64,000 bases of DNA, taken from NCBI GenBank assembly GCA_030531205.1, contig JAUNOC010000007.1, forward strand, positions 2,073 through 66,072, written 5' to 3'. Both the position numbers and the translations under genes were made by a program. The notes under the pieces were generated by a model. The model saw only the letters and a program-made list of their open reading frames with translations. It searched no databases and had not been told where the DNA came from. Of the stretch, positions 1 to 64,000 are shown piece after piece; positions within the stretch are counted from its first letter, which is position 1, and each line of letters starts with the position of its first letter. The DNA is from Phascolarctobacterium sp. GTDB lineage: Bacteria; Bacillota; Negativicutes; Acidaminococcales; Acidaminococcaceae.

Positions 1-28
1 AAATTCTGAATCCTGATTTCTGATTCCT
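1..28 (-). repeat. Degenerate heptanucleotide-periodic tract (AAATTCT GAATCCT GATTTCT GATTCCT) directly downstream of the minus-strand CDS stop; cut by the window edge
   Basis: 7-nt periodicity read directly. The reverse complement AGGAATC AGAAATC AGGATTC matches the heptamer type at 32181-32285. Confidence 0.5.
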
Positions 29-667
29 TTATCCATGCATATAATTTTTAATAATACAGATTGGTGTTTTTTGGCTGTCGTTGCCAAAGGGGTTGTCAAT
101 CAAAATTTGTGCCACAAGAGCGGCATTCACTCCGGCACTGGTACCAAGTATATGACTGCGTTTTAAGTCGTTCACATCCGCAATGCAGGCACCGAAAGCA
201 CCGGTGGCGGTCTTAATTTTTTCGCTGACTCCCACAGGGTCAAAAGGCCCGGGCACAATGTGTTTGTCAAAGGGTGGCATGGTTCCCGTTACATCGTCAA
301 TCAGTCGTGCCTGATAGCCCGCTGTGCGATAGAACACACCGGCGATGCCAAGACATTTGGCAAGTGTGCCTAATATAACAGCAAAGAATACTCTTAACCC
401 GCCGCTGTAATTAATAAGGCACTGCATAGAGTAAGGACTGGAAATGCTGCCTTTGGCAGGAAAGAGGCGGCTGAGGAATTTCGCCAAAAGTGTTGGGTGC
501 AGGTAATCGCACCGCACTGCACTGCCTTGTGTAATAGCCACCACAGATTCTGCTACGCATACCACATCATTGGCGGTAATTTTATCGCCGCCATATTTTA
601 CAATGGCATTGGTAATGTCGTCATGATGCGTTAGGATAGGTGTTTTAATTGGAATAATGTCATACAT
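29..667 (-). CDS. F420-0:gamma-glutamyl ligase-like (CofE family) protein
   Basis: 212-aa ORF. The N-terminus (MYDIIPIKTPILTHHDDI) and overall pattern resemble CofE-like ligase family proteins. Family assigned from memory only. Confidence 0.6.
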   Translation of the reverse strand: MYDIIPIKTPILTHHDDITNAIVKYGGDKITANDVVCVAESVVAITQGSAVRCDYLHPTLLAKFLSRLFPAKGSISSPYSMQCLINYSGGLRVFFAVILGTLAKCLGIAGVFYRTAGYQARLIDDVTGTMPPFDKHIVPGPFDPVGVSEKIKTATGAFGACIADVNDLKRSHILGTSAGVNAALVAQILIDNPFGNDSQKTPICIIKNYMHG

Positions 668-687
668 AATGATATTATTATAAACTC

Positions 688-716
688 TTGCAATTTTTTG
701 TTCAAGATATTATAAT
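688..716 (+). promoter_or_regulatory. Sigma-70-type promoter for the tRNA
   Basis: TTGCAA (688-693), 17-nt spacer, TATAAT (711-716). The tRNA 5' end lies 13 nt downstream. Confidence 0.5.
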
Positions 717-728
717 AAAAAAGTTAAT

Positions 729-804
729 ACGCCTGTAGCTCAGTGGATTAGAGCGTCGGCCTCCGGAGCCGTGTGCGCAGGTTCGATTCCTGTCAGGCGT
801 ACCA
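729..804 (+). tRNA. tRNA-Arg (anticodon CCG), CCA encoded
   Basis: Hand-folded 76-nt cloverleaf. Acceptor ACGCCTG pairs with CAGGCGT. D arm is GCTC..GAGC. Anticodon loop is CTCCGGA (T33, CCG, G37). T loop is TTCGATT, with terminal ACCA. Confidence 0.9.
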
Positions 805-813
805 TTTTTATTT

Positions 814-1923
814 ATGAAAATATTAATGTTTATTACAACTGTAGATTTGCTGTTGACGGTGCTGACTTATGTGTATTACCGGTTGGTGTTTAGGTTTGCC
901 AGAAGCACTGCCTTTTTATTTTTCTATGTGTTGTTCAGTGCTAATGTTATTATAAGCAGAGTACTTTCTGACCGTTTCCCGCTTACTTTGTTGTGGGCGG
1001 AATCCTACATTAGCGGTATTTGGTTGACGGTTTTATATTATTCGTTGTTGTTGGCAATTCTTCATCTTGCCTTTTTTATTGTTTTTAATTTACTGCATTT
1101 GCGGTTGCCCCATCAAAGGTTTGCCCAAGTGGTGCTGGCATTTTTTACGGTTTTGAGTGTGTGGGGCGGCTGGCGGGCTTATCATCCGGTGGTGCGGGAG
1201 GAGATTGTTTCCACAGCGAAACTGGAGCAAGGTACGGAGCTGAAGGTTGCGTTGGTAAGTGATTTGCATTTGGGCAGGACGTTGGTGCGCGGTTACAGTT
1301 GGGATGTGGTGGAGTTAATCAATGCCCAACAACCTGATGTTGTAATTATTGCCGGAGATTTGCTGGACGGGAAAATAAGTCATGTCCTGCGTGCCAATTC
1401 GTTGGAACCGCTTTCCTATTTAGAAGCGCCTTTGGGAACTTATATGGTCATGGGTAATCACGATTATATTGATAATCCTTCAAGATTACAGCGTTTGCTG
1501 AAAATGATGAGAATCAAAGTGTTGCACGGAAATAATGTGGGACTTCAAAATGGTACGGTTAAGATTACAGGTTTGGTGGATTTTAGCAGGGATTCCGGTA
1601 CGGAGACATTACGCCAACTTTCAGCGGGCAATAATGATTTTTTCAGTATTATAGTTGACCATCAGCCCAGACGCTTTTTGGCAGCACAGGAGGAAGGTTA
1701 TGACTTGTATTTGTCAGGACATACCCACACGGGGCAGTTGTGGCCGAACCGTTTGTTCACTTTTTTCATGTATGATTTGGACTATGGGCGCAGGGAATAT
1801 GGGGAAATGACTGCCATTGTGACCAGTGGTATAGGTTTTTGGGGGCCGCCAATACGGTCAACAGTTTCTCCGGAAATTGTACTGATTAAAGTGCAGGGGA
1901 ATGGCGAAAGCAAAAATAGCTAA
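814..1923 (+). CDS. Membrane-anchored metallophosphoesterase (YkuE/calcineurin-like)
   Basis: Hydrophobic N-terminal third followed by the motifs DLHLG, GDLLD, GNHD and GHTH. No clear SD, so the start is uncertain. Confidence 0.8.
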   Translation: MKILMFITTVDLLLTVLTYVYYRLVFRFARSTAFLFFYVLFSANVIISRVLSDRFPLTLLWAESYISGIWLTVLYYSLLLAILHLAFFIVFNLLHLRLPHQRFAQVVLAFFTVLSVWGGWRAYHPVVREEIVSTAKLEQGTELKVALVSDLHLGRTLVRGYSWDVVELINAQQPDVVIIAGDLLDGKISHVLRANSLEPLSYLEAPLGTYMVMGNHDYIDNPSRLQRLLKMMRIKVLHGNNVGLQNGTVKITGLVDFSRDSGTETLRQLSAGNNDFFSIIVDHQPRRFLAAQEEGYDLYLSGHTHTGQLWPNRLFTFFMYDLDYGRREYGEMTAIVTSGIGFWGPPIRSTVSPEIVLIKVQGNGESKNS

Positions 1924-1942
1924 AACAAGCAAATGTTACAAT

Positions 1943-1980
1943 AAATGCGAATTTTTTATAAAAATTCGCATTTATTTAGT
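1943..1980 (+). terminator. Rho-independent terminator
   Basis: AAATGCGAATTTTT / AAAAATTCGCATTT hairpin followed by a T-rich run. Confidence 0.6.
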
Positions 1981-2027
1981 TTTCATTACAGAAAAAATCT
2001 TGTTAAGAAAAAAAAATAAAAAAAAGT

Positions 2028-2056
2028 TTGACACAAGTCCGCTGTTTTGATAAAAT
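2028..2056 (+). promoter_or_regulatory. str operon promoter
   Basis: TTGACA (2028-2033), 17-nt spacer, TAAAAT (2051-2056). Confidence 0.55.
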
Positions 2057-2173
2057 TGCGAACGTTCGCCCTCTTATGTATATATATATAAGAAATTGCT
2101 AATAGATAAGAGTCCGATGAAAATCGGATTTTTATAAAAACAACTAACCAAGTGTGAGAAAGGAGGTGCTGAT

Positions 2174-2557
2174 GTGCCAACAATCAATCAGCTGATTCGT
2201 AAGGGACGTAAGGTTTTGACGGATAAGTCCGCTTCACCGGCATTGAAAGAGTGTCCGCAAAAGCGGGGGGTTTGTACCCGTGTTTACACCACTACGCCGA
2301 AGAAACCTAACTCCGCATTGCGTAAGGTAGCCCGTGTGCGTCTGACCAATGGTCTGGAAGTAACGGCTTATATCCCCGGCATTGGCCACAATTTGCAAGA
2401 GCATAGCGTGGTTATGATTAGGGGCGGAAGGGTTAAGGACCTTCCTGGTGTGCGTTATCACATCATTCGTGGAGCTTTGGATGCTGCCGGTGTTGCAGAC
2501 CGTCAACAGGGTCGCAGCAAGTACGGTGCGAAGAAACCTAAAGAGAAAAAGCAATGA
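2174..2557 (+). CDS. rpsL: 30S ribosomal protein S12
   Basis: [12 protein letters not shown]... is canonical S12. GTG start downstream of AGGAGG. Confidence 0.97.
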
Positions 2558-2589
2558 GCATAGTGCTCACCATTGAATGAAAGGAGTGA

Positions 2590-3066
<477 letters not shown>

Positions 3067-3078
3067 TAAGGAGAAAAA

Positions 3079-5163
3079 ATGGGCAGAGAATATCCACTTG
3101 AAAAAACAAGAAATATCGGCATTATGGCACATATTGATGCCGGCAAGACAACTACCACAGAACGTATTCTGTTCTATACTGGCAAGACCCACAAATTGGG
3201 AGAAACCCATGAGGGCGCTGCCACAATGGACTGGATGGTTCAGGAACAGGAACGTGGTATTACCATCACCAGTGCGGCAACAACTTGCTTCTGGTTGGGC
3301 AACCGTATCAATATCATTGATACCCCGGGCCACGTTGACTTTACAGTAGAAGTTGAACGTTCTCTCCGTGTATTGGATGGTTCTGTAGCAGTATTTTGTG
3401 CCAAGGGCGGCGTTGAGCCCCAGTCCGAAACTGTATGGCGTCAGGCGGACAAATATAATGTTCCCCGCATGGCATACGTAAATAAAATGGACATTACCGG
3501 TGCTGATTTCTATCGTGTGGTTAGCATGATGAAAGAGCGTTTGGGTGCTAACGCAGTTCCCATTCAACTGCCAATCGGTTTTGAAGACAGTTTTGTCGGA
3601 CTGATTGACTTAATAAAGATGAAGGCCTACATCTACCATGACGATTTAGGCAAAGAGCAGGAAGAAACTGATGTTCCGGCAGATATGTTGGACAAGGCAA
3701 AAGAGTATCGTGCCGCATTGGTTGAAGCAGTTGCTGAAGCAGACGATGAATTGATGATGAAATATCTTGATGGTGGCGAATTGACCGAAGATGAAATCAA
3801 CGGTGCCATTCGTAAGATGACCATTGCCTGCAAGTTGACCCCGGTATGTTGCGGTTCTTCTTACCGTAACCGTGGTGTACAACATTTGTTGGATGCAGTA
3901 GTTGCCTATATGCCGGCTCCTACCGATATTCCTCCCATCAAGGGCGTTACCCCAGACGGGAAGGAAGCAGAGCGTCCTTCCAGCGACGAAGAACCCTTCA
4001 GTGCGTTGGCATTTAAGATTATGACCGACCCCTTTGTCGGTAAGTTGGCATTCTTCCGTGTATATAGCGGAACTTTGGAAGCAGGCAGTTATGTATATAA
4101 CTCTACCAAGGGCAAGCGTGAACGTATCGGTCGTATTCTGCAAATGCATGCCAACCACCGTGAAGAAATCACTAAGGTTTACAGCGGTGATATTGCAGCA
4201 GCAGTTGGTTTAAAAGATACAACAACAGGTGATACTTTGTGTGATGAGAATAATGAGATTATTCTTGAATCCATGGTGTTCCCTGATCCGGTTATCAGCG
4301 TAGCCGTAGAACCCAAGACCAAGGCAGACCAAGAAAAAATGGGTATTGCATTGGCTAAGTTGGCGGAAGAAGACCCCACTTTCCGTGTTCACACAGATCC
4401 GGAAACCAATCAGACAATTATAAGCGGTATGGGCGAACTTCACTTGGATATTATTGTGGACCGTTTGCTCCGTGAATTTAAGGTTGGTTGCACTGTGGGT
4501 AATCCCCAAGTTGCTTATCGTGAAACTATTCGTAAGTCCGTTAAGTCCGAAGGTAAGTTTATCCGTCAGTCCGGCGGTAAAGGTCAATATGGTCATTGCT
4601 GGTTGGAACTTACCCCGAAAGAACCGGGAACCGGCTTCAGTTTCGAAAGCAAAATTGTCGGTGGCGCCATTCCTAAAGAATACATTGCGCCTATTGAAAA
4701 TGGTGTTAAGGAAGCAATGGAGAACGGTGTTTTGGCAGGTTATCCGATGGTAGATATTGCTGTTACCGTTTATGATGGTTCTTATCATGAAGTGGACTCC
4801 AGTGAAATGGCGTTCAAGATTGCGGCTTCCATGGGCTTCAAATCAGGTGCAGTTAAAGCCGATCCGGTTATTTTGGAACCGATTATGAAGGTTGAAGTAA
4901 CTGTTCCTGAAGAATATATGGGCGATGTAATTGGTGACTTGAACAGCCGCCGTGGCCGCATCAATTCTATGGACGCAAGAAATGGTGCCCAAATTATTGA
5001 CGCTTTCGTCCCGTTGGCTTCAATGTTTGGTTATGCAACAGATTTGCGTTCCAGAACCCAAGGTCGTGGCAACTACGTAATGCAGATTGACCACTACGAA
5101 GCAGTGCCGAATAATATTGCGGAAGAAATTATCGCAAAGAACAAAGGCACCACTGCTGAATAA
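3079..5163 (+). CDS. fusA: Elongation factor G
   Basis: 694 aa. G-domain motifs AHIDAGKTT and DTPGHVDF; str operon position. Confidence 0.97.
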
Positions 5164-5254
5164 AAAAAACATTCTGTCGAGCAATGACAGAATGGAAAAA
5201 TAAAATTTTATTAAACTTTTTGAAAGGTTTTAAAGAAAAAGGAGGATTTTCAAA

Positions 5255-6442
5255 ATGTCTAAAGCAAAGTACGAACGTACAAAACCCCATCTGAACATTG
5301 GTACCATTGGTCACGTTGACCATGGCAAGACCACCTTGACTGCTGCCATTACCAAAGTTTTGGCTGACAAAGGCCAGGCAGAATTCATGGACTATGCAAA
5401 CATTGATAAGGCGCCGGAAGAGCGTGAACGTGGTATTACCATTAATACCGCACACGTTGAATATGAGACCGAAACCCGTCACTACGCACACGTTGACTGC
5501 CCGGGCCATGCTGACTATGTAAAGAACATGATTACTGGTGCAGCACAAATGGACGGTGCAATTCTCGTTGTATCCGCAGCCGATGGTCCTATGCCTCAAA
5601 CCCGTGAACACATTTTGTTGGCTCGTCAAGTAGGCGTTCCCGCTATTGTAGTGTTCTTGAACAAATGTGATATGGTTGACGATCCTGAATTGTTGGAATT
5701 GGTGGAAATGGAAGTTCGCGAACTGCTCAGTAGTTACGAATTCCCTGGCGACGACATTCCTATCGTTAAGGGTTCCGCACTGAAAGCATTGGAAGGCGAT
5801 GCAAAATTTGTTGCCGCTATTGATGAATTGATGGCAGCAGTTGACAGCTACATTCCTATGCCTGAACGTGCAAAGGATAAACCCTTCTTGATGCCTGTGG
5901 AAGACGTATTCACCATTACCGGTCGTGGTACTGTTGCTACCGGCCGTGTAGAACGTGGTACCATTAAAGTTGGCGACACCGTTGAAATCATCGGTTTGGC
6001 TACTGAAAACAAACAAACTGTTGTTACTGGTGTAGAAATGTTCCGCAAATTGTTGGACGAAGCAATGGCTGGTGATAATATTGGTTGCTTGCTCCGTGGT
6101 ATTGACCGTAAGGAAATTGAACGTGGTCAAGTTTTGGCAAAACCCGGTTCCATTAAACCTTTGACCAAATTCAAAGGCGAAGTTTACGTATTGACCAAAG
6201 AGGAAGGTGGTCGTCATACCCCGTTCTTCAATGGTTACCGTCCTCAATTCTACTTCCGTACTACCGACGTTACCGGTGTTGCTAAGTTGCCTGACGGCGT
6301 TGAAATGGTTATGCCTGGCGACCATGTAACTATTGAAGTTGAATTGATTACCCCGATTGCTATTGAACAAGGTTTGCGTTTTGCTATTCGTGAAGGTGGC
6401 CGTACTGTAGGTGCTGGCATGGTATCCGAAATTATGGCTTAA
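5255..6442 (+). CDS. tuf: Elongation factor Tu
   Basis: 395 aa. [17 protein letters not shown] and NKCD motifs. Confidence 0.98.
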
Positions 6443-6620
6443 TGTTGGTATATAGATAACATATACATTATATATGGGTGTTGGCTCCGCCGCTTAATGG
6501 CGACGGAGCAGGTATGCCCTTTGACTGTGAAGTGGGAGGTTGCACGCCCTGGTTGCGTGGTTTTCCCACGGAGTAAGTCCAAATCGTATGAGTTTGGGCG
6601 AATAGGAGGAAAAGAATTTA

Positions 6621-6935
6621 ATGGCTAAGTCTCAGAAAATCAGAATACGTTTGAAAGCGTATGATCACAAGATGTTAGATCAGAGTGCGGCAAAGATTGT
6701 GGACACTGCTGAGCGTACAGGCGCTTTGGTATCTGGCCCGATTCCCTTGCCGACTGAAAAGAACATCTATACTATTCTCCGTTCTCCTCATGTTAACAAG
6801 GATAGCAGAGAACAGTTTGAAATGCGTACTCACAAAAGATTAATCGATATTTTAGAACCCAGTCCTAAGACAGTTGACAGTTTGATGCGACTTGACCTGC
6901 CTGCCGGAGTGGATATCGAAATCAAGGTACTGTAA
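6621..6935 (+). CDS. rpsJ: 30S ribosomal protein S10
   Basis: [16 protein letters not shown]... is canonical S10. Confidence 0.97.
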
Positions 6936-6954
6936 TTGTAGGGAGGAATAAAGA

Positions 6955-7638
6955 ATGGCTAAAGCTATTATTGGCAAGAAGTTGGGCATGACCCAAATCT
7001 TTGCAGAAGACGGCAAGCTGATCCCTGTTACAGTTGTGGAAGCAGGTCCTTGTGCAGTACTGCAAGTTAAAAATGTGGAAAACGACGGCTATGATGCTGC
7101 TGTCGTAGGTTTTGGAGAAATTAAAGAAAAACAAGTTACCAAACCTATGGCCGGCGTATTTGCCAAAGCCGGTGTTAAAGCAGTTCGTTGGTTGCGGGAA
7201 CTCCGCAGCGACAAAGCCGTGGAATACAAGGTTGGCGACCAAATTACCTGTGATATTTTCGCAGCAGGTGATGTGGTGGATGCCTTGGGCATTTCCCGTG
7301 GTAAGGGTTTTGCCGGTACCACCAAGCGTTATCACTTTGGTCGTGGTCCTATGAAACATGGTTCCAAGAGTCATCGTGAGCCCGGTTCAATGGGCCCCCG
7401 TTACTCCGGCCCGGGCGGTCGTGTAATGCCCGGCAAACGTCTCCCCGGTCATATGGGTGTTGACCATGCAACAGTTCAACATCTTCGTATAGTAAGGGTT
7501 GACAAGGAACGGAACCTGTTGTTGGTAAGGGGTGGAATCCCTGGTGCAACTGGAAGTTGCGTAATGATTAGAGAAACAATAAAGCCGATTAAACCGCCAC
7601 AAGTTCAGGCGGCTAAAAAGAAGGCTAAGAAAGAGTAA
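6955..7638 (+). CDS. rplC: 50S ribosomal protein L3
   Basis: IIGKKLGMTQIF... is canonical L3; S10 operon order. Confidence 0.97.
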   Translation: MAKAIIGKKLGMTQIFAEDGKLIPVTVVEAGPCAVLQVKNVENDGYDAAVVGFGEIKEKQVTKPMAGVFAKAGVKAVRWLRELRSDKAVEYKVGDQITCDIFAAGDVVDALGISRGKGFAGTTKRYHFGRGPMKHGSKSHREPGSMGPRYSGPGGRVMPGKRLPGHMGVDHATVQHLRIVRVDKERNLLLVRGGIPGATGSCVMIRETIKPIKPPQVQAAKKKAKKE

Positions 7639-7657
7639 GGAAGGAGGTTGCTTTTAG

Positions 7658-8278
7658 ATGGCTAAAGTATATGATTTGACTGGCAAAGAAGTCGGTGAAA
7701 TTGAATTAAATGCTGAAGTATTTGGCCGTGAATTTAATGGCGGTTTAGTACATCAGGCAGTAGTTATGCAAATGGCTGCAATGCGTCAAGGCACTTCTTC
7801 CACAAAGAAACGTGGTGAGGTGCGTGGTGGTGGCAGAAAACCTTGGAAACAAAAAGGTACCGGCCATGCACGTTGCGGCAGTATCCGTAGCAGCATTTGG
7901 GTTGGCGGCGGTGTAACCTTTGGTCCCAAACCCCGCAGCTATGCGAAGGATATGCCTCGCAAAATGCGCCGTTTGGCAATTGCCTGCTCCTTGAGCAGCA
8001 AGGTTGCCGCAAATGAATTGGTGGTTGTTGATGGTATGAAATTTGATACCATTAAAACTAAAAAAGCAGTAGAGGTTATAAAGGCCTTTGATGCTGCTGA
8101 CAAGAAAGTACTCTTTATTACGGTAGTTGGCAACACTAATGTGGAGAAATCCGCAGCTAATTTGCCGAAAGTAAAAGTAATTTCTAATATGGGCTTAAAC
8201 TGCATGGATATCTTGAACGCCAACAAGGTGCTTTTGGATAAGGCCGCAGTAGCAGCTATTGAGGAGGTGCTGGGATAA
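7658..8278 (+). CDS. rplD: 50S ribosomal protein L4
   Basis: [16 protein letters not shown] motif. Confidence 0.96.
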
Positions 8279-8568
8279 TGGCAGTTAATCCTCGTGATAT
8301 TATAAAGCGTCCGGTTATTACCGAAAAGACGCAAGCCATGATGAACGAAAACAAATATACCTTTGAAGTTCCTATGACTGCAAACAAGGTAGAAATTCGT
8401 CAGGCCATTGAAGCGATTTTCAACGTTAAGGTTGAAAGAGTGAACACCGTGCGTGTGCTTGGTAAAACTAAACGCATGGGTAGATTCCAAGGCAAGCGTA
8501 GCGATTACAAGAAAGCAATCGTAAAACTTGTTGAAGGATCTAAGATTACCCTCTTCGAAGGGATGTAA
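8278..8568 (+). CDS. rplW: 50S ribosomal protein L23
   Basis: [11 protein letters not shown]... The start overlaps the rplD stop (ATAATG). Confidence 0.96.
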
Positions 8569-8582
8569 GGAGAAGAGAAATA

Positions 8583-9413
8583 ATGGGAATTAAAAGTTAT
8601 CGCCCCACGTCGCCCAGCCGTCGTTTTATTACAGGCAGCGACTATACGGAGCTCACAACGGACAGACCGTATTATCCGTTGACAGAAAGGATTACGGAAA
8701 AAGCAGGCCGCAATTACACCGGTAAGATGACCGTGCGTCATCAAGGTGGCGGCAACAAGCGTTTGTATCGTATCATTGATTTCAAGCGCAATAAGGACAA
8801 TGTTCCTGCTATTGTTAAGACCATTGAATATGATCCTTATCGCAATGCCAGAATTGCTTTGGTAGCATATTTAGATGGTGAGAAACGCTACATTCTTGCA
8901 CCTTTGGGATTAAAGGTTGGTCAAAGAATTGTTAGTGGCGAAATAGCAGATATTGTGGTTGGGAATACTATGCCTTTGAAAAACATTCCCTTGGGTACTG
9001 AAGTACACAATGTGGAAATGAAAATTGGCAAGGGCGGACAATTGGCACGTAGTGCCGGCGGTTTTGCCCAACTGATGGCAAAGGATGGGGACTATGCTTT
9101 GCTCCGTCTTCCTTCAGGTGAAATCCGTAAAGTACATATCAATTGCCGTGCTACCATCGGCATTGTTGGTAATCTGGAATTTGAAAACATTCACATCGGT
9201 AAAGCAGGCCGCAACCGTTGGTTGGGTATCCGTCCTGCAAACCGTGGTGTAGTTATGAACCCGAATGACCATCCGCATGGTGGTGGTGAAGGTCACAGCC
9301 CGGTCGGCCGTAAGCGCCCGGTTACCCCTTGGGGCAAGTGTGCATTTGGTACCAAGACCCGCAAGGAAAAGAAAGCTTCTACGAAGTTAATCTTGAAGCG
9401 TCGTAATGGTTAA
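8583..9413 (+). CDS. rplB: 50S ribosomal protein L2
   Basis: 276 aa. The HPHGGGEG motif is present. Confidence 0.97.
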
Positions 9414-9437
9414 TGAATAGGGAAAGGAGAAACCAGA

Positions 9438-9761
9438 GTGTCTAGATCAGTTAAAAAAGGACCCTTTGTCCAAGAAGCGCTGTTGAAAAGAATTGAAGCG
9501 CTCAACGCCGCTAATGATAAGAAAGTTTTGAAGACCTGGAGCCGTGCTTCCATGATACTTCCTTCTTTCATTGGTCACACTATTGCGGTACATGACGGAC
9601 GCAAACATGTTCCCGTGTTCATTACCGAGGATATGGTCGGTCATAAATTGGGAGAATTTGCTCCCACCAGAACCTTTAGAGGCCACAGTGATAAGGCCAC
9701 AGAAGTTGGCGCAGGCAGTGCACCGGCAGCTCCGGCAGCACCCGCAGCCAAGAAAGAGTAG
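9438..9761 (+). CDS. rpsS: 30S ribosomal protein S19, with a C-terminal Ala/Pro-rich extension
   Basis: [10 protein letters not shown]... is canonical S19; GTG start. The tail ...[17 protein letters not shown] is additional. Confidence 0.95.
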
Positions 9762-9774
9762 GAGGGTATAACAT

Positions 9775-10110
9775 ATGGAAGCATATGCAGTTGCTAAAAA
9801 TATCCGTATCAGTCCCCGTAAGGTTCGCATTGTAGTGAATCTTATCCGTGGCAAAGCGGTTAATGAAGCTTTCGCAATCCTGAAGTTTACCCCCAAAGTA
9901 GGCTGTGAGGTTGTGGAAAAAGTGTTGAAAAGTGCCGTTGCTAATGCAGAACATAATTTCGATATGGATAGCGAGAAGTTGTTTGTAAACGAAATTTATG
10001 TAGATGCAGGCCCCACATTAAAGAGGATACATCCTCGTTCCCGTGGACAGGCATTTAGTATTTTGAAAAGAACTTGCCAGGTAACCGTTAAGGTTGGCGA
10101 GAAGAAGTAA
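9775..10110 (+). CDS. rplV: 50S ribosomal protein L22
   Basis: [17 protein letters not shown]... is canonical L22. Confidence 0.96.
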
Positions 10111-10132
10111 GAGCGAAGGAGGAAATCAGAAA

Positions 10133-10804
10133 TTGGGACAAAAAGTTAATCCGCATGGATTTCGGGTTGGCGTAATTAAATCTTGGGATTCCAAGTGGTA
10201 TGCCGACAGAGATTATCAAAAATTCCTGTTAGAAGATATCCGCATTCGCGAGTTCGTGATGGAAAAATTATTTCTCAGCGGTATTAGCCGTGTGGAAATT
10301 GAGCGGGCTTCCAACAAAGTTCGTGTTTCCATCTACACCGCAAAACCCGGTATGGTTATTGGCCGTCAAGGGGCAAATATTGAACTCTTGAAAAAGGACT
10401 TAAAAAAACTTACTACCGGTGATGTGGATGTTAATATTAACGAAATTAAGCAACCAGATTTGGATGCAAAATTGGTAGCAGAAAATGTTGCAGCACAATT
10501 GGAACGCCGTATTGCTTTCCGCCGTGCTATGAAACAAAGTGTAGGCCGCACCATGCGTTTGGGCGCAAAGGGTATTAAGATTACCGTAAGCGGTCGTTTG
10601 GGCGGAGCAGATATTGCCCGTGCAGAATTCTGCCGTGAGGGTTCCATTCCTCTGCACACTTTGAGAGCGGACATTGATTACGCTACCGCCGAAGCACATA
10701 CAACTTATGGTCGTATTGGTGTTAAGGTATGGATTTATAAGGGCGAAGTTTTGCCAGAGTCCAAGGACGTGGCTAAAGCATCTCCGAAGAAGGAGGAGGC
10801 CTAA
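10133..10804 (+). CDS. rpsC: 30S ribosomal protein S3
   Basis: [12 protein letters not shown]... I call a TTG start at 10133, after GGAGG. The track ORF start at 10094 overlaps rplV. Confidence 0.93.
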
Positions 10805-10805
10805 A

Positions 10806-11258
10806 ATGTTATTACCAAAGAGAACAAAGTACCGCAAGGTACAACGTGGTCGTATGAAAGGCCGTGCAATGCGTGGTAACAAATTGGCTCATGGTGATTA
10901 TGGTTTGGTAGCATTGGAACCAGCATGGATTACCAACCGTCAGATTGAAGCAGCCCGTATTGCCATGACACGTTATATCAAACGTGGTGGCCAAGTATGG
11001 ATTCAAATATTCCCGGACAAACCGGTTACAGCAAAACCTGCTGAAACCCGTATGGGTTCCGGTAAGGGATCCCCTGAATACTGGGTAGCAGTTGTTAAAC
11101 CCGGCCGTGTATTATTTGAAATGAACGGCATATCTCTTGAAGATGCCAAAGAAGCAATGCGTCTTGCAGGTCACAAATTGCCGATTAAAACCAGATTCGT
11201 GACCAAAGAACAACTTGCTGCAGAAATTGCTGCACGTGAAGGTGGTGAAGGAAAATGA
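10806..11258 (+). CDS. rplP: 50S ribosomal protein L16
   Basis: [19 protein letters not shown]... The ATG at 10806 is in frame within the longer track ORF. Confidence 0.95.
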
Positions 11259-11449
11259 AAATTAAAGAAGTTCGTGATTTGTCTGCCGCAGATTTGGAAA
11301 AGAAATTGGCAGAGTTGAAAGAAGAACTCTTCAATCTCCGTTTTCAAATGGCAACCGGTCAATGCGAAAATCCCACCAAAGTTCGCGATATTAAAAAATC
11401 TATTGCGAGAATTAAGACCATTCAGCGTGAAGCTGAGTTGAAGGCCTAA
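11255..11449 (+). CDS. rpmC: 50S ribosomal protein L29
   Basis: 64 aa, LRFQMATGQ motif. Overlaps the rplP stop. Confidence 0.95.
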
Positions 11450-11463
11450 GAGGAGGATGCAAG

Positions 11464-11724
11464 ATGACCGAAGAAAGAAATGCACGCGTAAGCCGTCAGG
11501 GTGTGGTTGTAAGTGACAAGATGGATAAGACCATTGTGGTTTCCATTGAAAGAACTGTGCAACATCCTGTGTATGGCAAGGGTGTAAAAAAGACCGTTAA
11601 ATTTAAAGCTCATGATGAGAACAATGAAGCTCATGTGGGAGATACAGTGGAGATTATGTCCACACGTCCTATCAGCAAGGATAAAAGATGGCGTTTGACC
11701 AAAATTGTTGAAAGGGCAAAATAA
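11464..11724 (+). CDS. rpsQ: 30S ribosomal protein S17
   Basis: [14 protein letters not shown]... is canonical S17. Confidence 0.95.
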
Positions 11725-11782
11725 TTTCTTTATGTAACGAGGCCTCGCTGTTACGAGGCAGAATGAATCAGGAGGATTTAAG

Positions 11783-12151
11783 ATGATTCAGCAAGAAACA
11801 GTTCTGAACGTCGCTGATAACTCCGGCGCGAAGAAAGTTTTGTGTATTCGTGTAATGGGCGGTTCCTACCGCAAGTATGCGAATATCGGCGACATCATCG
11901 TCGCTGCCGTCAAGGAAGCGGCCCCCGATGGCACCGTCAAAAAAGGCGATGTTGTAAAATGCGTTGTGGTTCGCAGCGTAAAAGGGGTACGTCGTGAGGA
12001 TGGTTCTTACATCCGTTTTGACGAAAATGCTGCTGTGCTTATCAAAGACGATAAGACAACAGTGGGAACCCGTATTTTCGGGCCTGTAGCACGCGAATTG
12101 CGTGATCACGATTTTATGAGAATCGTGTCTTTGGCACCTGAAGTGCTTTAA
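11783..12151 (+). CDS. rplN: 50S ribosomal protein L14
   Basis: [17 protein letters not shown]... is canonical L14. Confidence 0.97.
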
Positions 12152-12169
12152 TCTGAAGGAGGAATTATC

Positions 12170-12487
12170 ATGAGTATTAAAAAAGGTGATACCGTGCTGG
12201 TTCTTTCCGGCAAGGATAAGGGCAAGCAGGGCAAAGTTCTTGAAGCAATGCCGAAGAAGGACAAGGTCGTTGTGGAAGGTATTAACGAAGTAAAACGTCA
12301 TACCAAACCCAATGGGGCCAATCCTCAAGGCGGCATTATTACCAAACCAGCACCAATGACGAGTAGCAAATTGCAGGTAGTTTGTCCTGCTTGCAAAAAA
12401 GCAACCCGTGTAAAGAAGATTGTGGTGGCTGGCAAATCCGTCCGCGCTTGCAAGCGTTGTGGCGAAGTAATTGATAAAGAAAAATAA
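12170..12487 (+). CDS. rplX: 50S ribosomal protein L24
   Basis: [21 protein letters not shown]... is canonical L24. Confidence 0.95.
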
Positions 12488-12507
12488 TCGAGGAAGGAGG
12501 AAAATAA

Positions 12508-13056
12508 ATGGCAAAGACTAGACTTCAAGAGAAGTACTTGTCCGAAGTTGTTAAAGGACTTCAAGACAAGTTCAAATATAAAAATGTTATGGAAGTGCCC
12601 AAGGTTGAGAAAGTTATTATCAACATGGGTGTCGGCGAAGCCGTAAGCAATCCCAAGGCATTGGAAAATGCTGTGGCTGACTTGACTTTGATTGCAGGCC
12701 AAAAACCTGTTATCACTAAAGCAAAGAAATCCATTGCGAACTTTAAAGTTCGTGCCGGCATGAACCTTGGCGCAAAGGTAACCCTGCGTGGGGATAGAAT
12801 GTACTATTTTCTCGATAAGTTAATGAACCTGGCATTGCCCCGTGTCCGCGATTTTCGTGGTGTAAGTGCAAAAGCATTTGACGGACGTGGCAACTATGCA
12901 TTAGGTTTAAAAGAACAGCTGATTTTCCCGGAAATCGATTATGATAAAATCGACAAGGTGCGTGGTATGGATGTAATTATTGTTACCACCGCTAAAACCG
13001 ATGAGGAAGGTCGCGAGCTGCTTCGATTGATGGGCATGCCTTTTGGCGCAAATTAA
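12508..13056 (+). CDS. rplE: 50S ribosomal protein L5
   Basis: 182 aa. [20 protein letters not shown] is canonical L5. Confidence 0.96.
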
Positions 13057-13069
13057 GGAGGTAACAACT

Positions 13070-13255
13070 TTGGCTAAGAAAGCATTGATTGAAAAATGGA
13101 AAGCTGAACCGAAGTACGAAGTTCGCCGCTACAACCGTTGCAAAATCTGCGGCAGACCTCATGCTTATATGCGTAAGTTCGGCATTTGCCGTATCTGTTT
13201 CCGTGAATACGCTTATCAAGGCGTAATTCCCGGTGTTACGAAGGCAAGCTGGTAA
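13070..13255 (+). CDS. rpsZ: 30S ribosomal protein S14, zinc-binding type Z (61 aa)
   Basis: AKKALIEK...[10 protein letters not shown]...CRICFRE shows the Cys4 pattern. TTG start at 13070 after AAGGAGG. The longer track start overlaps rplE. Confidence 0.92.
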
Positions 13256-13279
13256 AGAGAGGAAGGAGGACTTTTAAGA

Positions 13280-13678
13280 ATGGTTATGACTGATCCAATT
13301 GCAGATATGTTGACCCGTATCCGCAATGCAAACTCTGTTCAACATGAAAAAGTTACTATCCCCGCCAGCAAGGTTAAAACGGCTATCGCTGAGATTTTGA
13401 AGAACGAGGGATATATTAAGGACTTTGAAATGGGAACTGAAAATAACCATCCTGTTATGACTGTAAGTTTGAAATACGGTCCTAATCAGGAAAAGGTTAT
13501 TACAGGCATTAAGAGAATTTCTAAACCCGGCTTAAGAATTTATGCTCAAAATGACGAGCTCCCCAAGGTATTGGGCGGACTTGGCATTGCATTAGTTTCT
13601 ACAAGTCAGGGAATGATGACTGACAAGGCAGCCCGCAAGGCAGGCCTTGGCGGCGAAATTGTTGCTTACGTTTGGTAA
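13280..13678 (+). CDS. rpsH: 30S ribosomal protein S8
   Basis: [14 protein letters not shown]... is canonical S8. Confidence 0.96.
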
Positions 13679-13693
13679 TGGAGGTAGGTTAAA

Positions 13694-14239
13694 ATGTCAA
13701 GAATTGGTAGAAAACCCATCACCGTACCGGCAGGCGTAACGGTGACAATAAATGATAATCTGGTTAAAGTTAAAGGCCCCAAAGGGGAATTGCAACGCCA
13801 GATTTCCAAACAAATGAAATTGACTTTGGACAATGGTGTTCTCACTGTTGAAAGAAGCAATGATGAAAAAGAAAGTGTTGCACTTCACGGTTTGAGCCGT
13901 ACCCTTATCAATAATATGATTGTTGGGGTTACCACCGGTTATTCCAAGACACTTGAAATTATAGGTGTCGGTTATCGTGCAGCAATGCAGGGCAAGGCTA
14001 TTAACTTCAATTTAGGTTTTAGTCATCCTTGCGTAAAAGAACCCCCTGCAGGGATTACCTTCGCAGTTCCTCAACCCAACCAAATTGTGGTTAGCGGAGC
14101 AGACAAGGAATTGGTTGGTGCAGTTGCGGCGGATTTACGTACATTGCGTTTGCCTGAACCTTACAAAGGAAAAGGCATCCGTTACCAGGGCGAATATGTA
14201 CGTCGTAAAGTCGGCAAGGCTGCCGCTAAGGGTAAGTAA
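13694..14239 (+). CDS. rplF: 50S ribosomal protein L6
   Basis: MSRIGRKPITVPAGV... is canonical L6. Confidence 0.96.
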   Translation: MSRIGRKPITVPAGVTVTINDNLVKVKGPKGELQRQISKQMKLTLDNGVLTVERSNDEKESVALHGLSRTLINNMIVGVTTGYSKTLEIIGVGYRAAMQGKAINFNLGFSHPCVKEPPAGITFAVPQPNQIVVSGADKELVGAVAADLRTLRLPEPYKGKGIRYQGEYVRRKVGKAAAKGK

Positions 14240-14257
14240 TAGGAAGGAGTGACGATT

Positions 14258-14620
14258 TTGTTTAATAAAGTTAACAAGAACGCTAAGCGCGTAAAACGTC
14301 ATGGCAGGGTGCGCAGATATATTCAGGGCACCGCCGAAATTCCCCGCTTGAATGTGTTCCGCTCCTTGAGTAATATCTATGCACAGATTATTGATGATGA
14401 AAGCGGCAAGACATTGGTTGCTGCCAGCACCATAGAAAAATCTGTGAAAGAAACCTACGGCGGTAACATTGAAGCAGCAAAAGCGATTGGCAAAACTATT
14501 GCTGAAAGAGCTTTAGCAAAGGGCATTAAAAATGTAGTATTTGACCGTGGCGGTTATATCTATCATGGTCGTGTAAAAGCATTGGCAGAGGCCGCTCGTG
14601 AAGCTGGCCTTGAGTTCTAA
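14258..14620 (+). CDS. rplR: 50S ribosomal protein L18
   Basis: [17 protein letters not shown]... is L18. I prefer the TTG start at 14258 (9 nt after GGAG) over the GTG at 14249, which abuts the SD. Confidence 0.9.
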
Positions 14621-14637
14621 GAAAGGAGGAATGACAA

Positions 14638-15288
14638 GTGGCTGAAGAAGAAAAGAAAGAAGTGCAGGCTGAAAAAGCTGAAACAAAAGAAGTAAAAGAA
14701 GTTAAACAAGGCAAAGAACAAAAAACAGAACAACGTGGCGAACGCAAACCGCGTGGCCGTAAGAATGAACGCCGTGACCGCAAGGACCGTCGTGATGACA
14801 AAAAAGACCAAAACGAAATGATTGAGAAGATGGTCTTCTTGAATCGTTGTGCTAAGGTTGTTAAAGGTGGTCGTCGTTACTCCTTTGCAGCGTTGATGGT
14901 TGTTGGTGACGGTAAAGGTCATGTTGGCATGGGTTTGGGAAAAGCAGCTGAAGTTCCTGAAGCAGTACGTAAAGGAATTGAGGATGCTAAAAAGTCCATG
15001 ATTAACGTACCGAGAGTTGGTACCACCATTCCTCATGAGAACATTGGTATTTTTGGTGCAGGCAGAGTATTATTGAAACCCGCCAGCAAAGGTACCGGTG
15101 TTATTGCTGGTGGTCCCGTGCGTGCGGTATTGGAATGTGCAGGGATTAGTGACATTCTCACCAAATCTCAAGGCAGTGCTAATGCCGGCAACATCGTACG
15201 TGCTACCATGGAAGCATTGAAAAATTTAAAATCTGCTGAAGGTGTAGCTGCATTGCGTGGCAAGACCGTAGCAGAAATTGTAGGTTGA
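14638..15288 (+). CDS. rpsE: 30S ribosomal protein S5 with a ~45-aa Lys/Glu/Arg-rich N-terminal extension
   Basis: The core ...[30 protein letters not shown]... is canonical S5. GTG start after AAGGAGG. The protein is 216 aa. Confidence 0.93.
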
Positions 15289-15304
15289 TTGGAGGGAATT
15301 GATT

Positions 15305-15484
15305 ATGGCAAAACTTAAAATTACATTAGTAAAGAGCGTAATCGGTTATACCGAAGATCAAAAACTGACTGTACGGGCATTGGGATTAAGAAAAATCCGT
15401 ACCAGTGCAGTGCAAGAGGATACACCTGTTATCCGCGGGATGATTCACAAGGTACAACATCTCGTTAAAGTTGAGAATGCTTAA
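15305..15484 (+). CDS. rpmD: 50S ribosomal protein L30
   Basis: [14 protein letters not shown]... The ATG at 15305 lies 7 nt after GGAGGG. The ATG at 15299 is too close to the SD. Confidence 0.93.
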
Positions 15485-15495
15485 GGAGGAGAAGG

Positions 15496-15936
15496 ATGTA
15501 CTTACATGAACTGGCACCCGCTGAGGGTTCCCAAAAAAAACACATCCGTGTAGGTCGTGGCCTGGGCTCCGGCTTTGGCAAAACTGCAGGGAAAGGTACA
15601 AAAGGTCAACATTCCCGTTCCGGCGGTGTTAAGCGTCCTGGTTTTGAAGGCGGTCAACGTCCTCTTTACCTGCGCTTGCCGAAACGTGGTTTCTATAATA
15701 AGTTTGGCAAAGAATTTACCGAACTTAATGTTAGCGATTTGAACCGTTTTGATGACGGCACCACTGTAGATGCAATTCTTCTTATTGAAGAGGGCGTGGT
15801 GAAAAACGTCAGGGACGGTATCCGGATTCTTGGCAAAGGTGAGCTGACCAAAAAACTTACCGTACAAGCAGCCGGATTTAGCAAAGCAGCTGAAGAAAAA
15901 ATTTTAGCTGCAGGCGGTAAGGTAGAGGTTATTTGA
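15496..15936 (+). CDS. rplO: 50S ribosomal protein L15
   Basis: [23 protein letters not shown] is canonical L15. Confidence 0.96.
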
Positions 15937-15963
15937 AAACTTTCTGCAAGAAAGAGGTAATCA

Positions 15964-17220
15964 ATGTTATCTGAATTTGCAAATGGTTTCAAAGTAACTG
16001 AGCTCAGAAACAGAGTAATTTTTACCCTGGTAATGTTCTGCTTTTTCCGTTTAGGAGCACATATCCCCGTACCCGGAGTGAATGCAGAAGTTATTGAGCA
16101 GTTGTTCAATAGCGGAAGTTTGTTCGGAATGCTGGATATGTTCAGCGGCGGTGCCTTGAGTAAATTTTCCATCTTTGCAATGAGCATTACCCCGTACATT
16201 AATGCTTCAATTATTCTTCAACTTTTGAAGGCGGTAGTCCCGACTTTGGATCAATGGTCAAAGGAGGGCGAAGAGGGCTTTAAGAAGATTAACAAGCTGA
16301 CCCGTCAATTCACAGTAGTTCTGTGCTTTGTACAGGCGTATGGCATGGCTTATGGCCTTCGTATGGCAATCAATAACCCAGGCATTGCTTCAATGCTTAT
16401 GATTGCCTTAACGCTCACCGCAGGAACAATGCTCCTAATGTGGATTGGCGAACAGATGACTGCTAAAGGTCTTGGAAACGGTATTTCGCTCATCATCTTC
16501 GCGGGTATCGTCAGTCGTCTTCCGGATGGGTTGAAGGTAATTTATGAATACCTGAATGCGGGCACAGTTAATCTGGTGAATGTGATCTTGTTCGCGGTGC
16601 TTGCCCTAGCCATAATCATTTTTGTAATAATGATTACGGAAGGGATTCGCAAGATTCCCATTCAATATGCCAAACGCATTGTGGGACACAAGTCCTATGG
16701 TGGTTCAAGCAGTTATCTACCTATGAAAATAAATCAGGCAAATGTTATTCCGGTCATCTTTGCATCCAGTGTGCTGATGTTTCCAGCCACTATTGCACAG
16801 TTTGTCAATGTGCCGGCAGTAAGAAATTTTGCTGAATATCTTCGTTGGGGCAGCCCGCTGCAAACCACACTATATGTTCTCTTAATAATTTTCTTCACTT
16901 TCTTTTATACGGCAGTAATGATGAATATAAAAGATTTGAGTGAGAACTTGAAAAAGAACGGTGGCTTTATTCCGGGGATTCGCCCCGGACAACCCACAGC
17001 GGATTATCTTGATGGTGTTATGAGCCGCATCACCATGGCAGGAGCAATATTCTTAGCCATTATTGCGTTGACGCCGAATGTCGTCGCTGGAATTACCCAT
17101 ATCGAAGGCATTTACTTTGGCGGCACAGCTCTGCTGATTGTGGTGGCAGTGGCTTTAGACACACTTAAACAAGCGGAAAGTATGGTAATCATGAGGCATT
17201 ATCATGGTTTCATGAAGTAG
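15964..17220 (+). CDS. secY: Preprotein translocase subunit SecY
   Basis: 418-aa multi-TM protein in the conserved spc-operon position. Confidence 0.96.
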
Positions 17221-17228
17221 GAGGAATT

Positions 17229-17876
17229 ATGTATATTCTATTAATGGGACCTCCGGGTGCAGGTAAGGGCACCCAAGCTGAAAGGCTGATCAGCGATTTC
17301 AAACTCCCCCATATCTCCACAGGTGATATGTTCCGGGCAGCAGTAAAGGCAGGCACGGCAATGGGGAAAGAAGCCAAAAAATATATGGATGCAGGCGGTC
17401 TGGTGCCGGACGAAGTAACCATTGGAATTGTTCGGGAAGGATTGGCAAAACCGGAATGTGCAAAAGATTTTATGCTGGACGGTTTTCCACGCACTTTGGA
17501 ACAGGCAGTGGCGCTTGACAAAATTATGGCAGACATGGGCAAGAAATTGGATGCAGTATTGAATATCAATGTACCCGATTCAGAACTTGTCAGCAGGGTA
17601 ACAGGCAGACGCATCTGTAAAGAATGTGGTGCAACCTATCACGAAAAATTCAACCCCACCAAAGTTGCAGGCAAATGTGACAAATGTGGCGGAGTGCTGT
17701 ATCAACGTGATGATGATAAAGGTGAAACGGTACTTAACCGTTTGAAAGCTTATCATTCCCAAACAGAACCCCTCTTTGACTATTACAGAAAAGCAGGCAT
17801 TTACAAAGAAGTGAACGGCTTGCAGGACATTGAGAAGGTTTATCAGGATGTTAAGCAAGCGTTAGGCAAGGCATAA
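17229..17876 (+). CDS. adk: Adenylate kinase (zinc-lid type)
   Basis: [11 protein letters not shown]-loop. CKECG...CDKCG lid cysteines. Confidence 0.96.
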
Positions 17877-17888
17877 GGAGGAAGCCGG

Positions 17889-18107
17889 ATGTCGAAACAA
17901 GATGTTATCGAGGTTACGGGAGTAATTCTGGAAGCGTTGCCGAACGCAATGTTCAAGGTTGAGCTGGAAAACAAACATGTGATTTTGGCTCATATCAGTG
18001 GTAAAATTCGTATGAATTTTATAAAGATTCTTCCCGGGGACAAGGTTACAGTGGAACTTACTCCCTATGACCTGAACCGTGGCAGAATCACCTATCGTTT
18101 TAAGTAA
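17889..18107 (+). CDS. infA: Translation initiation factor IF-1
   Basis: 72 aa. ...[25 protein letters not shown]... is canonical IF-1. Confidence 0.96.
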
Positions 18108-18126
18108 TTACAGGAGGAAAACGTAA

Positions 18127-18240
<114 letters not shown>

Positions 18241-18254
18241 GAGGAGGTAAAAGA

Positions 18255-18626
18255 ATGGCTCGTATTAGTGGTGTGGATTTGCCAAGAGACAAACGCATCG
18301 AATATGCACTTCCCTACATTTATGGAATTGGCTTGACTCTTTCCCGTTACATTCTCAGCAAGACCGGTATCAACCCTGATACCCGTGTGCGGGATTTAAC
18401 AGAAGAAGAAATGGCTAAAATCCGTGAAGTGATTGAAAAAGACGAAATCAAAGTTGAAGGTGATTTGCGTCGTGAAGAACAGATGAACATCAAACGGTTG
18501 ATTGAAATTGGCAGCTATCGTGGCCGCCGTCATCGTGCCGGTTTGCCTGTTCGCGGACAAAACACCAAGAATAACGCCCGTACACGTAAAGGTCCGAAAA
18601 AGACCCCGGGCGCAAAGAAGAAATAA
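18255..18626 (+). CDS. rpsM: 30S ribosomal protein S13
   Basis: [14 protein letters not shown]... ATG at 18255 after GAGGAGG. The longer track ORF overlaps rpmJ. Confidence 0.95.
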
Positions 18627-18643
18627 GGAAGGAGTGATTTAAT

Positions 18644-19027
18644 TTGGCAGTTAGAACTGGTAAGAAAAAAGTAGTTAGAAAAGTTGCTACCGGTGTTGCA
18701 CATATCCGTAGCACTTTCAACAATACCATCGTTAGTATTTCTGATACAGATGGCAGAGTATTGGCATGGGCCAGTGCCGGCGAAATGGGCTTCCGTGGCA
18801 GCCGTAAATCCACTCCTTTTGCCGCACAAATGGCAGCTGAAACAGCCGTAAAGAATGTTATGGAATACGGCTTGAAAGAAGTTGCTGTATATGTAAAAGG
18901 GCCGGGAGCAGGCCGTGAGTCCGCAATCCGTGCGTTGCAAGCAGGCGGTTTGGAAATTACTGCAATCAGGGATGTAACACCAATTCCCCACAATGGTTGC
19001 CGTCCGCCCAAGCGTCGTCGCGTATAA
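18644..19027 (+). CDS. rpsK: 30S ribosomal protein S11
   Basis: ...[18 protein letters not shown]... is canonical S11. TTG start. Confidence 0.95.
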
Positions 19028-19041
19028 TGAGGAGGTAAAAT

Positions 19042-19635
19042 ATGGCATTAGAAAAAGGCCCTGTGTTGAAGCGTTGCCGCAGTTTGGGCTTGGCACCTCA
19101 GTTTTTGGGCGTAAATAAAGAATCCAAACGGCAAGCACGCCGTTTGTTGAAGAAGAAAAGTGAATATGGCATTCAATTAAACGAGAAACAAAAGGCCAAA
19201 TTCATTTATGGCGTATTGGAACGTCAGTTCCGTGGCTATTACGAAAAAGCTAAAAAGATTGAAGGCGTAACCGGTACTAACCTGTTAGTATTGTTGGAAC
19301 GCCGTCTTGACAATGTAGTATATCGTATGGGTTTGGCAACTACCCGCCGTCAGTCACGCCAAGTTGTCCGTCACGGACATATCGCTGTAAACGGCAAAAA
19401 AGTTGATATTCCTTCTGCTCTCGTCAGCGTAGGTGATGTGGTAACTGTTGCAGAGAGCAGCAGATCTAAAGAATACTTTAAAGGAATGGATGAGAAACTC
19501 GCCAAGGTTGCTGTTCCCGCTTGGATTGAACTTGACGCTACCAATATGAGCGGCAAGATTGCACGTTTTCCGCAACGGGAAGAAATCGATGTACCCATCG
19601 AGGAGCATTTCATCGTCGAGTTGTACTCCAAATAA
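19042..19635 (+). CDS. rpsD: 30S ribosomal protein S4
   Basis: 197 aa. ...[23 protein letters not shown]... is canonical S4. Confidence 0.96.
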   Translation: [197 protein letters not shown]

Positions 19636-19704
19636 TAACTTTCAATTTTCAGTTGTTGTTTACTTTGTTGCGTGGTGCGACAAACGAAAGGAGTGTAATA
19701 CGAT

Positions 19705-20670
19705 ATGATTAAAGTTGTTAGACCTCATTTGCTGGAAAACTTTGTTAGTGATGACACAAGTTACGGCAGATTTGTTTGGGAACCTTTGGAAAGAGGTTTT
19801 GGTATAACCTTGGGCAACAGCTTGCGCCGGGTACTTTTAAGTTCTTTGGACGGCCTGGCTGTTTATCAAATTAAAATTGACGGGGTTTTGCATGAATTCA
19901 CTTCCGTACCCGGTGTCAGGGAAGATGTTACCAACATCATTCTCAACATCAAGGGCTTGAATTTCAAGGCATTGGCAGAAGATGTGGACGAAAAAGTTTT
20001 ACATCTGGAAGTCAAGGGCGAAGGTGAAGTTACTGCCAAAGATATAGAATGTCCTTCTGACGTTGAAATCTTGAATCCCGAATTACATATTGCTACCTTG
20101 GACAGAGGTGGTTCTTTGAAAATGGATATCTTCATTAAACGTGGTGTAGGTTATGTGCCTGCAGAGCGGAACAAAAGTGGGGATATCATTGGCACCATTC
20201 CTGTGGACAGTATCTTTGCCCCGGTGTTAAGAGTTAAGTTTGGTGTAACCAATGCCCGTGTCGGCAATGTTACCAACTACGACCGTCTGACCCTGGAACT
20301 TTGGACTGACGGCAGTATTGACCCTGTGAGCGCAGTAGATAAGGCAAGCGGAATTCTGAAAGAATATTTGGATATGTTCCGCACCACCCGTGATATTATC
20401 CTGATGACGGATGAAGATGAACAGGGTGGGTCTAAAGAAGAAACCCACAAGAGTGCCAGCGTGGAAGACCTGGACCTCTCCGTGCGTAGCACCAACTGCC
20501 TGCGTAGGGCTGGCATTGGCACCATTGATGACCTGTGCAAGAGAACGGAAGACGACATGATGAAAATCCGTAACCTGGGCAGAAAATCTTTGGACGAAAT
20601 TAAGAAGAAGTTGGCCGGAATGGGCTTGGGCTTCAGACTCGTAGATTCAGAAAGAGAAGAGGAGGAATAA
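19705..20670 (+). CDS. rpoA: DNA-directed RNA polymerase alpha subunit
   Basis: 321 aa. ...GNSLRRVLLSS... in the N-terminal domain; C-terminal LDLSVRSTNCLRRAGI motif. Confidence 0.96.
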   Translation: MIKVVRPHLLENFVSDDTSYGRFVWEPLERGFGITLGNSLRRVLLSSLDGLAVYQIKIDGVLHEFTSVPGVREDVTNIILNIKGLNFKALAEDVDEKVLHLEVKGEGEVTAKDIECPSDVEILNPELHIATLDRGGSLKMDIFIKRGVGYVPAERNKSGDIIGTIPVDSIFAPVLRVKFGVTNARVGNVTNYDRLTLELWTDGSIDPVSAVDKASGILKEYLDMFRTTRDIILMTDEDEQGGSKEETHKSASVEDLDLSVRSTNCLRRAGIGTIDDLCKRTEDDMMKIRNLGRKSLDEIKKKLAGMGLGFRLVDSEREEEE

Positions 20671-20671
20671 A

Positions 20672-21010
20672 ATGTTCTATAGGAAATTAAGTAGAAATAC
20701 TGGCAATCGCAAAGCGTTGTTCCGTAGCATTTTGGTTTCCTTCTTTAGATATGGCAGAATTGAAACTACCATCGCTAAAGCAAAGGAAGTTGCAAAGCAC
20801 AGCGCCAATATGATTAGCGTGGCACAAAAGGCAACCTTGGCTGCCCGCCGTCAGGTAATCGCTGAACTTCAGGACGAAGAAGTTGTAACGAAACTTTTTG
20901 ATGAAATTGCCCCCAAATACAAAGACCGTAAGGGTGGCTTTACCCGCATTTACCGTAAAGGCCCCCGCCGTGGGGATGCGGCTGAAATGGCTATCATTGA
21001 GTTAATCTGA
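20672..21010 (+). CDS. rplQ: 50S ribosomal protein L17
   Basis: 112 aa. ...KGGFTRIYRKGPRRGD... is canonical L17. Confidence 0.95.
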   Translation: MFYRKLSRNTGNRKALFRSILVSFFRYGRIETTIAKAKEVAKHSANMISVAQKATLAARRQVIAELQDEEVVTKLFDEIAPKYKDRKGGFTRIYRKGPRRGDAAEMAIIELI

Positions 21011-21014
21011 AAGA

Positions 21015-21041
21015 AGGCCGCACTTTGGTGCGGCTTTTTTG
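21015..21041 (+). terminator. Rho-independent terminator ending the alpha operon
   Basis: GCCGCAC tttg GTGCGGC followed by TTTTTT. Confidence 0.8.
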
Positions 21042-21069
21042 CATTTATATTTTTTGATTTTAGAAGATT

Positions 21070-22155
21070 ATGCTGACTAAAAATGTTGTAGAATTTTTAT
21101 ATTCCACCGCTTCTATGCAACGGTGGAACGACCATATCAGGGTGGACGGCTTCACAGAACTGGACAAGCAGGCACACAAGGCAATGATTCTTTATGTCTT
21201 GGGCAGACACGAAGAAGACGAAGGGACAAAACCTAACTGGCGGGTTTTGGTGGAAGGGCTTATCTTTGAATATATCCACCGTTCTTTTCTGACGGACATC
21301 AAGCCGCCAGTCTTTCACGAATTAGTGAGAGAGTGCAAAAGGGAACTGAATGATTGGGTTTATAAACAAGTTGACGAAAGAGTGCCCGACCTGGACAAGG
21401 GACTGCGAAGCCGTATGGAAGATTGGTTTGACAAAAGCGACAACCCGTTGGAAAAGCAGTTGGTGCGTGCCGCACACTATTTGGCAACCCAGTGGGAATT
21501 TGCGGTCATCTATCGTTTGAACGAGGGCCGTTACGGCATTGAGGAAACTAAAAAAGAAATAGAGTCAGAACTCTTAAACCACAAGAATTTGGCAGGCACA
21601 CGCCAAGTTGTTTTTGGCGGGCCCACCAAAAATTTTATTGATTTAGTCGGTCAACTGCGTTATCAAAAACGCTGGGCACAAAGCGAACGGCTGCCCAGCA
21701 CCAGCGTTTTAGGGCATAGTTTGATTGTCGCCATGTTTGGCTATATGTGCAATTTGCAGCGTGGCCGCAAGGATGCAGAAACATTGGAAGATTTTTGGCG
21801 TGGGCTGTTTCATGACTTGCCGGAAGTTTTGACCAGGGATATTGTCAGCCCGGTCAAGAAGAATGTGGCAGGATTGGATGAAGTAATAAGCAGGGTGGAG
21901 AATAAACTCATTAACGAAAAAATTTTACCGCTTTTGCCGGAACACTGGCGTAAGGATATGCTTCGCATCACGCAAGGATTTGATGCCGCATCGTTGATGA
22001 AAGCGTGTGACAATTTGGCTGCCTATATGGAAGTCAAACTCAGTCAGGAAAGCGGTGTTACCAGCAGGCATATGGAGGAAGCCGCCAAAGCGATGGAAAA
22101 GCAATATAAGGATAAAGTTATAGACGGAATTGACTTTGGGAAACTGTTTGTGTAA
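21070..22155 (+). CDS. HD-domain phosphohydrolase family protein
   Basis: 361 aa. ...LGHSLIVAMF... and ...FHDLPEVLTRDIVSPVK... resemble HD-superfamily metal-binding motifs. Specific function unknown. Confidence 0.6.
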   Translation: MLTKNVVEFLYSTASMQRWNDHIRVDGFTELDKQAHKAMILYVLGRHEEDEGTKPNWRVLVEGLIFEYIHRSFLTDIKPPVFHELVRECKRELNDWVYKQVDERVPDLDKGLRSRMEDWFDKSDNPLEKQLVRAAHYLATQWEFAVIYRLNEGRYGIEETKKEIESELLNHKNLAGTRQVVFGGPTKNFIDLVGQLRYQKRWAQSERLPSTSVLGHSLIVAMFGYMCNLQRGRKDAETLEDFWRGLFHDLPEVLTRDIVSPVKKNVAGLDEVISRVENKLINEKILPLLPEHWRKDMLRITQGFDAASLMKACDNLAAYMEVKLSQESGVTSRHMEEAAKAMEKQYKDKVIDGIDFGKLFV

Positions 22156-22187
22156 TTAGCAATTAGTAATGAGTAATTAGTAATTGT
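22153..22187. repeat. Heptamer tract TAATTAG CAATTAG TAATGAG TAATTAG TAATTGT, starting with the TAA stop of the upstream gene
   Basis: 7-nt periodicity read directly. An inverted counterpart lies at 22659-22680, and the same type recurs at 63983-64000. Confidence 0.7.
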
Positions 22188-22404
22188 GGTAAAATGTTCC
22201 GTTGATTAGATTTTTGGGTTTCAGGTGTGTGGAGTTTTGCAAACCCTCGTCCGCCCATAAAGGGGTAGACAGTCCGGTGGACTGTCGCCGAGAAATTTGG
22301 GCTTGTCCAGCGAGGTAAAAGACCGACACAGGTTTTAAGGTCGGTGGTGGGGTGAGCAATTATGCGGAGGATAATGAAAAGATAAAAAATTAAAGCTTAA
22401 AGTT
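22186..22404 (+). repeat. Partial element copy: TIR-like end plus conserved module Y
   Basis: GTGGTAAAATGTTCCGTTGATTAGA matches the family TIR. 22217-22368 aligns with 40316-40420 and part of 32326-32400. Confidence 0.7.
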
Positions 22405-22658
22405 ATGGTAAGATGTTCCTGAGATTATAGCAGGATAGTTAGTATAGCGCGAACTTAAGGCCCCTTGGTGAAGGGGCTGTCAGCGATAGGAACATAGGTG
22501 GCTGACTGAGGATTGGGAACTTCGCATTATGCGAAAGTATCGCTTTAATCTGCACCCCCAGTCGCCTTTCTATGTTCCTTTAGGCGCCAGCCCCCGCAAA
22601 GGCGGGGGCTACTCATGTTCCTGTAATCTGTAATATAATCATAGGAACATATCACCAT
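22405..22658 (+). mobile_element. Complete 254-bp TIR-bounded non-coding element (MITE-like), copy A2
   Basis: The left end ATGGTAAGATGTTCCTGAGATTATA matches the reverse complement of the right end, ATGGTGATATGTTCCTATGATTATA. Internal GC hairpins. No ORF with an SD. Confidence 0.75.
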
Positions 22659-22708
22659 AATTAGTCATTACTAATTCCCTTAACACCTGAAACCTGACAC
22701 CTGAAAAA
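22659..22708. repeat. Heptamer tracts flanking copy A2 on the right (AATTAGT CATTACT ...; CTGAAAC CTGACAC CTGAAAA)
   Basis: 7-nt periodicity. These are the reverse complements of the TAATTAG-type and AGGTNTC-type heptamers on the left side. Confidence 0.65.
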
Positions 22709-22730
22709 CTGTGCATAGCACAGTTTTTTG
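22704..22730. terminator. Bidirectional rho-independent terminator
   Basis: AAAAA CTGTGC ata GCACAG TTTTTT. Confidence 0.7.
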
Positions 22731-22790
22731 TTTCATAATTTACAGCGAAAAAAACTCTTATGTATACAATGAAAAATAGGGGTTTAAGTA

Positions 22791-22818
22791 TTGCATTTTT
22801 TGATTTTAGGACTATAAT
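22791..22818 (+). promoter_or_regulatory. gdh promoter
   Basis: TTGCAT, 16-nt spacer, TATAAT, about 35 nt upstream of the ATG. An AGGAGG SD follows. Confidence 0.5.
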
Positions 22819-22852
22819 TTATTAAGATAAAAAATCACTTAGGAGGATTATT

Positions 22853-24088
22853 ATGGATTTATTTGAGATGGCCAAAGTTCCTATGGCCGCTGCTGAAAAA
22901 GCAATGAACCTTGACCCCGGTGCTGCAGCAATCATTGCAGAGCCCGAGCGTGTTTTGGAAGTACATATTCCCGTAAGAATGGATGATGGTTCCCTGAAAG
23001 TATTTACCGGTTTCCGTGCCCAACACAGCACAGTGCTTGGCCCGGCAAAGGGCGGTGTACGTTATCACCCCTCAGTTTGTTTGGACGAAGTAAAAACCTT
23101 GAGTTTCTGGATGACCTGTAAATGCGCAGTTGCCGGCTTGCCCTATGGCGGCGGCAAAGGCGGTATTATCTGTGACCCGCAAAAAATGAGTCAAAGAGAA
23201 TTAGAGAGAATGACCCGTGGTTACATTGACCGTATTGCTCCCTGTATCGGCGAGAAATTGGATATTCCTGCCCCTGATATGAACACCAATGGTCAGGTAA
23301 TGGCGTGGATGATGGACGAATACAGCAAGATTAAAAACCAATATGAACCGGGCTTTATCACCGGCAAACCTTTGGGCATGGGCGGCTCTGAAGGCCGCAC
23401 TGCCGCTACCGGTTTGGGTGTAGTGGTTGCAGCAATGGAAGCAATGAAGGTTAAGAAAATTGACCCCAAGAAAGCAACCGTTGCCGTGCAAGGCTATGGT
23501 AATGTAGGCAGTTGGACTGCTAAACACTTTGCCAAGAGAGGTTGCAAAGTGGTGGCACTTTCCGATATCAAGGGCGGCATCTATAACCCTAAAGGATTTG
23601 ATATGAAGAAATTAGATGCTTACTATGAAAAGAAGAGAACATTACACGGCTTCCCCGGCGCTAAAGAAATCACCAATGCAGAACTCCTGGCATTGCCCGT
23701 AACCGTTTTGGCACCCTGTGCAATGGAATTGCAACTGACCAAAGACAATGCGGACAAAGTAAGGGCAAAGATGATTGTGGAAGGCGCTAACGGGCCTACC
23801 ACTCCGGATGCAGACAAGGTATTTGACAAGAAAGGTATTTTTGTAGTGCCTGATATTCTTGCCAACGGCGGCGGTGTAACCGTATCCTATTTTGAATGGG
23901 TGCAGAACCTGTACCGTTATTTCTGGACTGAAAAAGAAGTTGTAGAAAAACAGACCGAAATGATGAAACGGGCATTCAAGAATGTTTATGAAACATCCAA
24001 AAAATATAAAGTTAATATGCGTGTGGCCGCATATTGCGTAGCATTGAATGCAATGGCAATGCCGATGAAAATGCGTGGCATTTATTGA
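22853..24088 (+). CDS. gdh: Glutamate dehydrogenase (Glu/Leu/Phe/Val dehydrogenase family)
   Basis: 411 aa. KGGVRYHP and GLPYGGGKGG motifs, plus the GYGNVG dinucleotide-binding motif. Confidence 0.92.
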   Translation: MDLFEMAKVPMAAAEKAMNLDPGAAAIIAEPERVLEVHIPVRMDDGSLKVFTGFRAQHSTVLGPAKGGVRYHPSVCLDEVKTLSFWMTCKCAVAGLPYGGGKGGIICDPQKMSQRELERMTRGYIDRIAPCIGEKLDIPAPDMNTNGQVMAWMMDEYSKIKNQYEPGFITGKPLGMGGSEGRTAATGLGVVVAAMEAMKVKKIDPKKATVAVQGYGNVGSWTAKHFAKRGCKVVALSDIKGGIYNPKGFDMKKLDAYYEKKRTLHGFPGAKEITNAELLALPVTVLAPCAMELQLTKDNADKVRAKMIVEGANGPTTPDADKVFDKKGIFVVPDILANGGGVTVSYFEWVQNLYRYFWTEKEVVEKQTEMMKRAFKNVYETSKKYKVNMRVAAYCVALNAMAMPMKMRGIY

Positions 24089-24089
24089 T

Positions 24090-24120
24090 AAAAAAATCCG
24101 CCGAAAGGCGGATTTTTTGT
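24090..24120 (+). terminator. Rho-independent terminator after gdh
   Basis: AATCCGCC gaaa GGCGGATT followed by TTTTT. Confidence 0.85.
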
Positions 24121-24134
24121 TGCGGCGGTGCCAC

Positions 24135-24191
24135 AATGAAAAGTTAAAAGTTAAAAATGAAAAATTATGGTAGGATGTTCCTGTGATTATA
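24135..24191 (+). repeat. Heptamer tract (GAAAAGT TAAAAGT TAAAAAT GAAAAAT) plus a solo element TIR
   Basis: ATGGTAGGATGTTCCTGTGATTATA at 24167-24191 matches the family TIR. No core or second TIR follows. Confidence 0.7.
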
Positions 24192-24206
24192 TTTCAGAAT
24201 GTTTTA

Positions 24207-24215
24207 TGATATAAT
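24207..24215 (+). promoter_or_regulatory. Extended -10 promoter element TGATATAAT
   Basis: Fits the TGnTATAAT consensus, 44 nt upstream of the HAD-like CDS. The same 19-nt block recurs at 26001-26020. Confidence 0.45.
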
Positions 24216-24258
24216 ATTAAAATAACCATTCAAAAAATAATTAAGCGGAGTATAAGAA

Positions 24259-25329
24259 ATGAAAAATTTATTGTTGGCTTGTTTGACAGTTTTATATCTA
24301 TTGGCAAACACTTGTCCTGTTGTCCAGGCCATGTGTCGGGAAGACATAGCAAAGATAAATATCAGACGGGAAAAACATTTTAAGTATTGGACGGCGGATT
24401 CAAATGCTAAAAAAATTTTGGTTGAATATGTTAAGGATGTTGTTAATCCCAACAGCCAAAATTTTATCCCCGTGCCGGAGAGGATTGCGGTATTTGATTG
24501 TGACGGCACTTTGATTGGTGAGCGTAACCCTTACTATTTTGAAGGACTGATGCTTTTGTACCGTAATGCCGACCCCAATGTACCTCTAAAATGCAAAAAT
24601 GCAAAAGCAACGGCTCAAATAAGGTCAATAATTGACGGAGGTTCTATGCCGTCACAGGTGTGGCAGGAATTGGAACAGGCATATGTGGACTGTTTAGCGG
24701 GGCAGACACCTGAGGAGTACAGGGAATATGTACGGCATTATATAACTACCGAAAAGGTTGAAGGTTATTCCAATCTTAAAATTGGGGAAGAGTTCTTTTT
24801 GCCCATGGTTGAAATAGTATCTTATCTGCGGAATAACAAGTTTTCAATATATATTGTTACGGGGAGCGAGCGGGACGAAATGCGTGTTTATTGTGAACCG
24901 CTGAAGATACCCTATCAAAACATAATTGGCAGTGACCACAGCATTACAACGGAGAAAATGGGAAGTTCTGACAGCAGCAGATATTTTTATGGTGCTGCCG
25001 GAAATGAAAAAATAGTGCGTGGCAACGAACTGACTGCAAAAAATCTTAATTTCAACAAAATTATCGCCATGAACAGGGAGATTGGCATGCGTCCTGTGCT
25101 GGCATTTGGCAATGGCTCCGGTGATATGGGAATGTTCAATTATACGGTTATGAATAATAAGCACCGTACTTTGGCTTTTGCGGTGTTGTGCGATGACACG
25201 GAACGGGAAAACGGAAGTTTGAAAAGTGCGGAGAAGATGCGGAAGAATTGTGAAAAATATGGATGGATTCCCATTTCTATGAAAAATGACTTTGCCACTA
25301 TTTATGGCTATGATGTGAAAAAACTATAA
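24259..25329 (+). CDS. Secreted HAD-superfamily hydrolase (SerB-like phosphatase family)
   Basis: N-terminal signal-like segment MKNLLLACLTVLYLLANTCPVVQA. HAD motif I FDCDGTL and the C-terminal GNGSGDMGM motif. Confidence 0.7.
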   Translation: MKNLLLACLTVLYLLANTCPVVQAMCREDIAKINIRREKHFKYWTADSNAKKILVEYVKDVVNPNSQNFIPVPERIAVFDCDGTLIGERNPYYFEGLMLLYRNADPNVPLKCKNAKATAQIRSIIDGGSMPSQVWQELEQAYVDCLAGQTPEEYREYVRHYITTEKVEGYSNLKIGEEFFLPMVEIVSYLRNNKFSIYIVTGSERDEMRVYCEPLKIPYQNIIGSDHSITTEKMGSSDSSRYFYGAAGNEKIVRGNELTAKNLNFNKIIAMNREIGMRPVLAFGNGSGDMGMFNYTVMNNKHRTLAFAVLCDDTERENGSLKSAEKMRKNCEKYGWIPISMKNDFATIYGYDVKKL

Positions 25330-25359
25330 TTACTGCTCACTGCATTTTTCTGACGAGTA

Positions 25360-25419
25360 AAAATAAAAAAAGCGCCAAAATTATATACACTTGACCCTAA
25401 ATGTATATAATTTTGACGC
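25360..25419 (-). terminator. Minus-strand-oriented rho-independent terminator
   Basis: A 19-bp AT-rich stem (GCGCCAAAATTATATACAC / ATGTATATAATTTTGACGC, 2 mismatches). On the minus strand it is followed by TTTTTTTATTTTT. There is no T-run on the plus strand. Confidence 0.5.
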
Positions 25420-25458
25420 TAAAGCAAAAAGCAAAAGGAAAAAATTTTTACGTGATGT

Positions 25459-25499
25459 CCAATCTGATATCAGATTGGGGTAAGTCTGATATCAGATTG
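25459..25499. promoter_or_regulatory. Palindrome pair U1: a 20-bp perfect palindrome plus a 12-bp core copy
   Basis: CCAATCTGATATCAGATTGG (25459-25478) and TCTGATATCAGA (25485-25496). Confidence 0.6.
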
Positions 25500-25514
25500 A
25501 GCGTTAAAAAAATT

Positions 25515-25545
25515 AATTAGCACGCAAGTGCTAATTTTTATTTTC
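25515..25545. terminator. Bidirectional terminator-like hairpin
   Basis: AATTAGCAC gcaa GTGCTAATT, flanked by AAAAAAA upstream and TTTATTTT downstream. Confidence 0.6.
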
Positions 25546-25590
25546 TGATTGAAATCATAAAAATTATTTTGTGGCGAACGCCGAAGGCGA

Positions 25591-25606
25591 AATCTTATAT
25601 AAGATT
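25591..25606. promoter_or_regulatory. 16-bp perfect palindrome of the same motif class
   Basis: AATCTTATATAAGATT. Confidence 0.55.
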
Positions 25607-25653
25607 GAACATACACCGAAAGAAAAATTTTGTAAAACTTTTGGTGATAGCTG

Positions 25654-25691
25654 AATATCATATGAGATTGGGTGCAATCTCATATGATATT
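25654..25691. promoter_or_regulatory. Palindrome U2: 17-bp perfect inverted repeat with a 4-nt loop
   Basis: AATATCATATGAGATTG ggtg CAATCTCATATGATATT. Like U1, it is followed by RRCGTTAAAAAAAT. Confidence 0.6.
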
Positions 25692-25718
25692 GGACGTTAA
25701 AAAAATAAATGCCATGTT

Positions 25719-25818
25719 TGCCCTCTTGGTGAAGAGGGTGGATTGCCCATAGGAACATAGAAGGGCAAGACGGGTGATTGCTCACTGCGAAGTTCTCAAC
25801 CCCTTCACCAAGGGACCT
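25719..25818 (-). repeat. Core-only fragment of the element family (inverted relative to copy A2)
   Basis: CCCTCTTGGTGAAGAGGGTGGATTGCCCATAGGAACATAGAAGGGCAAGACGGGTGATTGC... aligns with 28704-28790 and with the reverse complement of 40525-40583. Confidence 0.7.
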
Positions 25819-25837
25819 TTCTTATTTTTTCTCTTAC

Positions 25838-25965
25838 TATGTATAATAGACATGAGAATGAATTTTATAACCAAAATGGCAGAAAAATTTTAATTTTCTT
25901 TATTATATATAATAGACACGAGTTTTGCTTTTGCAACCAAAATGGGAAAGAAAATCTCTAATTTC
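25838..25965 (+). repeat. Two tandem ~61-62-nt direct repeats, 66-bp period
   Basis: TATGTATAATAGACATGAG...AACCAAAATGGCAGAAAAATTTTAATTTTC compared with TATATATAATAGACACGAG...AACCAAAATGGGAAAGAAAATCTCTAATTTC. Confidence 0.6.
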
Positions 25966-26007
25966 ACGATTAAAGTATAGTTTCTGTTTCATTTGGTGTA
26001 GTTTTTA

Positions 26008-26016
26008 TGATATAAT
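26008..26016 (+). promoter_or_regulatory. Extended -10 promoter element TGATATAAT upstream of the DUF2075-like gene
   Basis: Fits the TGnTATAAT consensus. Embedded in GTTTTTATGATATAATATT, which is near-identical to 24201-24219. Confidence 0.45.
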
Positions 26017-26107
26017 ATTTATATCTATTCTCGCCCCCAGTCAGGGGAGGGGTTGTTTGCAGTTGTAAGTTAGATAAATGTGTAGAAAGGATATCTGCAT
26101 AAATATT

Positions 26108-28099
26108 ATGGCTAAATATACATTTGCAACCAAAGAAGGTAAGGCATATTATTACAATTCAATACCGGATTTTATTAAAGATGATGGTAATAGCATAATA
26201 GGGCAGTTAGTAGAACATTCTTTTCAAGTTGAAAAGGAGCAAACAGATGCTTGGAGTTATCAAATTACTGAATTGCAAACTCGTTTACAGGATGCAGGAG
26301 TGAGTGGCGATATCATTTTTGAATATGACATTGTACGTCTTGGTAAACGCATTGATGTCATTTTATTAATACGTCACATGGTATTTTCTATTGAGTTTAA
26401 AAACGGTAAGAATATTTTTACTGCGCAAGACGCTCAGCAAGCAGAAGACTATGCTTTAGATATTAAAAACTTTCATAAAGAGTCCGAAAATCTATATGTT
26501 TGCCCCATATTGGTAGCTACACATGCTCCTAAATATCATAAAGAGCAAGAACTTAAATGTTATACTGATAAACAAGTGTATTTGCAAAGGGAAAATATTG
26601 AGACATTAATACCTAAAGTAAATGAAGTGGCTAGTAAATATGGCGATGATGAAAAGATTGATTTTGAAAAGTGGTTTAATTCGCCATATTACCCAACACC
26701 GACTATTATTGCAGCAGCCGTTGAAGCATATAAAACCCATAATATTAGTGATATAGCAAAATCAGCTGCGGGACAAGCAAATATAGAAGCATGTGAAAAG
26801 GAAATTAATGACATTATTGAGTACGCTAAAAGTAATCATAAAAAATGTATTTGTTTTGTAACAGGTGTTCCTGGTGCAGGTAAAACGCTTGTTGGTTTAG
26901 ATGTAGTAGCAAAAAACCTTGATAAAGGCGAAAAAAATATGAGCGTTTATTTATCTGGTAATGGTCCATTAGTTGAAGTTTTACAAGAAGCACTTATTAA
27001 GAGTACGAAGATAAAAGGAACTACAAAACGCGAAACGCAAACGGCTGTATCAGCGTTAATTCAAGGAAGTTATGCATTCAAAAAAGCGCATGCTAATGAT
27101 GAAAATCCCATACCTGAAAATATCTTGATTTTTGATGAGGCACAACGTGTTTGGAATGTTCAAAAGATGGCATCTAAACACAAAACAGAAGGAATGGCTG
27201 TCAGTGAATCGTATTTATTTTATAAGATTATGGACAGAAAAAAGGACTGGGCAGTAATGATTTGTTTAGTAGGGCTCGGGCAAGATATTTATGATGGTGA
27301 AGTAGGCATTAATGAGTGGTTTAGATGTGGCATTAATGATTTTAAAGATTGGGAAATATTCTATTCGTCAGATATTTTTGATCAATTAGAAGATAAGAAC
27401 ATTGATAGACAAGCGATTGAAGGATGTAATAGATGTCATATTAAATTAGGATTACATTTAAAAACGTCTGTAAGGTCATTCCGTGCGGATAAGCAGAGTG
27501 CTTTTGTAGATAATTTGTTGGCAAATAATTTAGTAGATGCATCTAAACTATATGAACAAATAGTGCAGAAATATCCTTTATATATTACTCGTGATTATTC
27601 ATTGGCTAAATGGTGGGTACGTCAACAGGTTAGAGGTTCACAACGTTGTGGCGTTTTGGCAAGCAGTAGTGCACAGCGGTTAAAACCAGAGGGAATTTAT
27701 ATTCCTAAAGATATTGATGTTAAAAATTGGTTTTTAGCTCCAAGCACGGATTTGCGGTCGTCAAATAGATTGGAAGTAGTTGCAAGTGAGTTTGATGTAC
27801 AAGGATTAGAAATTGATTGGGGACTTGTATGTTGGGACGCTGATTTAAGACGTAAAGGTGATGATTGGGATTACTACAATTTTAGAGGAGCAAAATGGAC
27901 TAAACGAAACAAAATAGAAACGCAGCGCTATTTGTTAAATTCTTATCGTGTGTTATTAACACGTTCAAGACAAGGTATGGTAATTTTTGTTCCTAAGGGT
28001 GTAAATAAAGATGAGGATGAAACAAGAAACTATAAGTTTTATGATGGTATTTATAATTACTTGTTGTCATGTGGTATTAAAGAACTAAAGAAAAAGTGA
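26108..28099 (+). CDS. PD-(D/E)xK-like nuclease domain fused to a P-loop SF1-like ATPase (DUF2075 / Schlafen group-3 helicase-like)
   Basis: N-terminal ...EYDIVRLGKRIDVILLIRHMVFSIEFKNG...DYALDIKNFH. Walker A is GVPGAGKT and Walker B is ILIFDEAQ. The C-terminal YRVLLTRSRQGMVIF resembles helicase motif VI. Visibly AT-rich. An alternative ATG exists at 26078. Confidence 0.75.
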   Translation: MAKYTFATKEGKAYYYNSIPDFIKDDGNSIIGQLVEHSFQVEKEQTDAWSYQITELQTRLQDAGVSGDIIFEYDIVRLGKRIDVILLIRHMVFSIEFKNGKNIFTAQDAQQAEDYALDIKNFHKESENLYVCPILVATHAPKYHKEQELKCYTDKQVYLQRENIETLIPKVNEVASKYGDDEKIDFEKWFNSPYYPTPTIIAAAVEAYKTHNISDIAKSAAGQANIEACEKEINDIIEYAKSNHKKCICFVTGVPGAGKTLVGLDVVAKNLDKGEKNMSVYLSGNGPLVEVLQEALIKSTKIKGTTKRETQTAVSALIQGSYAFKKAHANDENPIPENILIFDEAQRVWNVQKMASKHKTEGMAVSESYLFYKIMDRKKDWAVMICLVGLGQDIYDGEVGINEWFRCGINDFKDWEIFYSSDIFDQLEDKNIDRQAIEGCNRCHIKLGLHLKTSVRSFRADKQSAFVDNLLANNLVDASKLYEQIVQKYPLYITRDYSLAKWWVRQQVRGSQRCGVLASSSAQRLKPEGIYIPKDIDVKNWFLAPSTDLRSSNRLEVVASEFDVQGLEIDWGLVCWDADLRRKGDDWDYYNFRGAKWTKRNKIETQRYLLNSYRVLLTRSRQGMVIFVPKGVNKDEDETRNYKFYDGIYNYLLSCGIKELKKK

Positions 28100-28161
28100 A
28101 TTGGTTTGTCCTTCCTTTAATGCGGGGGTTATAACAGGTGATATGTGGTTGTTTATTTTGG

Positions 28162-28201
28162 GGAAATTCCGTAATTTCCACGTGGAAATTACGGAATTTC
28201 C
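28162..28201. repeat. 40-bp perfect palindrome
   Basis: GGAAATTCCGTAATTTCCAC|GTGGAAATTACGGAATTTCC, verified base by base. Lies 62 nt after the DUF2075-like stop. Confidence 0.9.
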
Positions 28202-28399
28202 ATTTGTTGAAAAAAATTTAAAGGCGAGGTTTTTAACCTCCTATATATACAAGACGAAAAAATATTCAAATTGTAGATATTGTCAAAAAAAAAATTTTAA
28301 AAAAATTGTTATGTACCATATTTGACCCACTCCTTATGCTATCATAAACCCATAGCAAGAAGAGAGAACTCTTCATAAAATTTTAAGGAGGTGCGGAAA

Positions 28400-28591
28400 A
28401 TGTTGGAATGTCCACGCTGCGGCAGCAGCAAATTGGTTACGAAGAGTGACAAGCATAATTTTTGGTTGGGTACTGACAAACTGAAGATTAAAAAGGATTA
28501 TGGCTGGGGTATGGGAAATACCAGTGTGCCAGATGATAAGGTGGTTTGTCAGGAATGTGGTTATGTGTTCAAACCCGGATGGAGTAGGTAA
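28400..28591 (+). CDS. Small zinc-ribbon protein (63 aa)
   Basis: CPRCG ... CQECG (two CxxC pairs). AAGGAGG lies 8 nt upstream of the ATG at 28400. A strong terminator follows immediately. Confidence 0.6.
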   Translation: MLECPRCGSSKLVTKSDKHNFWLGTDKLKIKKDYGWGMGNTSVPDDKVVCQECGYVFKPGWSR

Positions 28592-28592
28592 C

Positions 28593-28620
28593 AAAAAAAA
28601 CGGCGAAAGCCGTTTTTTTG
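28593..28620 (+). terminator. Rho-independent terminator
   Basis: AAAAAAAA CGGC gaaa GCCG TTTTTTT. Confidence 0.8.
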
Positions 28621-28935
28621 TTAGTTAAAAGAGATAAGAGATGGTAAGAGGTATCAGGTGTCAGGTTTCAGGTTAGAGGGAAGTTAGCATCAAGCGGACT
28701 TTGCCCTCTTTGTAAAGAGGGTGGATTGCCTAAAGGAACATAGAAAGGCAAGACGGGTGATTGCATACTGCAAAGTTCTCAATCCTCAGTCGGCTACGCC
28801 GCCAGCTCCTTCACCAGGGAGCCAAAAGTTAGCAATATGGTGAACTTAAATAATTTCAATTACAGGAACATATTACCATCATTGTGAATTATGCATTTTG
28901 AATTGTGAATTACAATTGTGAATTATCAATAATAG
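28621..28935 (-). mobile_element. Degenerate element copy D: heptamer tract, inverted core, one TIR, heptamer tract
   Basis: AGGTATC AGGTGTC AGGTTTC AGGTTAG AGGGAAG (28649-28683). The core 28684-28850 aligns with the reverse complement of copy A2. The TIR ...CAGGAACATATTACCAT ends at 28879. ATTGTGA ATTATGC ATTTTGA ATTGTGA... spans 28881-28929. Confidence 0.65.
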
Positions 28936-28944
28936 TGGTATAAT
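28936..28944 (+). promoter_or_regulatory. Extended -10 promoter element TGGTATAAT for gatCAB
   Basis: Fits the TGnTATAAT consensus, about 30 nt upstream of gatC. Confidence 0.45.
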
Positions 28945-28975
28945 ATAAAAAAATATTCTAAAAAGGAGATTTGTG

Positions 28976-29260
28976 ATGGTTACTAAAGAGGATGTAAAAT
29001 ACATCGCAGCGTTGAGCCGCTTGACTGTTCCCGAAAATGAATTGGAAAAATTCACCGAGCAGTTTAATCAGATTTTGGATTATGCGGACAAACTGCAGAA
29101 ATTGGACACCAAGGGGATTGAACCCACTGCTAATGTGCTTCCTGTGAGCAATGTATTCCGTGAGGATGTGGCGTTGCCCGGTGTGAGCCATGAGGATGCT
29201 TTGAAAAATGCTCCTGCAGAGCATAATGGGGGCTTTAAGGTTCCCCGTGTGTTGGAATAA
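28976..29260 (+). CDS. gatC: Asp/Glu-tRNA(Asn/Gln) amidotransferase subunit C
   Basis: ...[34 protein letters not shown]... is canonical GatC. The ATG at 28976 lies 7 nt after GGAG. A GTG at 28973 is also possible. Confidence 0.9.
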
Positions 29261-29271
29261 GGAGGGCTGCA

Positions 29272-30738
29272 ATGAACTTGTTTGAACTGACAGCCCACGA
29301 GGCACACGAAAAGTTAGTGAAAAAAGAGGTCAGCAGCGTTGAACTTACAAAGGCGTTGTTTGACCGTATTGATAAGGTGGAAAAGGATGTCCGTGCCTAT
29401 GTAACTTTGGACAGGGAGAATGCGCTTGCCCAAGCGAAAAAGGTGGATGACTTGTTGGCTGCCGGTAAGGCAGTTCCTGCTTTGGCAGGTGTGCCGGGGG
29501 CTATTAAAGATAATATTTCCACTTTGGGTTTGCGGACAACTTGTTCCAGCAAGATTTTGGAAAACTTTATTCCTATTTATGATGCTCATGTTATTGCCAA
29601 TCTCCGCAAGGATGAAACAATTTTCTTGGGCAAAACCAATTTGGATGAATTTGCTATGGGTTCCACTACGGAAACCAGTTATTTTGGTGCCAGCCACAAT
29701 CCTTGGAAATTAGATTGTGTGCCCGGTGGTTCCAGCGGTGGCAGTGCGGCTGCCATTGCGGCAGGTGAAGCGGTTTGGACTTTGGGCAGTGATACGGGCG
29801 GTTCCATTCGTCAGCCGGCATCATTCTGCGGTTGTGTTGGTTTGAAACCTACCTATGGTCGTGTAAGTCGTTACGGCTGTGTGGCGTTTGCTTCTTCTTT
29901 AGACCAGATTGGCCCCATCACCCGTGATGTTACGGATGCGGCTTTGGTGTTGAATACAATCTGTGGCAAGGATGTTCACGATGCTACCAGTTTGGATGTG
30001 GAAGTTCCTGATTTCACAAAGGCGTTGGTAGCGGATGTGAAGGGGATGAAGATTGGTCTGCCGAAAGAATATTTTAGCGAGGGTGTTGACCCGAAAGTTA
30101 AGGACTGCGTTATGGCGGCGGCAAAGAAGTTTGAGGAGATGGGGGCAACGATTGTTGATATTTCCCTGCCGCATACGGAATATGCTGTTACCACTTACTA
30201 TATCATTGCTCCGGCAGAGGCCAGTGCCAACCTTGCCCGCTTTGACGGTGTGCGTTACGGGCATAGGAATATGGAAGCGGCAAGCGCTCCCGAAATGACG
30301 GCTATAAGCCGTACTGAGGGCTTTGGTGCAGAGGTACGCCGCCGTATTATGTTGGGCACTTATGTTTTGAGCAGCGGGTATTACGATGCTTATTACAACA
30401 AGGCAATGCAAGTGAGAACTTTAATCCGCCGTGATTTTGAAGATGCCTTCAAGAAGGTGGATGTAATTCTTACTCCCACTTGCCCTGTAACTACTTTTAG
30501 TTATAGCGACAAGATGGATCCTTTGAGCATTTATATGTTGGATGTAAGCACTATCCCTGTGAATATGGCAGGGCTTCCCGGAATTTCCGTTCCTTGCGGT
30601 TTTGTGGACGGTAAGCCGGTGGGACTGCAACTGATTGGTAAGGTGTTGGATGAAAACAGTATTTTGCGTGCTGCCTTTACTTATGAGCAGGCAACTGATT
30701 TTCACAAACAATTTGCACCTTTGGGAGGTAACAAATAA
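29272..30738 (+). CDS. gatA: Glutamyl-tRNA(Gln) amidotransferase subunit A
   Basis: 488 aa. Amidase signature [12 protein letters not shown] and ...[12 protein letters not shown]... Confidence 0.95.
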
Positions 30739-32180
30739 TGGCTAAATATATTACAGTTATCGGCTTGGAAGTACATGCTGAATTGAAAACTAAATCCAAG
30801 GCGTTCTGCTCTTGTTCCACAGAGTTCGGCGCTACTCCCAATACTCATGTTTGCCCTGTGTGCTTGGGTATGCCAGGAGCGTTGCCGGTGTTGAACAAGC
30901 AGGTGGTAGAGTTTGCTATTCGTGCGGGTTTGGCTTTGAACTGCGAAATTCAAAAGTTCAATAAGTTTGACAGAAAAAATTATTTTTATCCTGACTTGGC
31001 AAAGAATTATCAAATTAGTCAGTGGGAAGAACCGATTTGCCTCAAGGGGCATATTGATATTAATGTGAATGGGGAGGAAAAGCGGATTGGTATTACCCGT
31101 ATTCACATGGAAGAAGATGCGGGGAAATTGGTACACAGCGGTGCCACTATTTCCACTTCCGACAGCAGTGCGGTGGACTATAACCGTGCCGGTGTTCCGT
31201 TGATTGAAATTGTGTCTGAGCCGGATATGCGGAGTGCGGAAGAAGCCCGTGCTTATATGGAGAACTTGAAAGCAATTTTGGAATACACGGATGTGTGCGA
31301 TTGCAAGATGCAGGAAGGTTCCTTGCGTTGTGATGCCAATATTTCCATTATGCCGGAAGGTGCAAAGGAATTTGGTACCCGTGCGGAAATTAAAAACTTG
31401 AATTCTTTTAAGGCATTGGTGCGTGCCATTGAATATGAAGTTGAGCGTCAGAAAGAGGTTATTGAAGATGGTGGTCATGTGGTGCAGGAAACCCGCACTT
31501 GGGATGATGCCAAAGGTGTAACTTTGAGTATGCGTTCCAAAGAGGAAGCCCATGATTACCGTTATTTCCCTGAACCGGATTTGGTGCCTGTGGAAATTGA
31601 TGATGCGTGGATTAATCGGGTTAAGAGTGAATTGCCGGAATTGCCGGTACAACGTCAGGCACGCTTGATGGAGCAGTTCGGTTTGCCGAGTTATGATGCG
31701 GGACTTTTGGTTTCTTCCAAAGCGATGGCAGAATATTTTGATAAGGCAGTTAAAACTGCCAAGGATGCGAAGGCGGTTTCCAACTGGCTTTTAGGTGATG
31801 TTTCCGCTTGGCTCAATAATGAGAATAAAGAGATTGGGGACTTTGTGGTTATACCGGAACATTTGGCAGAGTTGACAAATTTGGTTAAAGACGGAGTGTT
31901 GAGTTCCAAATTGGCAAAGAAAGTTTTTGCTGAAATGTTGAAGGGCAACAAGGCACCGAAAGATTTAGTTAAGGAATTGGGTTTGGAGCAGGTGAGTGAT
32001 ACGGGTGCCATTGAAAAATTTGTAGATGAGGCATTGGCAGAAAACCCGCAATCAGTTGCGGACTACAAGGCAGGCAAGGATAAGGCGATAGGTTTCTTGG
32101 TCGGACAGATTATGAAGAAATCCAAGGGCAAGGCAAATCCGGGCATGGTGCAGCAATTATTGAAGCAGAAACTTCAATAA
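30738..32180 (+). CDS. gatB: Asp/Glu-tRNA amidotransferase subunit B
   Basis: 480 aa. ...[18 protein letters not shown]... is canonical GatB. The start overlaps the gatA stop. Confidence 0.95.
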
Positions 32181-32282
32181 TTCAGGTTTCAGGTATTAGG
32201 TGTCAGGTTAGAGGATAAAGGAATTAGGATTCAGGATTTAGGGGAAGGATAAGGCGTAGAGCGTAGGGCATAAGGCATAGGG
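32181..32282. repeat. About 15 consecutive degenerate heptamers (TTCAGGT-type) immediately after the gatB stop
   Basis: TTCAGGT TTCAGGT ATTAGGT GTCAGGT TAGAGGA TAAAGGA ATTAGGA TTCAGGA TTTAGGG GAAGGAT AAGGCGT AGAGCGT AGGGCAT AAGGCAT AGGGAAG. Confidence 0.75.
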
Positions 32283-32541
32283 AAGGTAAGATGTTCCTGT
32301 GATTATAGCAGGAAAGTTGGCAGAGTGCGAATTCTCGTCCGCCCATTGAGGGGCGGGGAACCGCCTATGGGAGCGTGTTGGCGGTGGTGGGGTGGCGACT
32401 GCATAGCGAAAGTATCGCTTTAATCGCCACCCTCAGTCAGTTGCTACGCAACTGCCAGCCCCCTCTAAGGGGGCACGAGAGTCAGCATTGTGCTAAATTT
32501 TAATCATTTTAATCATTTTAATCAAAGGAACATATCACCAT
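32283..32541 (+). mobile_element. Complete 259-bp TIR-bounded non-coding element, copy E
   Basis: The left end AAGGTAAGATGTTCCTGTGATTATA matches the reverse complement of the right end, ATGGTGATATGTTCCTTTGATTA. The core shares modules with copies A1, A2, F and G. Confidence 0.75.
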
Positions 32542-32583
32542 AATTTTTCATTTTTAACTTTTAATTTTTAATTTTTAATTGTT
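32542..32583. repeat. Heptamer tract CATTTTT AACTTTT AATTTTT AATTTTT AATTGTT
   Basis: 7-nt periodicity. It is the reverse complement of the tract type at 24138-24165. Confidence 0.65.
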
Positions 32584-32597
32584 AAAGGAACAGAAGT

Positions 32598-35054
32598 ATG
32601 AAGTATGGTTTGACTTCCGCCGAGGCGAAGGCCTCGGCGGAATTATACGGGAAAAACACTTTATCCAGTTTGCCCAGGGCAACTTTTTGGGATAAGTTTA
32701 AGGACAATTTGCGTGACCCGATTATTGAAATTTTAATCGTGGCCTTGATAGCAGATTGTCTTTTTGCTTATATGGGTTACGGCGATTGGCTGGAAGTTTT
32801 GGGTATTTTAGTGGCAATTTTACTTGCCACTTTTGTTTCCACTTACTCGGAATATTCCAACGAAACTGCTTTCCAAAAATTGCAGGAGGAAGCCAGCCGC
32901 ATTTATTGTCGGGTGTGGCGGGATGGGGAACCTACGCAGATTCGCATTGATGAACTTGTAGTTGGTGATGTGATTATGCTGGGGGCAGGTGATAAGATCC
33001 CTGTGGACGGTGTACTGGTGAAAGGGAATTTAGGCCTTGACCAAAGTGCGTTGAACGGAGAAAGTGATGAGGCGGAAAAGGTTGTTGCCCCCACCGATTT
33101 TCAATGGGACGGTAAAATTGATTTTCTCAATGAGTACCGGTTATATCGTGGCAGCGTGGTGGTCAGCGGTGATGCCATAATGGTTGCCAAATGTGTTGGG
33201 GATAATAGCGTTTACGGTCAGCTGACTAAGGAACTGCAGATTGAGGAGCGTCCAAGCCCTTTGAAAATTAAACTGGAGCATCTTGCCAAGCAGATTGCTA
33301 AATTTGGGTATGCCGCAGGTTTTCTGATTGCGGCGGCGGTATTCATAGAGAAATATTTGGCAAAGGAAAATTATTTTGCCCAACCTATGCAGATTATTGG
33401 CGGAGATATGGTCAGTGCCATTATTGTGGGTATTGTTATTATTGTAATGGCGGTGCCGGAGGGGCTGCCTTTAATGATTGCCATTGTCAGCAGTTTGAAT
33501 ATGAAAAAGATGTTGCATGACAATGTGCTGGTGCGGAAATTGGTAGGTATTGAAACAGCAGGCAGTTTGAATTTGCTTTTTACAGATAAGACGGGGACTA
33601 TTACCAAAGGGCATTTGGAAGTTGTGAATTTTCTTACGGGCAACCGTGAAGAGTTCAAAACTTTTGCAGAATTGCCGGCAACGATAAAGAAATATACTTA
33701 TGAAAATATTGTGGTGAATACGAGTGCCACCGTGACGGAAGATGCCATTCTTGGCGGCAATATGACGGAGAAGGCACTTTCGGATTATATCGGAAAATAT
33801 CGTACAGGGGTTCCCCAACGGTTGCAGTTCCGTCCTTTTAATTCAGCTGATAAATATAGTTTGGCAGTAACAGATGGAATGGAGAAATTGTTAGTGAAGG
33901 GTGCGCCGGAAAAACTTTTGCTCAGTACAGATTACTATTGGGATAAAGACGGGCAACGTCAGATATTGACGGATGCCATGAAGCAGAACCTGGATTACCG
34001 TATGGTAGAATTGGCACGGCAGGCAATCCGTATGTTGGCACTTTGCACAGCAGAGCAGGAACAGAATGGTGTGGAGAAGGGACTGACATTAGTAGGCATT
34101 CTCTGTATTCGTGACGAAGTCCGTGCTGAGGCGGTGAGTGCAATTAAAGCAGTACAGGATGCGGGTGTACAGGTGGTTATGATTACAGGGGACAGAAAAG
34201 AAACCGCCGCCGCTATTGCCAAAGATGCAGGATTGCTTCGTCATCCGGAAGAATTGGTGTGGACGAGTGCAGAGTTAGCCGCTTTTAGTGATGAGGAAGT
34301 AAAATTGATGTTGCCCAAACTGCGGGTGGTGGCACGGGCGTTGCCAATGGACAAGAGCCGCTTGGTGCGTATTGCACAGGAACTCAATTTAGTTGTTGGT
34401 ATGACGGGCGATGGTGTGAATGATTCGCCTGCATTGAAAATGTCCGATGTTGGTTTTGCTATGGGCAGCGGTACGGATGTGGCGAAGGAAGCGGGCGACA
34501 TTGTTATTCTTGATGATAATTTTTTAAGTATCAAACAAGCAATTCTTTATGGTCGTACTATTTATAAATCCATCTGCAAATTTGTTACCTTCCAACTGAC
34601 TATCAATGTGGGGGCGGTGGCAGTGAATTTAATTGCACCTTTCTTGGGAGTGGAACATCCTTTAACGATTATTCAAATTCTTTGGATTAATTTGGTGATG
34701 GATACTTTGGCTGCCATTGCTTTTGGCGGCGAGCCGGCTTTGGAAAAGTATTTGCAGGAAGTGCCAAAAAAGCGGACGGAGCGGATAGTCAGCCGTTCTA
34801 TGTTGACACATATTGGCATTGCCGGTGCGGTAACTTTACTGGTATTCAGTTATTTTGTGCCGGAGAGCCGACACATCTATTTTGAAAATGGCATTTTCTT
34901 TACCGTTTTCATTTTGCTGGCTGTTGTCAATGCCTTCGTGGTGCGGGCAAACGGTTGGCGGGTGTGGGAAGGTTTGAGTAAGAATAGGGGCTTTTTGTCC
35001 ATAATGTTTTTGATTGTGGTAGTTCAAGTCGCACTTTTGAAAATTGTATATTAG
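32598..35054 (+). CDS. Cation-transporting P-type ATPase (Ca2+-ATPase-like, P2 type)
   Basis: 818 aa. DKTGTIT phosphorylation motif, TGDGVNDSPALK hinge motif, multiple TM segments. Confidence 0.9.
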   Translation: MKYGLTSAEAKASAELYGKNTLSSLPRATFWDKFKDNLRDPIIEILIVALIADCLFAYMGYGDWLEVLGILVAILLATFVSTYSEYSNETAFQKLQEEASRIYCRVWRDGEPTQIRIDELVVGDVIMLGAGDKIPVDGVLVKGNLGLDQSALNGESDEAEKVVAPTDFQWDGKIDFLNEYRLYRGSVVVSGDAIMVAKCVGDNSVYGQLTKELQIEERPSPLKIKLEHLAKQIAKFGYAAGFLIAAAVFIEKYLAKENYFAQPMQIIGGDMVSAIIVGIVIIVMAVPEGLPLMIAIVSSLNMKKMLHDNVLVRKLVGIETAGSLNLLFTDKTGTITKGHLEVVNFLTGNREEFKTFAELPATIKKYTYENIVVNTSATVTEDAILGGNMTEKALSDYIGKYRTGVPQRLQFRPFNSADKYSLAVTDGMEKLLVKGAPEKLLLSTDYYWDKDGQRQILTDAMKQNLDYRMVELARQAIRMLALCTAEQEQNGVEKGLTLVGILCIRDEVRAEAVSAIKAVQDAGVQVVMITGDRKETAAAIAKDAGLLRHPEELVWTSAELAAFSDEEVKLMLPKLRVVARALPMDKSRLVRIAQELNLVVGMTGDGVNDSPALKMSDVGFAMGSGTDVAKEAGDIVILDDNFLSIKQAILYGRTIYKSICKFVTFQLTINVGAVAVNLIAPFLGVEHPLTIIQILWINLVMDTLAAIAFGGEPALEKYLQEVPKKRTERIVSRSMLTHIGIAGAVTLLVFSYFVPESRHIYFENGIFFTVFILLAVVNAFVVRANGWRVWEGLSKNRGFLSIMFLIVVVQVALLKIVY

Positions 35055-35077
35055 TTACAAAATTTTATATATTTTTC

Positions 35078-35106
35078 TTGCAATTATATAAATATTAGTA
35101 TAAAAT
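35078..35106 (+). promoter_or_regulatory. Promoter abutting the yigZ start
   Basis: TTGCAA (35078-35083), 17-nt spacer, TAAAAT (35101-35106). Confidence 0.5.
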
Positions 35107-35745
35107 ATGAACGCTATGGAAATTTTTACCATCGCTAAAGATGTTAAAAACGAGATAGTAATTGAAAAAAGTCGTTTTATTTGTACTTTGAAAAAAGTGC
35201 AGACGGAAGCGGAAGCCCAGGATTTTATCAAAGCTATCAAGAAAGAATATTGGAATGCTACCCACAACTGCAGTGCTTATTTGCTGAATGAGCAGGCACA
35301 AAGGTCAAGCGATGACGGGGAGCCAAGCGGTACAGCAGGCATACCTATGTTGGAAGTGTTGCGTAAGAAAAATGTTCAAGGTGTGGCTGCGGTGGTAACC
35401 CGTTATTTTGGCGGGGTAAAGTTGGGCGCAGGTGGTTTGGTAAGGGCATATACTAATTCTGTGGCAGAGGCAATTAAAAAAGCAGGCCGTGCCAAGAGAG
35501 TGGAATTGGGTGTTTTTGTTTTTACAGTCAACCCCAACGATTCGGGAAAAATTTTAAATATGCTTTATGCTGACAATCGCTATGCAATTAAGCAGGTGGC
35601 TTATGAGGAAAGAACAAAAATTACTTTCCTTATCACCAAAGATGAACAGCAAGAGGCAGAACAATATTTGACACAACTTTTGCAGATGTCGGTGGAACTG
35701 GAGTTTGTGGAAAGTCAATTCACAGAGATTGCAGTGGAACAGTGA
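35107..35745 (+). CDS. yigZ: IMPACT/YigZ family protein
   Basis: ...IEKSRFI...ATHNCSAY...DDGEPSGTAG.PML... is canonical YigZ. The true start is more likely the ATG at 35116, because 35107 abuts the -10 box. Confidence 0.85.
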   Translation: MNAMEIFTIAKDVKNEIVIEKSRFICTLKKVQTEAEAQDFIKAIKKEYWNATHNCSAYLLNEQAQRSSDDGEPSGTAGIPMLEVLRKKNVQGVAAVVTRYFGGVKLGAGGLVRAYTNSVAEAIKKAGRAKRVELGVFVFTVNPNDSGKILNMLYADNRYAIKQVAYEERTKITFLITKDEQQEAEQYLTQLLQMSVELEFVESQFTEIAVEQ

Positions 35746-35752
35746 GAGGAAT

Positions 35753-36724
35753 ATGATTAGAGCATTTCACACAACTTGGAATTTTTTGAAATCAATGGTT
35801 TGCAGGGATAAGACCTACTCTGTTATGGTGGTACCTAACGACGGTGGGGAAATGAGCAACCATGATTTTGATGGCAATGAGGTACGCACCCTGATTAATG
35901 TTATAGCAGGTGTGGTGGCTTTCATTGCTTTTAGTGTTGGCACAATGTATTATGTCATTTACACAGGTTGGGCGGACAGAAATGAACTGAAAGAATATTA
36001 CGCTGCCAAAGAAATACAGGACAAGCGGTTGGAAGATTTGCAGAATTTGACCGATAATGTGCAGAAAGAATTGGCAGAACTGCAACAGATGAAAAAAGAT
36101 GTTATCAGAGAGATGAAGAAGGCAGGCATGGAACCGCCGACTTTGGCAGATGAGAAGGATAAACGCAGTGGCAAGGGTGGACCGATCTTTGGACTTACAG
36201 ACCGCATGGGTTCCAAAATGCGTGTTTTGGAAGAACAGAATGAGAACCTTGCTTTCAATATTGAGATTGATAAACAAGATATAAAGAAACTGTATAAAGT
36301 AATTCGTCAAGACAACTACAAGAAAGAAGTAACTCCGGATATTTGGCCTGTGGATAATGGTTGGATTTCCAGTGAGTTTGGTCGTAGGCAAGACCCTGTA
36401 ACTGGTGCGTGGGGTGATTTCCATCCCGGTCTTGATATTGCTGCACCTTATGGCGAACCGGTATATGCCGGAGCCAGCGGCAGGGTAACTCATGCAGGTT
36501 GGTACAGTGGCTATGGCAAATATATTGAGATTGAACATGATTACGGTTATAGCACTGCTTACGGACATTTAAGCACTATTGCGGTGAATGTGAATGCCTA
36601 TGTAGTAAAAGGGCAGTTCATTGGTAGGGTTGGCAGTACGGGTTATTCCACAGGACCACATCTGCATTACGAGGTAATTCTTTGGGGCGAACAGATTAAT
36701 CCGCGTGGTATGATCAAAAGATAG
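35753..36724 (+). CDS. M23 family (LytM-type) peptidoglycan metallopeptidase with N-terminal TM and coiled-coil
   Basis: HPGLDIAAPYG...GRVGSTGYSTGPHLHYEV motifs. The ATG at 35753 follows the yigZ stop. Confidence 0.88.
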   Translation: MIRAFHTTWNFLKSMVCRDKTYSVMVVPNDGGEMSNHDFDGNEVRTLINVIAGVVAFIAFSVGTMYYVIYTGWADRNELKEYYAAKEIQDKRLEDLQNLTDNVQKELAELQQMKKDVIREMKKAGMEPPTLADEKDKRSGKGGPIFGLTDRMGSKMRVLEEQNENLAFNIEIDKQDIKKLYKVIRQDNYKKEVTPDIWPVDNGWISSEFGRRQDPVTGAWGDFHPGLDIAAPYGEPVYAGASGRVTHAGWYSGYGKYIEIEHDYGYSTAYGHLSTIAVNVNAYVVKGQFIGRVGSTGYSTGPHLHYEVILWGEQINPRGMIKR

Positions 36725-36747
36725 CATTAGGGTGAACTTTTATAAAC

Positions 36748-36786
36748 ATAATCACTGGAACTAATTACCATGATTTTTAATTTTTG
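36748..36786. repeat. Solo degenerate element TIR plus a short heptamer tract
   Basis: The reverse complement of 36748-36771 is ATGGTAATTAGTTCCAGTGATTAT, which matches the family TIR. It is followed by GATTTTT AATTTTT. Confidence 0.5.
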
Positions 36787-36816
36787 AAAGGGCTTCAATT
36801 TTGAAGCCCTTTTGTG
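36787..36816 (+). terminator. Rho-independent terminator after the M23 peptidase gene
   Basis: AAAGGGCTTCAA / TTGAAGCCCTTT hairpin followed by a T-rich run. Confidence 0.7.
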
Positions 36817-36828
36817 TAAGGAGCAAAT

Positions 36829-37467
36829 ATGCGTTTGAGAAAAAAACCTTGGATTGAAAAAGCGATGGATGCTGTGCGTGGCAAAACTTTGTTGGACCAA
36901 GATTTAGATAAGATGCAGGGGCATTGGCAGGAGTTGTTCCCCGGCAAAAGATTATGTTTGGAGATTGGTTGTGGCAAGGGCAAATTTGTTATTGGAATGG
37001 CGAAACTGCATCCGGAGTGCGCTTTTGTTGCAGTGGAGAGCCAACATGATATTGCCTTTTATCCGGCACGGGCGGCATTGGAAGATGAACTAAATAATGT
37101 GCGGGTCATTCATGCCGATGCGGCCGGGCTTTTGGAATGGTTTGCCCCGGGGGAGATTAAAGAAATATATCTAAACTTCAGCGACCCGTGGCCGAAGGCA
37201 AGGCACGCCAAACGGCGGCTTACTTACCGAAAATTTCTGGAAATTTATAGGCAACTTTTGGGCAAGGGCGGTCGTTTGCGTTTTAAGACGGACAACAAAG
37301 ATTTATTTGAGTTCAGTTTGGAAGAATTTGCCGAGGTGGGAGTGAAGATAGTGCAACTCACCCGTGATTTGCATAACAGTACGGTTGTAAACGAAGTGCA
37401 GACCGAGTATGAAGAAAAGTTTAGTGCGAAGGGCAACAAGATTTACTTTGTGGAAGTGGAGTTTTAA
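36829..37467 (+). CDS. trmB: tRNA (guanine46-N7)-methyltransferase
   Basis: 212 aa. ...LEIGCGKGKF... SAM-binding motif and ...NFSDPWPK... are canonical TrmB. Confidence 0.92.
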   Translation: MRLRKKPWIEKAMDAVRGKTLLDQDLDKMQGHWQELFPGKRLCLEIGCGKGKFVIGMAKLHPECAFVAVESQHDIAFYPARAALEDELNNVRVIHADAAGLLEWFAPGEIKEIYLNFSDPWPKARHAKRRLTYRKFLEIYRQLLGKGGRLRFKTDNKDLFEFSLEEFAEVGVKIVQLTRDLHNSTVVNEVQTEYEEKFSAKGNKIYFVEVEF

Positions 37468-37474
37468 GTTGCCG

Positions 37475-37503
37475 TTGACTTAATAGCGTATATAGGGTAA
37501 GAT
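37475..37503 (+). promoter_or_regulatory. metN promoter placed for a leaderless transcript
   Basis: TTGACT (37475-37480), 17-nt spacer, TAAGAT (37498-37503). The ATG is at 37511 and there is no SD. Confidence 0.55.
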
Positions 37504-37510
37504 ATACATT

Positions 37511-38548
37511 ATGATTAAATTAGAGAATGTAGAAAAAACATATTTTAGCAAAGCGGGGGATGTTCACGCTTTGAAACCGGTATCCTTAGAAGTTCAACAG
37601 GGAGAGATTTTTGGTATTATCGGTTTGAGCGGTGCGGGTAAGAGTACCCTTGTGCGTTGTATCAATATGTTGGAAAAACCCACTGGCGGCAAGGTTTTCG
37701 TGGACGGGGAAGAAATGACTGCTATGACGGAAGAAGAACTTCGCCATGCCCGTCAGACCATTGGTATGATTTTCCAACATTTTAATTTGCTTGCCAGCCG
37801 TACGGTAAGACAGAATATTGCTTTTCCTTTAGAGATTCAAGGAAAAGATAAAGCATATATTGCTAAACGGGTTGAAGAAATGTTGGAACTGGTGCAGTTG
37901 GAAGGTCGTGGCGATTATTATCCCAGTCAGCTTAGTGGCGGTCAAAAACAAAGAGTAGGCATTGCCCGTGCTTTGGCATCCGACCCTAAAGTTTTGCTCT
38001 GTGACGAGGCCACCAGTGCTTTGGACCCGGCAACTACCAAGTCCATTTTGGAATTGTTGAAAGAGATTAACAAAAAATTAGGATTGACCATTGTGATGAT
38101 TACCCATCAAATGGAAGTGGTAAAGCAAATTTGCGACCGGGTGGCAGTAATTGAAAATGGTGTGATTGTGGAAGAAGGCAGTATGATTAATGTTTTCACC
38201 AATCCGCAACATCCGACGACAAAAAGTTTTACTGCCGCAGTAACCAACGCAGAATTACCTGAGATGGTAAAACAAATGAATCTTAAGCAAGAATATACAC
38301 CTGGCACAAAATTGATAACCCGTATTTCCTTTATTGGCGATTTGGCAGGGGAACCGATTATCAGTGGCATGGTAAAGAAATTTGATGTGGACGTTTCCAT
38401 TCTTTATGGAAATATAGACCAGTTAAAAGATACGGCTTATGGCACTTTGATTTTAGAAGTAAGCGGCGACGAAACTGCTTTGAGGGCGGCACATGCTTAC
38501 TTACAAGACAAGGGTGTTAAGGGGGAGGTGATTGGCTTTGAGTCCTGA
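37511..38548 (+). CDS. metN: Methionine ABC transporter ATP-binding protein
   Basis: 345 aa. GLSGAGKST Walker A, LSGGQKQR signature, C-terminal NIL/ACT-like domain. Confidence 0.92.
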   Translation: MIKLENVEKTYFSKAGDVHALKPVSLEVQQGEIFGIIGLSGAGKSTLVRCINMLEKPTGGKVFVDGEEMTAMTEEELRHARQTIGMIFQHFNLLASRTVRQNIAFPLEIQGKDKAYIAKRVEEMLELVQLEGRGDYYPSQLSGGQKQRVGIARALASDPKVLLCDEATSALDPATTKSILELLKEINKKLGLTIVMITHQMEVVKQICDRVAVIENGVIVEEGSMINVFTNPQHPTTKSFTAAVTNAELPEMVKQMNLKQEYTPGTKLITRISFIGDLAGEPIISGMVKKFDVDVSILYGNIDQLKDTAYGTLILEVSGDETALRAAHAYLQDKGVKGEVIGFES

Positions 38549-39197
38549 TATGTGGGGGCTTTTGCTGGACTCCTTCTGGGAAACTATGTATATGGTTATC
38601 ACCAGTACAGTGCTTGCCACTGCCATTGGTTTGCCCTTGGGTGTTATTTTAACTGTAACCCGTTCCAATCACATTCTGCCCAACGTGGCGGTGAACAGTG
38701 TGTTGGGGGCAATAGTGAATGCGGCCCGTTCTACACCTTTTATTATTTTGATGGTAGCAATTATTCCCCTGACCCGTTTAATTGTGGGCAGCAGTATTGG
38801 TACAACAGCAGCGATTGTGCCGCTTACCATTAGTGCGGCACCTTTTATAGCAAGGGTTATTGAAGGGTCTTTGTTGGAAATTGAACCTGGTGTTATTGAG
38901 GCGGCACAGGCCATGGGGGCCAGCCCTATGCAAATAATTATGAAGGTGCTTTTGCCTGAAGCATTGCACAGTATTGTGTTGGGTATAACTTTGGCAATTA
39001 TCAGTTTGATCGGTTATTCCGCTATGGCAGGCGCTTTGGGCGGCGGCGGACTTGGAGATTTGGCAATCCGTTATGGTTATCAGCGGTTCCGTCTGGATAT
39101 TATGATAATTACGGTAATAGTGCTGATTGTTATGGTTCAGACCATGCAGTCCATCGGTGATTACGCCAGCAAAAAATTGAATAAGAACAAGTTATAA
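38532..39197 (+). CDS. metI: Methionine ABC transporter permease
   Basis: About 220-aa multi-TM protein following metN. The start is ambiguous (TTG at 38532 or ATG at 38550). Confidence 0.88.
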   Translation: MALSPDMWGLLLDSFWETMYMVITSTVLATAIGLPLGVILTVTRSNHILPNVAVNSVLGAIVNAARSTPFIILMVAIIPLTRLIVGSSIGTTAAIVPLTISAAPFIARVIEGSLLEIEPGVIEAAQAMGASPMQIIMKVLLPEALHSIVLGITLAIISLIGYSAMAGALGGGGLGDLAIRYGYQRFRLDIMIITVIVLIVMVQTMQSIGDYASKKLNKNKL

Positions 39198-39214
39198 TCA
39201 GGTGATTATATTTT

Positions 39215-39245
39215 GAAAAAACTCCGCAAGAGCGGAGTTTTTTAT
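39215..39245 (+). terminator. Rho-independent terminator after metI
   Basis: AACTCCGC aaga GCGGAGTT followed by TTTTT. Confidence 0.85.
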
Positions 39246-39253
39246 GTTATAAT
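39245..39253 (+). promoter_or_regulatory. Extended -10 element TGTTATAAT, 8 nt upstream of the prfA ATG
   Basis: Fits the TGnTATAAT consensus. There is no SD between it and the ATG at 39262. Confidence 0.5.
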
Positions 39254-39261
39254 ATTAAATT

Positions 39262-40314
39262 ATGATTGACAAGTTACAGGTCTTGGAAGACCGGTTTTTA
39301 GATTTGGAACATAAGATTGCAGACCCGGATGTTATTGCTGACCAGACGGCATGGCAAAAAGCCATGAAAGCACGTGCGGAACTGGAAGAAGTGGTGACCG
39401 TGTTCCGTGAGTATAAAAATCTTTTGCAACAGTATGATGATGCCAAATTGCTGTTGGAAGATGCGGATTTTGCTGATGTGGCGAAAGAGGAATTAAAGGA
39501 ACTGGAACCGAAGTTGGCTGATATATCAGAACGGCTGAAAATTTTGCTTTTGCCCAAAGACCCTAATGATAACAAGAATGTTATTGTGGAAATCCGTGGG
39601 GGTACAGGCGGTGAGGAAGCCGCTCTTTTTGCAGCTGATTTGTTCCGCATGTATAGCCGTTATGCGGAAGGCAGGGGCTGGCGGGTGGAAGTAATGGATT
39701 CCAATCCTACTGGCATCGGCGGCTATAAGGAAATTGTTTTTATGGTTACGGGGGATAATGTTTATAGCCATATGAAATTTGAAAGCGGCACTCACCGAGT
39801 TCAGAGAGTGCCGGAAACGGAGGCTCAGGGACGCATTCACACCAGTGCTGCAACTGTGGCAGTGTTACCGGAAGCCGATGAAGTTGATATTGAGATTAAA
39901 CCATCAGACCTTAAGATTGATACTTTCCGTGCCGGTGGGGCAGGCGGGCAATATGTGAACAAAACTGAATCCGCTGTGCGGATGACTCATATTCCGACAG
40001 GAATTGTGGCACAATGTCAGGACGAAAAAAGCCAGTTGAAAAACAGGGAAAAATGTTTGAAGGTTTTGCGTGCCAGAGTATTGGAAGCGGCACAGCGCGA
40101 ACAGCAGGACGCCACAGCAGCGGACAGAAAAAATCAGGTTGGCAGTGGGGACAGAAGTGAGAAAATTCGTACTTATAATTTCCCGCAGGCCAGAGTAACT
40201 GATCATCGCATTGGTTTTACCAGTCATAATTTACCGGCCATTATGAATGGGGATATGCAGGAAGTTTTTGATGCTTTAATCGCCGACCATCAGGCCAAAT
40301 TAATGGGCAAGTGA
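39262..40314 (+). CDS. prfA: Peptide chain release factor 1
   Basis: 350 aa. PET tripeptide (RVPETE) and GGQ motif ([11 protein letters not shown]). Confidence 0.96.
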
Positions 40315-40447
40315 AGGTTTCAGGTGTGTGGGGGTTATGCGAACCCTTGTCCGCCACTAAAGGGGCGGGGGACCGTCTAAAGGAACATAGAAGGACGGTG
40401 GTGGGGTGAGCAATTACGCTGATGCTAATGAAAAGATAATTAAAGTT
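40315..40447 (+). repeat. Module Y copy plus the AT-rich left extension of the next element
   Basis: GGTTTCAGGTGTGTGG...GGTGGTGGGGTGAGCAATTACGC...TAATGAAAAGATAATTAAAGTT aligns with 22217-22404. Confidence 0.7.
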
Positions 40448-40641
40448 ACGGTAAGATGTTCCGGTGATTAGAACATTGGATATTGATGTGCTGGGTTCAT
40501 TAGTTCAGTTGGAGGGAGCGACCCACCCCGTCTTGCCCTTCTGTGTTCCTGTAGGCAATCCACCCCGCCCACGCCTGGGCGGGAAAATGCAGTTCGCAAT
40601 AAGCGTAGTTTTTTGTTTTTATCAATGGAACATATCACCAT
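40448..40641 (-). mobile_element. Complete 194-bp TIR-bounded non-coding element, copy F (core inverted relative to A2)
   Basis: The left end ACGGTAAGATGTTCCGGTGATTAGA matches the reverse complement of the right end, ATGGTGATATGTTCCATTGATAA. Confidence 0.7.
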
Positions 40642-40679
40642 AGTTTTAAGTTTTCCATTTTTAATTTTTAATTTATAAA
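40642..40679. repeat. AT-rich heptamer-like tract running up to the prmC ATG
   Basis: AGTTTTA AGTTTTC CATTTTT AATTTTT AATTTAT. Confidence 0.55.
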
Positions 40680-41561
40680 ATGACTTGGACTATTAAGAGT
40701 GTCCTAAATTGGACACAGGAATATTTTGTCAAACAGCATATTGACAGCCCTAGAGTAGATGCGGAAATTCTGTTGAGCTCAGTATTGCAATGCAATCGTG
40801 TGAAATTGTATGTTGAGCAGGACAAGCCCTTGAGTCAGCAGGAACTGAACACCATGCATGAACTTGTAGAACGGCGTGGCAGGCATGAACCGATTGCATA
40901 TATTTTGGGCTGCAAGGGTTTTATGCAGGATGATTTTGTGGTTTCTCCTGCGGTATTAGTGCCTCGTCCGGAAACGGAACTTTTAGTAGAAAAAGCGGCT
41001 GCGATTTTCCAAAATGAGAGAATAGAATTTTTAGATATCGGTACAGGCAGTGGGGCGATTGTTATCAGTTTGTTAAAACTTTTGCCCAATGCTTATGCTA
41101 CTGCTGCGGATATCAGCAGCGATGCTTTGGCGGTTGCCATGACTAATGCACAAAATCTTGGCGTGGCGGACAGAGTGAAGTTTGTCAAGACCGATGTATA
41201 TCAGGGGCTGGACAGTCAAAAATTTGACTTAATAATTTCCAATCCGCCTTATATTCCTAACGGGGATATAGATTCTTTAGATGAGGATGTAAAAAAAGAG
41301 CCCCGTCTTGCATTGGCGGGGGGCGTGGATGGCTTGGATTTTTATCGCCGTATAATTACCGGAGCAGATAAATATCTTACTTCTGATGGTGTGCTGGCAA
41401 TGGAATTAGGCATTCATCAAAGTCAGGCAGTAGCAACGCTTTGCCGTGAGGCGGGATATACTATAATTAAGGTCACTAAAGATTATGCCGGCATTGACAG
41501 AGATATTTTTGCGACTAAGGAACAGGGAAAATATGCAAACAAAATTTTGGAACTTAAGTGA
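40680..41561 (+). CDS. prmC: Release factor glutamine N5-methyltransferase
   Basis: 293 aa. NPPY motif (IISNPPYIP) and DIGTGSGAI SAM-binding motif. Confidence 0.93.
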   Translation: MTWTIKSVLNWTQEYFVKQHIDSPRVDAEILLSSVLQCNRVKLYVEQDKPLSQQELNTMHELVERRGRHEPIAYILGCKGFMQDDFVVSPAVLVPRPETELLVEKAAAIFQNERIEFLDIGTGSGAIVISLLKLLPNAYATAADISSDALAVAMTNAQNLGVADRVKFVKTDVYQGLDSQKFDLIISNPPYIPNGDIDSLDEDVKKEPRLALAGGVDGLDFYRRIITGADKYLTSDGVLAMELGIHQSQAVATLCREAGYTIIKVTKDYAGIDRDIFATKEQGKYANKILELK

Positions 41562-42528
41562 AAATAGTGATGATGTTTTTCAGCAAGCAGGTGCCTTGAT
41601 AAGGGCAGGGAAACTGGTGGCTTTCCCTACGGAAACTGTTTATGGGCTTGGCGCCAACGGCTTGGACAGTGAGGCAGTGGCAAAGATTTATGTTGCCAAA
41701 GGCAGACCCAGCGATAATCCTATCATTCTGCACATTGCCAAATTGGATGAACTCAATTCCCTGACCATTAATTTAAGTCCAATGGCAAAAAAGTTAGCTG
41801 AAAGTTTCTGGCCGGGCCCTATGACTTTAGTAGTTCCAAGAAGTAAAATTGTTTCTGATATAGTTACAGCAGGGCTTGACACGGTGGCGGTGCGTTTGCC
41901 GGGCAATGAGTATGCCCGTAAACTGATTGCAGCAGCAGGGGTGCCTATTGCGGCGCCCAGTGCCAATATCAGCGGCCGGCCCAGCCCCACAACGGCGGTG
42001 GAAGTTAAGGAAGATATGGACGGGAAAATTGCCGCAATTTTAGATGGCGGTGCCTGTGAGGAGGGCTTGGAGTCCACTGTTATTGATACTACGGGGACAG
42101 TGCCGGTTGTATTACGTCCCGGTGGTATAACCCAGGAAATGATTAAGCAGGTTATGGGAAATGTGGAACTGGACAAGGGATTGGTTGACAGTAACAGGAC
42201 ACCAAAAGCACCTGGAATGAAATATAAACATTATGCACCAAAAGCGGCTATGCACTTGTGCCGCACGGAAGAAATACTTTATATTTGTGCCGGTACGGCA
42301 TTGGCAAAGGCCTTGAAAGTTGGGGTGGTGGCACCATTTCCAATCGGAGGTTGTGTGAATAAAACCTATACATCTTTGGAAGACTTGGCTAATAAACTAT
42401 TCTATTTTTTGCGGGACTTGGACAGGGCAAAAGTTGATGTAATCTATGCTTTGGCAGTGCCGGAATGGGGACTGGGTCTGGCGATTATGAACAGAATGAA
42501 AAAATCATGCGGAGGTAGTATCTTATGA
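41533..42528 (+). CDS. tsaC: L-threonylcarbamoyladenylate synthase (Sua5/YwlC long form)
   Basis: ...VAFPTETVYGLGAN... and ...SANISGRPSPT... motifs. The ATG at 41533 lies within the longer track ORF. Confidence 0.9.
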   Translation: MQTKFWNLSENSDDVFQQAGALIRAGKLVAFPTETVYGLGANGLDSEAVAKIYVAKGRPSDNPIILHIAKLDELNSLTINLSPMAKKLAESFWPGPMTLVVPRSKIVSDIVTAGLDTVAVRLPGNEYARKLIAAAGVPIAAPSANISGRPSPTTAVEVKEDMDGKIAAILDGGACEEGLESTVIDTTGTVPVVLRPGGITQEMIKQVMGNVELDKGLVDSNRTPKAPGMKYKHYAPKAAMHLCRTEEILYICAGTALAKALKVGVVAPFPIGGCVNKTYTSLEDLANKLFYFLRDLDRAKVDVIYALAVPEWGLGLAIMNRMKKSCGGSIL

Positions 42529-42962
42529 AATTGTTAATGGGCAGTGACCACGGAGGTATTCATCTCAAAAAACATTTGGCAGAATATTTGAAAGCCAAAG
42601 GATATGAGATTATTGATGTGGGAACGGACAGTGAAGCAAGTTGTGATTACCCGGATTTTGCTGCCAAACTTTGTGGCGAAATTGGCAAGGGGACTGCTAC
42701 AAAGGGTATTTTGGTTTGTGGCACGGGTATTGGTATTTCCATTGCGGCCAACAAATGCAAAGGCATTCGTGCCGCCGTGTGCAACGATGTGTATAATGCA
42801 AAAATGAGCCGTTTGCATAACGATGCTAATGTGCTTTGTATGGGTGAAAGAACTATTGGTGTGGGTACGGCGGAATTAATTGTGGATACTTGGCTGAATA
42901 CAGAATTTGAAGGCGGACGGCATGCCCGCCGTATTGATAAAATAATGGCATTGGAAAAATAA
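42525..42962 (+). CDS. rpiB: Ribose-5-phosphate isomerase B
   Basis: 145 aa. ...GSDHGG..LK... and ...[13 protein letters not shown]... are canonical RpiB/LacAB. Confidence 0.93.
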
Positions 42963-42973
42963 GGAGGGAAAAA

Positions 42974-43432
42974 ATGGACAGACCGACATGGGATGAATAT
43001 TTTATGGAAATGGCGGAAGTGGCAGCCAAACGCAGTACCTGTATGCGCCGCAAGGTGGGAGCAGTAATTGTGAAGAACAAACAAATTCTTGCTTCCGGTT
43101 ACAATGGCACTCCTATGGGCTTGCCCCATTGTGAGGCAGTGGGTTGCTTGCGTGAACAGTTAAATGTACCCAGCGGCAAAAATCATGAACTTTGCCGTGG
43201 CGTACATGCAGAGCAAAATGCGATTTGTCAGGCGGCTTTTCACGGCGTCAGCGTGAAGGGGGCAACTATTTATGTGACCAACCAACCCTGTGTAGTTTGC
43301 ACAAAAATGTTGATTAATGCGGGAATTGAAAGGGTGGTTTACGCTAATCCCTATCCGGATGAACTGGCACAGGAGATGATGGGTGAAAGCCAAATGACGA
43401 TTGAGGTATTTAAGCCCAATGGCAAAAAATGA
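42974..43432 (+). CDS. comEB: dCMP deaminase (ComEB family)
   Basis: HAEQNA and [13 protein letters not shown] zinc-binding motifs. Confidence 0.9.
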
Positions 43433-43901
43433 GGATTTGAACGCTATTGCCCACGCAATTTATGAGGGTGCTTGTGAAGAAAAACTAAAGACCGTTGCTC
43501 AAAGAAAACCAAAGGATAACGAGAGTGATTATCATAATGAAAGTATACGGGGAAAGGTGGCTTTAAGCGGCGAAAATGCGGCCTGTCAATATTTGCAGGA
43601 AAGGGGGTTTGAGATTGTCAAACGCAATTACCGTTGTTATGTCGGGGAAATAGACATTATTGCCAGTCATAACGGTGCCCTGCATTTTGTGGAAGTCAAA
43701 ACCCGCAGCAGTGAGTTGTACGGACTTCCACGAGAAGCAGTAACCTGGACGAAACAGAGAAAAATCCGCCGTTGTGCGGAAAGTTATTTGGTAATGACTA
43801 AACTTATCAATAATATGCCACCTTTGAGTTTTGACGTAATTGAAGTCATTCTCACAGCAGGACGGGTGCAAAGCATAAATCATTTAATTGGATGTTTTTA
43901 A
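43419..43901 (+). CDS. yraN: YraN family (UPF0102) endonuclease-like protein with an N-terminal extension
   Basis: ...[32 protein letters not shown]...FVEVKTR... is the YraN core. The start is uncertain (43401, 43419 or further downstream). Confidence 0.8.
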
Positions 43902-43903
43902 CG

Positions 43904-43936
43904 AAAAAAGCCATCGGCATCGCCGATGGCTTTTTC
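43904..43936 (+). terminator. Rho-independent terminator after yraN
   Basis: GCCATCGGC atc GCCGATGGC followed by TTTTT. Confidence 0.85.
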
Positions 43937-43938
43937 GT

Positions 43939-43971
43939 TAATGAAAAGCTAAAAACTTAAAACTTAAAGTT
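43939..43971. repeat. AT-rich heptamer tract (TAATGAA AAGCTAA AAACTTA AAACTTA AAGTT)
   Basis: 7-nt periodicity. Shares the TAATGAAAAG...TTAAAGTT pattern with 22372-22404 and 40426-40447. Confidence 0.6.
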
Positions 43972-44198
43972 GTGGTAATATGTTCCTGTGATTATATTAG
44001 ATTACCCCTTCATTTTGGGAGGGGAGGGCCGATACTGGAACGTGGACCGGCGGGGTGAGCGATTATGTAGTGACAAAGTTTTCGGAGTAATCTGCACCCC
44101 CAGTCGCAACCAAGTTCCGAAAAGCGACAGCCCCCGCAAGGGCGGGGGCTACTTATGTTCCTGTAACTTGTTATATAATCACCGGAACATTTTACCAT
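43972..44198 (+). mobile_element. Complete 227-bp TIR-bounded non-coding element, copy G
   Basis: The left end GTGGTAATATGTTCCTGTGATTATAT matches the reverse complement of the right end, ATGGTAAAATGTTCCGGTGATTATAT (about 26 nt). Confidence 0.75.
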
Positions 44199-44232
44199 CT
44201 TTCTTAATTATGAATTCTTAATTCATAATTGA
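44199..44232. repeat. Heptamer tract TTAATTA TGAATTC TTAATTC ATAATTG
   Basis: 7-nt periodicity read directly. Confidence 0.6.
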
Positions 44233-44241
44233 AATTGCCCA

Positions 44242-45279
44242 TTATCTGAAGTAGCTGTTGCAGGCAACATAGGCCTTTGCCGGTAATGCTTTGTCTTTAT
44301 CCCATTGTAGTTTAATATGGTTGAGAAAGGCCTGAATTTGGGATTCAGCACAATTGGGGGCTTGGGGTGGGAAGAAGATGTCACAACATTCTTGTAACAA
44401 ATACACTCTTTCGTCAGCTATTTGCCAATCCGTTAATGCCCCAAGTAATTTCTTCCCCCGTTCACTCTCTAAGTTTTTTTCCGGGTCAAGGCCTTCTTCA
44501 GGCACAAAGACCTCAAACCCCAAACGGGAATCATACTGGTTGTCGGGCATTAAGTTCAAGCTGACTGTAATTTCCCTGAAGTTTAAATTAATCAAGTATT
44601 GTAGTTGTTCCTTCATAGATTTAGTCAAAGGACTGTGTTGAATATTTTTTAAAAGAGTTTCTATATCTTCTATTGAGCAGGGCAGGTGCTGGTCATTAAC
44701 AGAAATTTTAGTAAAGATAAGTTTCAAGGGTGAATCGGGTCTGCTGGGCATTAAACCGAGGTAGAGTAACTGCCAATCTTGTGGAAGGTTGTTAACAATT
44801 TCCTGCGCTTTTGCCCATTGGGGAGGTTCAGAACCTTTTATCCAAAGTTTGGAAAAAACAGTTTCAACACAATCGGTACAATCAAAAAACACCGCAGGAA
44901 TTTCCTGATTGCCATTGCCGGTATCCAATTCAACATAAACACTATTGTCTGCAGGCAACAACATTTGCAGATATTGGAACAGCGGTTGAATTTTTTTCCC
45001 CGGTGTGCTGTTGAAAAAATTATTGTGCAGATTATGCAAACTGTAACTGAAGGAAATATCCGTATAGGCAGTACCAAGCAGGGGAATTTCCAGCAGGGAT
45101 TGCTGCATATCTACCGGATTAGCCAGTTGAAAATCTTTGGCGGCTTCCAAAATAGTTGCAGGATTTTCGCCAAAAAGTTTTGCAACAGTATCCGCAAATA
45201 AACTGTTAAGCCAAAAAGCAAAAATGTCAGCAGTGGGAGTATTTTGCAATATATTGTTGTCAGTAATGTTAGAATTCAT
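44242..45279 (-). CDS. Hypothetical protein (345 aa), no family recognised
   Basis: Long ORF with GGAG 5 nt upstream of the ATG. It is the only minus-strand gene in the interior of the window. No motif I can assign. Confidence 0.6.
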   Translation of the reverse strand: MNSNITDNNILQNTPTADIFAFWLNSLFADTVAKLFGENPATILEAAKDFQLANPVDMQQSLLEIPLLGTAYTDISFSYSLHNLHNNFFNSTPGKKIQPLFQYLQMLLPADNSVYVELDTGNGNQEIPAVFFDCTDCVETVFSKLWIKGSEPPQWAKAQEIVNNLPQDWQLLYLGLMPSRPDSPLKLIFTKISVNDQHLPCSIEDIETLLKNIQHSPLTKSMKEQLQYLINLNFREITVSLNLMPDNQYDSRLGFEVFVPEEGLDPEKNLESERGKKLLGALTDWQIADERVYLLQECCDIFFPPQAPNCAESQIQAFLNHIKLQWDKDKALPAKAYVACNSYFR

Positions 45280-45427
45280 TTTATCTCCGCTCGCATAAAC
45301 TTTATATTATTATATCATTATCCTGTGCATTTGCAACAATAGCAAACTGACCAATGGCATGGTTTCACATACAAAGAAGACGATAATGTAATTATTTTTA
45401 TTAGGACCACAAAACCTTGGCATATTG

Positions 45428-45436
45428 TGGTATAAT
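45428..45436 (+). promoter_or_regulatory. Extended -10 element TGGTATAAT for comM
   Basis: Fits the TGnTATAAT consensus, 32 nt upstream of the ATG at 45468. An AAGGAGG SD lies between. Confidence 0.45.
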
Positions 45437-45467
45437 ATATAAAACAGAGTTAACTAAGGAGGGCAAA

Positions 45468-46988
45468 ATGTTTGCAAAAACATTAGGAGAAACCACAGTA
45501 GGCATTGACGGGGCGTTAATCACTGTGGAAGTGGATATCAATAATGGTTTGCCAAAATTTGATGTGGTAGGTTTGCCAACAACGGCCGTAAAGGAAGCAA
45601 GGGAGCGGGTAAAGTCCGCTATAACCAATAGTGGCTTTGTTTTCCCAATGGGAAACAATGTAATCAATTTAGCTCCTGCGGATTTGAAGAAAGATGGCAG
45701 CAGTCTGGATTTGCCAATGGCTATTGGTGTATTGGTTGCCAATAATCAGGGCATCGGTCAGGCAGAAGTTGATGATAAAATTTTTGTGGGTGAGTTGTCT
45801 CTTGACGGTGGAATCCGTAAGGTGAGCGGTGTGTTGCCCATGGTTATGGAGGCACAACGGCTCGGTTATAAAGAGATTTTTATTCCCGCTGAAAATGAAG
45901 CGGAGGGAAAACTTATTCCTGGTATTGATGTCTATGCGGTAAAAAATCTTTCTCAATTAGTTAATCATTTGCAGGGTGTAAGTCCCTTGATTCCTTTGCC
46001 CAAGAAAAATATTTTGAGTAATATGGAACGGGCTTATAGTGTGGATTTTGCTGATGTGAAGGGGCAGCCGGTGGCAAGGAGGGCTATGGAAATAGCGGCA
46101 GCCGGCGGTCATTCTATTTTAATGGTTGGCTCTCCGGGTTGTGGCAAGACCATGTTGGCACGGCGTTTGGTAACTATTATGCCACCTATGACTGAGGCAG
46201 AGGCCTTGGAAGTTACGAAAATTTATTCCGTCAGTGGGAAATTAGGCAGTGGCGGTATTATGCTGGAGCGACCTTTCCGCAGTCCCCATCATTCTACTAG
46301 TGCTAATGCTCTGTTAGGCGGTGGTACGGTCCCTAAACCGGGTGAGGTTACTTTAAGCCATAACGGGGTGTTGTTTTTAGATGAGTTCCCGGAGTTTGAA
46401 CGCAATACATTGGAAATGCTCCGTCAGCCCTTGGAAGATGGGGAAGTAAGTATTTCCCGGGTAAAGGCGCAAATGTGTTTCCCCAGCAAGTTTCTTTTGG
46501 TGGCAGCACAGAACCCCTGCCCTTGTGGTTATTTAGGCGATCCTTTGCGGCAATGTACTTGCAAACCTAAGGATATTGAAGGGTACAGGCGCAAAATTAG
46601 CGGGCCGCTTTTGGATAGGATTGATATTCAAATAAACTTGACACGAGTCGGATTTGATGAATTGCAGACGAAGGCGGCAGGTGAATCAAGTTCAGTGGTC
46701 AGGCAACGGGTTATAGCGGCAAGAAATTTGCAATTAGACAGATTGGAAGGTACAGGCATTTATTGCAATGCCCAAATGACCCGTAAGGAAGTGGAAAAGT
46801 TTTGTGCATTGGATGAGGCAGCACAAAAAGTGTTGGAAAAATATTTTAGTGCTTTACATCTTTCTGCCCGTTCCCATGACCGGGTTTTGAAGGTGGCGAG
46901 GACCATTGCAGATTTGGATAATTCAGGGCAGATTCAGCCAAAACATATTGCGGAGGCCATTCAGTTACGGACCTCCGTCAATGCCTAA
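45468..46988 (+). CDS. comM: YifB/ComM family Mg-chelatase-like AAA+ ATPase
   Basis: N-terminal Lon-protease-like domain, GSPGCGKT Walker A, VLFLDEFPEF Walker B. ATG at 45468 after AAGGAGGG. Confidence 0.92.
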   Translation: MFAKTLGETTVGIDGALITVEVDINNGLPKFDVVGLPTTAVKEARERVKSAITNSGFVFPMGNNVINLAPADLKKDGSSLDLPMAIGVLVANNQGIGQAEVDDKIFVGELSLDGGIRKVSGVLPMVMEAQRLGYKEIFIPAENEAEGKLIPGIDVYAVKNLSQLVNHLQGVSPLIPLPKKNILSNMERAYSVDFADVKGQPVARRAMEIAAAGGHSILMVGSPGCGKTMLARRLVTIMPPMTEAEALEVTKIYSVSGKLGSGGIMLERPFRSPHHSTSANALLGGGTVPKPGEVTLSHNGVLFLDEFPEFERNTLEMLRQPLEDGEVSISRVKAQMCFPSKFLLVAAQNPCPCGYLGDPLRQCTCKPKDIEGYRRKISGPLLDRIDIQINLTRVGFDELQTKAAGESSSVVRQRVIAARNLQLDRLEGTGIYCNAQMTRKEVEKFCALDEAAQKVLEKYFSALHLSARSHDRVLKVARTIADLDNSGQIQPKHIAEAIQLRTSVNA

Positions 46989-47018
46989 ATAGCGATAAAC
47001 AAGTGAAGGAGAAAGATT

Positions 47019-49673
47019 ATGGCAGAAGCAAATAACATTCCTAAGACCTATGACCCGGAGGCGGTTGAGAAAAAATGGTATAAAGTGTGGGAAGACAAAG
47101 GTTATTTTCATGCTGAAGTGGAGAAAGGAAAAGAACCTTTTACTATCGTCATTCCGCCCCCAAACATTACAGGTCAGTTGCATATGGGGCATGCTTTGGA
47201 TAATACTTTGCAGGATATTTTAATCCGTTGGCACAGGATGATGGGACATAACACTCTGTGGATGCCCGGTTATGACCATGCTGGTTTGGCAACTCAAATT
47301 AAGGTTGAGGAAGTAATCAAAAAAGAGGAAAACAAGACCCGCTACGATTTAGGCCGGGAGGAGTTTTTGAAACGGGTTTGGGTGTGGAAAGAACAATATG
47401 GTGACCGCATTATTAACCAGTTGAAATGTTTGGGCGTTTCCTGTGACTGGGAGCGGAAACGTTTCACTATGGATGAGGGGTGCAGCCGTGCAGTACGGGA
47501 AGTTTTTTGCGCACTGTTTGAGAAGGGTTTGATTTATAAAGGTACACGCATAACCAACTGGTGTGTTAACTGCAACACGGCTCTCAGCGATATTGAAGTT
47601 GAACACAAGGATGATGCAGGACATTTTTGGCATATTAAGTATCCCTTTGTGGGTGAACCGGATAAATTTCTGGTAATTGCTACCACCCGCCCGGAAACCA
47701 TGTTGGGCGATACGGCGGTGGCAGTTAATCCTGATGATGAACGTTACACAAATTTGGTGGGTAAGAAATTGTTGTTGCCCTTGGTGAACAAGGAAATTCC
47801 TATCATTGCTGACAGTTATGTAGATAAAGAATTTGGAACTGGTGCAGTTAAGGTTACTCCTGCCCATGATCCCAATGACTATGAGATGGGATTGCGTCAT
47901 AAATTAGAAAATATTGTTGTTATTGGCATGAATGGCAAGATGACGGAAGCATGCGGCAAATACGCAGGCATGGACCGTTATGAATGTCGTAAGGTCCTCT
48001 GCGAAGATTTGGAAAAAGAGGGTTATTTGTTGAAAGTGGAAGACCACACCCATGCAGTTGGTCATTGCCAACGTTGTGGTCATGTGGTTGAACCCTTGGT
48101 TTCCACCCAATGGTTTGTGAAGATGGAACCCTTGGTTAAGGCGGCGGTAGAATGTGTCAATGACGGCAGATGTCAGTTTGTACCTGAACGTTTTACCAAG
48201 ACCTATACGGGTTGGATGGAAAATATTCGTGACTGGTGTATCAGCCGTCAAATTTGGTGGGGACATAGGATTCCTGTGTGGTATTGTGATGACTGCGGGG
48301 AGATGAGCGCCAGCCGTACGGATTTAACTAAGTGTCCTAAGTGTGGCAGTACTCATATCCATCAGGATGAGGATGCTTTGGACACATGGTTCAGCAGTGC
48401 CTTGTGGCCCTTCAGCACTATGGGATGGCCGGATAAAACGGATTTGTTGCAACAGTTCTATCCCACCAGTGTGCTGGTAACTGGCTATGATATTATTTTC
48501 TTCTGGGTTGCCAGAATGTTGATTATGGGTATGGAATTTATGAAGGATATACCCTTTGAAAAGGTATTCATTCACGGCTTGGTAAGGGACAGTCAGGGCA
48601 GGAAAATGTCCAAGTCCCTGGGCAACGGCATTGACCCCTTGGAAGTAGTGGAAAAATATGGTGCAGATACCTTACGGTTTATGTTGATTACGGGCAATAC
48701 TCCGGGTAATGATATGCGCTTCTACTGGGAACGGGTGGAAAGCACACGGAACTTTGCCAACAAAATTTGGAACGCTTCCCGGTTTGCTCTAATGAACATG
48801 GAAGGTTACAGTGAGAAAGCAAAACTGGCACCTCTTAATCTTTCTGATAAATGGATTTTATCCCGTCTGCAACATACTGCGGCAGATGTTACCAAGATGC
48901 TGGAAAAGTTTGAATTAGGCGAAGCGGGCAGGATGATTTATGACTTCATTTGGGGAGAAGTTTGCGACTGGTATATTGAACTGGCAAAGCCACGTTTATA
49001 TGGGCATGAGGGTGATAAGGCACGGGCAACTGCTCAACATGTACTGGCAGAGGTATTGACAGGCGCTATGAAGTTGTTGCACCCCTTTATGCCGTTTATT
49101 ACCGAGGAAATATTCCAATGCCTGCCTCATGAAGGCGAAACTATTATGTTGGCAAAATGGCCTGCGGCGGACAAAAATAAAATTGATGAAGATGCAGAAA
49201 AACTTATGGGTGCCATTATGGAAACCATTGGTGCTATCCGTAATATGCGGGCAGAAGTGAACGCAGTTCCCTCCAAAAAAGTTCCTGCTATTTTGCTGGC
49301 AGATGAAGCATTGCGTAAAGGTATTGAGGAGAATGCGGCATATATTCATTTGCTGGGGGGTGTGGATGATTTAAAATTGTTGCCTTTAACCACAGAAAAG
49401 CCGGCTAATGCCATGACAATAGTAGTTAATGGGGTTGAAGTATATTTGCCATTGGCAGGACTGATTGACGTAGAAAAGGAAACCGCCCGTCTGACCAAAG
49501 AAGTTGCTGATTTAGATAAGGAATTGGCGAGGGTAAACGGGAAATTGAATAACAAGGGATTTTTGGCAAAAGCACCCCAGGACGTGGTGGACAAGGAAAA
49601 GGCCAAAGCTGCAGAGTTTGAAACCAAGAAAAAAGCCATCGTGGAACGGCTGGAGTATTTGAAAGGACTATAA
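47019..49673 (+). CDS. valS: Valyl-tRNA synthetase
   Basis: 884 aa. HMGH (HIGH-class) and KMSKS motifs, C-terminal coiled-coil. Confidence 0.96.
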   Translation: MAEANNIPKTYDPEAVEKKWYKVWEDKGYFHAEVEKGKEPFTIVIPPPNITGQLHMGHALDNTLQDILIRWHRMMGHNTLWMPGYDHAGLATQIKVEEVIKKEENKTRYDLGREEFLKRVWVWKEQYGDRIINQLKCLGVSCDWERKRFTMDEGCSRAVREVFCALFEKGLIYKGTRITNWCVNCNTALSDIEVEHKDDAGHFWHIKYPFVGEPDKFLVIATTRPETMLGDTAVAVNPDDERYTNLVGKKLLLPLVNKEIPIIADSYVDKEFGTGAVKVTPAHDPNDYEMGLRHKLENIVVIGMNGKMTEACGKYAGMDRYECRKVLCEDLEKEGYLLKVEDHTHAVGHCQRCGHVVEPLVSTQWFVKMEPLVKAAVECVNDGRCQFVPERFTKTYTGWMENIRDWCISRQIWWGHRIPVWYCDDCGEMSASRTDLTKCPKCGSTHIHQDEDALDTWFSSALWPFSTMGWPDKTDLLQQFYPTSVLVTGYDIIFFWVARMLIMGMEFMKDIPFEKVFIHGLVRDSQGRKMSKSLGNGIDPLEVVEKYGADTLRFMLITGNTPGNDMRFYWERVESTRNFANKIWNASRFALMNMEGYSEKAKLAPLNLSDKWILSRLQHTAADVTKMLEKFELGEAGRMIYDFIWGEVCDWYIELAKPRLYGHEGDKARATAQHVLAEVLTGAMKLLHPFMPFITEEIFQCLPHEGETIMLAKWPAADKNKIDEDAEKLMGAIMETIGAIRNMRAEVNAVPSKKVPAILLADEALRKGIEENAAYIHLLGGVDDLKLLPLTTEKPANAMTIVVNGVEVYLPLAGLIDVEKETARLTKEVADLDKELARVNGKLNNKGFLAKAPQDVVDKEKAKAAEFETKKKAIVERLEYLKGL

Positions 49674-49675
49674 AA

Positions 49676-49708
49676 TAAAAATCCCGTCGGATAATGACGG
49701 GATTTTTG
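49676..49708 (+). terminator. Rho-independent terminator after valS
   Basis: AATCCCGTC ggataat GACGGGATT followed by TTTT. Confidence 0.85.
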
Positions 49709-49779
49709 CTTTTGTCATATTTTTGTCACAAGTTTTGTTATAATTAGGGTTAAGAACGAAAGTAAGGCAGGTGAGAGAT

Positions 49780-50850
49780 ATGTTGAATTTCATCAAGAGA
49801 AATAAGTATATTGCTATCGGTTTAGTTGTTCTTATGGCGGGATGCTGGGGCGGTTACAATTATTATACCAATTCCAAAACAGAAACCGCTTCCATAAAAA
49901 CCGGTGTGGTGACCAAAGGTTCTTTGGTTAAGTCCATTAGTGCTACTGGCTCTTTGAGCGCAGTAAATAATGTGGATATTTCTTCTAAAATTACGGGCAG
50001 GATTGTGGCTGTAATGGTAGAAGAAAACCAGCATGTGAATGCGGGTGATGTACTTGTTCGTCTGGATGACACGGCTCTCCGTGCTACTATGAACCAAATG
50101 AATGCCAAACTGGTTAAGGCAGAAAATGATTTTAACCGTTATAAAACCCTGCTGACTAAAGGGGCCATCAGTGCTTCCGATTATGATGAATATGAATCTA
50201 ATTATTTGGTTGCGAAAACGAATTATGAAAAGGCAGCAAGTGATGTAAGCGATACGGTTATTATCAGTCCTATTGACGGTTATGTTATTGGCAAGCCCAC
50301 CCCTGTGGGTCAGACGATTTCCAGCGGTATCAGTACACCTCAAGTTATTATGAGCGTTGCTACTTTGGATAATATGCAGATTGAAACTTTGGTTGACGAA
50401 AGTGATATTGGTCAGGTTAAGGTAGGGCAAAGGGTGCGTTTCACCGTTGATGCATATAGCAATGAAACTTTTACAGGAACGGTGCGTTTGGTGAGCCGCC
50501 AGGCCAAGACAGAAAACAATGTAATTTACTACACAGTATATGTTAATGTGGATGATTCCAAGGGCAAGTTGTTGCCAACCATGACTGCCAGGGCGGAAAT
50601 TATTGTGGATGAATTGGACAATACTTTGGTTGTGCCGTTGAATTGTATCAATGTAGAAGGCAAAAGCCGTTTCGTGAATGTGTATAATACTAAGACAAAA
50701 GAAACTCGTAAGGTGTCTGTACAAACCCGTATGGCAAGTGACGATGCTTTGGCGGTATATAGTGATGAACTTAAAGAGGGAGATGTGCTGCTGGCACGGA
50801 AGGCAGTAAAGAAGCAGGCAGGCGTGCGTGTTGGAGGGCCAAGGTTATAA
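49780..50850 (+). CDS. Efflux periplasmic adaptor (HlyD/MacA family)
   Basis: N-terminal TM, then lipoyl/barrel-type motifs (...VDISSKITGRIV..., ...ISPIDGYV...). I prefer the ATG at 49780 to the GTG at 49771. Confidence 0.85.
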   Translation: MLNFIKRNKYIAIGLVVLMAGCWGGYNYYTNSKTETASIKTGVVTKGSLVKSISATGSLSAVNNVDISSKITGRIVAVMVEENQHVNAGDVLVRLDDTALRATMNQMNAKLVKAENDFNRYKTLLTKGAISASDYDEYESNYLVAKTNYEKAASDVSDTVIISPIDGYVIGKPTPVGQTISSGISTPQVIMSVATLDNMQIETLVDESDIGQVKVGQRVRFTVDAYSNETFTGTVRLVSRQAKTENNVIYYTVYVNVDDSKGKLLPTMTARAEIIVDELDNTLVVPLNCINVEGKSRFVNVYNTKTKETRKVSVQTRMASDDALAVYSDELKEGDVLLARKAVKKQAGVRVGGPRL

Positions 50851-51530
50851 TGTCAGTAATTGAGTTGAAAGATATAATGAAAACATATCAGATGGGGGAC
50901 AGCATTGTACATGCTCTTTTCCATGTGAATGTAAAAATTGATTATGGGGAGTTCACTTCCATTATGGGCCCTTCGGGCAGTGGTAAATCTACTATGATGA
51001 ACATTTTGGGATGTTTGGACAGACCTACAAGCGGTGAGTACTATTTGGACGGCAAGGAAATTGCGGGTTATAACGATGATGAACTGGCTCATACCCGTAA
51101 TGCCAAAATCGGATTTGTATTTCAAAATTTCAATCTGTTGGCAAAACTGACTGCTCAGGCCAATGTGGCTTTACCTTTGGTTTATGCCGGGGTTGGAGAA
51201 GAAGAACGGATGGAACGGGCAAAGGTTGCTTTGACAGCAGTAGGATTGGGTGCCCGTTTAGACCATAAACCATCGGAGATGAGCGGAGGCCAGCGTCAAA
51301 GGGTGGCTATCGCCAGGGCTTTGATAAATAATCCTGCTATTATTATGGCGGATGAGCCCACCGGTAATTTGGACACTAAATCCAGTTATGAAATTATGGA
51401 TATTTTTGCCCGGTTGCATAGTGAGGGGAAGACCATTGTGATGGTTACTCATGAGCCGGATATTGCAGAAAAAACCAAACGTATTCTTGTAATGCGGGAC
51501 GGACAACTTGTAAGCGACGAGAGAAGGTGA
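50850..51530 (+). CDS. MacB-type ABC transporter ATP-binding protein
   Basis: GPSGSGKST Walker A, MSGGQRQR signature, IIMADEPTGNLD Walker B. Confidence 0.92.
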   Translation: MSVIELKDIMKTYQMGDSIVHALFHVNVKIDYGEFTSIMGPSGSGKSTMMNILGCLDRPTSGEYYLDGKEIAGYNDDELAHTRNAKIGFVFQNFNLLAKLTAQANVALPLVYAGVGEEERMERAKVALTAVGLGARLDHKPSEMSGGQRQRVAIARALINNPAIIMADEPTGNLDTKSSYEIMDIFARLHSEGKTIVMVTHEPDIAEKTKRILVMRDGQLVSDERR

Positions 51531-52750
51531 GCAATTTGTTTAATGAATCAATCAAGATGGCTTTAGACGGAATGTTGGGAAACAAAATGCGCACACTTTT
51601 GACCTTGTTGGGTATTATCATTGGTGTTGGAGCCGTAATTGCCATGGTGTCTTTGGGGTTTGGTGTTAAGGAGAGTATTAAAGAAAATATTTCCAAACTT
51701 GGCAGTAATACATTGATGGTAATGAGCGGGGGGCGTACTGCCACTGGTGCCAGAATTGCCAGTGGGGAGGGCGCAAAGTTGACAGTTGATGATATGGAAG
51801 CCATTTCTAAACAGGTTGATGATGTTGTCGGCATCAGTGCTACGGTGAGCCGCAGTTATCAAATGGTTTATGGTAACCAAAACTGGACGAGTCGTGTGGA
51901 AGGCACTACTCCCAGTCATTTCAGCATTCAAAATTATGAATTGTCTGATGGAAGAATTTTTGGTCAAAGGGATTTGAACAGTCGTAATCGTGTTGCGGTG
52001 CTTGGTAAAACAGTGACCACTAACCTTTTCGAAAGTGAAGATCCGATAGGTCAGACCATCCGCATTAACAAGGCACCATTTCAAGTTATCGGGGTGTTGA
52101 AGGAAAAAGGTCAGGCCGGCGGGGGGACGAATCAGGATGATGTGGTTTTTGTGCCTTTGACTACCGCCATGAACCGAATGATGGGTATCACTTATGTGCA
52201 AAGAATTACTATTCAGACCAAGAATGAAAATGTAATTGACGATGTGCAGGCAGAGGTGGAAGAGGTTTTGCGGATGCGGCATAAGATAAAGGATGGTGCT
52301 TATGATGATTTCACCATCAACAATATGGCGGCAGTAATGGAAACCATGATGTCCACAGCTAATACAATTACGATGCTTTTGGGATGTATTGCGGCAATTT
52401 CCTTGTTAGTTGGTGGTATTGGAATTATGAATATTATGTTGGTTTCAGTAACAGAACGGACCAGGGAAATTGGTATTCGTAAGGCATTGGGGGCGACATA
52501 CGATAATATTCTTTTACAATTTTTAATTGAAGCCATGGTTATTGGTATAGTGGGAGGCTTCTTTGGTGTGGTATTGGGTGTAGGCGCAAGTTATGCTATC
52601 AGTTTTTTCCTGGATTGGAAAACAGTTATCAGTGTTGGTGCTATAGTAATTGCGGTGGCTTTCAGCGTGGGAATTGGTTTGTTCTTTGGTATTTATCCTG
52701 CAAGGAAAGCGGCACTTTTAGACCCAATTGATGCGTTGCGATATGAATAG
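51527..52750 (+). CDS. ABC transporter permease (FtsX/MacB family)
   Basis: 407 aa. One TM, a large extracytoplasmic domain, then three TMs with ...ERTREIGIRKALGA... Confidence 0.9.
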   Translation: MSNLFNESIKMALDGMLGNKMRTLLTLLGIIIGVGAVIAMVSLGFGVKESIKENISKLGSNTLMVMSGGRTATGARIASGEGAKLTVDDMEAISKQVDDVVGISATVSRSYQMVYGNQNWTSRVEGTTPSHFSIQNYELSDGRIFGQRDLNSRNRVAVLGKTVTTNLFESEDPIGQTIRINKAPFQVIGVLKEKGQAGGGTNQDDVVFVPLTTAMNRMMGITYVQRITIQTKNENVIDDVQAEVEEVLRMRHKIKDGAYDDFTINNMAAVMETMMSTANTITMLLGCIAAISLLVGGIGIMNIMLVSVTERTREIGIRKALGATYDNILLQFLIEAMVIGIVGGFFGVVLGVGASYAISFFLDWKTVISVGAIVIAVAFSVGIGLFFGIYPARKAALLDPIDALRYE

Positions 52751-52925
52751 TAAGAATTCTTTTTCGGAATATTTGGGGGCATTGTGGCGATATTGTCAGA
52801 CTCCAAAAGCAAAATTTGACTTAAAGGATCGGGCGAAAGCACTGGTCCTTTTCGTCTTTTTAATATTTGTGGTTCAATGGCTTGTTAAGTTGATTATGAA
52901 ATGGTATAATATAAAATTATATTGA
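52743..52925 (+). CDS. Small hypothetical membrane protein (60 aa)
   Basis: Its ATG overlaps the permease stop (ATGAATAG). C-terminal hydrophobic segment LVLFVFLIFVVQWLV. No homology recognised. Confidence 0.35.
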   Translation: MNSKNSFSEYLGALWRYCQTPKAKFDLKDRAKALVLFVFLIFVVQWLVKLIMKWYNIKLY

Positions 52926-52941
52926 TCGGGGTATTTATGAA

Positions 52942-53541
52942 ATGAAAGCATTGGGCATTTTGGGTGGCAGTTTTGACCCTATTCATAGGGGACATATAAT
53001 GCTTGCCCAAAATGTTTATGAAAAATTAGATTTGGAGCGGGTTATTTTTGTTCCTGCTTATGTGGCACCTCATAAAATCGGACAAAGTTACGCTTCGCCT
53101 GAGGACCGTTACTGTATGACGGAATTGGCGGTTGACGGAATTTCACATTTTAGTGTAAGTGATGTGGAATTCAAAAAGAAAGGCATAAGCTATACTTTCG
53201 AAACCTTGCGGATAATGAAACAGCAATTCCCAAATCAGGATTTGTATTTCATTATAGGTGCAGACGGTGTGCCGCAACTTGACAGTTGGCACCATATTGA
53301 TGAGATTTTTGAATTGGCAAAGTTTGCAGTGGTATATCGTCCTGGATATGAGGAGGAGATTGCTCTCGCCAAACAGCGTTTTGGAGAAAATTCAAAAAAA
53401 ATAATCATGATTGAAACTCCTGAATACCCTGTTTCCAGTACTTTGGTACGGGAAAATATTGTAAAAAAATTACCCTTGACAGGATTAGTTGCTCCGGCGG
53501 TGGAGCAGTATATCCAGGAGTGGCGGCTTTATCAAAAATGA
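52942..53541 (+). CDS. nadD: Nicotinate-nucleotide adenylyltransferase
   Basis: GILGGSFDPIHRGH motif. Confidence 0.93.
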   Translation: MKALGILGGSFDPIHRGHIMLAQNVYEKLDLERVIFVPAYVAPHKIGQSYASPEDRYCMTELAVDGISHFSVSDVEFKKKGISYTFETLRIMKQQFPNQDLYFIIGADGVPQLDSWHHIDEIFELAKFAVVYRPGYEEEIALAKQRFGENSKKIIMIETPEYPVSSTLVRENIVKKLPLTGLVAPAVEQYIQEWRLYQK

Positions 53542-54107
53542 ATTTTGAAGAAATGCGTATAAAACTGCAAAGTGAATTAAAACCATCCCGTTATGCCCAT
53601 TCCTTCAGGGTTTATGAAACGGCTATGGAAATGGCAAAATGGTATGGAATGCCGACTGAAAAATTGGCAGTGGCGGCACTTTTGCATGATTGTGGCAGAA
53701 AGATTGAAGTTCAAAACAGTGTACATCAGGCATTGGTTTGGAATCTTGGTGTTGATGATGTGGAACGGCAACAACCGATTTTACTCCATCAAAAATTAGG
53801 TGCATATTTGGCAAAACAAGAATATGGCATAGATGATGAAGAAATTTTAAATGCTATTGCGACACATACTACCGGTGATAAGGGGATGAGTATGATGGCG
53901 CAGGTGGTGTATTTGGCGGATATGATAGAACCGGGCAGGGTATATGACGGTATGGAAGAATTGCGGGAAGTTGCTAAAAAAGATTTGCAATTGGGGATGA
54001 TTAATTGTTATGCTCATACTATGAATTATCTTTTACGGCAGGGACTGTTGATTCATCCAAAGTGCGTAGAGGGATATAATGAGCTTTTATTTCAAGGAGA
54101 TAAGTAG
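53538..54107 (+). CDS. yqeK: HD-domain bis(5'-nucleosyl)-tetraphosphatase YqeK
   Basis: ...SRYAHSFRV...LLHDCGR... The ATG at 53538 overlaps the nadD stop. Conserved nadD-yqeK pairing. Confidence 0.88.
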   Translation: MNFEEMRIKLQSELKPSRYAHSFRVYETAMEMAKWYGMPTEKLAVAALLHDCGRKIEVQNSVHQALVWNLGVDDVERQQPILLHQKLGAYLAKQEYGIDDEEILNAIATHTTGDKGMSMMAQVVYLADMIEPGRVYDGMEELREVAKKDLQLGMINCYAHTMNYLLRQGLLIHPKCVEGYNELLFQGDK

Positions 54108-54115
54108 TTAGGGAA

Positions 54116-55849
54116 ATGGACGAAAAAGATTTACTTGCGATTAAACAGGAGATGGAAAGAAAACGCCTGGAAATCGAAAGGGAAATTGAAGAAAAGCGGA
54201 AAGCGGTTGAATTGGAAATTGCCAGCAAACACAAGGCATTGGACGACCGACTGAATAGCCAGCGAAATGAAATGCAACGCCGTCATGACGAGCAAGTTAG
54301 AAATATGAACCGGCAGATTAATGCCAGGGAACTTGCCGCCCGTATTGAGGCGGAGTTTAACGCAGGCAAAGAATTGGTGGAGTCCGGTATTGTTGCGGGT
54401 GAGCAATATGCGCCTGTGGCACAGACTAAGAATGTGACTGCAGATGCCGATATTTTAATGCAAAAAATGCTGGCGGAAACATTGGCTGAAGAAGAAGCAA
54501 AGCGCAAAGTAGAGGAAGAAACGAAGCGTCAAGCCGAAGAAGAAGCAAAACGCAAAGCAGTGGAAGAGGAAAAGCGTCAAGCTGAAGAAAAAGCAAAACG
54601 TCGTTTAGAAGAGGAAGAATTATTACGCAAAGCAAAAGAAGAAGCCCAAAAGAAAGAGGAAAACGCAAAACATAAAGCAGAGGTAGAGGAAGTAAACCGC
54701 AAGGCGAAAGAAGAATTAAAAAGGATAGCAGAGAAAGAACTGGAAAGAAAGCAAACTGCAGAAAAAGCTAAAATAGAACAGAAAAAACAAGAAGTCGAGA
54801 AAGAAACAATAATAGCTGCTACGGCATTGTCAGGAGATGATGGTGGGCAAAAAACGGAAATGAAGAAGAAAAGTAAAATTCACTGGGGTAGGTTGATTAT
54901 TTTTATTGTTGCAGTAATCCTGGTGGCACTGATTTTCTTTTTTGGTACGATTTTTGTTGTTCGTCAGTTCGTACAAAATGAAGATGTGGGCGTGGTTTAT
55001 CCCCGCAGTAAAGTTGTTACTTTAACGGATGAGCAAGGCAATATTTTAGATAGCGGAGAAAAGATTGAATCAGTAGCGGACGAACGCATCAATGTTTTGG
55101 TTATGGGGAGTGATTATGGAGATAGCGAGGCGGAGAAGGACGACCCCAAGCGCACGGATGCCATGATGCTTTTGAGCTTTGATCCACAAAACAAAAAAGT
55201 TTCTGTGCTTAGTATCCCACGGGATACAATGGTAATTTTGCCAGGACATAAATTGCCGGAAAAGATTAATGCGGCATACGCTTTTGGCGGGGTGATGATG
55301 GCAAAGCAGACCGTTGCTAACCTTTTGGGAGTACCCATTACCCATTATGCTTTGGCGGACTGGCAGGCATTTACCAAAGTTGTGGATTTAATGGGCGGTG
55401 TGGATTTGTTAGTGGAACATGATATGAAATACGATGACCCCTATGCGGATTTACATATTGATTTGAAGAAGGGTTTCCAGCATTTGAACGGCAAACAGGC
55501 AGGTCAGTATGTGCGTTACCGCAGTGATGAATTGGGGGATATTGGCAGAGCCCAACGCCAACAAAAATTCTTGCGGGCGGCGATGGACCAAGTGTTTAGT
55601 GTTGCCAATATAACGAAGATTCCTTCCCTTATCAGCATGGTCTGCGATAATGTGGAAACGGATATGAATGTCATGACAATGCTGAAAGCATTGAACAGCA
55701 TTAAATTGATTGATAAAGAGCGTGTAAAAACAGGCACTTTGGGTGGGGACTTTGTGGAAGAGAATGATATAAGTTATTGTAAAACAGACGAAGCCGCCAT
55801 CAGAAAAGCGTTGAAGGATTTGGAAATACCCAGTAGTAAATTGAAATAA
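54116..55849 (+). CDS. LytR-CpsA-Psr (LCP) family protein with a ~230-aa charged N-terminal coiled-coil region
   Basis: E/K/R-rich repeats (EEEAKRK...), then the TM segment LIIFIVAVILVALIFFFGTIFVV, then the LCP core ...RTDAMMLLSFDP....LSIPRDT... Confidence 0.88.
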   Translation: MDEKDLLAIKQEMERKRLEIEREIEEKRKAVELEIASKHKALDDRLNSQRNEMQRRHDEQVRNMNRQINARELAARIEAEFNAGKELVESGIVAGEQYAPVAQTKNVTADADILMQKMLAETLAEEEAKRKVEEETKRQAEEEAKRKAVEEEKRQAEEKAKRRLEEEELLRKAKEEAQKKEENAKHKAEVEEVNRKAKEELKRIAEKELERKQTAEKAKIEQKKQEVEKETIIAATALSGDDGGQKTEMKKKSKIHWGRLIIFIVAVILVALIFFFGTIFVVRQFVQNEDVGVVYPRSKVVTLTDEQGNILDSGEKIESVADERINVLVMGSDYGDSEAEKDDPKRTDAMMLLSFDPQNKKVSVLSIPRDTMVILPGHKLPEKINAAYAFGGVMMAKQTVANLLGVPITHYALADWQAFTKVVDLMGGVDLLVEHDMKYDDPYADLHIDLKKGFQHLNGKQAGQYVRYRSDELGDIGRAQRQQKFLRAAMDQVFSVANITKIPSLISMVCDNVETDMNVMTMLKALNSIKLIDKERVKTGTLGGDFVEENDISYCKTDEAAIRKALKDLEIPSSKLK

Positions 55850-55851
55850 AA

Positions 55852-56736
55852 ATGCAAGCAACAAATGGTGTGAAGAAACTTAGACCCGGTGATGTGGTGA
55901 CTTTGAAAGTTGCACGATTGGCGGAAATGGGAGCATTTCTGGATGCGGGTACGGGCAATACTCAAGACGATATTCTTCTTCACAAACAACAACAGAACAG
56001 AGAACTGAAAGTTGGGGATGAGGTAACTGTATGGCTTTATCTCAATAATCGTTCCATGCTTACGGCAAGCACTAAACTCCCTAAAATGAAGGAAGGTCAA
56101 CTTGGTTATGTGAAGGTTTTGAGCATAACCAAAGACGGAGGTTTTGTGGATATTGGTGCGGAACGTGGTGTTTTTATGCCTTACAGCCAAATGCGGGGGC
56201 GTGTGGAGCCGGAGCAAATGGTGTGGGTAAAACTCTATCGGGATAAGAGCGGACGGCAGGCAGTTACCATGCGGGTGGAAGATGATATTCTTGCAGCGTC
56301 CCGTCCTGCTGAAGGTATTAAAGTTGGGGATATGGTGGAAGGAACTGTTTATAACATTCTTCCAGAAGGATTTTTTATATTCACCCGCAAACGAAATATT
56401 GGCTTTTTGCATCGGGATGAGGCATTGGGTCAGAGATTGGATTTTGGACAAATGCTTAAGGCAAGGGTAATTTTTCTGCGTGAAGACGGGCGGATGAATT
56501 TGTCTTTGCGTTTGCAGAAAGAGGATGCCTTGGGAGTTGATGCGGCAGCAATTTTGAATATTTTACAAGGACGGGGTGGCAAGATGCCTTATGGTGATGA
56601 TACCCAGCCCAATATTATTAAAGCAAAATTCAACATTAGTAAAGCCGCTTTCAAAAGGGCTTTAGGGCATTTGATGAAACAGGGCAAGGTTAAGCAGGAG
56701 AATGGTTGGACTATACTTTTGGACAGCAAAAGTTAA
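55852..56736 (+). CDS. cvfB: S1-like RNA-binding protein CvfB/YitL family
   Basis: 294 aa. Repeated S1-like segments and a C-terminal winged-helix-like ...FKRALGHLMKQGKV... Confidence 0.8.
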   Translation: MQATNGVKKLRPGDVVTLKVARLAEMGAFLDAGTGNTQDDILLHKQQQNRELKVGDEVTVWLYLNNRSMLTASTKLPKMKEGQLGYVKVLSITKDGGFVDIGAERGVFMPYSQMRGRVEPEQMVWVKLYRDKSGRQAVTMRVEDDILAASRPAEGIKVGDMVEGTVYNILPEGFFIFTRKRNIGFLHRDEALGQRLDFGQMLKARVIFLREDGRMNLSLRLQKEDALGVDAAAILNILQGRGGKMPYGDDTQPNIIKAKFNISKAAFKRALGHLMKQGKVKQENGWTILLDSKS

Positions 56737-56775
56737 AAGTCAAATTTTTACAAAAAAGTTTGACTTTTAACTTTT
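56728..56775. terminator. 17-bp perfect AT-rich inverted repeat spanning the cvfB stop and the groES -35 box
   Basis: AAAAGTTAAAAGTCAAA, 14-nt loop, TTTGACTTTTAACTTTT. Confidence 0.6.
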
Positions 56776-56787
56776 TGATGATATAAT
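56760..56787 (+). promoter_or_regulatory. groESL promoter
   Basis: TTGACT, 16-nt spacer containing TG, TATAAT (TGATATAAT). Confidence 0.6.
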
Positions 56788-56857
56788 AATTCCTTGGGCA
56801 GGGTTGCCTAAATAGTGTTTTTTATAATTTTTATAGAAAAGCGAAGGAGGAGAAAAA

Positions 56858-57169
56858 ATGTTAAAACCGCTTTCTGACAATGTTTTGGTGGAGGTTGTGG
56901 AGCAAGTTGCGAAAACAGCCAGTGGTATCTATTTGCCGGATACTGCGTCCAAAGAAAAACCCCAAACAGGCAAGGTTGTTGCTGTGGGAGATGGACGTTT
57001 GATGGACAATGGTACAGTTGTCAAGGTTGATGTTGCTGTAGGTGACGAGGTTTTGTTTGCCAAGTATGCCGGGACCGAAGTCAAGATTGAAGGCAAGGAT
57101 TATTTGTTAATTCCCGGCCGTGAGATTTTGGCAAAGTTTGAGAAAACAGCAAAAACAAAAAAGAAATAA
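56858..57169 (+). CDS. groES: Co-chaperonin GroES
   Basis: [12 protein letters not shown]... is canonical GroES. Confidence 0.96.
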
Positions 57170-57176
57170 GAGGTGA

Positions 57177-58802
<1,626 letters not shown>

Positions 58803-58810
58803 TTAGAACT

Positions 58811-58848
58811 AAAAAAATGACTTCGGCATTGCCGAAGTCATTTTTTTA
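58811..58848 (+). terminator. Rho-independent terminator after groEL
   Basis: ATGACTTCGGC att GCCGAAGTCAT followed by TTTTTTT. Confidence 0.88.
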
Positions 58849-58985
58849 GTTTTGGGAATAAAATTTTTAAAACAATTTTTAGTTGCATTATATATATATA
58901 TAGTTTATAATATACCATAATATAAAATGTTTCATGAAATTTTTAGCCGTCGGGGAACGGAATTTTAACTGATAGAGGAGGAAAA

Positions 58986-61046
58986 ATGAAAAAGAGCAAA
59001 TATCGTAATTTGACTTTGGCATTAATGAGTTTGCTGATAGCGGTTCCTGTTTTTGCGGAAACTAACCCCAGCAAGGCATCTGTGCAGGATGGAGCTTATG
59101 TTCCTGATGTCAACTTAGTTGATTTGGAACGGGTGGTGGAATCTCCCCGCGAAAGAAAGGAACGTGAGGCACGGGGCGAGAAGTTGCCGGCGGAAATTAA
59201 CCCTCCGGTAATTGAAGAAGATGATTTGATTATCCGTGAGGCGGAGCAGGAAGCACCGAAAGAATTGACTGAGGCACAAAAGGCATTGTTGCCTTATATT
59301 GGTAAGACCATTGTCAGCCAAAAGGTTTTAGGTAATGTTAATGTTACCGAAGAACAGGTAATGGCTATGTTGCGGCAGAAGAAAGGTATGCAACTGACTG
59401 AGGCAGGTGTCAATGAGGATTTGCGTGCTATTTATGATTCCGGATTTTTCTATGAGTTGCGTCCGGATTTCAAAATTGTGAATGGTGGTGTAAGCATTAC
59501 TTATGAAGTTCATGAAAACCCCATCTATAACGGTTTTGATATTCAGGGGAATACGATTATAGACCAGAAAAAGATTAATTCCTTATTCAATATGCAACCC
59601 GGGCAGGTGGCAAACCTTCGTGAAATCAATAAAGCGGTGGCTGATTTGGAAGAGGAATATCGTTCCAATGGTTATATTCTTGCCCGTGTTAATGATGCTC
59701 ATTTGGATGATGAGGGTATTTTGCGGGTTGATTTGAACGAAGGCATGGTGGAGGACTTTAAGGTTAAGGGTAATGTAAAATGTAAAGACCATGTAATTTT
59801 ACGGGAACTGACCCTAAAGAAAAATCATCCATTCAATGCAAAGTTGGCCCGCCGTTCTATGCAGAGGGTACAAAACCTTGGTTATTTTGAAGATGTTAAT
59901 ATTAAAATGAATCCTGGCCAGGCACCGGGAGCGGTTGAGGTAGAAGTTGATGTTAAAGAAATCAATACTGGACAGTTTGGTATCGGTGCAGGTTATTCTA
60001 AGGCGGATGGTTTTGTAGGTCAATTGTCCATTGGTGATAAGAATCTCTTTGGCAGTGGCGACAGTGCCAGTATCCGTTGGGAATTTGGTGGTGAAGATAA
60101 TAAGAACTATGATTTTACTTATTCCAAACCTTGGATTGATAAGCACGAGACCCGTATGACCATCAATTTATATGATGTAACCAATGAATATGAGGATTAT
60201 GATATTAATGCAGAAAGTCTTGCCCGTTATGATAAAAAACGCAGAGGACAGGAATTGACTTTTAGTCGCCGGGCTGAGAACGAATTTATTAGTAATTATG
60301 TAACGCTTAAGAATCGTGAAGATATTTATGAAGGAATGGCGGATGATTATGACCGTGATTTTCAATACTACGAGAAAGGTTATAATAAATATGGAACCGA
60401 TGAAAATGCACGTCTTTCTGGAGATAAGAAGATAAAGGATTATTATCCAAGTAATTATCAGGATCGTAGGGATGAGAATTTTGGTAAAACGAGATCTATT
60501 ACATTAGGACGTATTTTTGATAACCGTGATAATATTTATGATCCCCATGAAGGTAAGCGTTTGGCGTTCAGCATTGAAGATGCTCATGCATTAGGTGGGG
60601 ACTTCAAATTTACAAAATATACGGTGGATACCAGATATTATTTCCGTGGTGGCGGAGAAAATGTTTGGGCATTAAATCTCATGGGCGGTTATGCCAGCGG
60701 TGATATGCCACTTAGCCAACGTTACAGCATGGGTGGCAGTGAAACCTTACGTGGCTTTGAAGATGATCAGTTCCGTGGCAATAGCATGTTGAAAGGAACA
60801 TTGGAATACCGGTTCCCCATTGTTAAGAAAATTCAGGGTGTAGTGTTTAATGATAATGGTTATGCTTGGGATAAGCGGTTTGAAAATAAATTCCATGTGG
60901 GAGATACCAAGAGTTCTGTAGGTTTGGGCTTACGTATTAATTCGCCCTTAGGACCTATCCGTCTGGATTATGGCTGGCAGGTTCGTCGTGGTGATGATTC
61001 TGGTAGCCGTGGCAAGTTCCACTTCAGTTTTGGCGGACAATTCTAA
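58986..61046 (+). CDS. bamA: Outer membrane protein assembly factor BamA (Omp85 family)
   Basis: 686 aa. Signal peptide, POTRA-like repeats, C-terminal beta-barrel ending ...FHFSFGGQF. Confidence 0.88.
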   Translation: MKKSKYRNLTLALMSLLIAVPVFAETNPSKASVQDGAYVPDVNLVDLERVVESPRERKEREARGEKLPAEINPPVIEEDDLIIREAEQEAPKELTEAQKALLPYIGKTIVSQKVLGNVNVTEEQVMAMLRQKKGMQLTEAGVNEDLRAIYDSGFFYELRPDFKIVNGGVSITYEVHENPIYNGFDIQGNTIIDQKKINSLFNMQPGQVANLREINKAVADLEEEYRSNGYILARVNDAHLDDEGILRVDLNEGMVEDFKVKGNVKCKDHVILRELTLKKNHPFNAKLARRSMQRVQNLGYFEDVNIKMNPGQAPGAVEVEVDVKEINTGQFGIGAGYSKADGFVGQLSIGDKNLFGSGDSASIRWEFGGEDNKNYDFTYSKPWIDKHETRMTINLYDVTNEYEDYDINAESLARYDKKRRGQELTFSRRAENEFISNYVTLKNREDIYEGMADDYDRDFQYYEKGYNKYGTDENARLSGDKKIKDYYPSNYQDRRDENFGKTRSITLGRIFDNRDNIYDPHEGKRLAFSIEDAHALGGDFKFTKYTVDTRYYFRGGGENVWALNLMGGYASGDMPLSQRYSMGGSETLRGFEDDQFRGNSMLKGTLEYRFPIVKKIQGVVFNDNGYAWDKRFENKFHVGDTKSSVGLGLRINSPLGPIRLDYGWQVRRGDDSGSRGKFHFSFGGQF

Positions 61047-61076
61047 TTTGATTTTGGGAAAGAAGGTTGAGTTATT

Positions 61077-61556
61077 ATGATGAATTTATTTGGCGGTAAG
61101 AGAATGGCAAGAATTTTGGATATTTTTATTGCTGTTCTGTTTTTGGTCGGCTGTTTTGCATTCAGTATGAATCAAAGCAGTTTTGGCAGTACAAGCGTTG
61201 CTGAAGCCGCTGCCAATAGTGCTATTGGTGTAGTGGATTTTCAACGTCTGATTACCTCCGCCCCCAATATTGATAATGTTCGGACAACTATGAAAAATGA
61301 AGTCGCTGCGGCAGAAAAAGATTTTGCCAATAAAGCAAAATCCATGAGTGAGCAAGAAAAACAAAATTTTGGCAAACAATTGCAGACCCGTTTAATGAAC
61401 AGGGAAAATGAGTTAATGACTCCTGTACTGAATTCAATCAATGCTGCCATCAAATCTGTTGCCAATAAGAAGGGTTTAAGTGTAGTCGTTCATAAGAATG
61501 TTGTTGTTTTAGGTGGTTTGGATATCACTGAAGAAGTTGTAAAGGCAATGAAATAA
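61077..61556 (+). CDS. skp: OmpH/Skp-family periplasmic chaperone
   Basis: 159 aa. Signal/TM segment then a Lys/Glu/Gln-rich helical region. Lies between bamA and lpxD. The start is uncertain. Confidence 0.75.
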   Translation: MMNLFGGKRMARILDIFIAVLFLVGCFAFSMNQSSFGSTSVAEAAANSAIGVVDFQRLITSAPNIDNVRTTMKNEVAAAEKDFANKAKSMSEQEKQNFGKQLQTRLMNRENELMTPVLNSINAAIKSVANKKGLSVVVHKNVVVLGGLDITEEVVKAMK

Positions 61557-61596
61557 ACTCAGACATCGGGTATTAAGTATTTGAGGTTATGATCAG

Positions 61597-62004
61597 ATGG
61601 TTAAAAAATTAGCTGTAGCTTTTTTGTTAGTAGTTTCAATTGGTTTGGTTGGTTGTGGCAGAAGTTCTGAATTTGGAGTTGTTGATTTGGCTAAGGTGGA
61701 AAGTGAAGCTGCCCAACTGAAATCCATTCGTGAGGAAGGCATTAAAGAATTAGGTAATCTGCAAAAAGAAATGGAAAAGGCATTGAAAAACAAATCTGGA
61801 GATGCCAAAACAAAAATCATTGAGGATTACCGTGCCAGGGCTCAAGTGGTTCAAGGAAATATGGCCAACAGAATGCGTAACCAGTTAGATGGTGTCGTGC
61901 ATCAGGTGGCACAGAAACATGGTTTAGGTGCTGTTTTGGCAAAGGAAGCAGTTCCTGATGGAGGAACTGACCTTACAGCAGAAGTTTTAGAAGCGTTGAA
62001 ATAG
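61597..62004 (+). CDS. Second OmpH/Skp-family protein, probable lipoprotein
   Basis: Lipobox-like LVGC after a hydrophobic leader. Helical charged body similar to the preceding gene. Confidence 0.7.
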   Translation: MVKKLAVAFLLVVSIGLVGCGRSSEFGVVDLAKVESEAAQLKSIREEGIKELGNLQKEMEKALKNKSGDAKTKIIEDYRARAQVVQGNMANRMRNQLDGVVHQVAQKHGLGAVLAKEAVPDGGTDLTAEVLEALK

Positions 62005-62005
62005 T

Positions 62006-63022
62006 ATGCAGAAAACAGTTCAAGAAATTGCCAAATTGGTTAATGGCAGTTTGGAAAATGATAATCCTGAATTGATAATAACTGGGGTGAACGGGTTGGT
62101 GGAGGCAGGACCAACAGAAGTGAGTTTTGCGGTTCCCCCCTATGTTGATGAATGTCACAAGTCGAAGGCAGGCGTTATGTTGCTTGCCTTTGATGACAGG
62201 AAATTAGAGGATCGTCCAGTCATCCGGGTGCAAAATCCCCGGGTGGCTTTTGCTGTTTTATTGGAACTTTTTCGTCCTCAGGCAGATGTGGAAAGAACGG
62301 TAAGTAAATATGCTTTTATTCATCCAGCAGCACAACTGGGAAAAAATGTGGCTGTACAGGCATTTGCCTATATTGATGCAGGGGCGGAAATTGGTGATAA
62401 CACAGTTATTTCTGCCAATGTTTTCATTGGTAAGAATGTTACTTTAGGGTGTGATTGTTTTCTTTATCCTAACGTAGTCGTAAGGGAAAATTGTGTTCTT
62501 GGCAATAAGGTGATTTTGCAGGCGGGTGCTGTTGTTGGGGGTGACGGATTTGGCTTTGTTACCCAGCCAGATGGCAGCCACACTAAGGTTTTGCAAACAG
62601 GAAATGTGATTATTGAAGACGATGTTGAAATAGGGTGTAACAGCACGGTTGATAGGGCAACGGTGGGACATACCATCGTGGGCAAAGGCACAAAAATTGA
62701 TAATTTAGTGCATTTGGGTCACAATGTGGTTGTGGGTAAAAATTGTTTTTTATGTGCCCAAGTTGGAGTTGCGGGCAGCACAGTAATTGGAGATAACAAT
62801 ACTTTTGCAGGGCAGGTTGCAGTAAATGGGCATATTAAGATTGGCAACAATAATTTATTTGCAGGCAGGACTGGTATTACCAAAAATGTGGGTGACAATA
62901 TGCAAATGGGCGGCTTCCCGGAGCGTCCGCTTAAGGAATGGATGCGGCATGAGGCATGGCTGAATAAGATTGAGGCATTGAGCAAACGGGTAAAAGAGTT
63001 GGAACAAAGAATTAAAGAATAA
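62006..63022 (+). CDS. lpxD: UDP-3-O-acylglucosamine N-acyltransferase
   Basis: 338 aa. Left-handed beta-helix hexapeptide repeats and the typical N-terminal ...IAKLVNG... region. Conserved bamA-skp-lpxD order. Confidence 0.9.
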   Translation: MQKTVQEIAKLVNGSLENDNPELIITGVNGLVEAGPTEVSFAVPPYVDECHKSKAGVMLLAFDDRKLEDRPVIRVQNPRVAFAVLLELFRPQADVERTVSKYAFIHPAAQLGKNVAVQAFAYIDAGAEIGDNTVISANVFIGKNVTLGCDCFLYPNVVVRENCVLGNKVILQAGAVVGGDGFGFVTQPDGSHTKVLQTGNVIIEDDVEIGCNSTVDRATVGHTIVGKGTKIDNLVHLGHNVVVGKNCFLCAQVGVAGSTVIGDNNTFAGQVAVNGHIKIGNNNLFAGRTGITKNVGDNMQMGGFPERPLKEWMRHEAWLNKIEALSKRVKELEQRIKE

Positions 63023-63079
63023 ATTTAGGTACCAGGTTTCAGGTGTCAGGTTATAGGGAAGAACAAGGGGTTATGGTTT
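63023..63079. repeat. Heptamer tract AGGTACC AGGTTTC AGGTGTC AGGTTAT AGGGAAG, continuing with GGTT-type heptamers to the next start codon
   Basis: Near-identical to 28649-28683. Begins just after the lpxD stop. Confidence 0.65.
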
Positions 63080-63985
63080 GTGGTTGGTTATTGGGTTATT
63101 AAATTTGTAAGTAAGGTTTTATGTTGCCTGCCTGTCGGCTGGCAGCATAAAATTGGAAATATATTGGGAAATATTGCCGTAAAAATTTGCCCGTCTTGGC
63201 GTATGGATATGGCAAGAGCCAATATCCGTGAATGTTTGGGGGTGGATGCGGAACGAGCGGATAAAATCGCCAAAGAGAGCGTCAAACGCTTTGGCAGGAT
63301 GGCTGTGGAAGTTCTTTGCTTTCCTAACCTGAACAAGGATAATGTTTTGGATTCTGTGGATATGGAAGGCATTGAACATTTGCAAAATGCTTGCAGTTTG
63401 GATAAAGGTGTCATTATGGTTACAGGGCATTTTGGTAATTGGGAAATGCTAGGAGCCATTGTAGGTCTTTTAGGTTATCCGGTGCTTTCCATAGTCAGAC
63501 ATCAGAATAAGGGCAGTATGAACCGTTTGATCAATGAATATAGGGAAATGGTGGGGCAGACCATTGCCTATAATCGTGGCGAAAACAATCTTTTGCAGGT
63601 TGTGCGGATGTTAAAAGCAAAGAAGATTGTAGGAATTTTGTATGATCAGGATACTAATGATATCGGCGTAAAGTTGGATTTATTTGGAAAAACATGTATA
63701 GTTCCAGATGGGGCTGTGGCATTGAGCAGAATTAACAAAGCGCCCATTGTTCCAATCTTTATTCATAACAGGGATGAGGGAAAATTTAAAGTTAAAATTT
63801 ATCCGGCACTTACTTGTGAAAGTAAAGATAAGTACGATGAAGTAATGGGAAAATTAGTAGATATTCTTGAACAGGAAGTGCGTGAAGACCCGGCCATGTG
63901 GTTTTGGGTACATGACCGTTGGAAAGACGGTCATCAAAGATTTGATAAAGAATATGACGAAAATAAGCATGGGCATCATCCATAA
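63080..63985 (+). CDS. Lipid A biosynthesis (Kdo2-lipid IVA) late acyltransferase, LpxL/HtrB family
   Basis: 301 aa. HX4D-type motif TGHFGNWEM. GTG start. Lies next to lpxD. Confidence 0.8.
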   Translation: MVGYWVIKFVSKVLCCLPVGWQHKIGNILGNIAVKICPSWRMDMARANIRECLGVDAERADKIAKESVKRFGRMAVEVLCFPNLNKDNVLDSVDMEGIEHLQNACSLDKGVIMVTGHFGNWEMLGAIVGLLGYPVLSIVRHQNKGSMNRLINEYREMVGQTIAYNRGENNLLQVVRMLKAKKIVGILYDQDTNDIGVKLDLFGKTCIVPDGAVALSRINKAPIVPIFIHNRDEGKFKVKIYPALTCESKDKYDEVMGKLVDILEQEVREDPAMWFWVHDRWKDGHQRFDKEYDENKHGHHP

Positions 63986-64000
63986 TTAGTAGTTAGTAAT
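63983..64000. repeat. Start of another TAATTAG-type heptamer tract (TAATTAG TAGTTAG TAAT...), cut by the window edge
   Basis: Same heptamers as 22153-22187. It again starts with the TAA stop codon of the upstream gene. Confidence 0.55.

Follow-up and report, generated by a model that had tools for sequence, protein, structure and literature searches.

The question raised by this locus is whether a single gene of Phascolarctobacterium encodes an anti-phage system and, if so, to which family the system belongs and how it might act. The gene lies on the forward strand of a 64-kb window (the whole stretch of DNA analysed, 64,000 nt), where a preliminary description had placed it at 26078-28099 and read it as a candidate nuclease-ATPase defence module. 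The ORF at 26078..28099 is intact and 673 aa long, as had been described, but the homologue N-termini favor a different start. An identical protein at NCBI (P0001, 663 aa, 100% identity) and all close homologues begin at the residue equivalent to M11, so the true start is most likely the ATG at 26108, 30 nt downstream of 26078. The predicted coding sequence at 26108..28099 (663 aa plus stop) is drawn from the ORF, P0001, the homologue N-termini, and the family match described below. Residue numbers here count from M11, i.e., numbers in the 673-aa ORF are higher by 10. A convincing Shine-Dalgarno sequence was sought at both candidate starts (26078 and 26108), and none was found. About 92 nt upstream of the ATG at 26108, the extended -10 promoter-like element TGATATAAT sits at exactly 26008..26016 (forward strand), where the preliminary description had noted it, and may serve as the gene's own promoter. 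The -35 element paired with it is poor, and for this reason TGATATAAT is missing from the consensus promoter scan. The coding sequence is AT-rich, as had also been noticed, with a GC content of 0.338 versus 0.44-0.45 in both flanks.

The N-terminal domain (aa 1-245, 26108..26842) consists of a helical lead-in carrying an invariant W49, a nuclease core (aa 43-137, 26234-26518) recognized from an AlphaFold domain model and its Foldseek matches, and a family-specific linker carrying W189 and a Y194-P-x-P-x-I motif. PDB sequence searches with the whole protein and with a profile of the N-terminal domain returned nothing meaningful, and structure prediction was therefore required. The AlphaFold model of this domain (pLDDT 92.0) has the order alpha-beta-beta-beta-alpha-beta, and almost all of its Foldseek matches are PD-(D/E)xK nucleases, namely Can2/Card1/Cdn1, McrC, Hjc, Bax1, Dna2, DdmD, and RecB, with the best such match at E=2.9e-4 and a probability of 0.98; DdmD and Dna2 are among the weaker ones. 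Some family members also match NERD, PDDEXK_9, HSDR_N, and Cas4 weakly. The predicted catalytic residues, assigned from conservation in an alignment of 78 homologues (29-51% identity), span 26321..26452. E72 (26321-23), D83 (26354-56), and E96 (26393-95) are invariant, while K98 (26399-401) and the two residues of a RecB-type QxxxY motif, Q111 (26438-40) and Y115 (26450-52), are each conserved in 77/78. Sequence conservation and predicted fold together confirm the assignment of this domain as a PD-(D/E)xK nuclease.

The remainder of the protein carries an SF1 helicase/P-loop ATPase domain (aa 246-629, 26843..27994), which matches DUF2075 (PF09848, "Schlafen group 3 helicase") almost end to end (E=6.6e-70; ORF aa 256-639; profile positions 1-353 of 354). 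Read from the sequence, it contains Walker A TGVPGAGKT (26861-26887), Walker B LIFDEAQRVW (27125-27154), motif III LVGLGQDI (27266-27289), motif V EFDVQGLEID (27788-27817), and motif VI NSYRVLLTRSRQGMVIFVP (27938-27994), all on the forward strand, and SF1 motifs I, II, III, V, and VI are conserved in the homologue alignment. Among the same 78 homologues, G253-x-P-G-x-G-K259-T260 of Walker A, D343-E-A-Q-R347 of Walker B, QGLExD at 565-570, and N611-x-Y-R-V-L-L-T-R619-x-R621 are invariant or nearly so. The model of the whole chain is confident (pLDDT 92.4, pTM 0.91), and its top Foldseek matches are SLFN11, SLFN14, RecD, Upf1, Sen1, and nsp13. The preliminary description had proposed, from the letters, an E...D...ExK nuclease pattern and a DUF2075 ATPase with Walker A, Walker B, and a likely SF1 motif VI, and had suggested a fold search for the nuclease; each of these readings was borne out.

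A PADLOC search, which the preliminary description had also suggested, identified the protein as a full-length match to the candidate defence family PDC-S41 (PDLC05014; E=5.4e-238, 789.6 bits, ORF aa 22-671, profile positions 3-654 of 657). The same profile is matched by 72/72 diverse homologues. A literature search for "PDC-S41" found no paper, and searches of the window protein against NCBIfam and PHROGs gave no significant family. The name under which this family has been verified by experiment is a different one: Nhi-like, system SG141 of Bacillus cereus FSL H8-0482, which Millman et al. (2022) verified in B. subtilis. The verified protein (gene 2729017301, 399 aa as given in supplementary file 11 of that study) matches PDC-S41 at 6.5e-76 and the PADLOC "Nhi" profile only at 6e-7, and it is 30% identical to the window protein over 397 aa (E=5e-43). 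Its full-length orthologue WP_173602619.1 (611 aa, 95% identical to the verified protein) shares every catalytic and helicase motif with the window protein, in an alignment spanning aa 18-636 (29% identity in 641 columns, E=2e-66). On grounds of sequence, the PADLOC candidate PDC-S41 and the Nhi-like family that Millman et al. (2022) verified by experiment are one and the same, which upgrades thousands of "candidate" annotations.

The window gene is an ordinary member of this already known family. Like the B. cereus system it is a single gene matching the PDC-S41 HMM, and the two proteins are colinear over their full length, sharing E..D..ExK, QxxxY, the YxPxPxI linker motif, Walker A/B, GxGQ, QGLExD, and YRVxLTRxR. 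They differ in length (663 aa versus 611 aa), with only ~29-30% identity, in host, since the window protein comes from a different phylum-level lineage (gut Negativicutes), and in location, the window gene lying at a chromosomal hotspot and the B. cereus gene on a megaplasmid. The family counts 4,152 cluster representatives at 50% identity and is patchily distributed across ~15 phyla, in keeping with horizontal transfer. In itself it is a modest finding that a defence family, validated but unsolved in its mechanism, has a member in a gut Negativicute.

The preliminary description had compared the protein with Nhi (SERP2475) of Staphylococcus epidermidis (Bari et al. 2022). This comparison holds for architecture, in that Nhi is built on the same plan, a single chain with a PD-(D/E)xK nuclease at its N-terminus and a DUF2075 SF1 helicase behind it, and, as with Nhi-like, is encoded by a single gene, horizontally spread, and found near other defences. 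It does not hold for the closest relative, which is Nhi-like. The PADLOC Nhi profile matches the window protein in its P-loop region alone (profile positions 198-279 of 470, E=1.9e-5), and similarly weak matches occur in 21/72 family members. Moreover, Nhi carries an additional C-terminal glyoxalase/bleomycin-resistance-like domain which is absent from the window protein. Nhi nevertheless is the sole biochemically characterised model for nuclease-helicase proteins of such architecture.

We compared the site of the gene among conspecific strains. The gene is the sole gene of a strain-specific, low-GC cargo of ~2.3 kb (25950..28240) comprising promoter, gene, and palindrome, set between flanks that are conserved in these strains: the left flank, in common with L014, ends at ~25942, and the right flank, in common with L013, L014, L015, L017, and L020, begins at ~28202-28290. 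The motif CTATATATACAAGAC lies on the right side of the cargo (28241-28255). Conspecific strains that lack the nuclease-helicase gene carry other defence cargo here, e.g., two type II methyltransferases with a restriction endonuclease in L014, and an HNH restriction endonuclease, a C5 methyltransferase, PDC-M33A/B/C, and PDC-S55 in L013. The site, upstream of a small zinc-ribbon gene and gatCAB, is thus a strain-variable defence hotspot, and it offers a clean natural example of R-M, PDC-M33, PDC-S55, and PDC-S41 cassettes being swapped without a visible recombinase. A search of the left flank by way of the HAD-like gene yielded one carrier contig alone, 1.25 kb long.

A perfect 20+20-nt palindrome (28162..28201, forward strand; 100% complementary) begins 63 nt past the stop codon and occurs once in the window. 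It is listed as terminator-like, folds into a hairpin of 18 bp in the centroid structure, and has variants at this hotspot in strains L013, L015, and L017. Judged by its sequence, it is probably a transcription terminator or a cassette-boundary element. An Rfam scan of 24000-29500 gave nothing at the gathering score.

The neighbourhoods of homologues were examined as well, as had been proposed, and they are not consistently housekeeping. In the clade that is 72-74% identical to the window protein, 5/5 contexts are defence islands on mobile elements. Within the gut-Firmicute clade nearest to the window protein, the gene is found inside C5-methylase/Vsr/Z1/AIPR/DUF4420 restriction operons, with its reading frame twice overlapping that of Vsr, and Shedu SduA and an HNH endonuclease are encoded close to the B. 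cereus orthologue. In diverse genomes, however, the immediate neighbours are often housekeeping genes, so that a strong defence-island signal is limited to the gut-Firmicute clade and the hotspot in the window. A family-wide link to C5 methylase/Vsr/Z1 was considered and rejected; such neighbours occur in 3/80 diverse genomic loci, by a phmmer test with few seed proteins and hence limited sensitivity, and the association thus belongs to a single clade. The gene had been described as lacking a partner, and in agreement with this no family recurs among the two genes on either side in 34 diverse loci (the maximum being 2-3/136 proteins).

Taken together, we consider it probable that the gene encodes a stand-alone Nhi-like (PDC-S41) anti-phage protein, horizontally acquired as a single-gene cassette in a Phascolarctobacterium defence hotspot and acting by the motor-nuclease mechanism proposed below. 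The folds, the intact catalytic and ATPase motifs, the homology to a verified family, the horizontal origin, and the hotspot are what the analysis shows. Phage resistance conferred by the window protein itself is a prediction from homology, as the sole reported verified member is the B. cereus protein, ~29% identical. The defence role first suggested for the gene is in this way supported, by inference, through its full-length homology to a verified defence protein and its position in a defence hotspot.

In the proposed mechanism, the C-terminal SF1 (DUF2075) motor would bind nucleic acid and use ATP to translocate or unwind, and would be coupled to the N-terminal nuclease, which as a Mg2+-dependent PD-(D/E)xK enzyme would nick or degrade the invading phage DNA and so block its accumulation. 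The nuclease would probably be kept inactive until the motor engages a phage-specific feature. Both DNA as the substrate and autoinhibition are proposed by analogy to S. epidermidis Nhi, whose first 230 aa form a PD-(D/E)xK nuclease with 3'-5' exonuclease and nicking activity, almost none of which is seen in full-length Nhi; Nhi is also reported to have a bipolar helicase activity and an SSB-linked specificity. For the window protein, DNA is an unproven substrate, since its top nuclease-domain fold matches, Can2 and Card1, also cut RNA.

With respect to the trigger, the two systems differ in their escape mutations, which fall in the phage SSB for Nhi and in a phage DNA methylase for Nhi-like. 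In one sentence and a figure of a preprint, the escapers of the B. cereus Nhi-like protein are described as phage methylase-null mutants. These published escapers suggest a methylase-linked trigger, and the best current lead is DNA that carries the mark of a phage-encoded cytosine methylase; the reaction would then be an ATP-driven, modification-dependent (type IV-like) restriction. The escape could also mean that the methylase protein is sensed rather than methylated DNA. Furthermore, C5 methylases are often co-encoded with close homologues, which is awkward for a simple model of attack on m5C DNA unless sequence context matters. The methylase-null escapers and the C5-methylase restriction operons of the gut-Firmicute clade are what led us to consider, as a bolder and distinctly tentative proposal, that Nhi-like/PDC-S41 may be an ATP-driven modification-dependent restriction enzyme reading foreign cytosine methylation, with the window copy a stand-alone, type IV-like member shuffled as a cassette into a recombinase-less hotspot with a conserved palindrome. 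Type IV enzymes such as McrBC and SauUSI likewise join an NTP-driven motor to a nuclease, McrC being a PD-(D/E)xK protein found among the N-terminal fold matches, and the biological logic would be the same if Nhi-like is sensitive to phage-encoded methylation. In sequence and domains, however, the window protein has no homology to McrB (an AAA+ GTPase) or to known m5C readers, and no modification-reading domain was identified in it. The likeness to type IV enzymes therefore concerns a possible and unproven mode of action, not family membership. Foreign cytosine methylation is, at any rate, a testable lead on the trigger of the Nhi-like family.

The nuclease, once triggered, might instead degrade host as well as phage nucleic acid, so that the infected cell is killed or arrested. 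Such an abortive-infection effector seems unlikely to us, though several observations speak for it: one S. aureus Nhi homologue is toxic on induction, Dazbog, another system escaped through phage methylase loss, acts by abortive infection (both from the literature), and two of the fold matches, Can2 and Card1, serve type III CRISPR systems as collateral nucleases. The AbiO profile is also matched, but weakly and over only part of the protein (profile positions 27-244 of 468, E=3.9e-6), and a weak match of this kind is seen in 19/72 family members. S. epidermidis Nhi, on the other hand, is reported to curb the build-up of phage DNA and to give full protection, and no sequence feature separates an abortive from a selective mode.

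A role in the service of mobile elements, whether the exclusion of plasmids, ICEs, or prophages (cf. DdmDE and Wadjet) or the replication or maintenance of an element by a helicase-nuclease, appears improbable. It would fit the elements of close homologues, which carry Rep, serine recombinases, ParAB, and DUF2800/PDDEXK_1 genes, the 47 plasmid records of the family (43 of them Bacillus megaplasmids), and the presence of DdmD and Dna2 among the weaker nuclease-domain fold matches. The window gene, however, stands by itself in a chromosomal cassette that lacks an element backbone, a recombinase, and Rep, and the activity of the verified homologue is protection from phage; acting on plasmids would in any case extend the defence role and not replace it.

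The helicase half of the protein raises the further idea of RNA targeting in the manner of human SLFN11, in which DUF2075 would sense ssDNA or another nucleic acid and the N-terminal nuclease would then cut tRNA or other RNA. The human Schlafen group 3 proteins (SLFN11, SLFN14, and SLFN5) have a C-terminal domain of the same PF09848 family, with SLFN11 and SLFN14 giving the best whole-chain structural matches, and they resemble Nhi-like in an antiviral role and in a nuclease fused upstream of the motor. The tRNase of SLFN11 is, according to the literature, activated by ssDNA bound to its helicase domain, and some PD-(D/E)xK enzymes (Can2 and Card1) cut RNA. The nuclease fold is nevertheless a different one, PD-(D/E)xK with QxxxY in the window protein versus a Schlafen-core RNase with an Ex4ExK active site in Schlafen proteins, and no Pfam match to the Schlafen nuclease domain was obtained for the window protein or for 72 relatives. 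The bacterial Schlafen defence proteins described in 2026 are defined by this same RNase domain, absent from the window protein, and the analogous N-terminal domain of Nhi cuts DNA. We therefore regard RNA targeting of this kind as very improbable.

Finally, a housekeeping helicase-nuclease of DNA repair or replication (of RecD, Dna2, or AddAB type) is scarcely credible, for although RecD, Dna2, and RecB are among the fold matches and some neighbours in diverse genomes are housekeeping genes, conspecific strains lack the gene and have other defence cargo in its place, its low GC is foreign in composition, its distribution over ~15 phyla is patchy, and every NCBIfam equivalog stays below its cut-off (16 bits for recD, where 310 would be required).

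We would like to note that the surroundings of the Nhi-like cassette had initially been taken for mobile-element debris, which proved to be an overstatement. No transposase or integrase signal was detected in the ORFs flanking the gene. A pair of 86-nt direct repeats on either side of the gene (25717-25802 and 28700-28785; 90% identical) was considered as att sites of an inserted island and rejected, because their presence is independent of the cargo and because the flanks common to conspecific strains extend inside them. The right copy is absent in four conspecific loci (L013, L015, L017, and L018) and present in others whatever their cargo, and L013 has an inverted partial copy elsewhere. 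The flank repeats are native REP-like repeats, as one of their motifs recurs six times, always intergenic, across the 64-kb window. A second recurrence concerns the promoter region: a 22-nt string that includes the extended -10 element is found again at 24202-24223, upstream of the HAD-like gene (family D8).

The structural interpretation given in the preliminary description, a PD-(D/E)xK-like nuclease fused to a DUF2075 / Schlafen-helicase-like ATPase, was confirmed in both halves, as judged from sequence comparison and predicted structures. The window protein (residues numbered from M at ATG 26108) matches nearly the whole of the Pfam profile PF09848 (SLFN-g3_helicase, formerly DUF2075; E=6.6e-70), and the sole Pfam signal in its N-terminal part is a sub-threshold NERD match. 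NCBIfam and PHROGs searches added nothing, and nothing was found in the PDB by sequence alone. When 1.84 billion cluster representatives were searched exhaustively, 4,152 relatives were retrieved (760 with E<=1e-30), and since most are full-length, at about 650-690 aa, the two-domain architecture is conserved across them. Positions that do not vary among 78 aligned proteins sharing 29-51% identity with the window protein include W49, E72, D83, E96, G389, Q565-G-L-E568, D570, N611, R614, R619, and R621, as well as G253, P255, G256, K259, and T260 of Walker A and D343 and R347 of the Walker B region; K98, Q111, Y115, and H123 are each kept in at least 73 of the 78 sequences. The E...D...ExK pattern is accompanied by a QxxxY motif, typical of RecB-type PD-(D/E)xK nucleases, and by SF1 helicase motifs I, II, III, V, and VI. 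Foldseek matches to the whole-chain AlphaFold2 model built from the 78-protein alignment (pLDDT 92.4, pTM 0.91) were human SLFN11 and SLFN14, RecD, Upf1, Sen1, and coronavirus nsp13, each an SF1 helicase. Residues 1-212, modelled separately (pLDDT 92.0), have an alpha-beta-beta-beta-alpha-beta core and match almost only PD-(D/E)xK nucleases (best E=2.9e-4, probability 0.98), among them the Can2/Card1/Cdn1 nuclease domains, VC1899, McrC, R.BspD6I, Hjc resolvases, Bax1, Dna2, DdmD, and RecB. The window protein retains both an intact active site of a metal-dependent nuclease and an intact SF1 ATPase.

Searched against PADLOC-DB, the window protein is matched end to end by PDC-S41 (E=5.4e-238), and the AbiO and Nhi models give weak, local matches. 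PDC-S41 also matches 72/72 diverse homologues tested. PDC stands for phage defence candidate; a literature search for 'PDC-S41' found no paper mentioning the name. Two validated proteins with a nuclease-helicase architecture are present in the literature, Nhi of S. epidermidis and Nhi-like of B. cereus FSL H8-0482, the latter, according to Millman et al., verified and without sequence identity to Nhi. The first 399 residues of Nhi-like, taken from the supplement, show 30% identity to the window protein in a colinear alignment of 397 aa (E=5e-43) and match PDC-S41 at 6.5e-76, vs. only 6e-7 for the PADLOC 'Nhi' model. A 611-aa protein encoded on a B. cereus megaplasmid (WP_173602619.1), as long as Nhi-like and 95% identical to the fragment, aligns with aa 18-636 of the window protein at 29% identity (E=2e-66), spanning every catalytic and helicase motif. 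Because both align with the window protein and the fragment matches PDC-S41, these alignments identify PDC-S41 as the Nhi-like family and the window protein as a member. The earlier comparison to Nhi holds for the nuclease-helicase fusion of defence type; S. epidermidis Nhi shares this architecture but belongs to a different sequence family, and membership of the SERP2475 Nhi family was rejected by sequence. A Schlafen identity was also rejected, because the window protein has no Schlafen RNase core, which defines those proteins. The window protein is an addition to a known validated family, flagged automatically by standard defence annotation (PADLOC).

The ORF described at 26078..28099 is present on the + strand with 673 aa, and its start is very probably not at 26078 but at ATG 26108, because the identical public-database protein has 663 aa (P0001, 'MAG: DUF2075 domain-containing protein [Phascolarctobacterium sp.]') and the counterpart of M11 in the longer frame is the first residue of every close homologue (MxKYxF...GKAYY). 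The gene was rightly described as AT-rich, with the region holding it being the window's sole strongly AT-rich stretch (CDS GC 0.338 vs. 0.447 at 15-24 kb and 0.444 at 29-40 kb), and it is of horizontal origin. The extended -10 proposed for it, TGATATAAT, lies at exactly 26008-26016 as a putative promoter element that a consensus promoter scan did not list, its -35 being too weak. Given a strong bidirectional hairpin after the upstream gene (25371-25420) and a perfect 20+20-nt palindrome after the stop codon (28162-28201), a monocistronic unit is plausible. A 22-nt promoter-like string (TTTTATGATATAATATT..., 91% identical) occurs at 24202-24223 and 26003-26024, ahead of a HAD-like gene and the defence gene, respectively.

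The neighbouring genes, in order, are rpoA, rplQ, a YfbR-like HD nucleotidase, glutamate dehydrogenase, a weak HAD-like hydrolase, the defence gene, a 63-aa zinc-ribbon protein, gatCAB, and a P-type ATPase. When contigs of other samples encoding identical GatC were compared, the DNA directly upstream of the zinc-ribbon gene was found to differ between strains: one (L014:760-6013) has two methyltransferases and one restriction enzyme, all of type II, and another (L013:1-7425) has an HNH restriction enzyme, a C5 methylase, PDC-M33, which is a PADLOC candidate of three genes (A/B/C), and PDC-S55. Since the conserved right flank starts at ~28,202-28,290 and the left flank is common to L014 and the window up to ~25,942, the strain-specific cargo here is merely ~25,950-28,240, i.e., promoter, gene, and palindrome. 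The defence gene is a single-gene cassette inside a defence hotspot, and no recombinase is visible at this hotspot in the window, L013, or L014. The double-CxxC zinc-ribbon protein (28400-28591) is conserved beside the hotspot in every strain, regardless of cargo; its sub-threshold Pfam match to the restriction-alleviation protein Lar (E=0.0018, 18.9 bits vs. a cut-off of 28.6) may be due to chance. The HAD-like gene (24259-25329) has low GC (0.387, 24-25 kb bin) and a signal-peptide-like start, a single short contig, of the sample that also yielded the defence gene, was the only one found to encode its exact protein, and it may be accessory too.

The neighbourhoods of homologues bear out the defence reading in part. 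In gut metagenomes, homologues 72-74% identical to the window protein were seen in five independent contexts, each of them a defence island carried by a mobile element, with NACHT, NgoFVII, Z1, Vsr, C5 methylase, AIPR, DUF4420, GmrSD, NOV_C, PLD-UvrD, and PDC-M33-like clusters as neighbours and Rep, a serine recombinase, and ParAB nearby; diverse loci mix defence genes (Upx, DRT UG30, AbiU, PDC-S13, type II MTases) with housekeeping genes (e.g., aspartyl-tRNA synthetase, acetyl-CoA carboxylase). Because no recurrent family was found in the two genes on each side of 34 such loci, the family protein works without a conserved partner and is often inserted singly, as in the window, in agreement with the earlier remark that no partner gene could be seen. 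Bacillus megaplasmids account for 43/47 plasmid records of the family, and it is rare in phage genomes (1/50,697 records). PDC-M33 (74/619/288/235-aa genes, the last DUF6339) lies directly beside a PDC-S41 homologue on a mobile element (L008:12191-15845) and is alternative cargo at the window's hotspot (L013:2177-6022); the two appear to travel in the same gene pool. A full-length homologue with 42% identity in a Marine Group I thaumarchaeote single-cell genome (L075:10001-11965) points to cross-domain transfer or contamination. Two short ORFs (121 and 71 aa) with PF09848 matches, 5.6 kb from an intact homologue (L027:15590-16231, - strand), appear to be pieces of another DUF2075 gene that has decayed within that defence island.

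The observation holds up and the original defence reading proved correct in substance, and we consider it quite probable that the protein is a functional Nhi-like defence nuclease-helicase acting on invader nucleic acid. By analogy with S. epidermidis Nhi, the N-terminal domain would nick DNA and degrade it 3'-5', the nuclease would be autoinhibited within the full-length protein, and phage DNA accumulation would be blocked. Because phages escape Nhi-like through loss of their DNA methylase (Stokar-Avihail et al.), the trigger would likely be methylated phage DNA or the methylase itself; with methylation as the trigger, the protein would be an ATP-driven restriction enzyme of a type IV-like kind, and this methylation-dependent version of the role we propose only tentatively. 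Among gut Firmicutes, the clade with 72-74% identity to the window protein has its gene within clusters of C5-methylase/Vsr/Z1/AIPR/DUF4420/NgoFVII or NgoMIV (L002:9580-11992, L027:8001-10429, L024:4531-9992, L028:3407-9989), and the reading frame of the gene overlaps Vsr in two of the five close contexts. As the phages that escape Nhi-like are methylase mutants, this embedding is suggestive and fits the escape phenotype; we count it, together with the equation of PDC-S41 with Nhi-like and the gatC-proximal hotspot, among the most useful results beyond the gene itself. A family-wide methylase/Vsr association was rejected, with only 3/80 reference-genome loci from ~15 phyla showing it in a phmmer comparison with a few seed proteins (L051, L086, L092). 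Rivals to action on invader nucleic acid as Nhi-like defence are abortive infection through collateral cleavage, a function in mobile-element competition, and Schlafen-like RNA targeting. Housekeeping repair is essentially excluded because of the strain variability of the site.

The island had also been described as bounded by mobile-element debris, which did not hold: there is no transposase or integrase remnant in the flanks of the defence gene, one flanking repeat is strain-variable, and an intergenic flank motif has six copies, so the flank repeats are native short repeats. The motif, GGTAGGATGTTCCTGTGATTAT (~22 nt; 22407, 24169, 32285, 40450, and 43974 on the + strand, 44175-44196 on the - strand), of which no occurrence in the window is expected by chance, is found again in the hotspot flanks of other strains and is a REP-like repeat family of this genome. 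The strain-variable repeat, of 86 nt, brackets the defence gene in copies 90% identical (25717-25802 and 28700-28785; inverted copy at L013:7203-7239) and is present or absent in conspecific strains independently of cargo. It has no Rfam match, folds on the + strand more stably than shuffled controls (z = -2.8 and -3.3), and is perhaps a small element, either MITE-like or structured and intergenic. The right cargo junction is marked by the 40-nt perfect palindrome at 28162-28201 (GGAAATTCCGTAATTTCCAC/GTGGAAATTACGGAATTTCC) and the motif CTATATATACAAGACGAAAA (28241-28260), neither of which has another occurrence in the 64-kb window; other strains have variants at the hotspot, in some cases two of them (L013:6855-6909 and 7016-7055; L015:135-276), and these elements could serve as terminators or as recombination sites at cassette boundaries. 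Upstream of the defence gene, the 750-nt non-coding stretch holds a pair of 57-nt hairpin-containing units (25461-25517 and 25654-25710, 77% identity) and a 66-nt-spaced tandem pair with TATAAT-like strings (25834-25887 and 25900-25953), the second copy of which lies at the left cargo junction common to L014.

What the first reader, a model, noticed from the sequence alone, without database searches (positions are those of the whole stretch)
32181..32285. Degenerate heptanucleotide (7-bp periodic) tracts attached to the elements, often starting at the stop codon
Immediately after the gatB stop, 105 bp parse as 15 consecutive heptamers that run into the element TIR. They read TTCAGGT TTCAGGT ATTAGGT GTCAGGT TAGAGGA TAAAGGA ATTAGGA TTCAGGA TTTAGGG GAAGGAT AAGGCGT AGAGCGT AGGGCAT AAGGCAT AGGGAAG.

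Similar 7-nt-periodic arms, with different heptamer types, flank almost every copy:
- TAATTAG CAATTAG TAATGAG TAATTAG (22153-22187, and again at 63983-64000)
- CTGAAAC CTGACAC CTGAAAA (22687-22707)
- GAAAAGT TAAAAGT TAAAAAT GAAAAAT (24138-24165)
- AGGTATC AGGTGTC AGGTTTC AGGTTAG AGGGAAG (28649-28683, nearly repeated at 63027-63061)
- ATTGTGA ATTATGC ATTTTGA ATTGTGA ATTACAA (28881-28915)
- CATTTTT AACTTTT AATTTTT AATTTTT (32549-32576)
- AAACTTA AAACTTA (43953-43966)
- TTAATTA TGAATTC TTAATTC ATAATTG (44204-44231)
- GAATCCT GATTTCT GATTCCT (8-28)

At 22153 and 63983 the gene's TAA stop is the first triplet of heptamer 1. At the composite locus 22153-22708 the left and right arms are reverse complements of each other. 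Variable microsatellite-like 7-mer arms joined to a conserved TIR are not a property of the classical bacterial MITE/REP families I know.
Basis: seen in the sequence. Interest (0 to 1): 0.7.

Follow-up and report, generated by a model that had tools for sequence, protein, structure and literature searches.

The report
Heptad-repeat arms of four-helix-bundle gene cassettes
The 7-base periodic tracts are real and are the end-pieces of a prolific family of small mobile-looking elements derived from a cassette carrying a "four-helix-bundle" (23S-rRNA-intervening-sequence type) gene. The same gene is bracketed by inverted 7-base repeats in at least five bacterial phyla, which gives the long-unexplained bacterial heptamer repeats a testable origin.

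Summary
The 105 bases after gatB have lag-7 identity 0.65, against 0.29 in shuffles. In the whole window period 7 is the only strongly over-represented period, and all eight strong tracts abut the inverted-repeat elements.

The tract is composite:
- nine variable "AGG-type" heptads (32181-32243);
- a 6-nt slip;
- a fixed arm of exactly five heptads (32250-32284), in register with a conserved 23-bp core, GGTAAGATGTTCCTGTGATTATA.

In a sister genome, 214 cores are each preceded by five heptads of consensus nA(A/G)T(T/G)An; the sixth heptad is background. Strains differ by ±7 or 14 nt and by whole-arm swaps. The arms at the two ends of one element are not complementary, so the long-stem idea fails in general.

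In some strains the same gatB slot holds a PF05635/TIGR02436 four-helix-bundle gene with five-heptad arms and a homologous core. Homologues of that gene in 33 metagenome loci and 10 of 11 named organisms (Nostoc, Planktothrix, Treponema, Bernardetia, Chlorohelix, Monoglobus and others) are bracketed by inverted heptamer arrays. The Coxiella 23S intervening sequence is the one published precedent.

What the arms do (pairing stem, protein-binding array) is inferred, not shown.

The parts
32181..32243 (+). Outer, variable 'AGG-type' heptad tract of 9 units (TTCAGGT ... TTTAGGG). It starts at the base after the gatB TAA stop.
   Evidence: It is 95% identical in the sister species. Strains lose single units.
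32244..32249 (+). 6-nt junction GAAGGA, a phase slip between the outer tract and the inner arm.
   Evidence: The junction TTTAGGG|gaa recurs upstream of many arms.
32250..32284 (+). Inner five-heptad arm: TAAGGCG TAGAGCG TAGGGCA TAAGGCA TAGGGAA.
   Evidence: In strains L096 and L099 its three core-proximal units are replaced by six TAATTCG/CAATGCG-family units.
32285..32307 (+). Left 23-bp core (TIR): GGTAAGATGTTCCTGTGATTATA.
   Evidence: It shares 18 of 23 bases with the start region of the PF05635 cassette in L095.
32308..32516 (+). ORF-less interior of the element: linker AAGTTGGCAGAGTGCGAA, GC-rich hairpin modules, and a 9-nt repeat ATTTTAATC x3.
   Evidence: No Rfam family reaches its threshold.
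32517..32539 (-). Right core: GGTGATATGTTCCTTTGATTAAA.
   Evidence: It pairs with the left core in the predicted fold.
32540..32574 (-). Right five-heptad arm, read inward: AAATTAA AAATTAA AAGTTAA AAATGAA AAATTAT.
   Evidence: The same arm follows the PF05635 cassette in L095.
22153..22187 (+). Five-heptad arm (TAATTAG family). Its first triplet is the stop codon of the upstream gene.
22188..22210 (+). Core (first of a > > < chain).
22372..22429 (+). Second arm (22372-22406) plus core (22407-22429).
22634..22691 (-). Right core (22634-22656) plus arm (22657-22691).
22685..22707 (-). Outer AGG-type tract in reverse orientation (TTCAGGT GTCAGGT TTCAGGT), followed by a terminator-like hairpin.
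24134..24191 (+). Solo arm (24134-24168) plus core (24169-24191) with no partner.
28629..28680 (+). TAAGAGA-type units (2 here, 3-4 in other strains), then the AGG-type tract AAGAGGT ... TAGAGGG.
28855..28912 (-). Right core (28855-28877) plus arm (28878-28912). The ATTGTGA-family arm varies by -14 and +13 nt between strains.
40315..40335 (+). AGG-type heptads starting at the base after a TGA stop. They open a hairpin module that ends in an arm.
40415..40472 (+). Arm plus left core.
40617..40674 (-). Right core plus arm.
43939..43996 (+). Arm (AAACTTA family) plus left core.
44174..44231 (-). Right core plus arm (GAATTAA family).
63024..63058 (+). Stand-alone AGG-type tract filling the lpxD-acyltransferase spacer. 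It is identical in 5 strains.
63983..64000 (+). Start of a TAATTAG-family arm; the stop codon is its first triplet. In other contigs it continues into a core and a short element, with 5 or 6 units depending on the strain.
1..28 (-). AGG-type tract (AGGAATC AGAAATC AGGATTC) directly after the stop codon of the minus-strand gene 29-667.

Best explanation
**What the tracts are.** They are the terminal 'heptad arms' of a family of small cassette-like elements. The ancestral, gene-bearing form of these elements carries a PF05635/TIGR02436 four-helix-bundle gene. That gene belongs to the S23p family first seen inside 23S rRNA intervening sequences, and to the family of the DGR protein Avd. The window holds only ORF-less derivatives.

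**Anatomy of each end, read inward.**
- An optional outer tract of a variable number of nTnAGGn heptads.
- Exactly five heptads of consensus nA(A/G)T(T/G)An.
- A 23-bp core. In the gene-bearing cassette the core contains the ribosome-binding region and the GTG start codon.

**How the arms change.**
- Gain or loss of whole units, by slippage or unequal exchange.
- Swapping of whole arms between copies.

This explains both the periodicity and the variety of heptamer types.

**Position and orientation.** The cassettes sit in operons directly after stop codons and point with transcription, so they are read through from the host gene.

**What the arms do (inferred).**
- In gene-bearing cassettes the two arms are inverted copies and pair into a long stem that encloses the ORF. 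The Coxiella intervening sequence has such a stem, and RNase III cuts it.
- In the ORF-less derivatives the cores do the pairing. The five-unit arms stay unpaired. Their conserved number, register and base preferences suggest a heptad-by-heptad recognition array for a multimeric protein.

**Shown:** the anatomy, the genome-wide association, the strain variation, the allelic PF05635 cassette, and the cross-phylum association.

**Inferred:** derivation of the ORF-less elements from the cassette, the RNase III stem role, and protein binding.
For: **Periodicity and association with the elements.**
- Per-tract, whole-window and 590-kb lag scans all single out period 7.
- Five-unit rule: in 214 unselected cores, A at heptad position 2 occurs in 99, 90, 89, 86 and 80% of heptads -1 to -5, then 26% at heptad -6. 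C is almost absent at positions 2, 3 and 5.
- The same arm recurs beside different flanks, and the same flank beside different arms.

**Strain and species comparisons.**
- Indels seen: -7, -7, +7 and +14, -14, -7, one of +13, and a swap of three units for six.
- In the sister species the nine outer units are 95% identical, against 88% for gatB, while the inner arm and the element differ.

**Link to the gene-bearing cassette.**
- In L095, L098 and L100 the gatB slot holds a 117-aa PF05635/TIGR02436 ORF.
- That ORF has a five-heptad left arm, a core 18/23 identical to the window's core, and the same right arm as the window.
- About 17 mini-elements consist of a core plus the cassette's 3' hairpin, with compensatory changes in the hairpin. 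Each has a five-heptad arm.

**Generality.**
- In 33 metagenome homologues, lag-7 identity is 0.42 and 0.41 in the flanks against 0.25 in controls. Upstream versus reverse-complemented downstream arms give a median 25/28 identities, against 18/28 in direct orientation.
- 10 of 11 named organisms show the arms.
- In 50 kb of Nostoc punctiforme pNPUN01, 5 of 7 heptamer tracts abut the two annotated four-helix-bundle genes.

**Folds.**
- The arms pair around the ORF: L149 has a 37-bp stem (z -7.1), and L095 pairs likewise.
- In the window the cores pair and the tract stays unpaired (z -5.3).

**Polarity.** 33 sense-type against 8 antisense-type core clusters, p = 1e-4.

**Precedent.** The Coxiella IVS has 2-3 GACAGAT heptamers, varying by strain, just upstream of the S23p ORF and inside the RNase III-cut stem. 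S23p is a homopentamer (PMC4990558). PDB entries 2RLD and 2GSC each hold 5 chains.
Against: - No PF05635 ORF lies in the window, or in about 590 kb of sister-genome loci other than the gatB slot of some strains. Trans-mobilisation is therefore unsupported.
- Arms at the two ends of ORF-less elements are not complementary. The stem role cannot apply to them.
- No target-site duplication and no transposase partner were found. How the elements spread is unknown.
- The related loci were fetched by matching the core, so the 590-kb sample is enriched for elements.
- The five-unit rule could partly reflect common descent plus gene conversion.
- In this genome, orientation with transcription is confounded with orientation relative to replication.
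- 48 of 270 heptamer tracts lie more than 300 bp from a strict core.
- No experimental data bear on these sequences.
Confidence: 0.6

Rival explanations
1. The tracts are plain microsatellites. Polymerase slippage favours 7-nt units, and hairpin-forming elements stimulate slippage next to themselves. The tracts have no role, and their link to the elements is a mutational side effect.
For: - Copy number changes in 7-nt steps between strains.
- Heptamers are reported as the commonest long simple repeats in bacteria (Mrazek 2007, as summarised in PMC4679880).
- Outer AGG tracts range from 3 to 12 units.
Against: - The inner arm is always five units, in fixed register, with position-specific base preferences shared by at least 10 unrelated unit families.
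- Identical 35-nt arms recur at many loci.
- The same architecture surrounds one gene family in five phyla, with the arms inverted.
Confidence: 0.12
2. The tracts are host regulatory sites in the mRNA. Purine-rich, C-poor heptads after stop codons and before start codons would bind a translation or stability factor (S1, cold-shock protein, CsrA-like) or act as ribosome standby sites, as proposed for the TAACTGA repeats of Beggiatoaceae and the Nostoc heptamers.
For: - The tracts start at stop codons and end near the next gene's start.
- They are sense-oriented: 33 against 8 clusters.
- The tract is unpaired in the predicted fold.
- AGG and GGA motifs occur every 7 nt.
- The lpxD spacer tract is invariant in 5 strains.
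- Published proposals exist (PMC4679880; bioRxiv 10.1101/2022.06.06.494920).
Against: - Both ends of an element carry arms reading inward, so half of the arms are antisense in any transcript.
- Whole tracts are present or absent between strains at an essential operon without a change in the flanking genes.
- No candidate factor is known, and the only Rfam Rsm/Csr-type hits are chance-level.
Confidence: 0.15
3. This is the first reader's model: the arms on the two sides of each copy pair into a long stem that acts as a terminator or mRNA stabiliser.
For: - The arms pair around gene-bearing cassettes.
- There is partial complementarity at 22153/22691.
Against: - For 45 adjacent inverted core pairs, arm identity is 16.4 of 35, against 17.3 +/- 5.9 for random pairs. 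None reaches 28/35, whereas 5% of random pairs do.
- In the gatB element the arms are TAAGGCG-type and AAATTAA-type, and they stay unpaired in the centroid fold.
Confidence: 0.05
4. The tracts are stacked 7-bp target-site duplications, or footprints left by repeated insertion and excision at the same spot.
For: - Unit length is constant at 7.
- The tracts directly abut the element ends.
Against: - The arms at the two ends are inverted, not direct.
- No shared direct word lies at the arm or core boundaries: 3.65 against 3.70, and 3.21 against 3.22.
- Units within one arm differ from each other in a patterned way.
Confidence: 0.03

Closest known systems
23S rRNA intervening sequences carrying an S23p (PF05635) ORF (Coxiella burnetii, Leptospira)
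   Same: - The same protein family.
- The ORF is enclosed by terminal inverted repeats that form a stem.
- In Coxiella, tandem heptamers (GACAGAT x2-3 plus one degenerate unit) lie immediately upstream of the start codon, with strain-dependent copy number.
- The ORF is in sense with the host transcript.
- RNase III cuts the stem (PMC4990558).
   Different: - The window's elements lie in spacers of protein-coding operons, not in rRNA helices.
- The window copies have lost the ORF and multiplied to hundreds.
- The ends have a fixed five-heptad arm plus a 23-bp core.
- The arms of one ORF-less element do not pair.
- Cores form one-directional chains.
Heptanucleotide repeats: cyanobacterial STRR sequences (Mazel 1990, from my own knowledge), Beggiatoaceae TAACTGA repeats (PMC4679880), Nostoc heptamer repeats (bioRxiv 10.1101/2022.06.06.494920)
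   Same: - Degenerate tandem 7-nt units in intergenic DNA, close to start or stop codons.
- No known binding partner.
- In Nostoc plasmids such arrays are the arms of four-helix-bundle genes.
   Different: - Those repeats were described as free direct-repeat arrays with a proposed regulatory role.
- In what I could search, they were not linked to a gene cassette, a core sequence or inverted pairing.
Bacterial MITEs and mosaic intergenic repeats (Correia/NEMIS, BOX, BIME, Neisseria NIME with dRS3)
   Same: - Small, ORF-less, intergenic and multi-copy.
- They have inverted ends and a modular, mosaic make-up.
- Presence or absence differs between strains.
   Different: - No target-site duplication and no transposase partner were found.
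- The ends are built of tandem heptads.
- The only gene-bearing relative encodes a four-helix-bundle protein.
Heptad operator and centromere arrays read one protein dimer per 7 bp (omega repressor of pSM19035, WATCACW heptads; from my own knowledge)
   Same: - Contiguous 7-bp units, in direct or inverted orientation.
- The number of units matters.
- This gives a physical precedent for heptad-by-heptad reading.
   Different: - No protein is known here.
- The consensus differs.
- The resemblance is in how it could work, not in family membership.
Foldback transposons of eukaryotes (Drosophila FB; from my own knowledge)
   Same: The terminal inverted repeats are themselves made of short tandem repeats, and their number varies between copies.
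   Different: They are eukaryotic, with much longer arms and different unit lengths. No homology is implied.

Membership tests
S23p/PF05635 intervening-sequence-type cassette | Encodes a PF05635/TIGR02436 four-helix-bundle protein. | tested here: not met
   There is no such ORF in the window or in the other sister-genome loci. The feature is met only by the allelic cassette at the gatB slot in L095, L098 and L100.
S23p/PF05635 intervening-sequence-type cassette | Terminal inverted sequences that pair into a stem enclosing the interior. | tested here: inconclusive
   The cores pair in the predicted fold of 32175-32600, but the heptad arms of one element are not complementary. The arms do pair in gene-bearing cassettes.
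S23p/PF05635 intervening-sequence-type cassette | Tandem heptamers next to the ORF start, with strain-variable number (Coxiella). | tested here: met
   L095 has five heptads directly upstream of the core and GTG start. Unit-wise variation between strains is seen.
S23p/PF05635 intervening-sequence-type cassette | Located in a helix of 23S (or 16S) rRNA. | tested here: not met
   All copies lie between protein-coding genes. There is no rRNA in the window.
S23p/PF05635 intervening-sequence-type cassette | Excised from the transcript by RNase III. | not testable with these tools
   This needs RNA end-mapping or in-vitro cleavage.
MITE (miniature inverted-repeat transposable element) | Terminal inverted repeats, small size, no ORF, many copies. 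| tested here: met
MITE (miniature inverted-repeat transposable element) | Target-site duplication flanking each copy. | tested here: not met
   There is no excess of shared direct words at the arm or core boundaries in 43 pairs. Caveat: the outer boundaries are fuzzy.
MITE (miniature inverted-repeat transposable element) | A related autonomous element with the same ends encoding a transposase. | tested here: not met
   Intervals between distant core pairs hold ordinary genes. The only gene-bearing relative encodes PF05635. An IS256-type fragment in L058 is not bounded by cores.
Heptanucleotide simple-sequence repeat (STRR / long SSR) | Head-to-tail 7-nt units. | tested here: met
Heptanucleotide simple-sequence repeat (STRR / long SSR) | Copy number free to vary. 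| tested here: inconclusive
   This holds for the outer tracts, which have 3-12 units and differ by +/-1 unit between strains. It does not hold for the inner arm, which is fixed at five units.
Known structured RNA families (Rfam 15) | A match at the family's gathering score. | tested here: not met
   There are no hits on the elements at gathering score. Only chance-level hits appear at E <= 1.

The most novel reading that the evidence does not exclude
TIGR02436/PF05635 four-helix-bundle genes may define a pan-bacterial class of operon-hitchhiking cassettes whose ends are inverted arrays of heptanucleotide repeats. These cassettes and their ORF-less offspring would then be a major source of the unexplained heptamer repeats of bacterial genomes, including the cyanobacterial STRRs, the excess of 7-nt long SSRs, and the heptamer stems inserted into rRNA and RNase P RNA. 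The toroidal pentameric protein would read the heptads one subunit per unit (five heptads for five subunits in the Acidaminococcaceae), much as TRAP or HutP rings read spaced triplets.
Probability: 0.3. Interest if true: 0.9.

Novelty: new variant of a known kind. Interest (0 to 1): 0.75.

Why it matters
**Open questions this touches.**
- Heptanucleotide repeats have been noted in bacteria since 1990 (cyanobacterial STRRs). Surveys find them the commonest long simple repeats, yet their origin and binding partner are still called unknown in recent work.
- The S23p four-helix-bundle family is large and widespread. Outside its DGR member Avd it has no known function.

**What the evidence links.** The gene is bracketed by inverted heptamer arrays across five phyla. 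In one Negativicutes lineage, ORF-less descendants with a strict five-heptad arm have multiplied to hundreds of copies.

**Why that helps.**
- It turns both open questions into experiments: binding assays, RNase III mapping and cassette gain/loss tracking.
- It gives annotators a simple signature for a new class of intergenic element.
- It explains why metagenome assemblies of these genomes break at these sites.

Tried and rejected
**Ideas tested and dropped.**
- Long-stem model for the ORF-less elements: arm pairs are no more alike than random pairs.
- Stop codons in all three frames as the reason for a period not divisible by three. There is only mild enrichment (13 of 24 arm families against 7.3 expected) and no strand asymmetry. 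I dropped this as a main explanation.
- Target-site duplications: none found.
- Known RNA families: none found.

**Searches that led nowhere.**
- A transposase between distant core pairs: only housekeeping ORFs. An IS256-type fragment is unrelated to the cores.
- Further PF05635 genes in 590 kb of the sister genome: none beyond the gatB slot.
- Literature: no paper ties four-helix-bundle genes to heptamer arms in general. Only the Coxiella case turned up.
- Elhai 2008 and Vioque 1997 could not be read, so they are cited from memory only.
- The first GatC look-up failed because of the GTG start. It worked from the ATG.
Full report
**1. The observation**

The 105 bases after the gatB stop (32181-32285) have lag-7 identity 0.65 and lag-14 identity 0.55. 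Dinucleotide-preserving shuffles give 0.29 +/- 0.05 (z 7.8). Ten of the 11 other tracts tested show lag-7 identity 0.68-0.86, and the 14-nt tract at 43953 shows 1.00. TRF calls period 7 at nearly all of them.

An unbiased scan of the whole window (>=17 of 21 matches) finds:
- eight regions at lag 7;
- none at lags 2-6, 8, 10-13 and 15;
- three at lag 9;
- two at lag 14, both within lag-7 regions.

All eight lag-7 regions are intergenic and touch an inverted-repeat element.

**2. The organism and its relatives**

The window has almost all genes on one strand, a Clostridia-type S10 leader and a strong GC skew.

I scanned one genome per species for the core pattern GGTRDNATGTTCCNNTGATTA. About 75 of these came from a single Acidaminococcaceae genome (JAZLLX01), and a few from related genomes. 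Window genes are 84-92% identical to that genome, so it is a sister species.

An exact-protein look-up with GatC returned ten contigs of the window's own species or close strains.

**3. Anatomy of an element end**

I oriented 231 core ends to read inward. The 35 bases just outside the core have lag-7 identity 0.646 and lag-14 identity 0.618, against 0.24-0.37 at the other lags. Bases -70 to -36 and the interior are near background.

I then excluded chance hits in unrelated taxa and applied no other selection, which left 214 cores. Heptads -1 to -5 carry:
- A at position 2 in 99, 90, 89, 86 and 80% of cases;
- a purine at position 3 in about 90%;
- T or G at position 5 in about 90%.

At heptad -6 the A frequency drops to 26%, which is background. 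C is almost absent at positions 2, 3 and 5.

The arm is therefore exactly five degenerate heptads, nA(A/G)T(T/G)An, in fixed register with a 23-bp core. At least ten unit families share this frame: TAATGAG/TAATTAG, GAATTAA/GAATGCA, AAACTTA, AAGTTAT, CAAAGAA, TAAGGCG/TAGGGCA, TAACGCG, TAGGGAT, AAATGTG and AGTTAGA. The same 35-nt arm recurs beside unrelated outer sequences, and the same outer sequence is followed by different arms.

**4. A second tract class**

Heptads of the form nTnAGGn (TTCAGGT, ATTAGGA, TAAAGGA, TTTAGGG) occur in runs of 3 to 12 units. They sit in one of two places:
- just inside a core, ahead of a conserved linker and GC-rich hairpin modules;
- just outside an arm, ending in TTTAGGG|gaa.

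The gatB tract is nine such units (32181-32243), a 6-nt slip (32244-32249), and a five-unit arm (32250-32284) abutting the core at 32285.

These tracts begin at or directly after stop codons at 32181, 40315, 63024 and 1-28. The TAATTAG arms at 22153 and 63983 start with the stop codon itself.

**5. Variation between strains and species**

After gatB:
- L096 and L099 lack exactly one unit. Their three core-proximal units are also replaced by six units of another family, while the rest of the element is unchanged.
- L097 lacks a different single unit.

Upstream of gatC:
- A TAAGAGA-type unit is present 2, 3 or 4 times.
- The right arm loses 14 nt in one strain and gains 13 nt in others.

After the acyltransferase gene the arm has 5 or 6 units. 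Six of seven indels are therefore multiples of seven.

In the sister species the nine outer units are 95% identical (3 changes in 63), against 88% for gatB. The inner arm and the element are different.

**6. Tests that removed simpler readings**

- Arm complementarity: arms at the two ends of 45 adjacent inverted core pairs share 16.4 of 35 positions, against 17.3 +/- 5.9 for random pairs. None reaches 28. The long-stem idea therefore fails for these elements.
- Target-site duplication: none at the arm or core boundaries.
- Stop codons in three frames: only mildly enriched and not strand-specific.
- Rfam: no family matches.

Two further patterns emerged:
- Cores occur in one-directional chains (>><, >>><) with spacings of 53-60 nt or 130-190 nt.
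- These chains point with transcription: 33 sense-type clusters against 8 antisense-type, p = 1e-4.

**7. The gene-bearing relative**

In L095, L098 and L100 the whole gatB tract and element are absent. The same slot holds the following:
- directly after the stop codon, five heptads: AATTAAA AATGAAA AACGAAA AATGAAA AATTGAG;
- a core-like GGTAAAAAGTTCCAGTGATTGAA, 18 of 23 identical to the window's core, whose GTG is the start of a 117-aa ORF;
- a short hairpin;
- the same right arm as in the window.

The ORF is PF05635 (23S rRNA intervening-sequence protein) and TIGR02436 (four helix bundle protein). It matches PDB 2RLD and 2GSC, each deposited with five chains.

About 17 mini-elements in the sister genome consist of just a core plus that hairpin, with compensatory changes in the hairpin. 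Each is preceded by a five-heptad arm.

I infer that the ORF-less elements descend from this cassette. No other PF05635 ORF lies in the 590 kb at hand.

**8. Generality**

I scanned metagenome contigs with the 117-aa protein. This gave 40 loci at 32-62% identity. Nearly all loci that have flanking sequence show heptamer arrays on both sides of the ORF, the downstream array being the reverse complement of the upstream one.

Measured over 33 loci:
- Lag-7 identity is 0.42 upstream and 0.41 downstream in 120-nt flanks. Other lags give 0.24-0.31, and sequence 580-700 nt away gives 0.25.
- A strong lag-7 window is present in 19 of 33 upstream and 20 of 32 downstream flanks, against 1 of 49 controls.
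- The best 28-nt identity of upstream against reverse-complemented downstream arms has a median of 25, against 18 in direct orientation.

In annotated plasmids the homologues are called 'four helix bundle protein'. Ten of the eleven I inspected carry clear heptamer arms:

| Organism | Arm unit |
|---|---|
| Nostoc punctiforme | AAGTCGG |
| Nostoc flagelliforme | TAATTCG |
| Planktothrix | AATCCCC/AATCGTA |
| Treponema saccharophilum | GGAAAGT |
| Bernardetia | GTGATTA, at least 16 units |
| Chlorohelix | AAGGATG |
| Monoglobus | TAATTAG/GAATGAG |
| Euhalothece | CACTGGT x13 |
| Gloeocapsa | ATTTTAG |
| Pseudanabaena | 7-nt units within a 35-nt super-repeat |

In a 50-kb slice of N. punctiforme pNPUN01 there are seven lag-7 tracts and none at lags 4-6 or 8-12. 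Five of the seven abut the two annotated four-helix-bundle genes.

Predicted folds put the arms into a stem that encloses the ORF: 37 bp and z -7.1 for L149, and likewise for L095.

**9. What is already known**

- Coxiella intervening sequence (PMC4990558). It carries an S23p ORF preceded by two or three GACAGAT heptamers plus a degenerate one. Copy number varies between strains. The heptamers lie within a 28-bp terminal stem that RNase III cuts. S23p of Xanthomonas is a toroidal homopentamer.
- PF05635 resembles the DGR protein Avd and is otherwise uncharacterised.
- Heptamer repeats in Beggiatoaceae and Nostoc have been described as free arrays with a suspected, unidentified binding partner.
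- I found no paper stating that four-helix-bundle genes in general are bracketed by heptamer arms, or describing the ORF-less five-heptad family.
- The searchable library omits most subscription journals, so prior description cannot be excluded.

**10. How it most likely works**

Shown:
- The tracts are the ends of a cassette family.
- They consist of a fixed five-unit arm plus a variable outer tract.
- They change by whole units and by arm exchange.
- The cassettes lie after stop codons and point with transcription.
- The gene-bearing form has inverted, pairing arms.

Inferred:
- Gene-bearing cassettes depend on read-through from the host operon. Their arm stem delimits the ORF in the transcript, and RNase III may release it, as in Coxiella.
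- In the ORF-less descendants the cores pair and the arms stay single-stranded in the predicted fold. The conserved number, register and base pattern suggest a recognition array read unit by unit. The omega repressor of pSM19035, which reads contiguous 7-bp heptads, is a physical precedent (from my own knowledge).
- The pentameric four-helix-bundle protein is the obvious candidate reader, but nothing here tests that.

How the cassettes spread remains unknown.

**11. Verdict**

This is a new variant of a known kind (the S23p intervening-sequence elements), with a cross-phylum regularity that appears to be undescribed. Interest is 0.75.

Noticed in passing
L158, L147, L148, L161, L162, L160, L146 (whole loci): Four-helix-bundle genes with heptamer arms sit between genes of operons, often defence loci: hsdS|hsdR, DISARM drmD|BREX pglX, helicase|N6-methylase, DUF1156|Swt1-HEPN, and beside cas1. 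Other cases lie between an RND adaptor and permease, and before recF.
   Followed up: partly
window 32285-32307 and every other core: The core contains a three-codon mini-ORF, ATG TTC CNN TGA, preceded by an SD-like GGTRA. ATG, TTC and TGA are invariant or nearly so in 185 cores, while the middle of codon 3 varies. In the gene-bearing cassette the GTG of ...CCAGTGATT... is the ORF start.
   Followed up: partly
window 32497-32524: A perfect 9-nt repeat, ATTTTAATC x3, lies inside the element next to the right core. Strains L094, L096 and L099 have two copies.
   Followed up: partly
L102, L103, L150, L153 (contig ends): Several metagenome contigs end inside heptad arms or the gatB tract. These repeats evidently break short-read assemblies.
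   Followed up: no
window 24000-28100: A low-GC island (0.34-0.37, against about 0.44 elsewhere) holds two large ORFs (24259-25329, 26078-28099). Its long AT-rich spacer carries two near-identical palindromes (tccaatctgatatcagattgg at about 25453-25500 and about 25655-25700) and a core-less copy of a hairpin module at about 25716-25815.
   Followed up: no
window 28400-28591: A 63-aa Cys-rich (CxxC ... CxxC) ORF with its own terminator lies between the island and the gatC element. It is present in most strains, but in L097 comEC directly precedes the heptad tract.
   Followed up: no
L163 21500-25200 (Nostoc punctiforme pNPUN01 159.5-163.2 kb): Two four-helix-bundle genes with GGGTGTA-type and AAGTCGG-type arms flank a tyrosine recombinase and XisH/XisI genes, next to Tn7-like transposition genes. 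A third GGGTGTA array lies about 115 bp from one arm in the same orientation, like the core chains in the window.
   Followed up: partly
L058 44-400: A C-terminal fragment of a Mutator/IS256-type transposase (PF00872) lies near core copies in the sister genome. It is not bounded by cores.
   Followed up: partly
window 22588-22692 (minus strand): There is a weak, sub-threshold Rfam hit to RsmY (20.8 bits against a gathering score of 57, E 0.12) over the right end of the composite element. It probably reflects the spaced GGA motifs of the heptads.
   Followed up: no
window 54488-54602: A 24/48-nt tandem repeat lies inside a coding region (GAAGAAGAAGCAAAACG...; a Glu/Lys/Ala-rich protein repeat). 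It is unrelated to the heptads.
   Followed up: no
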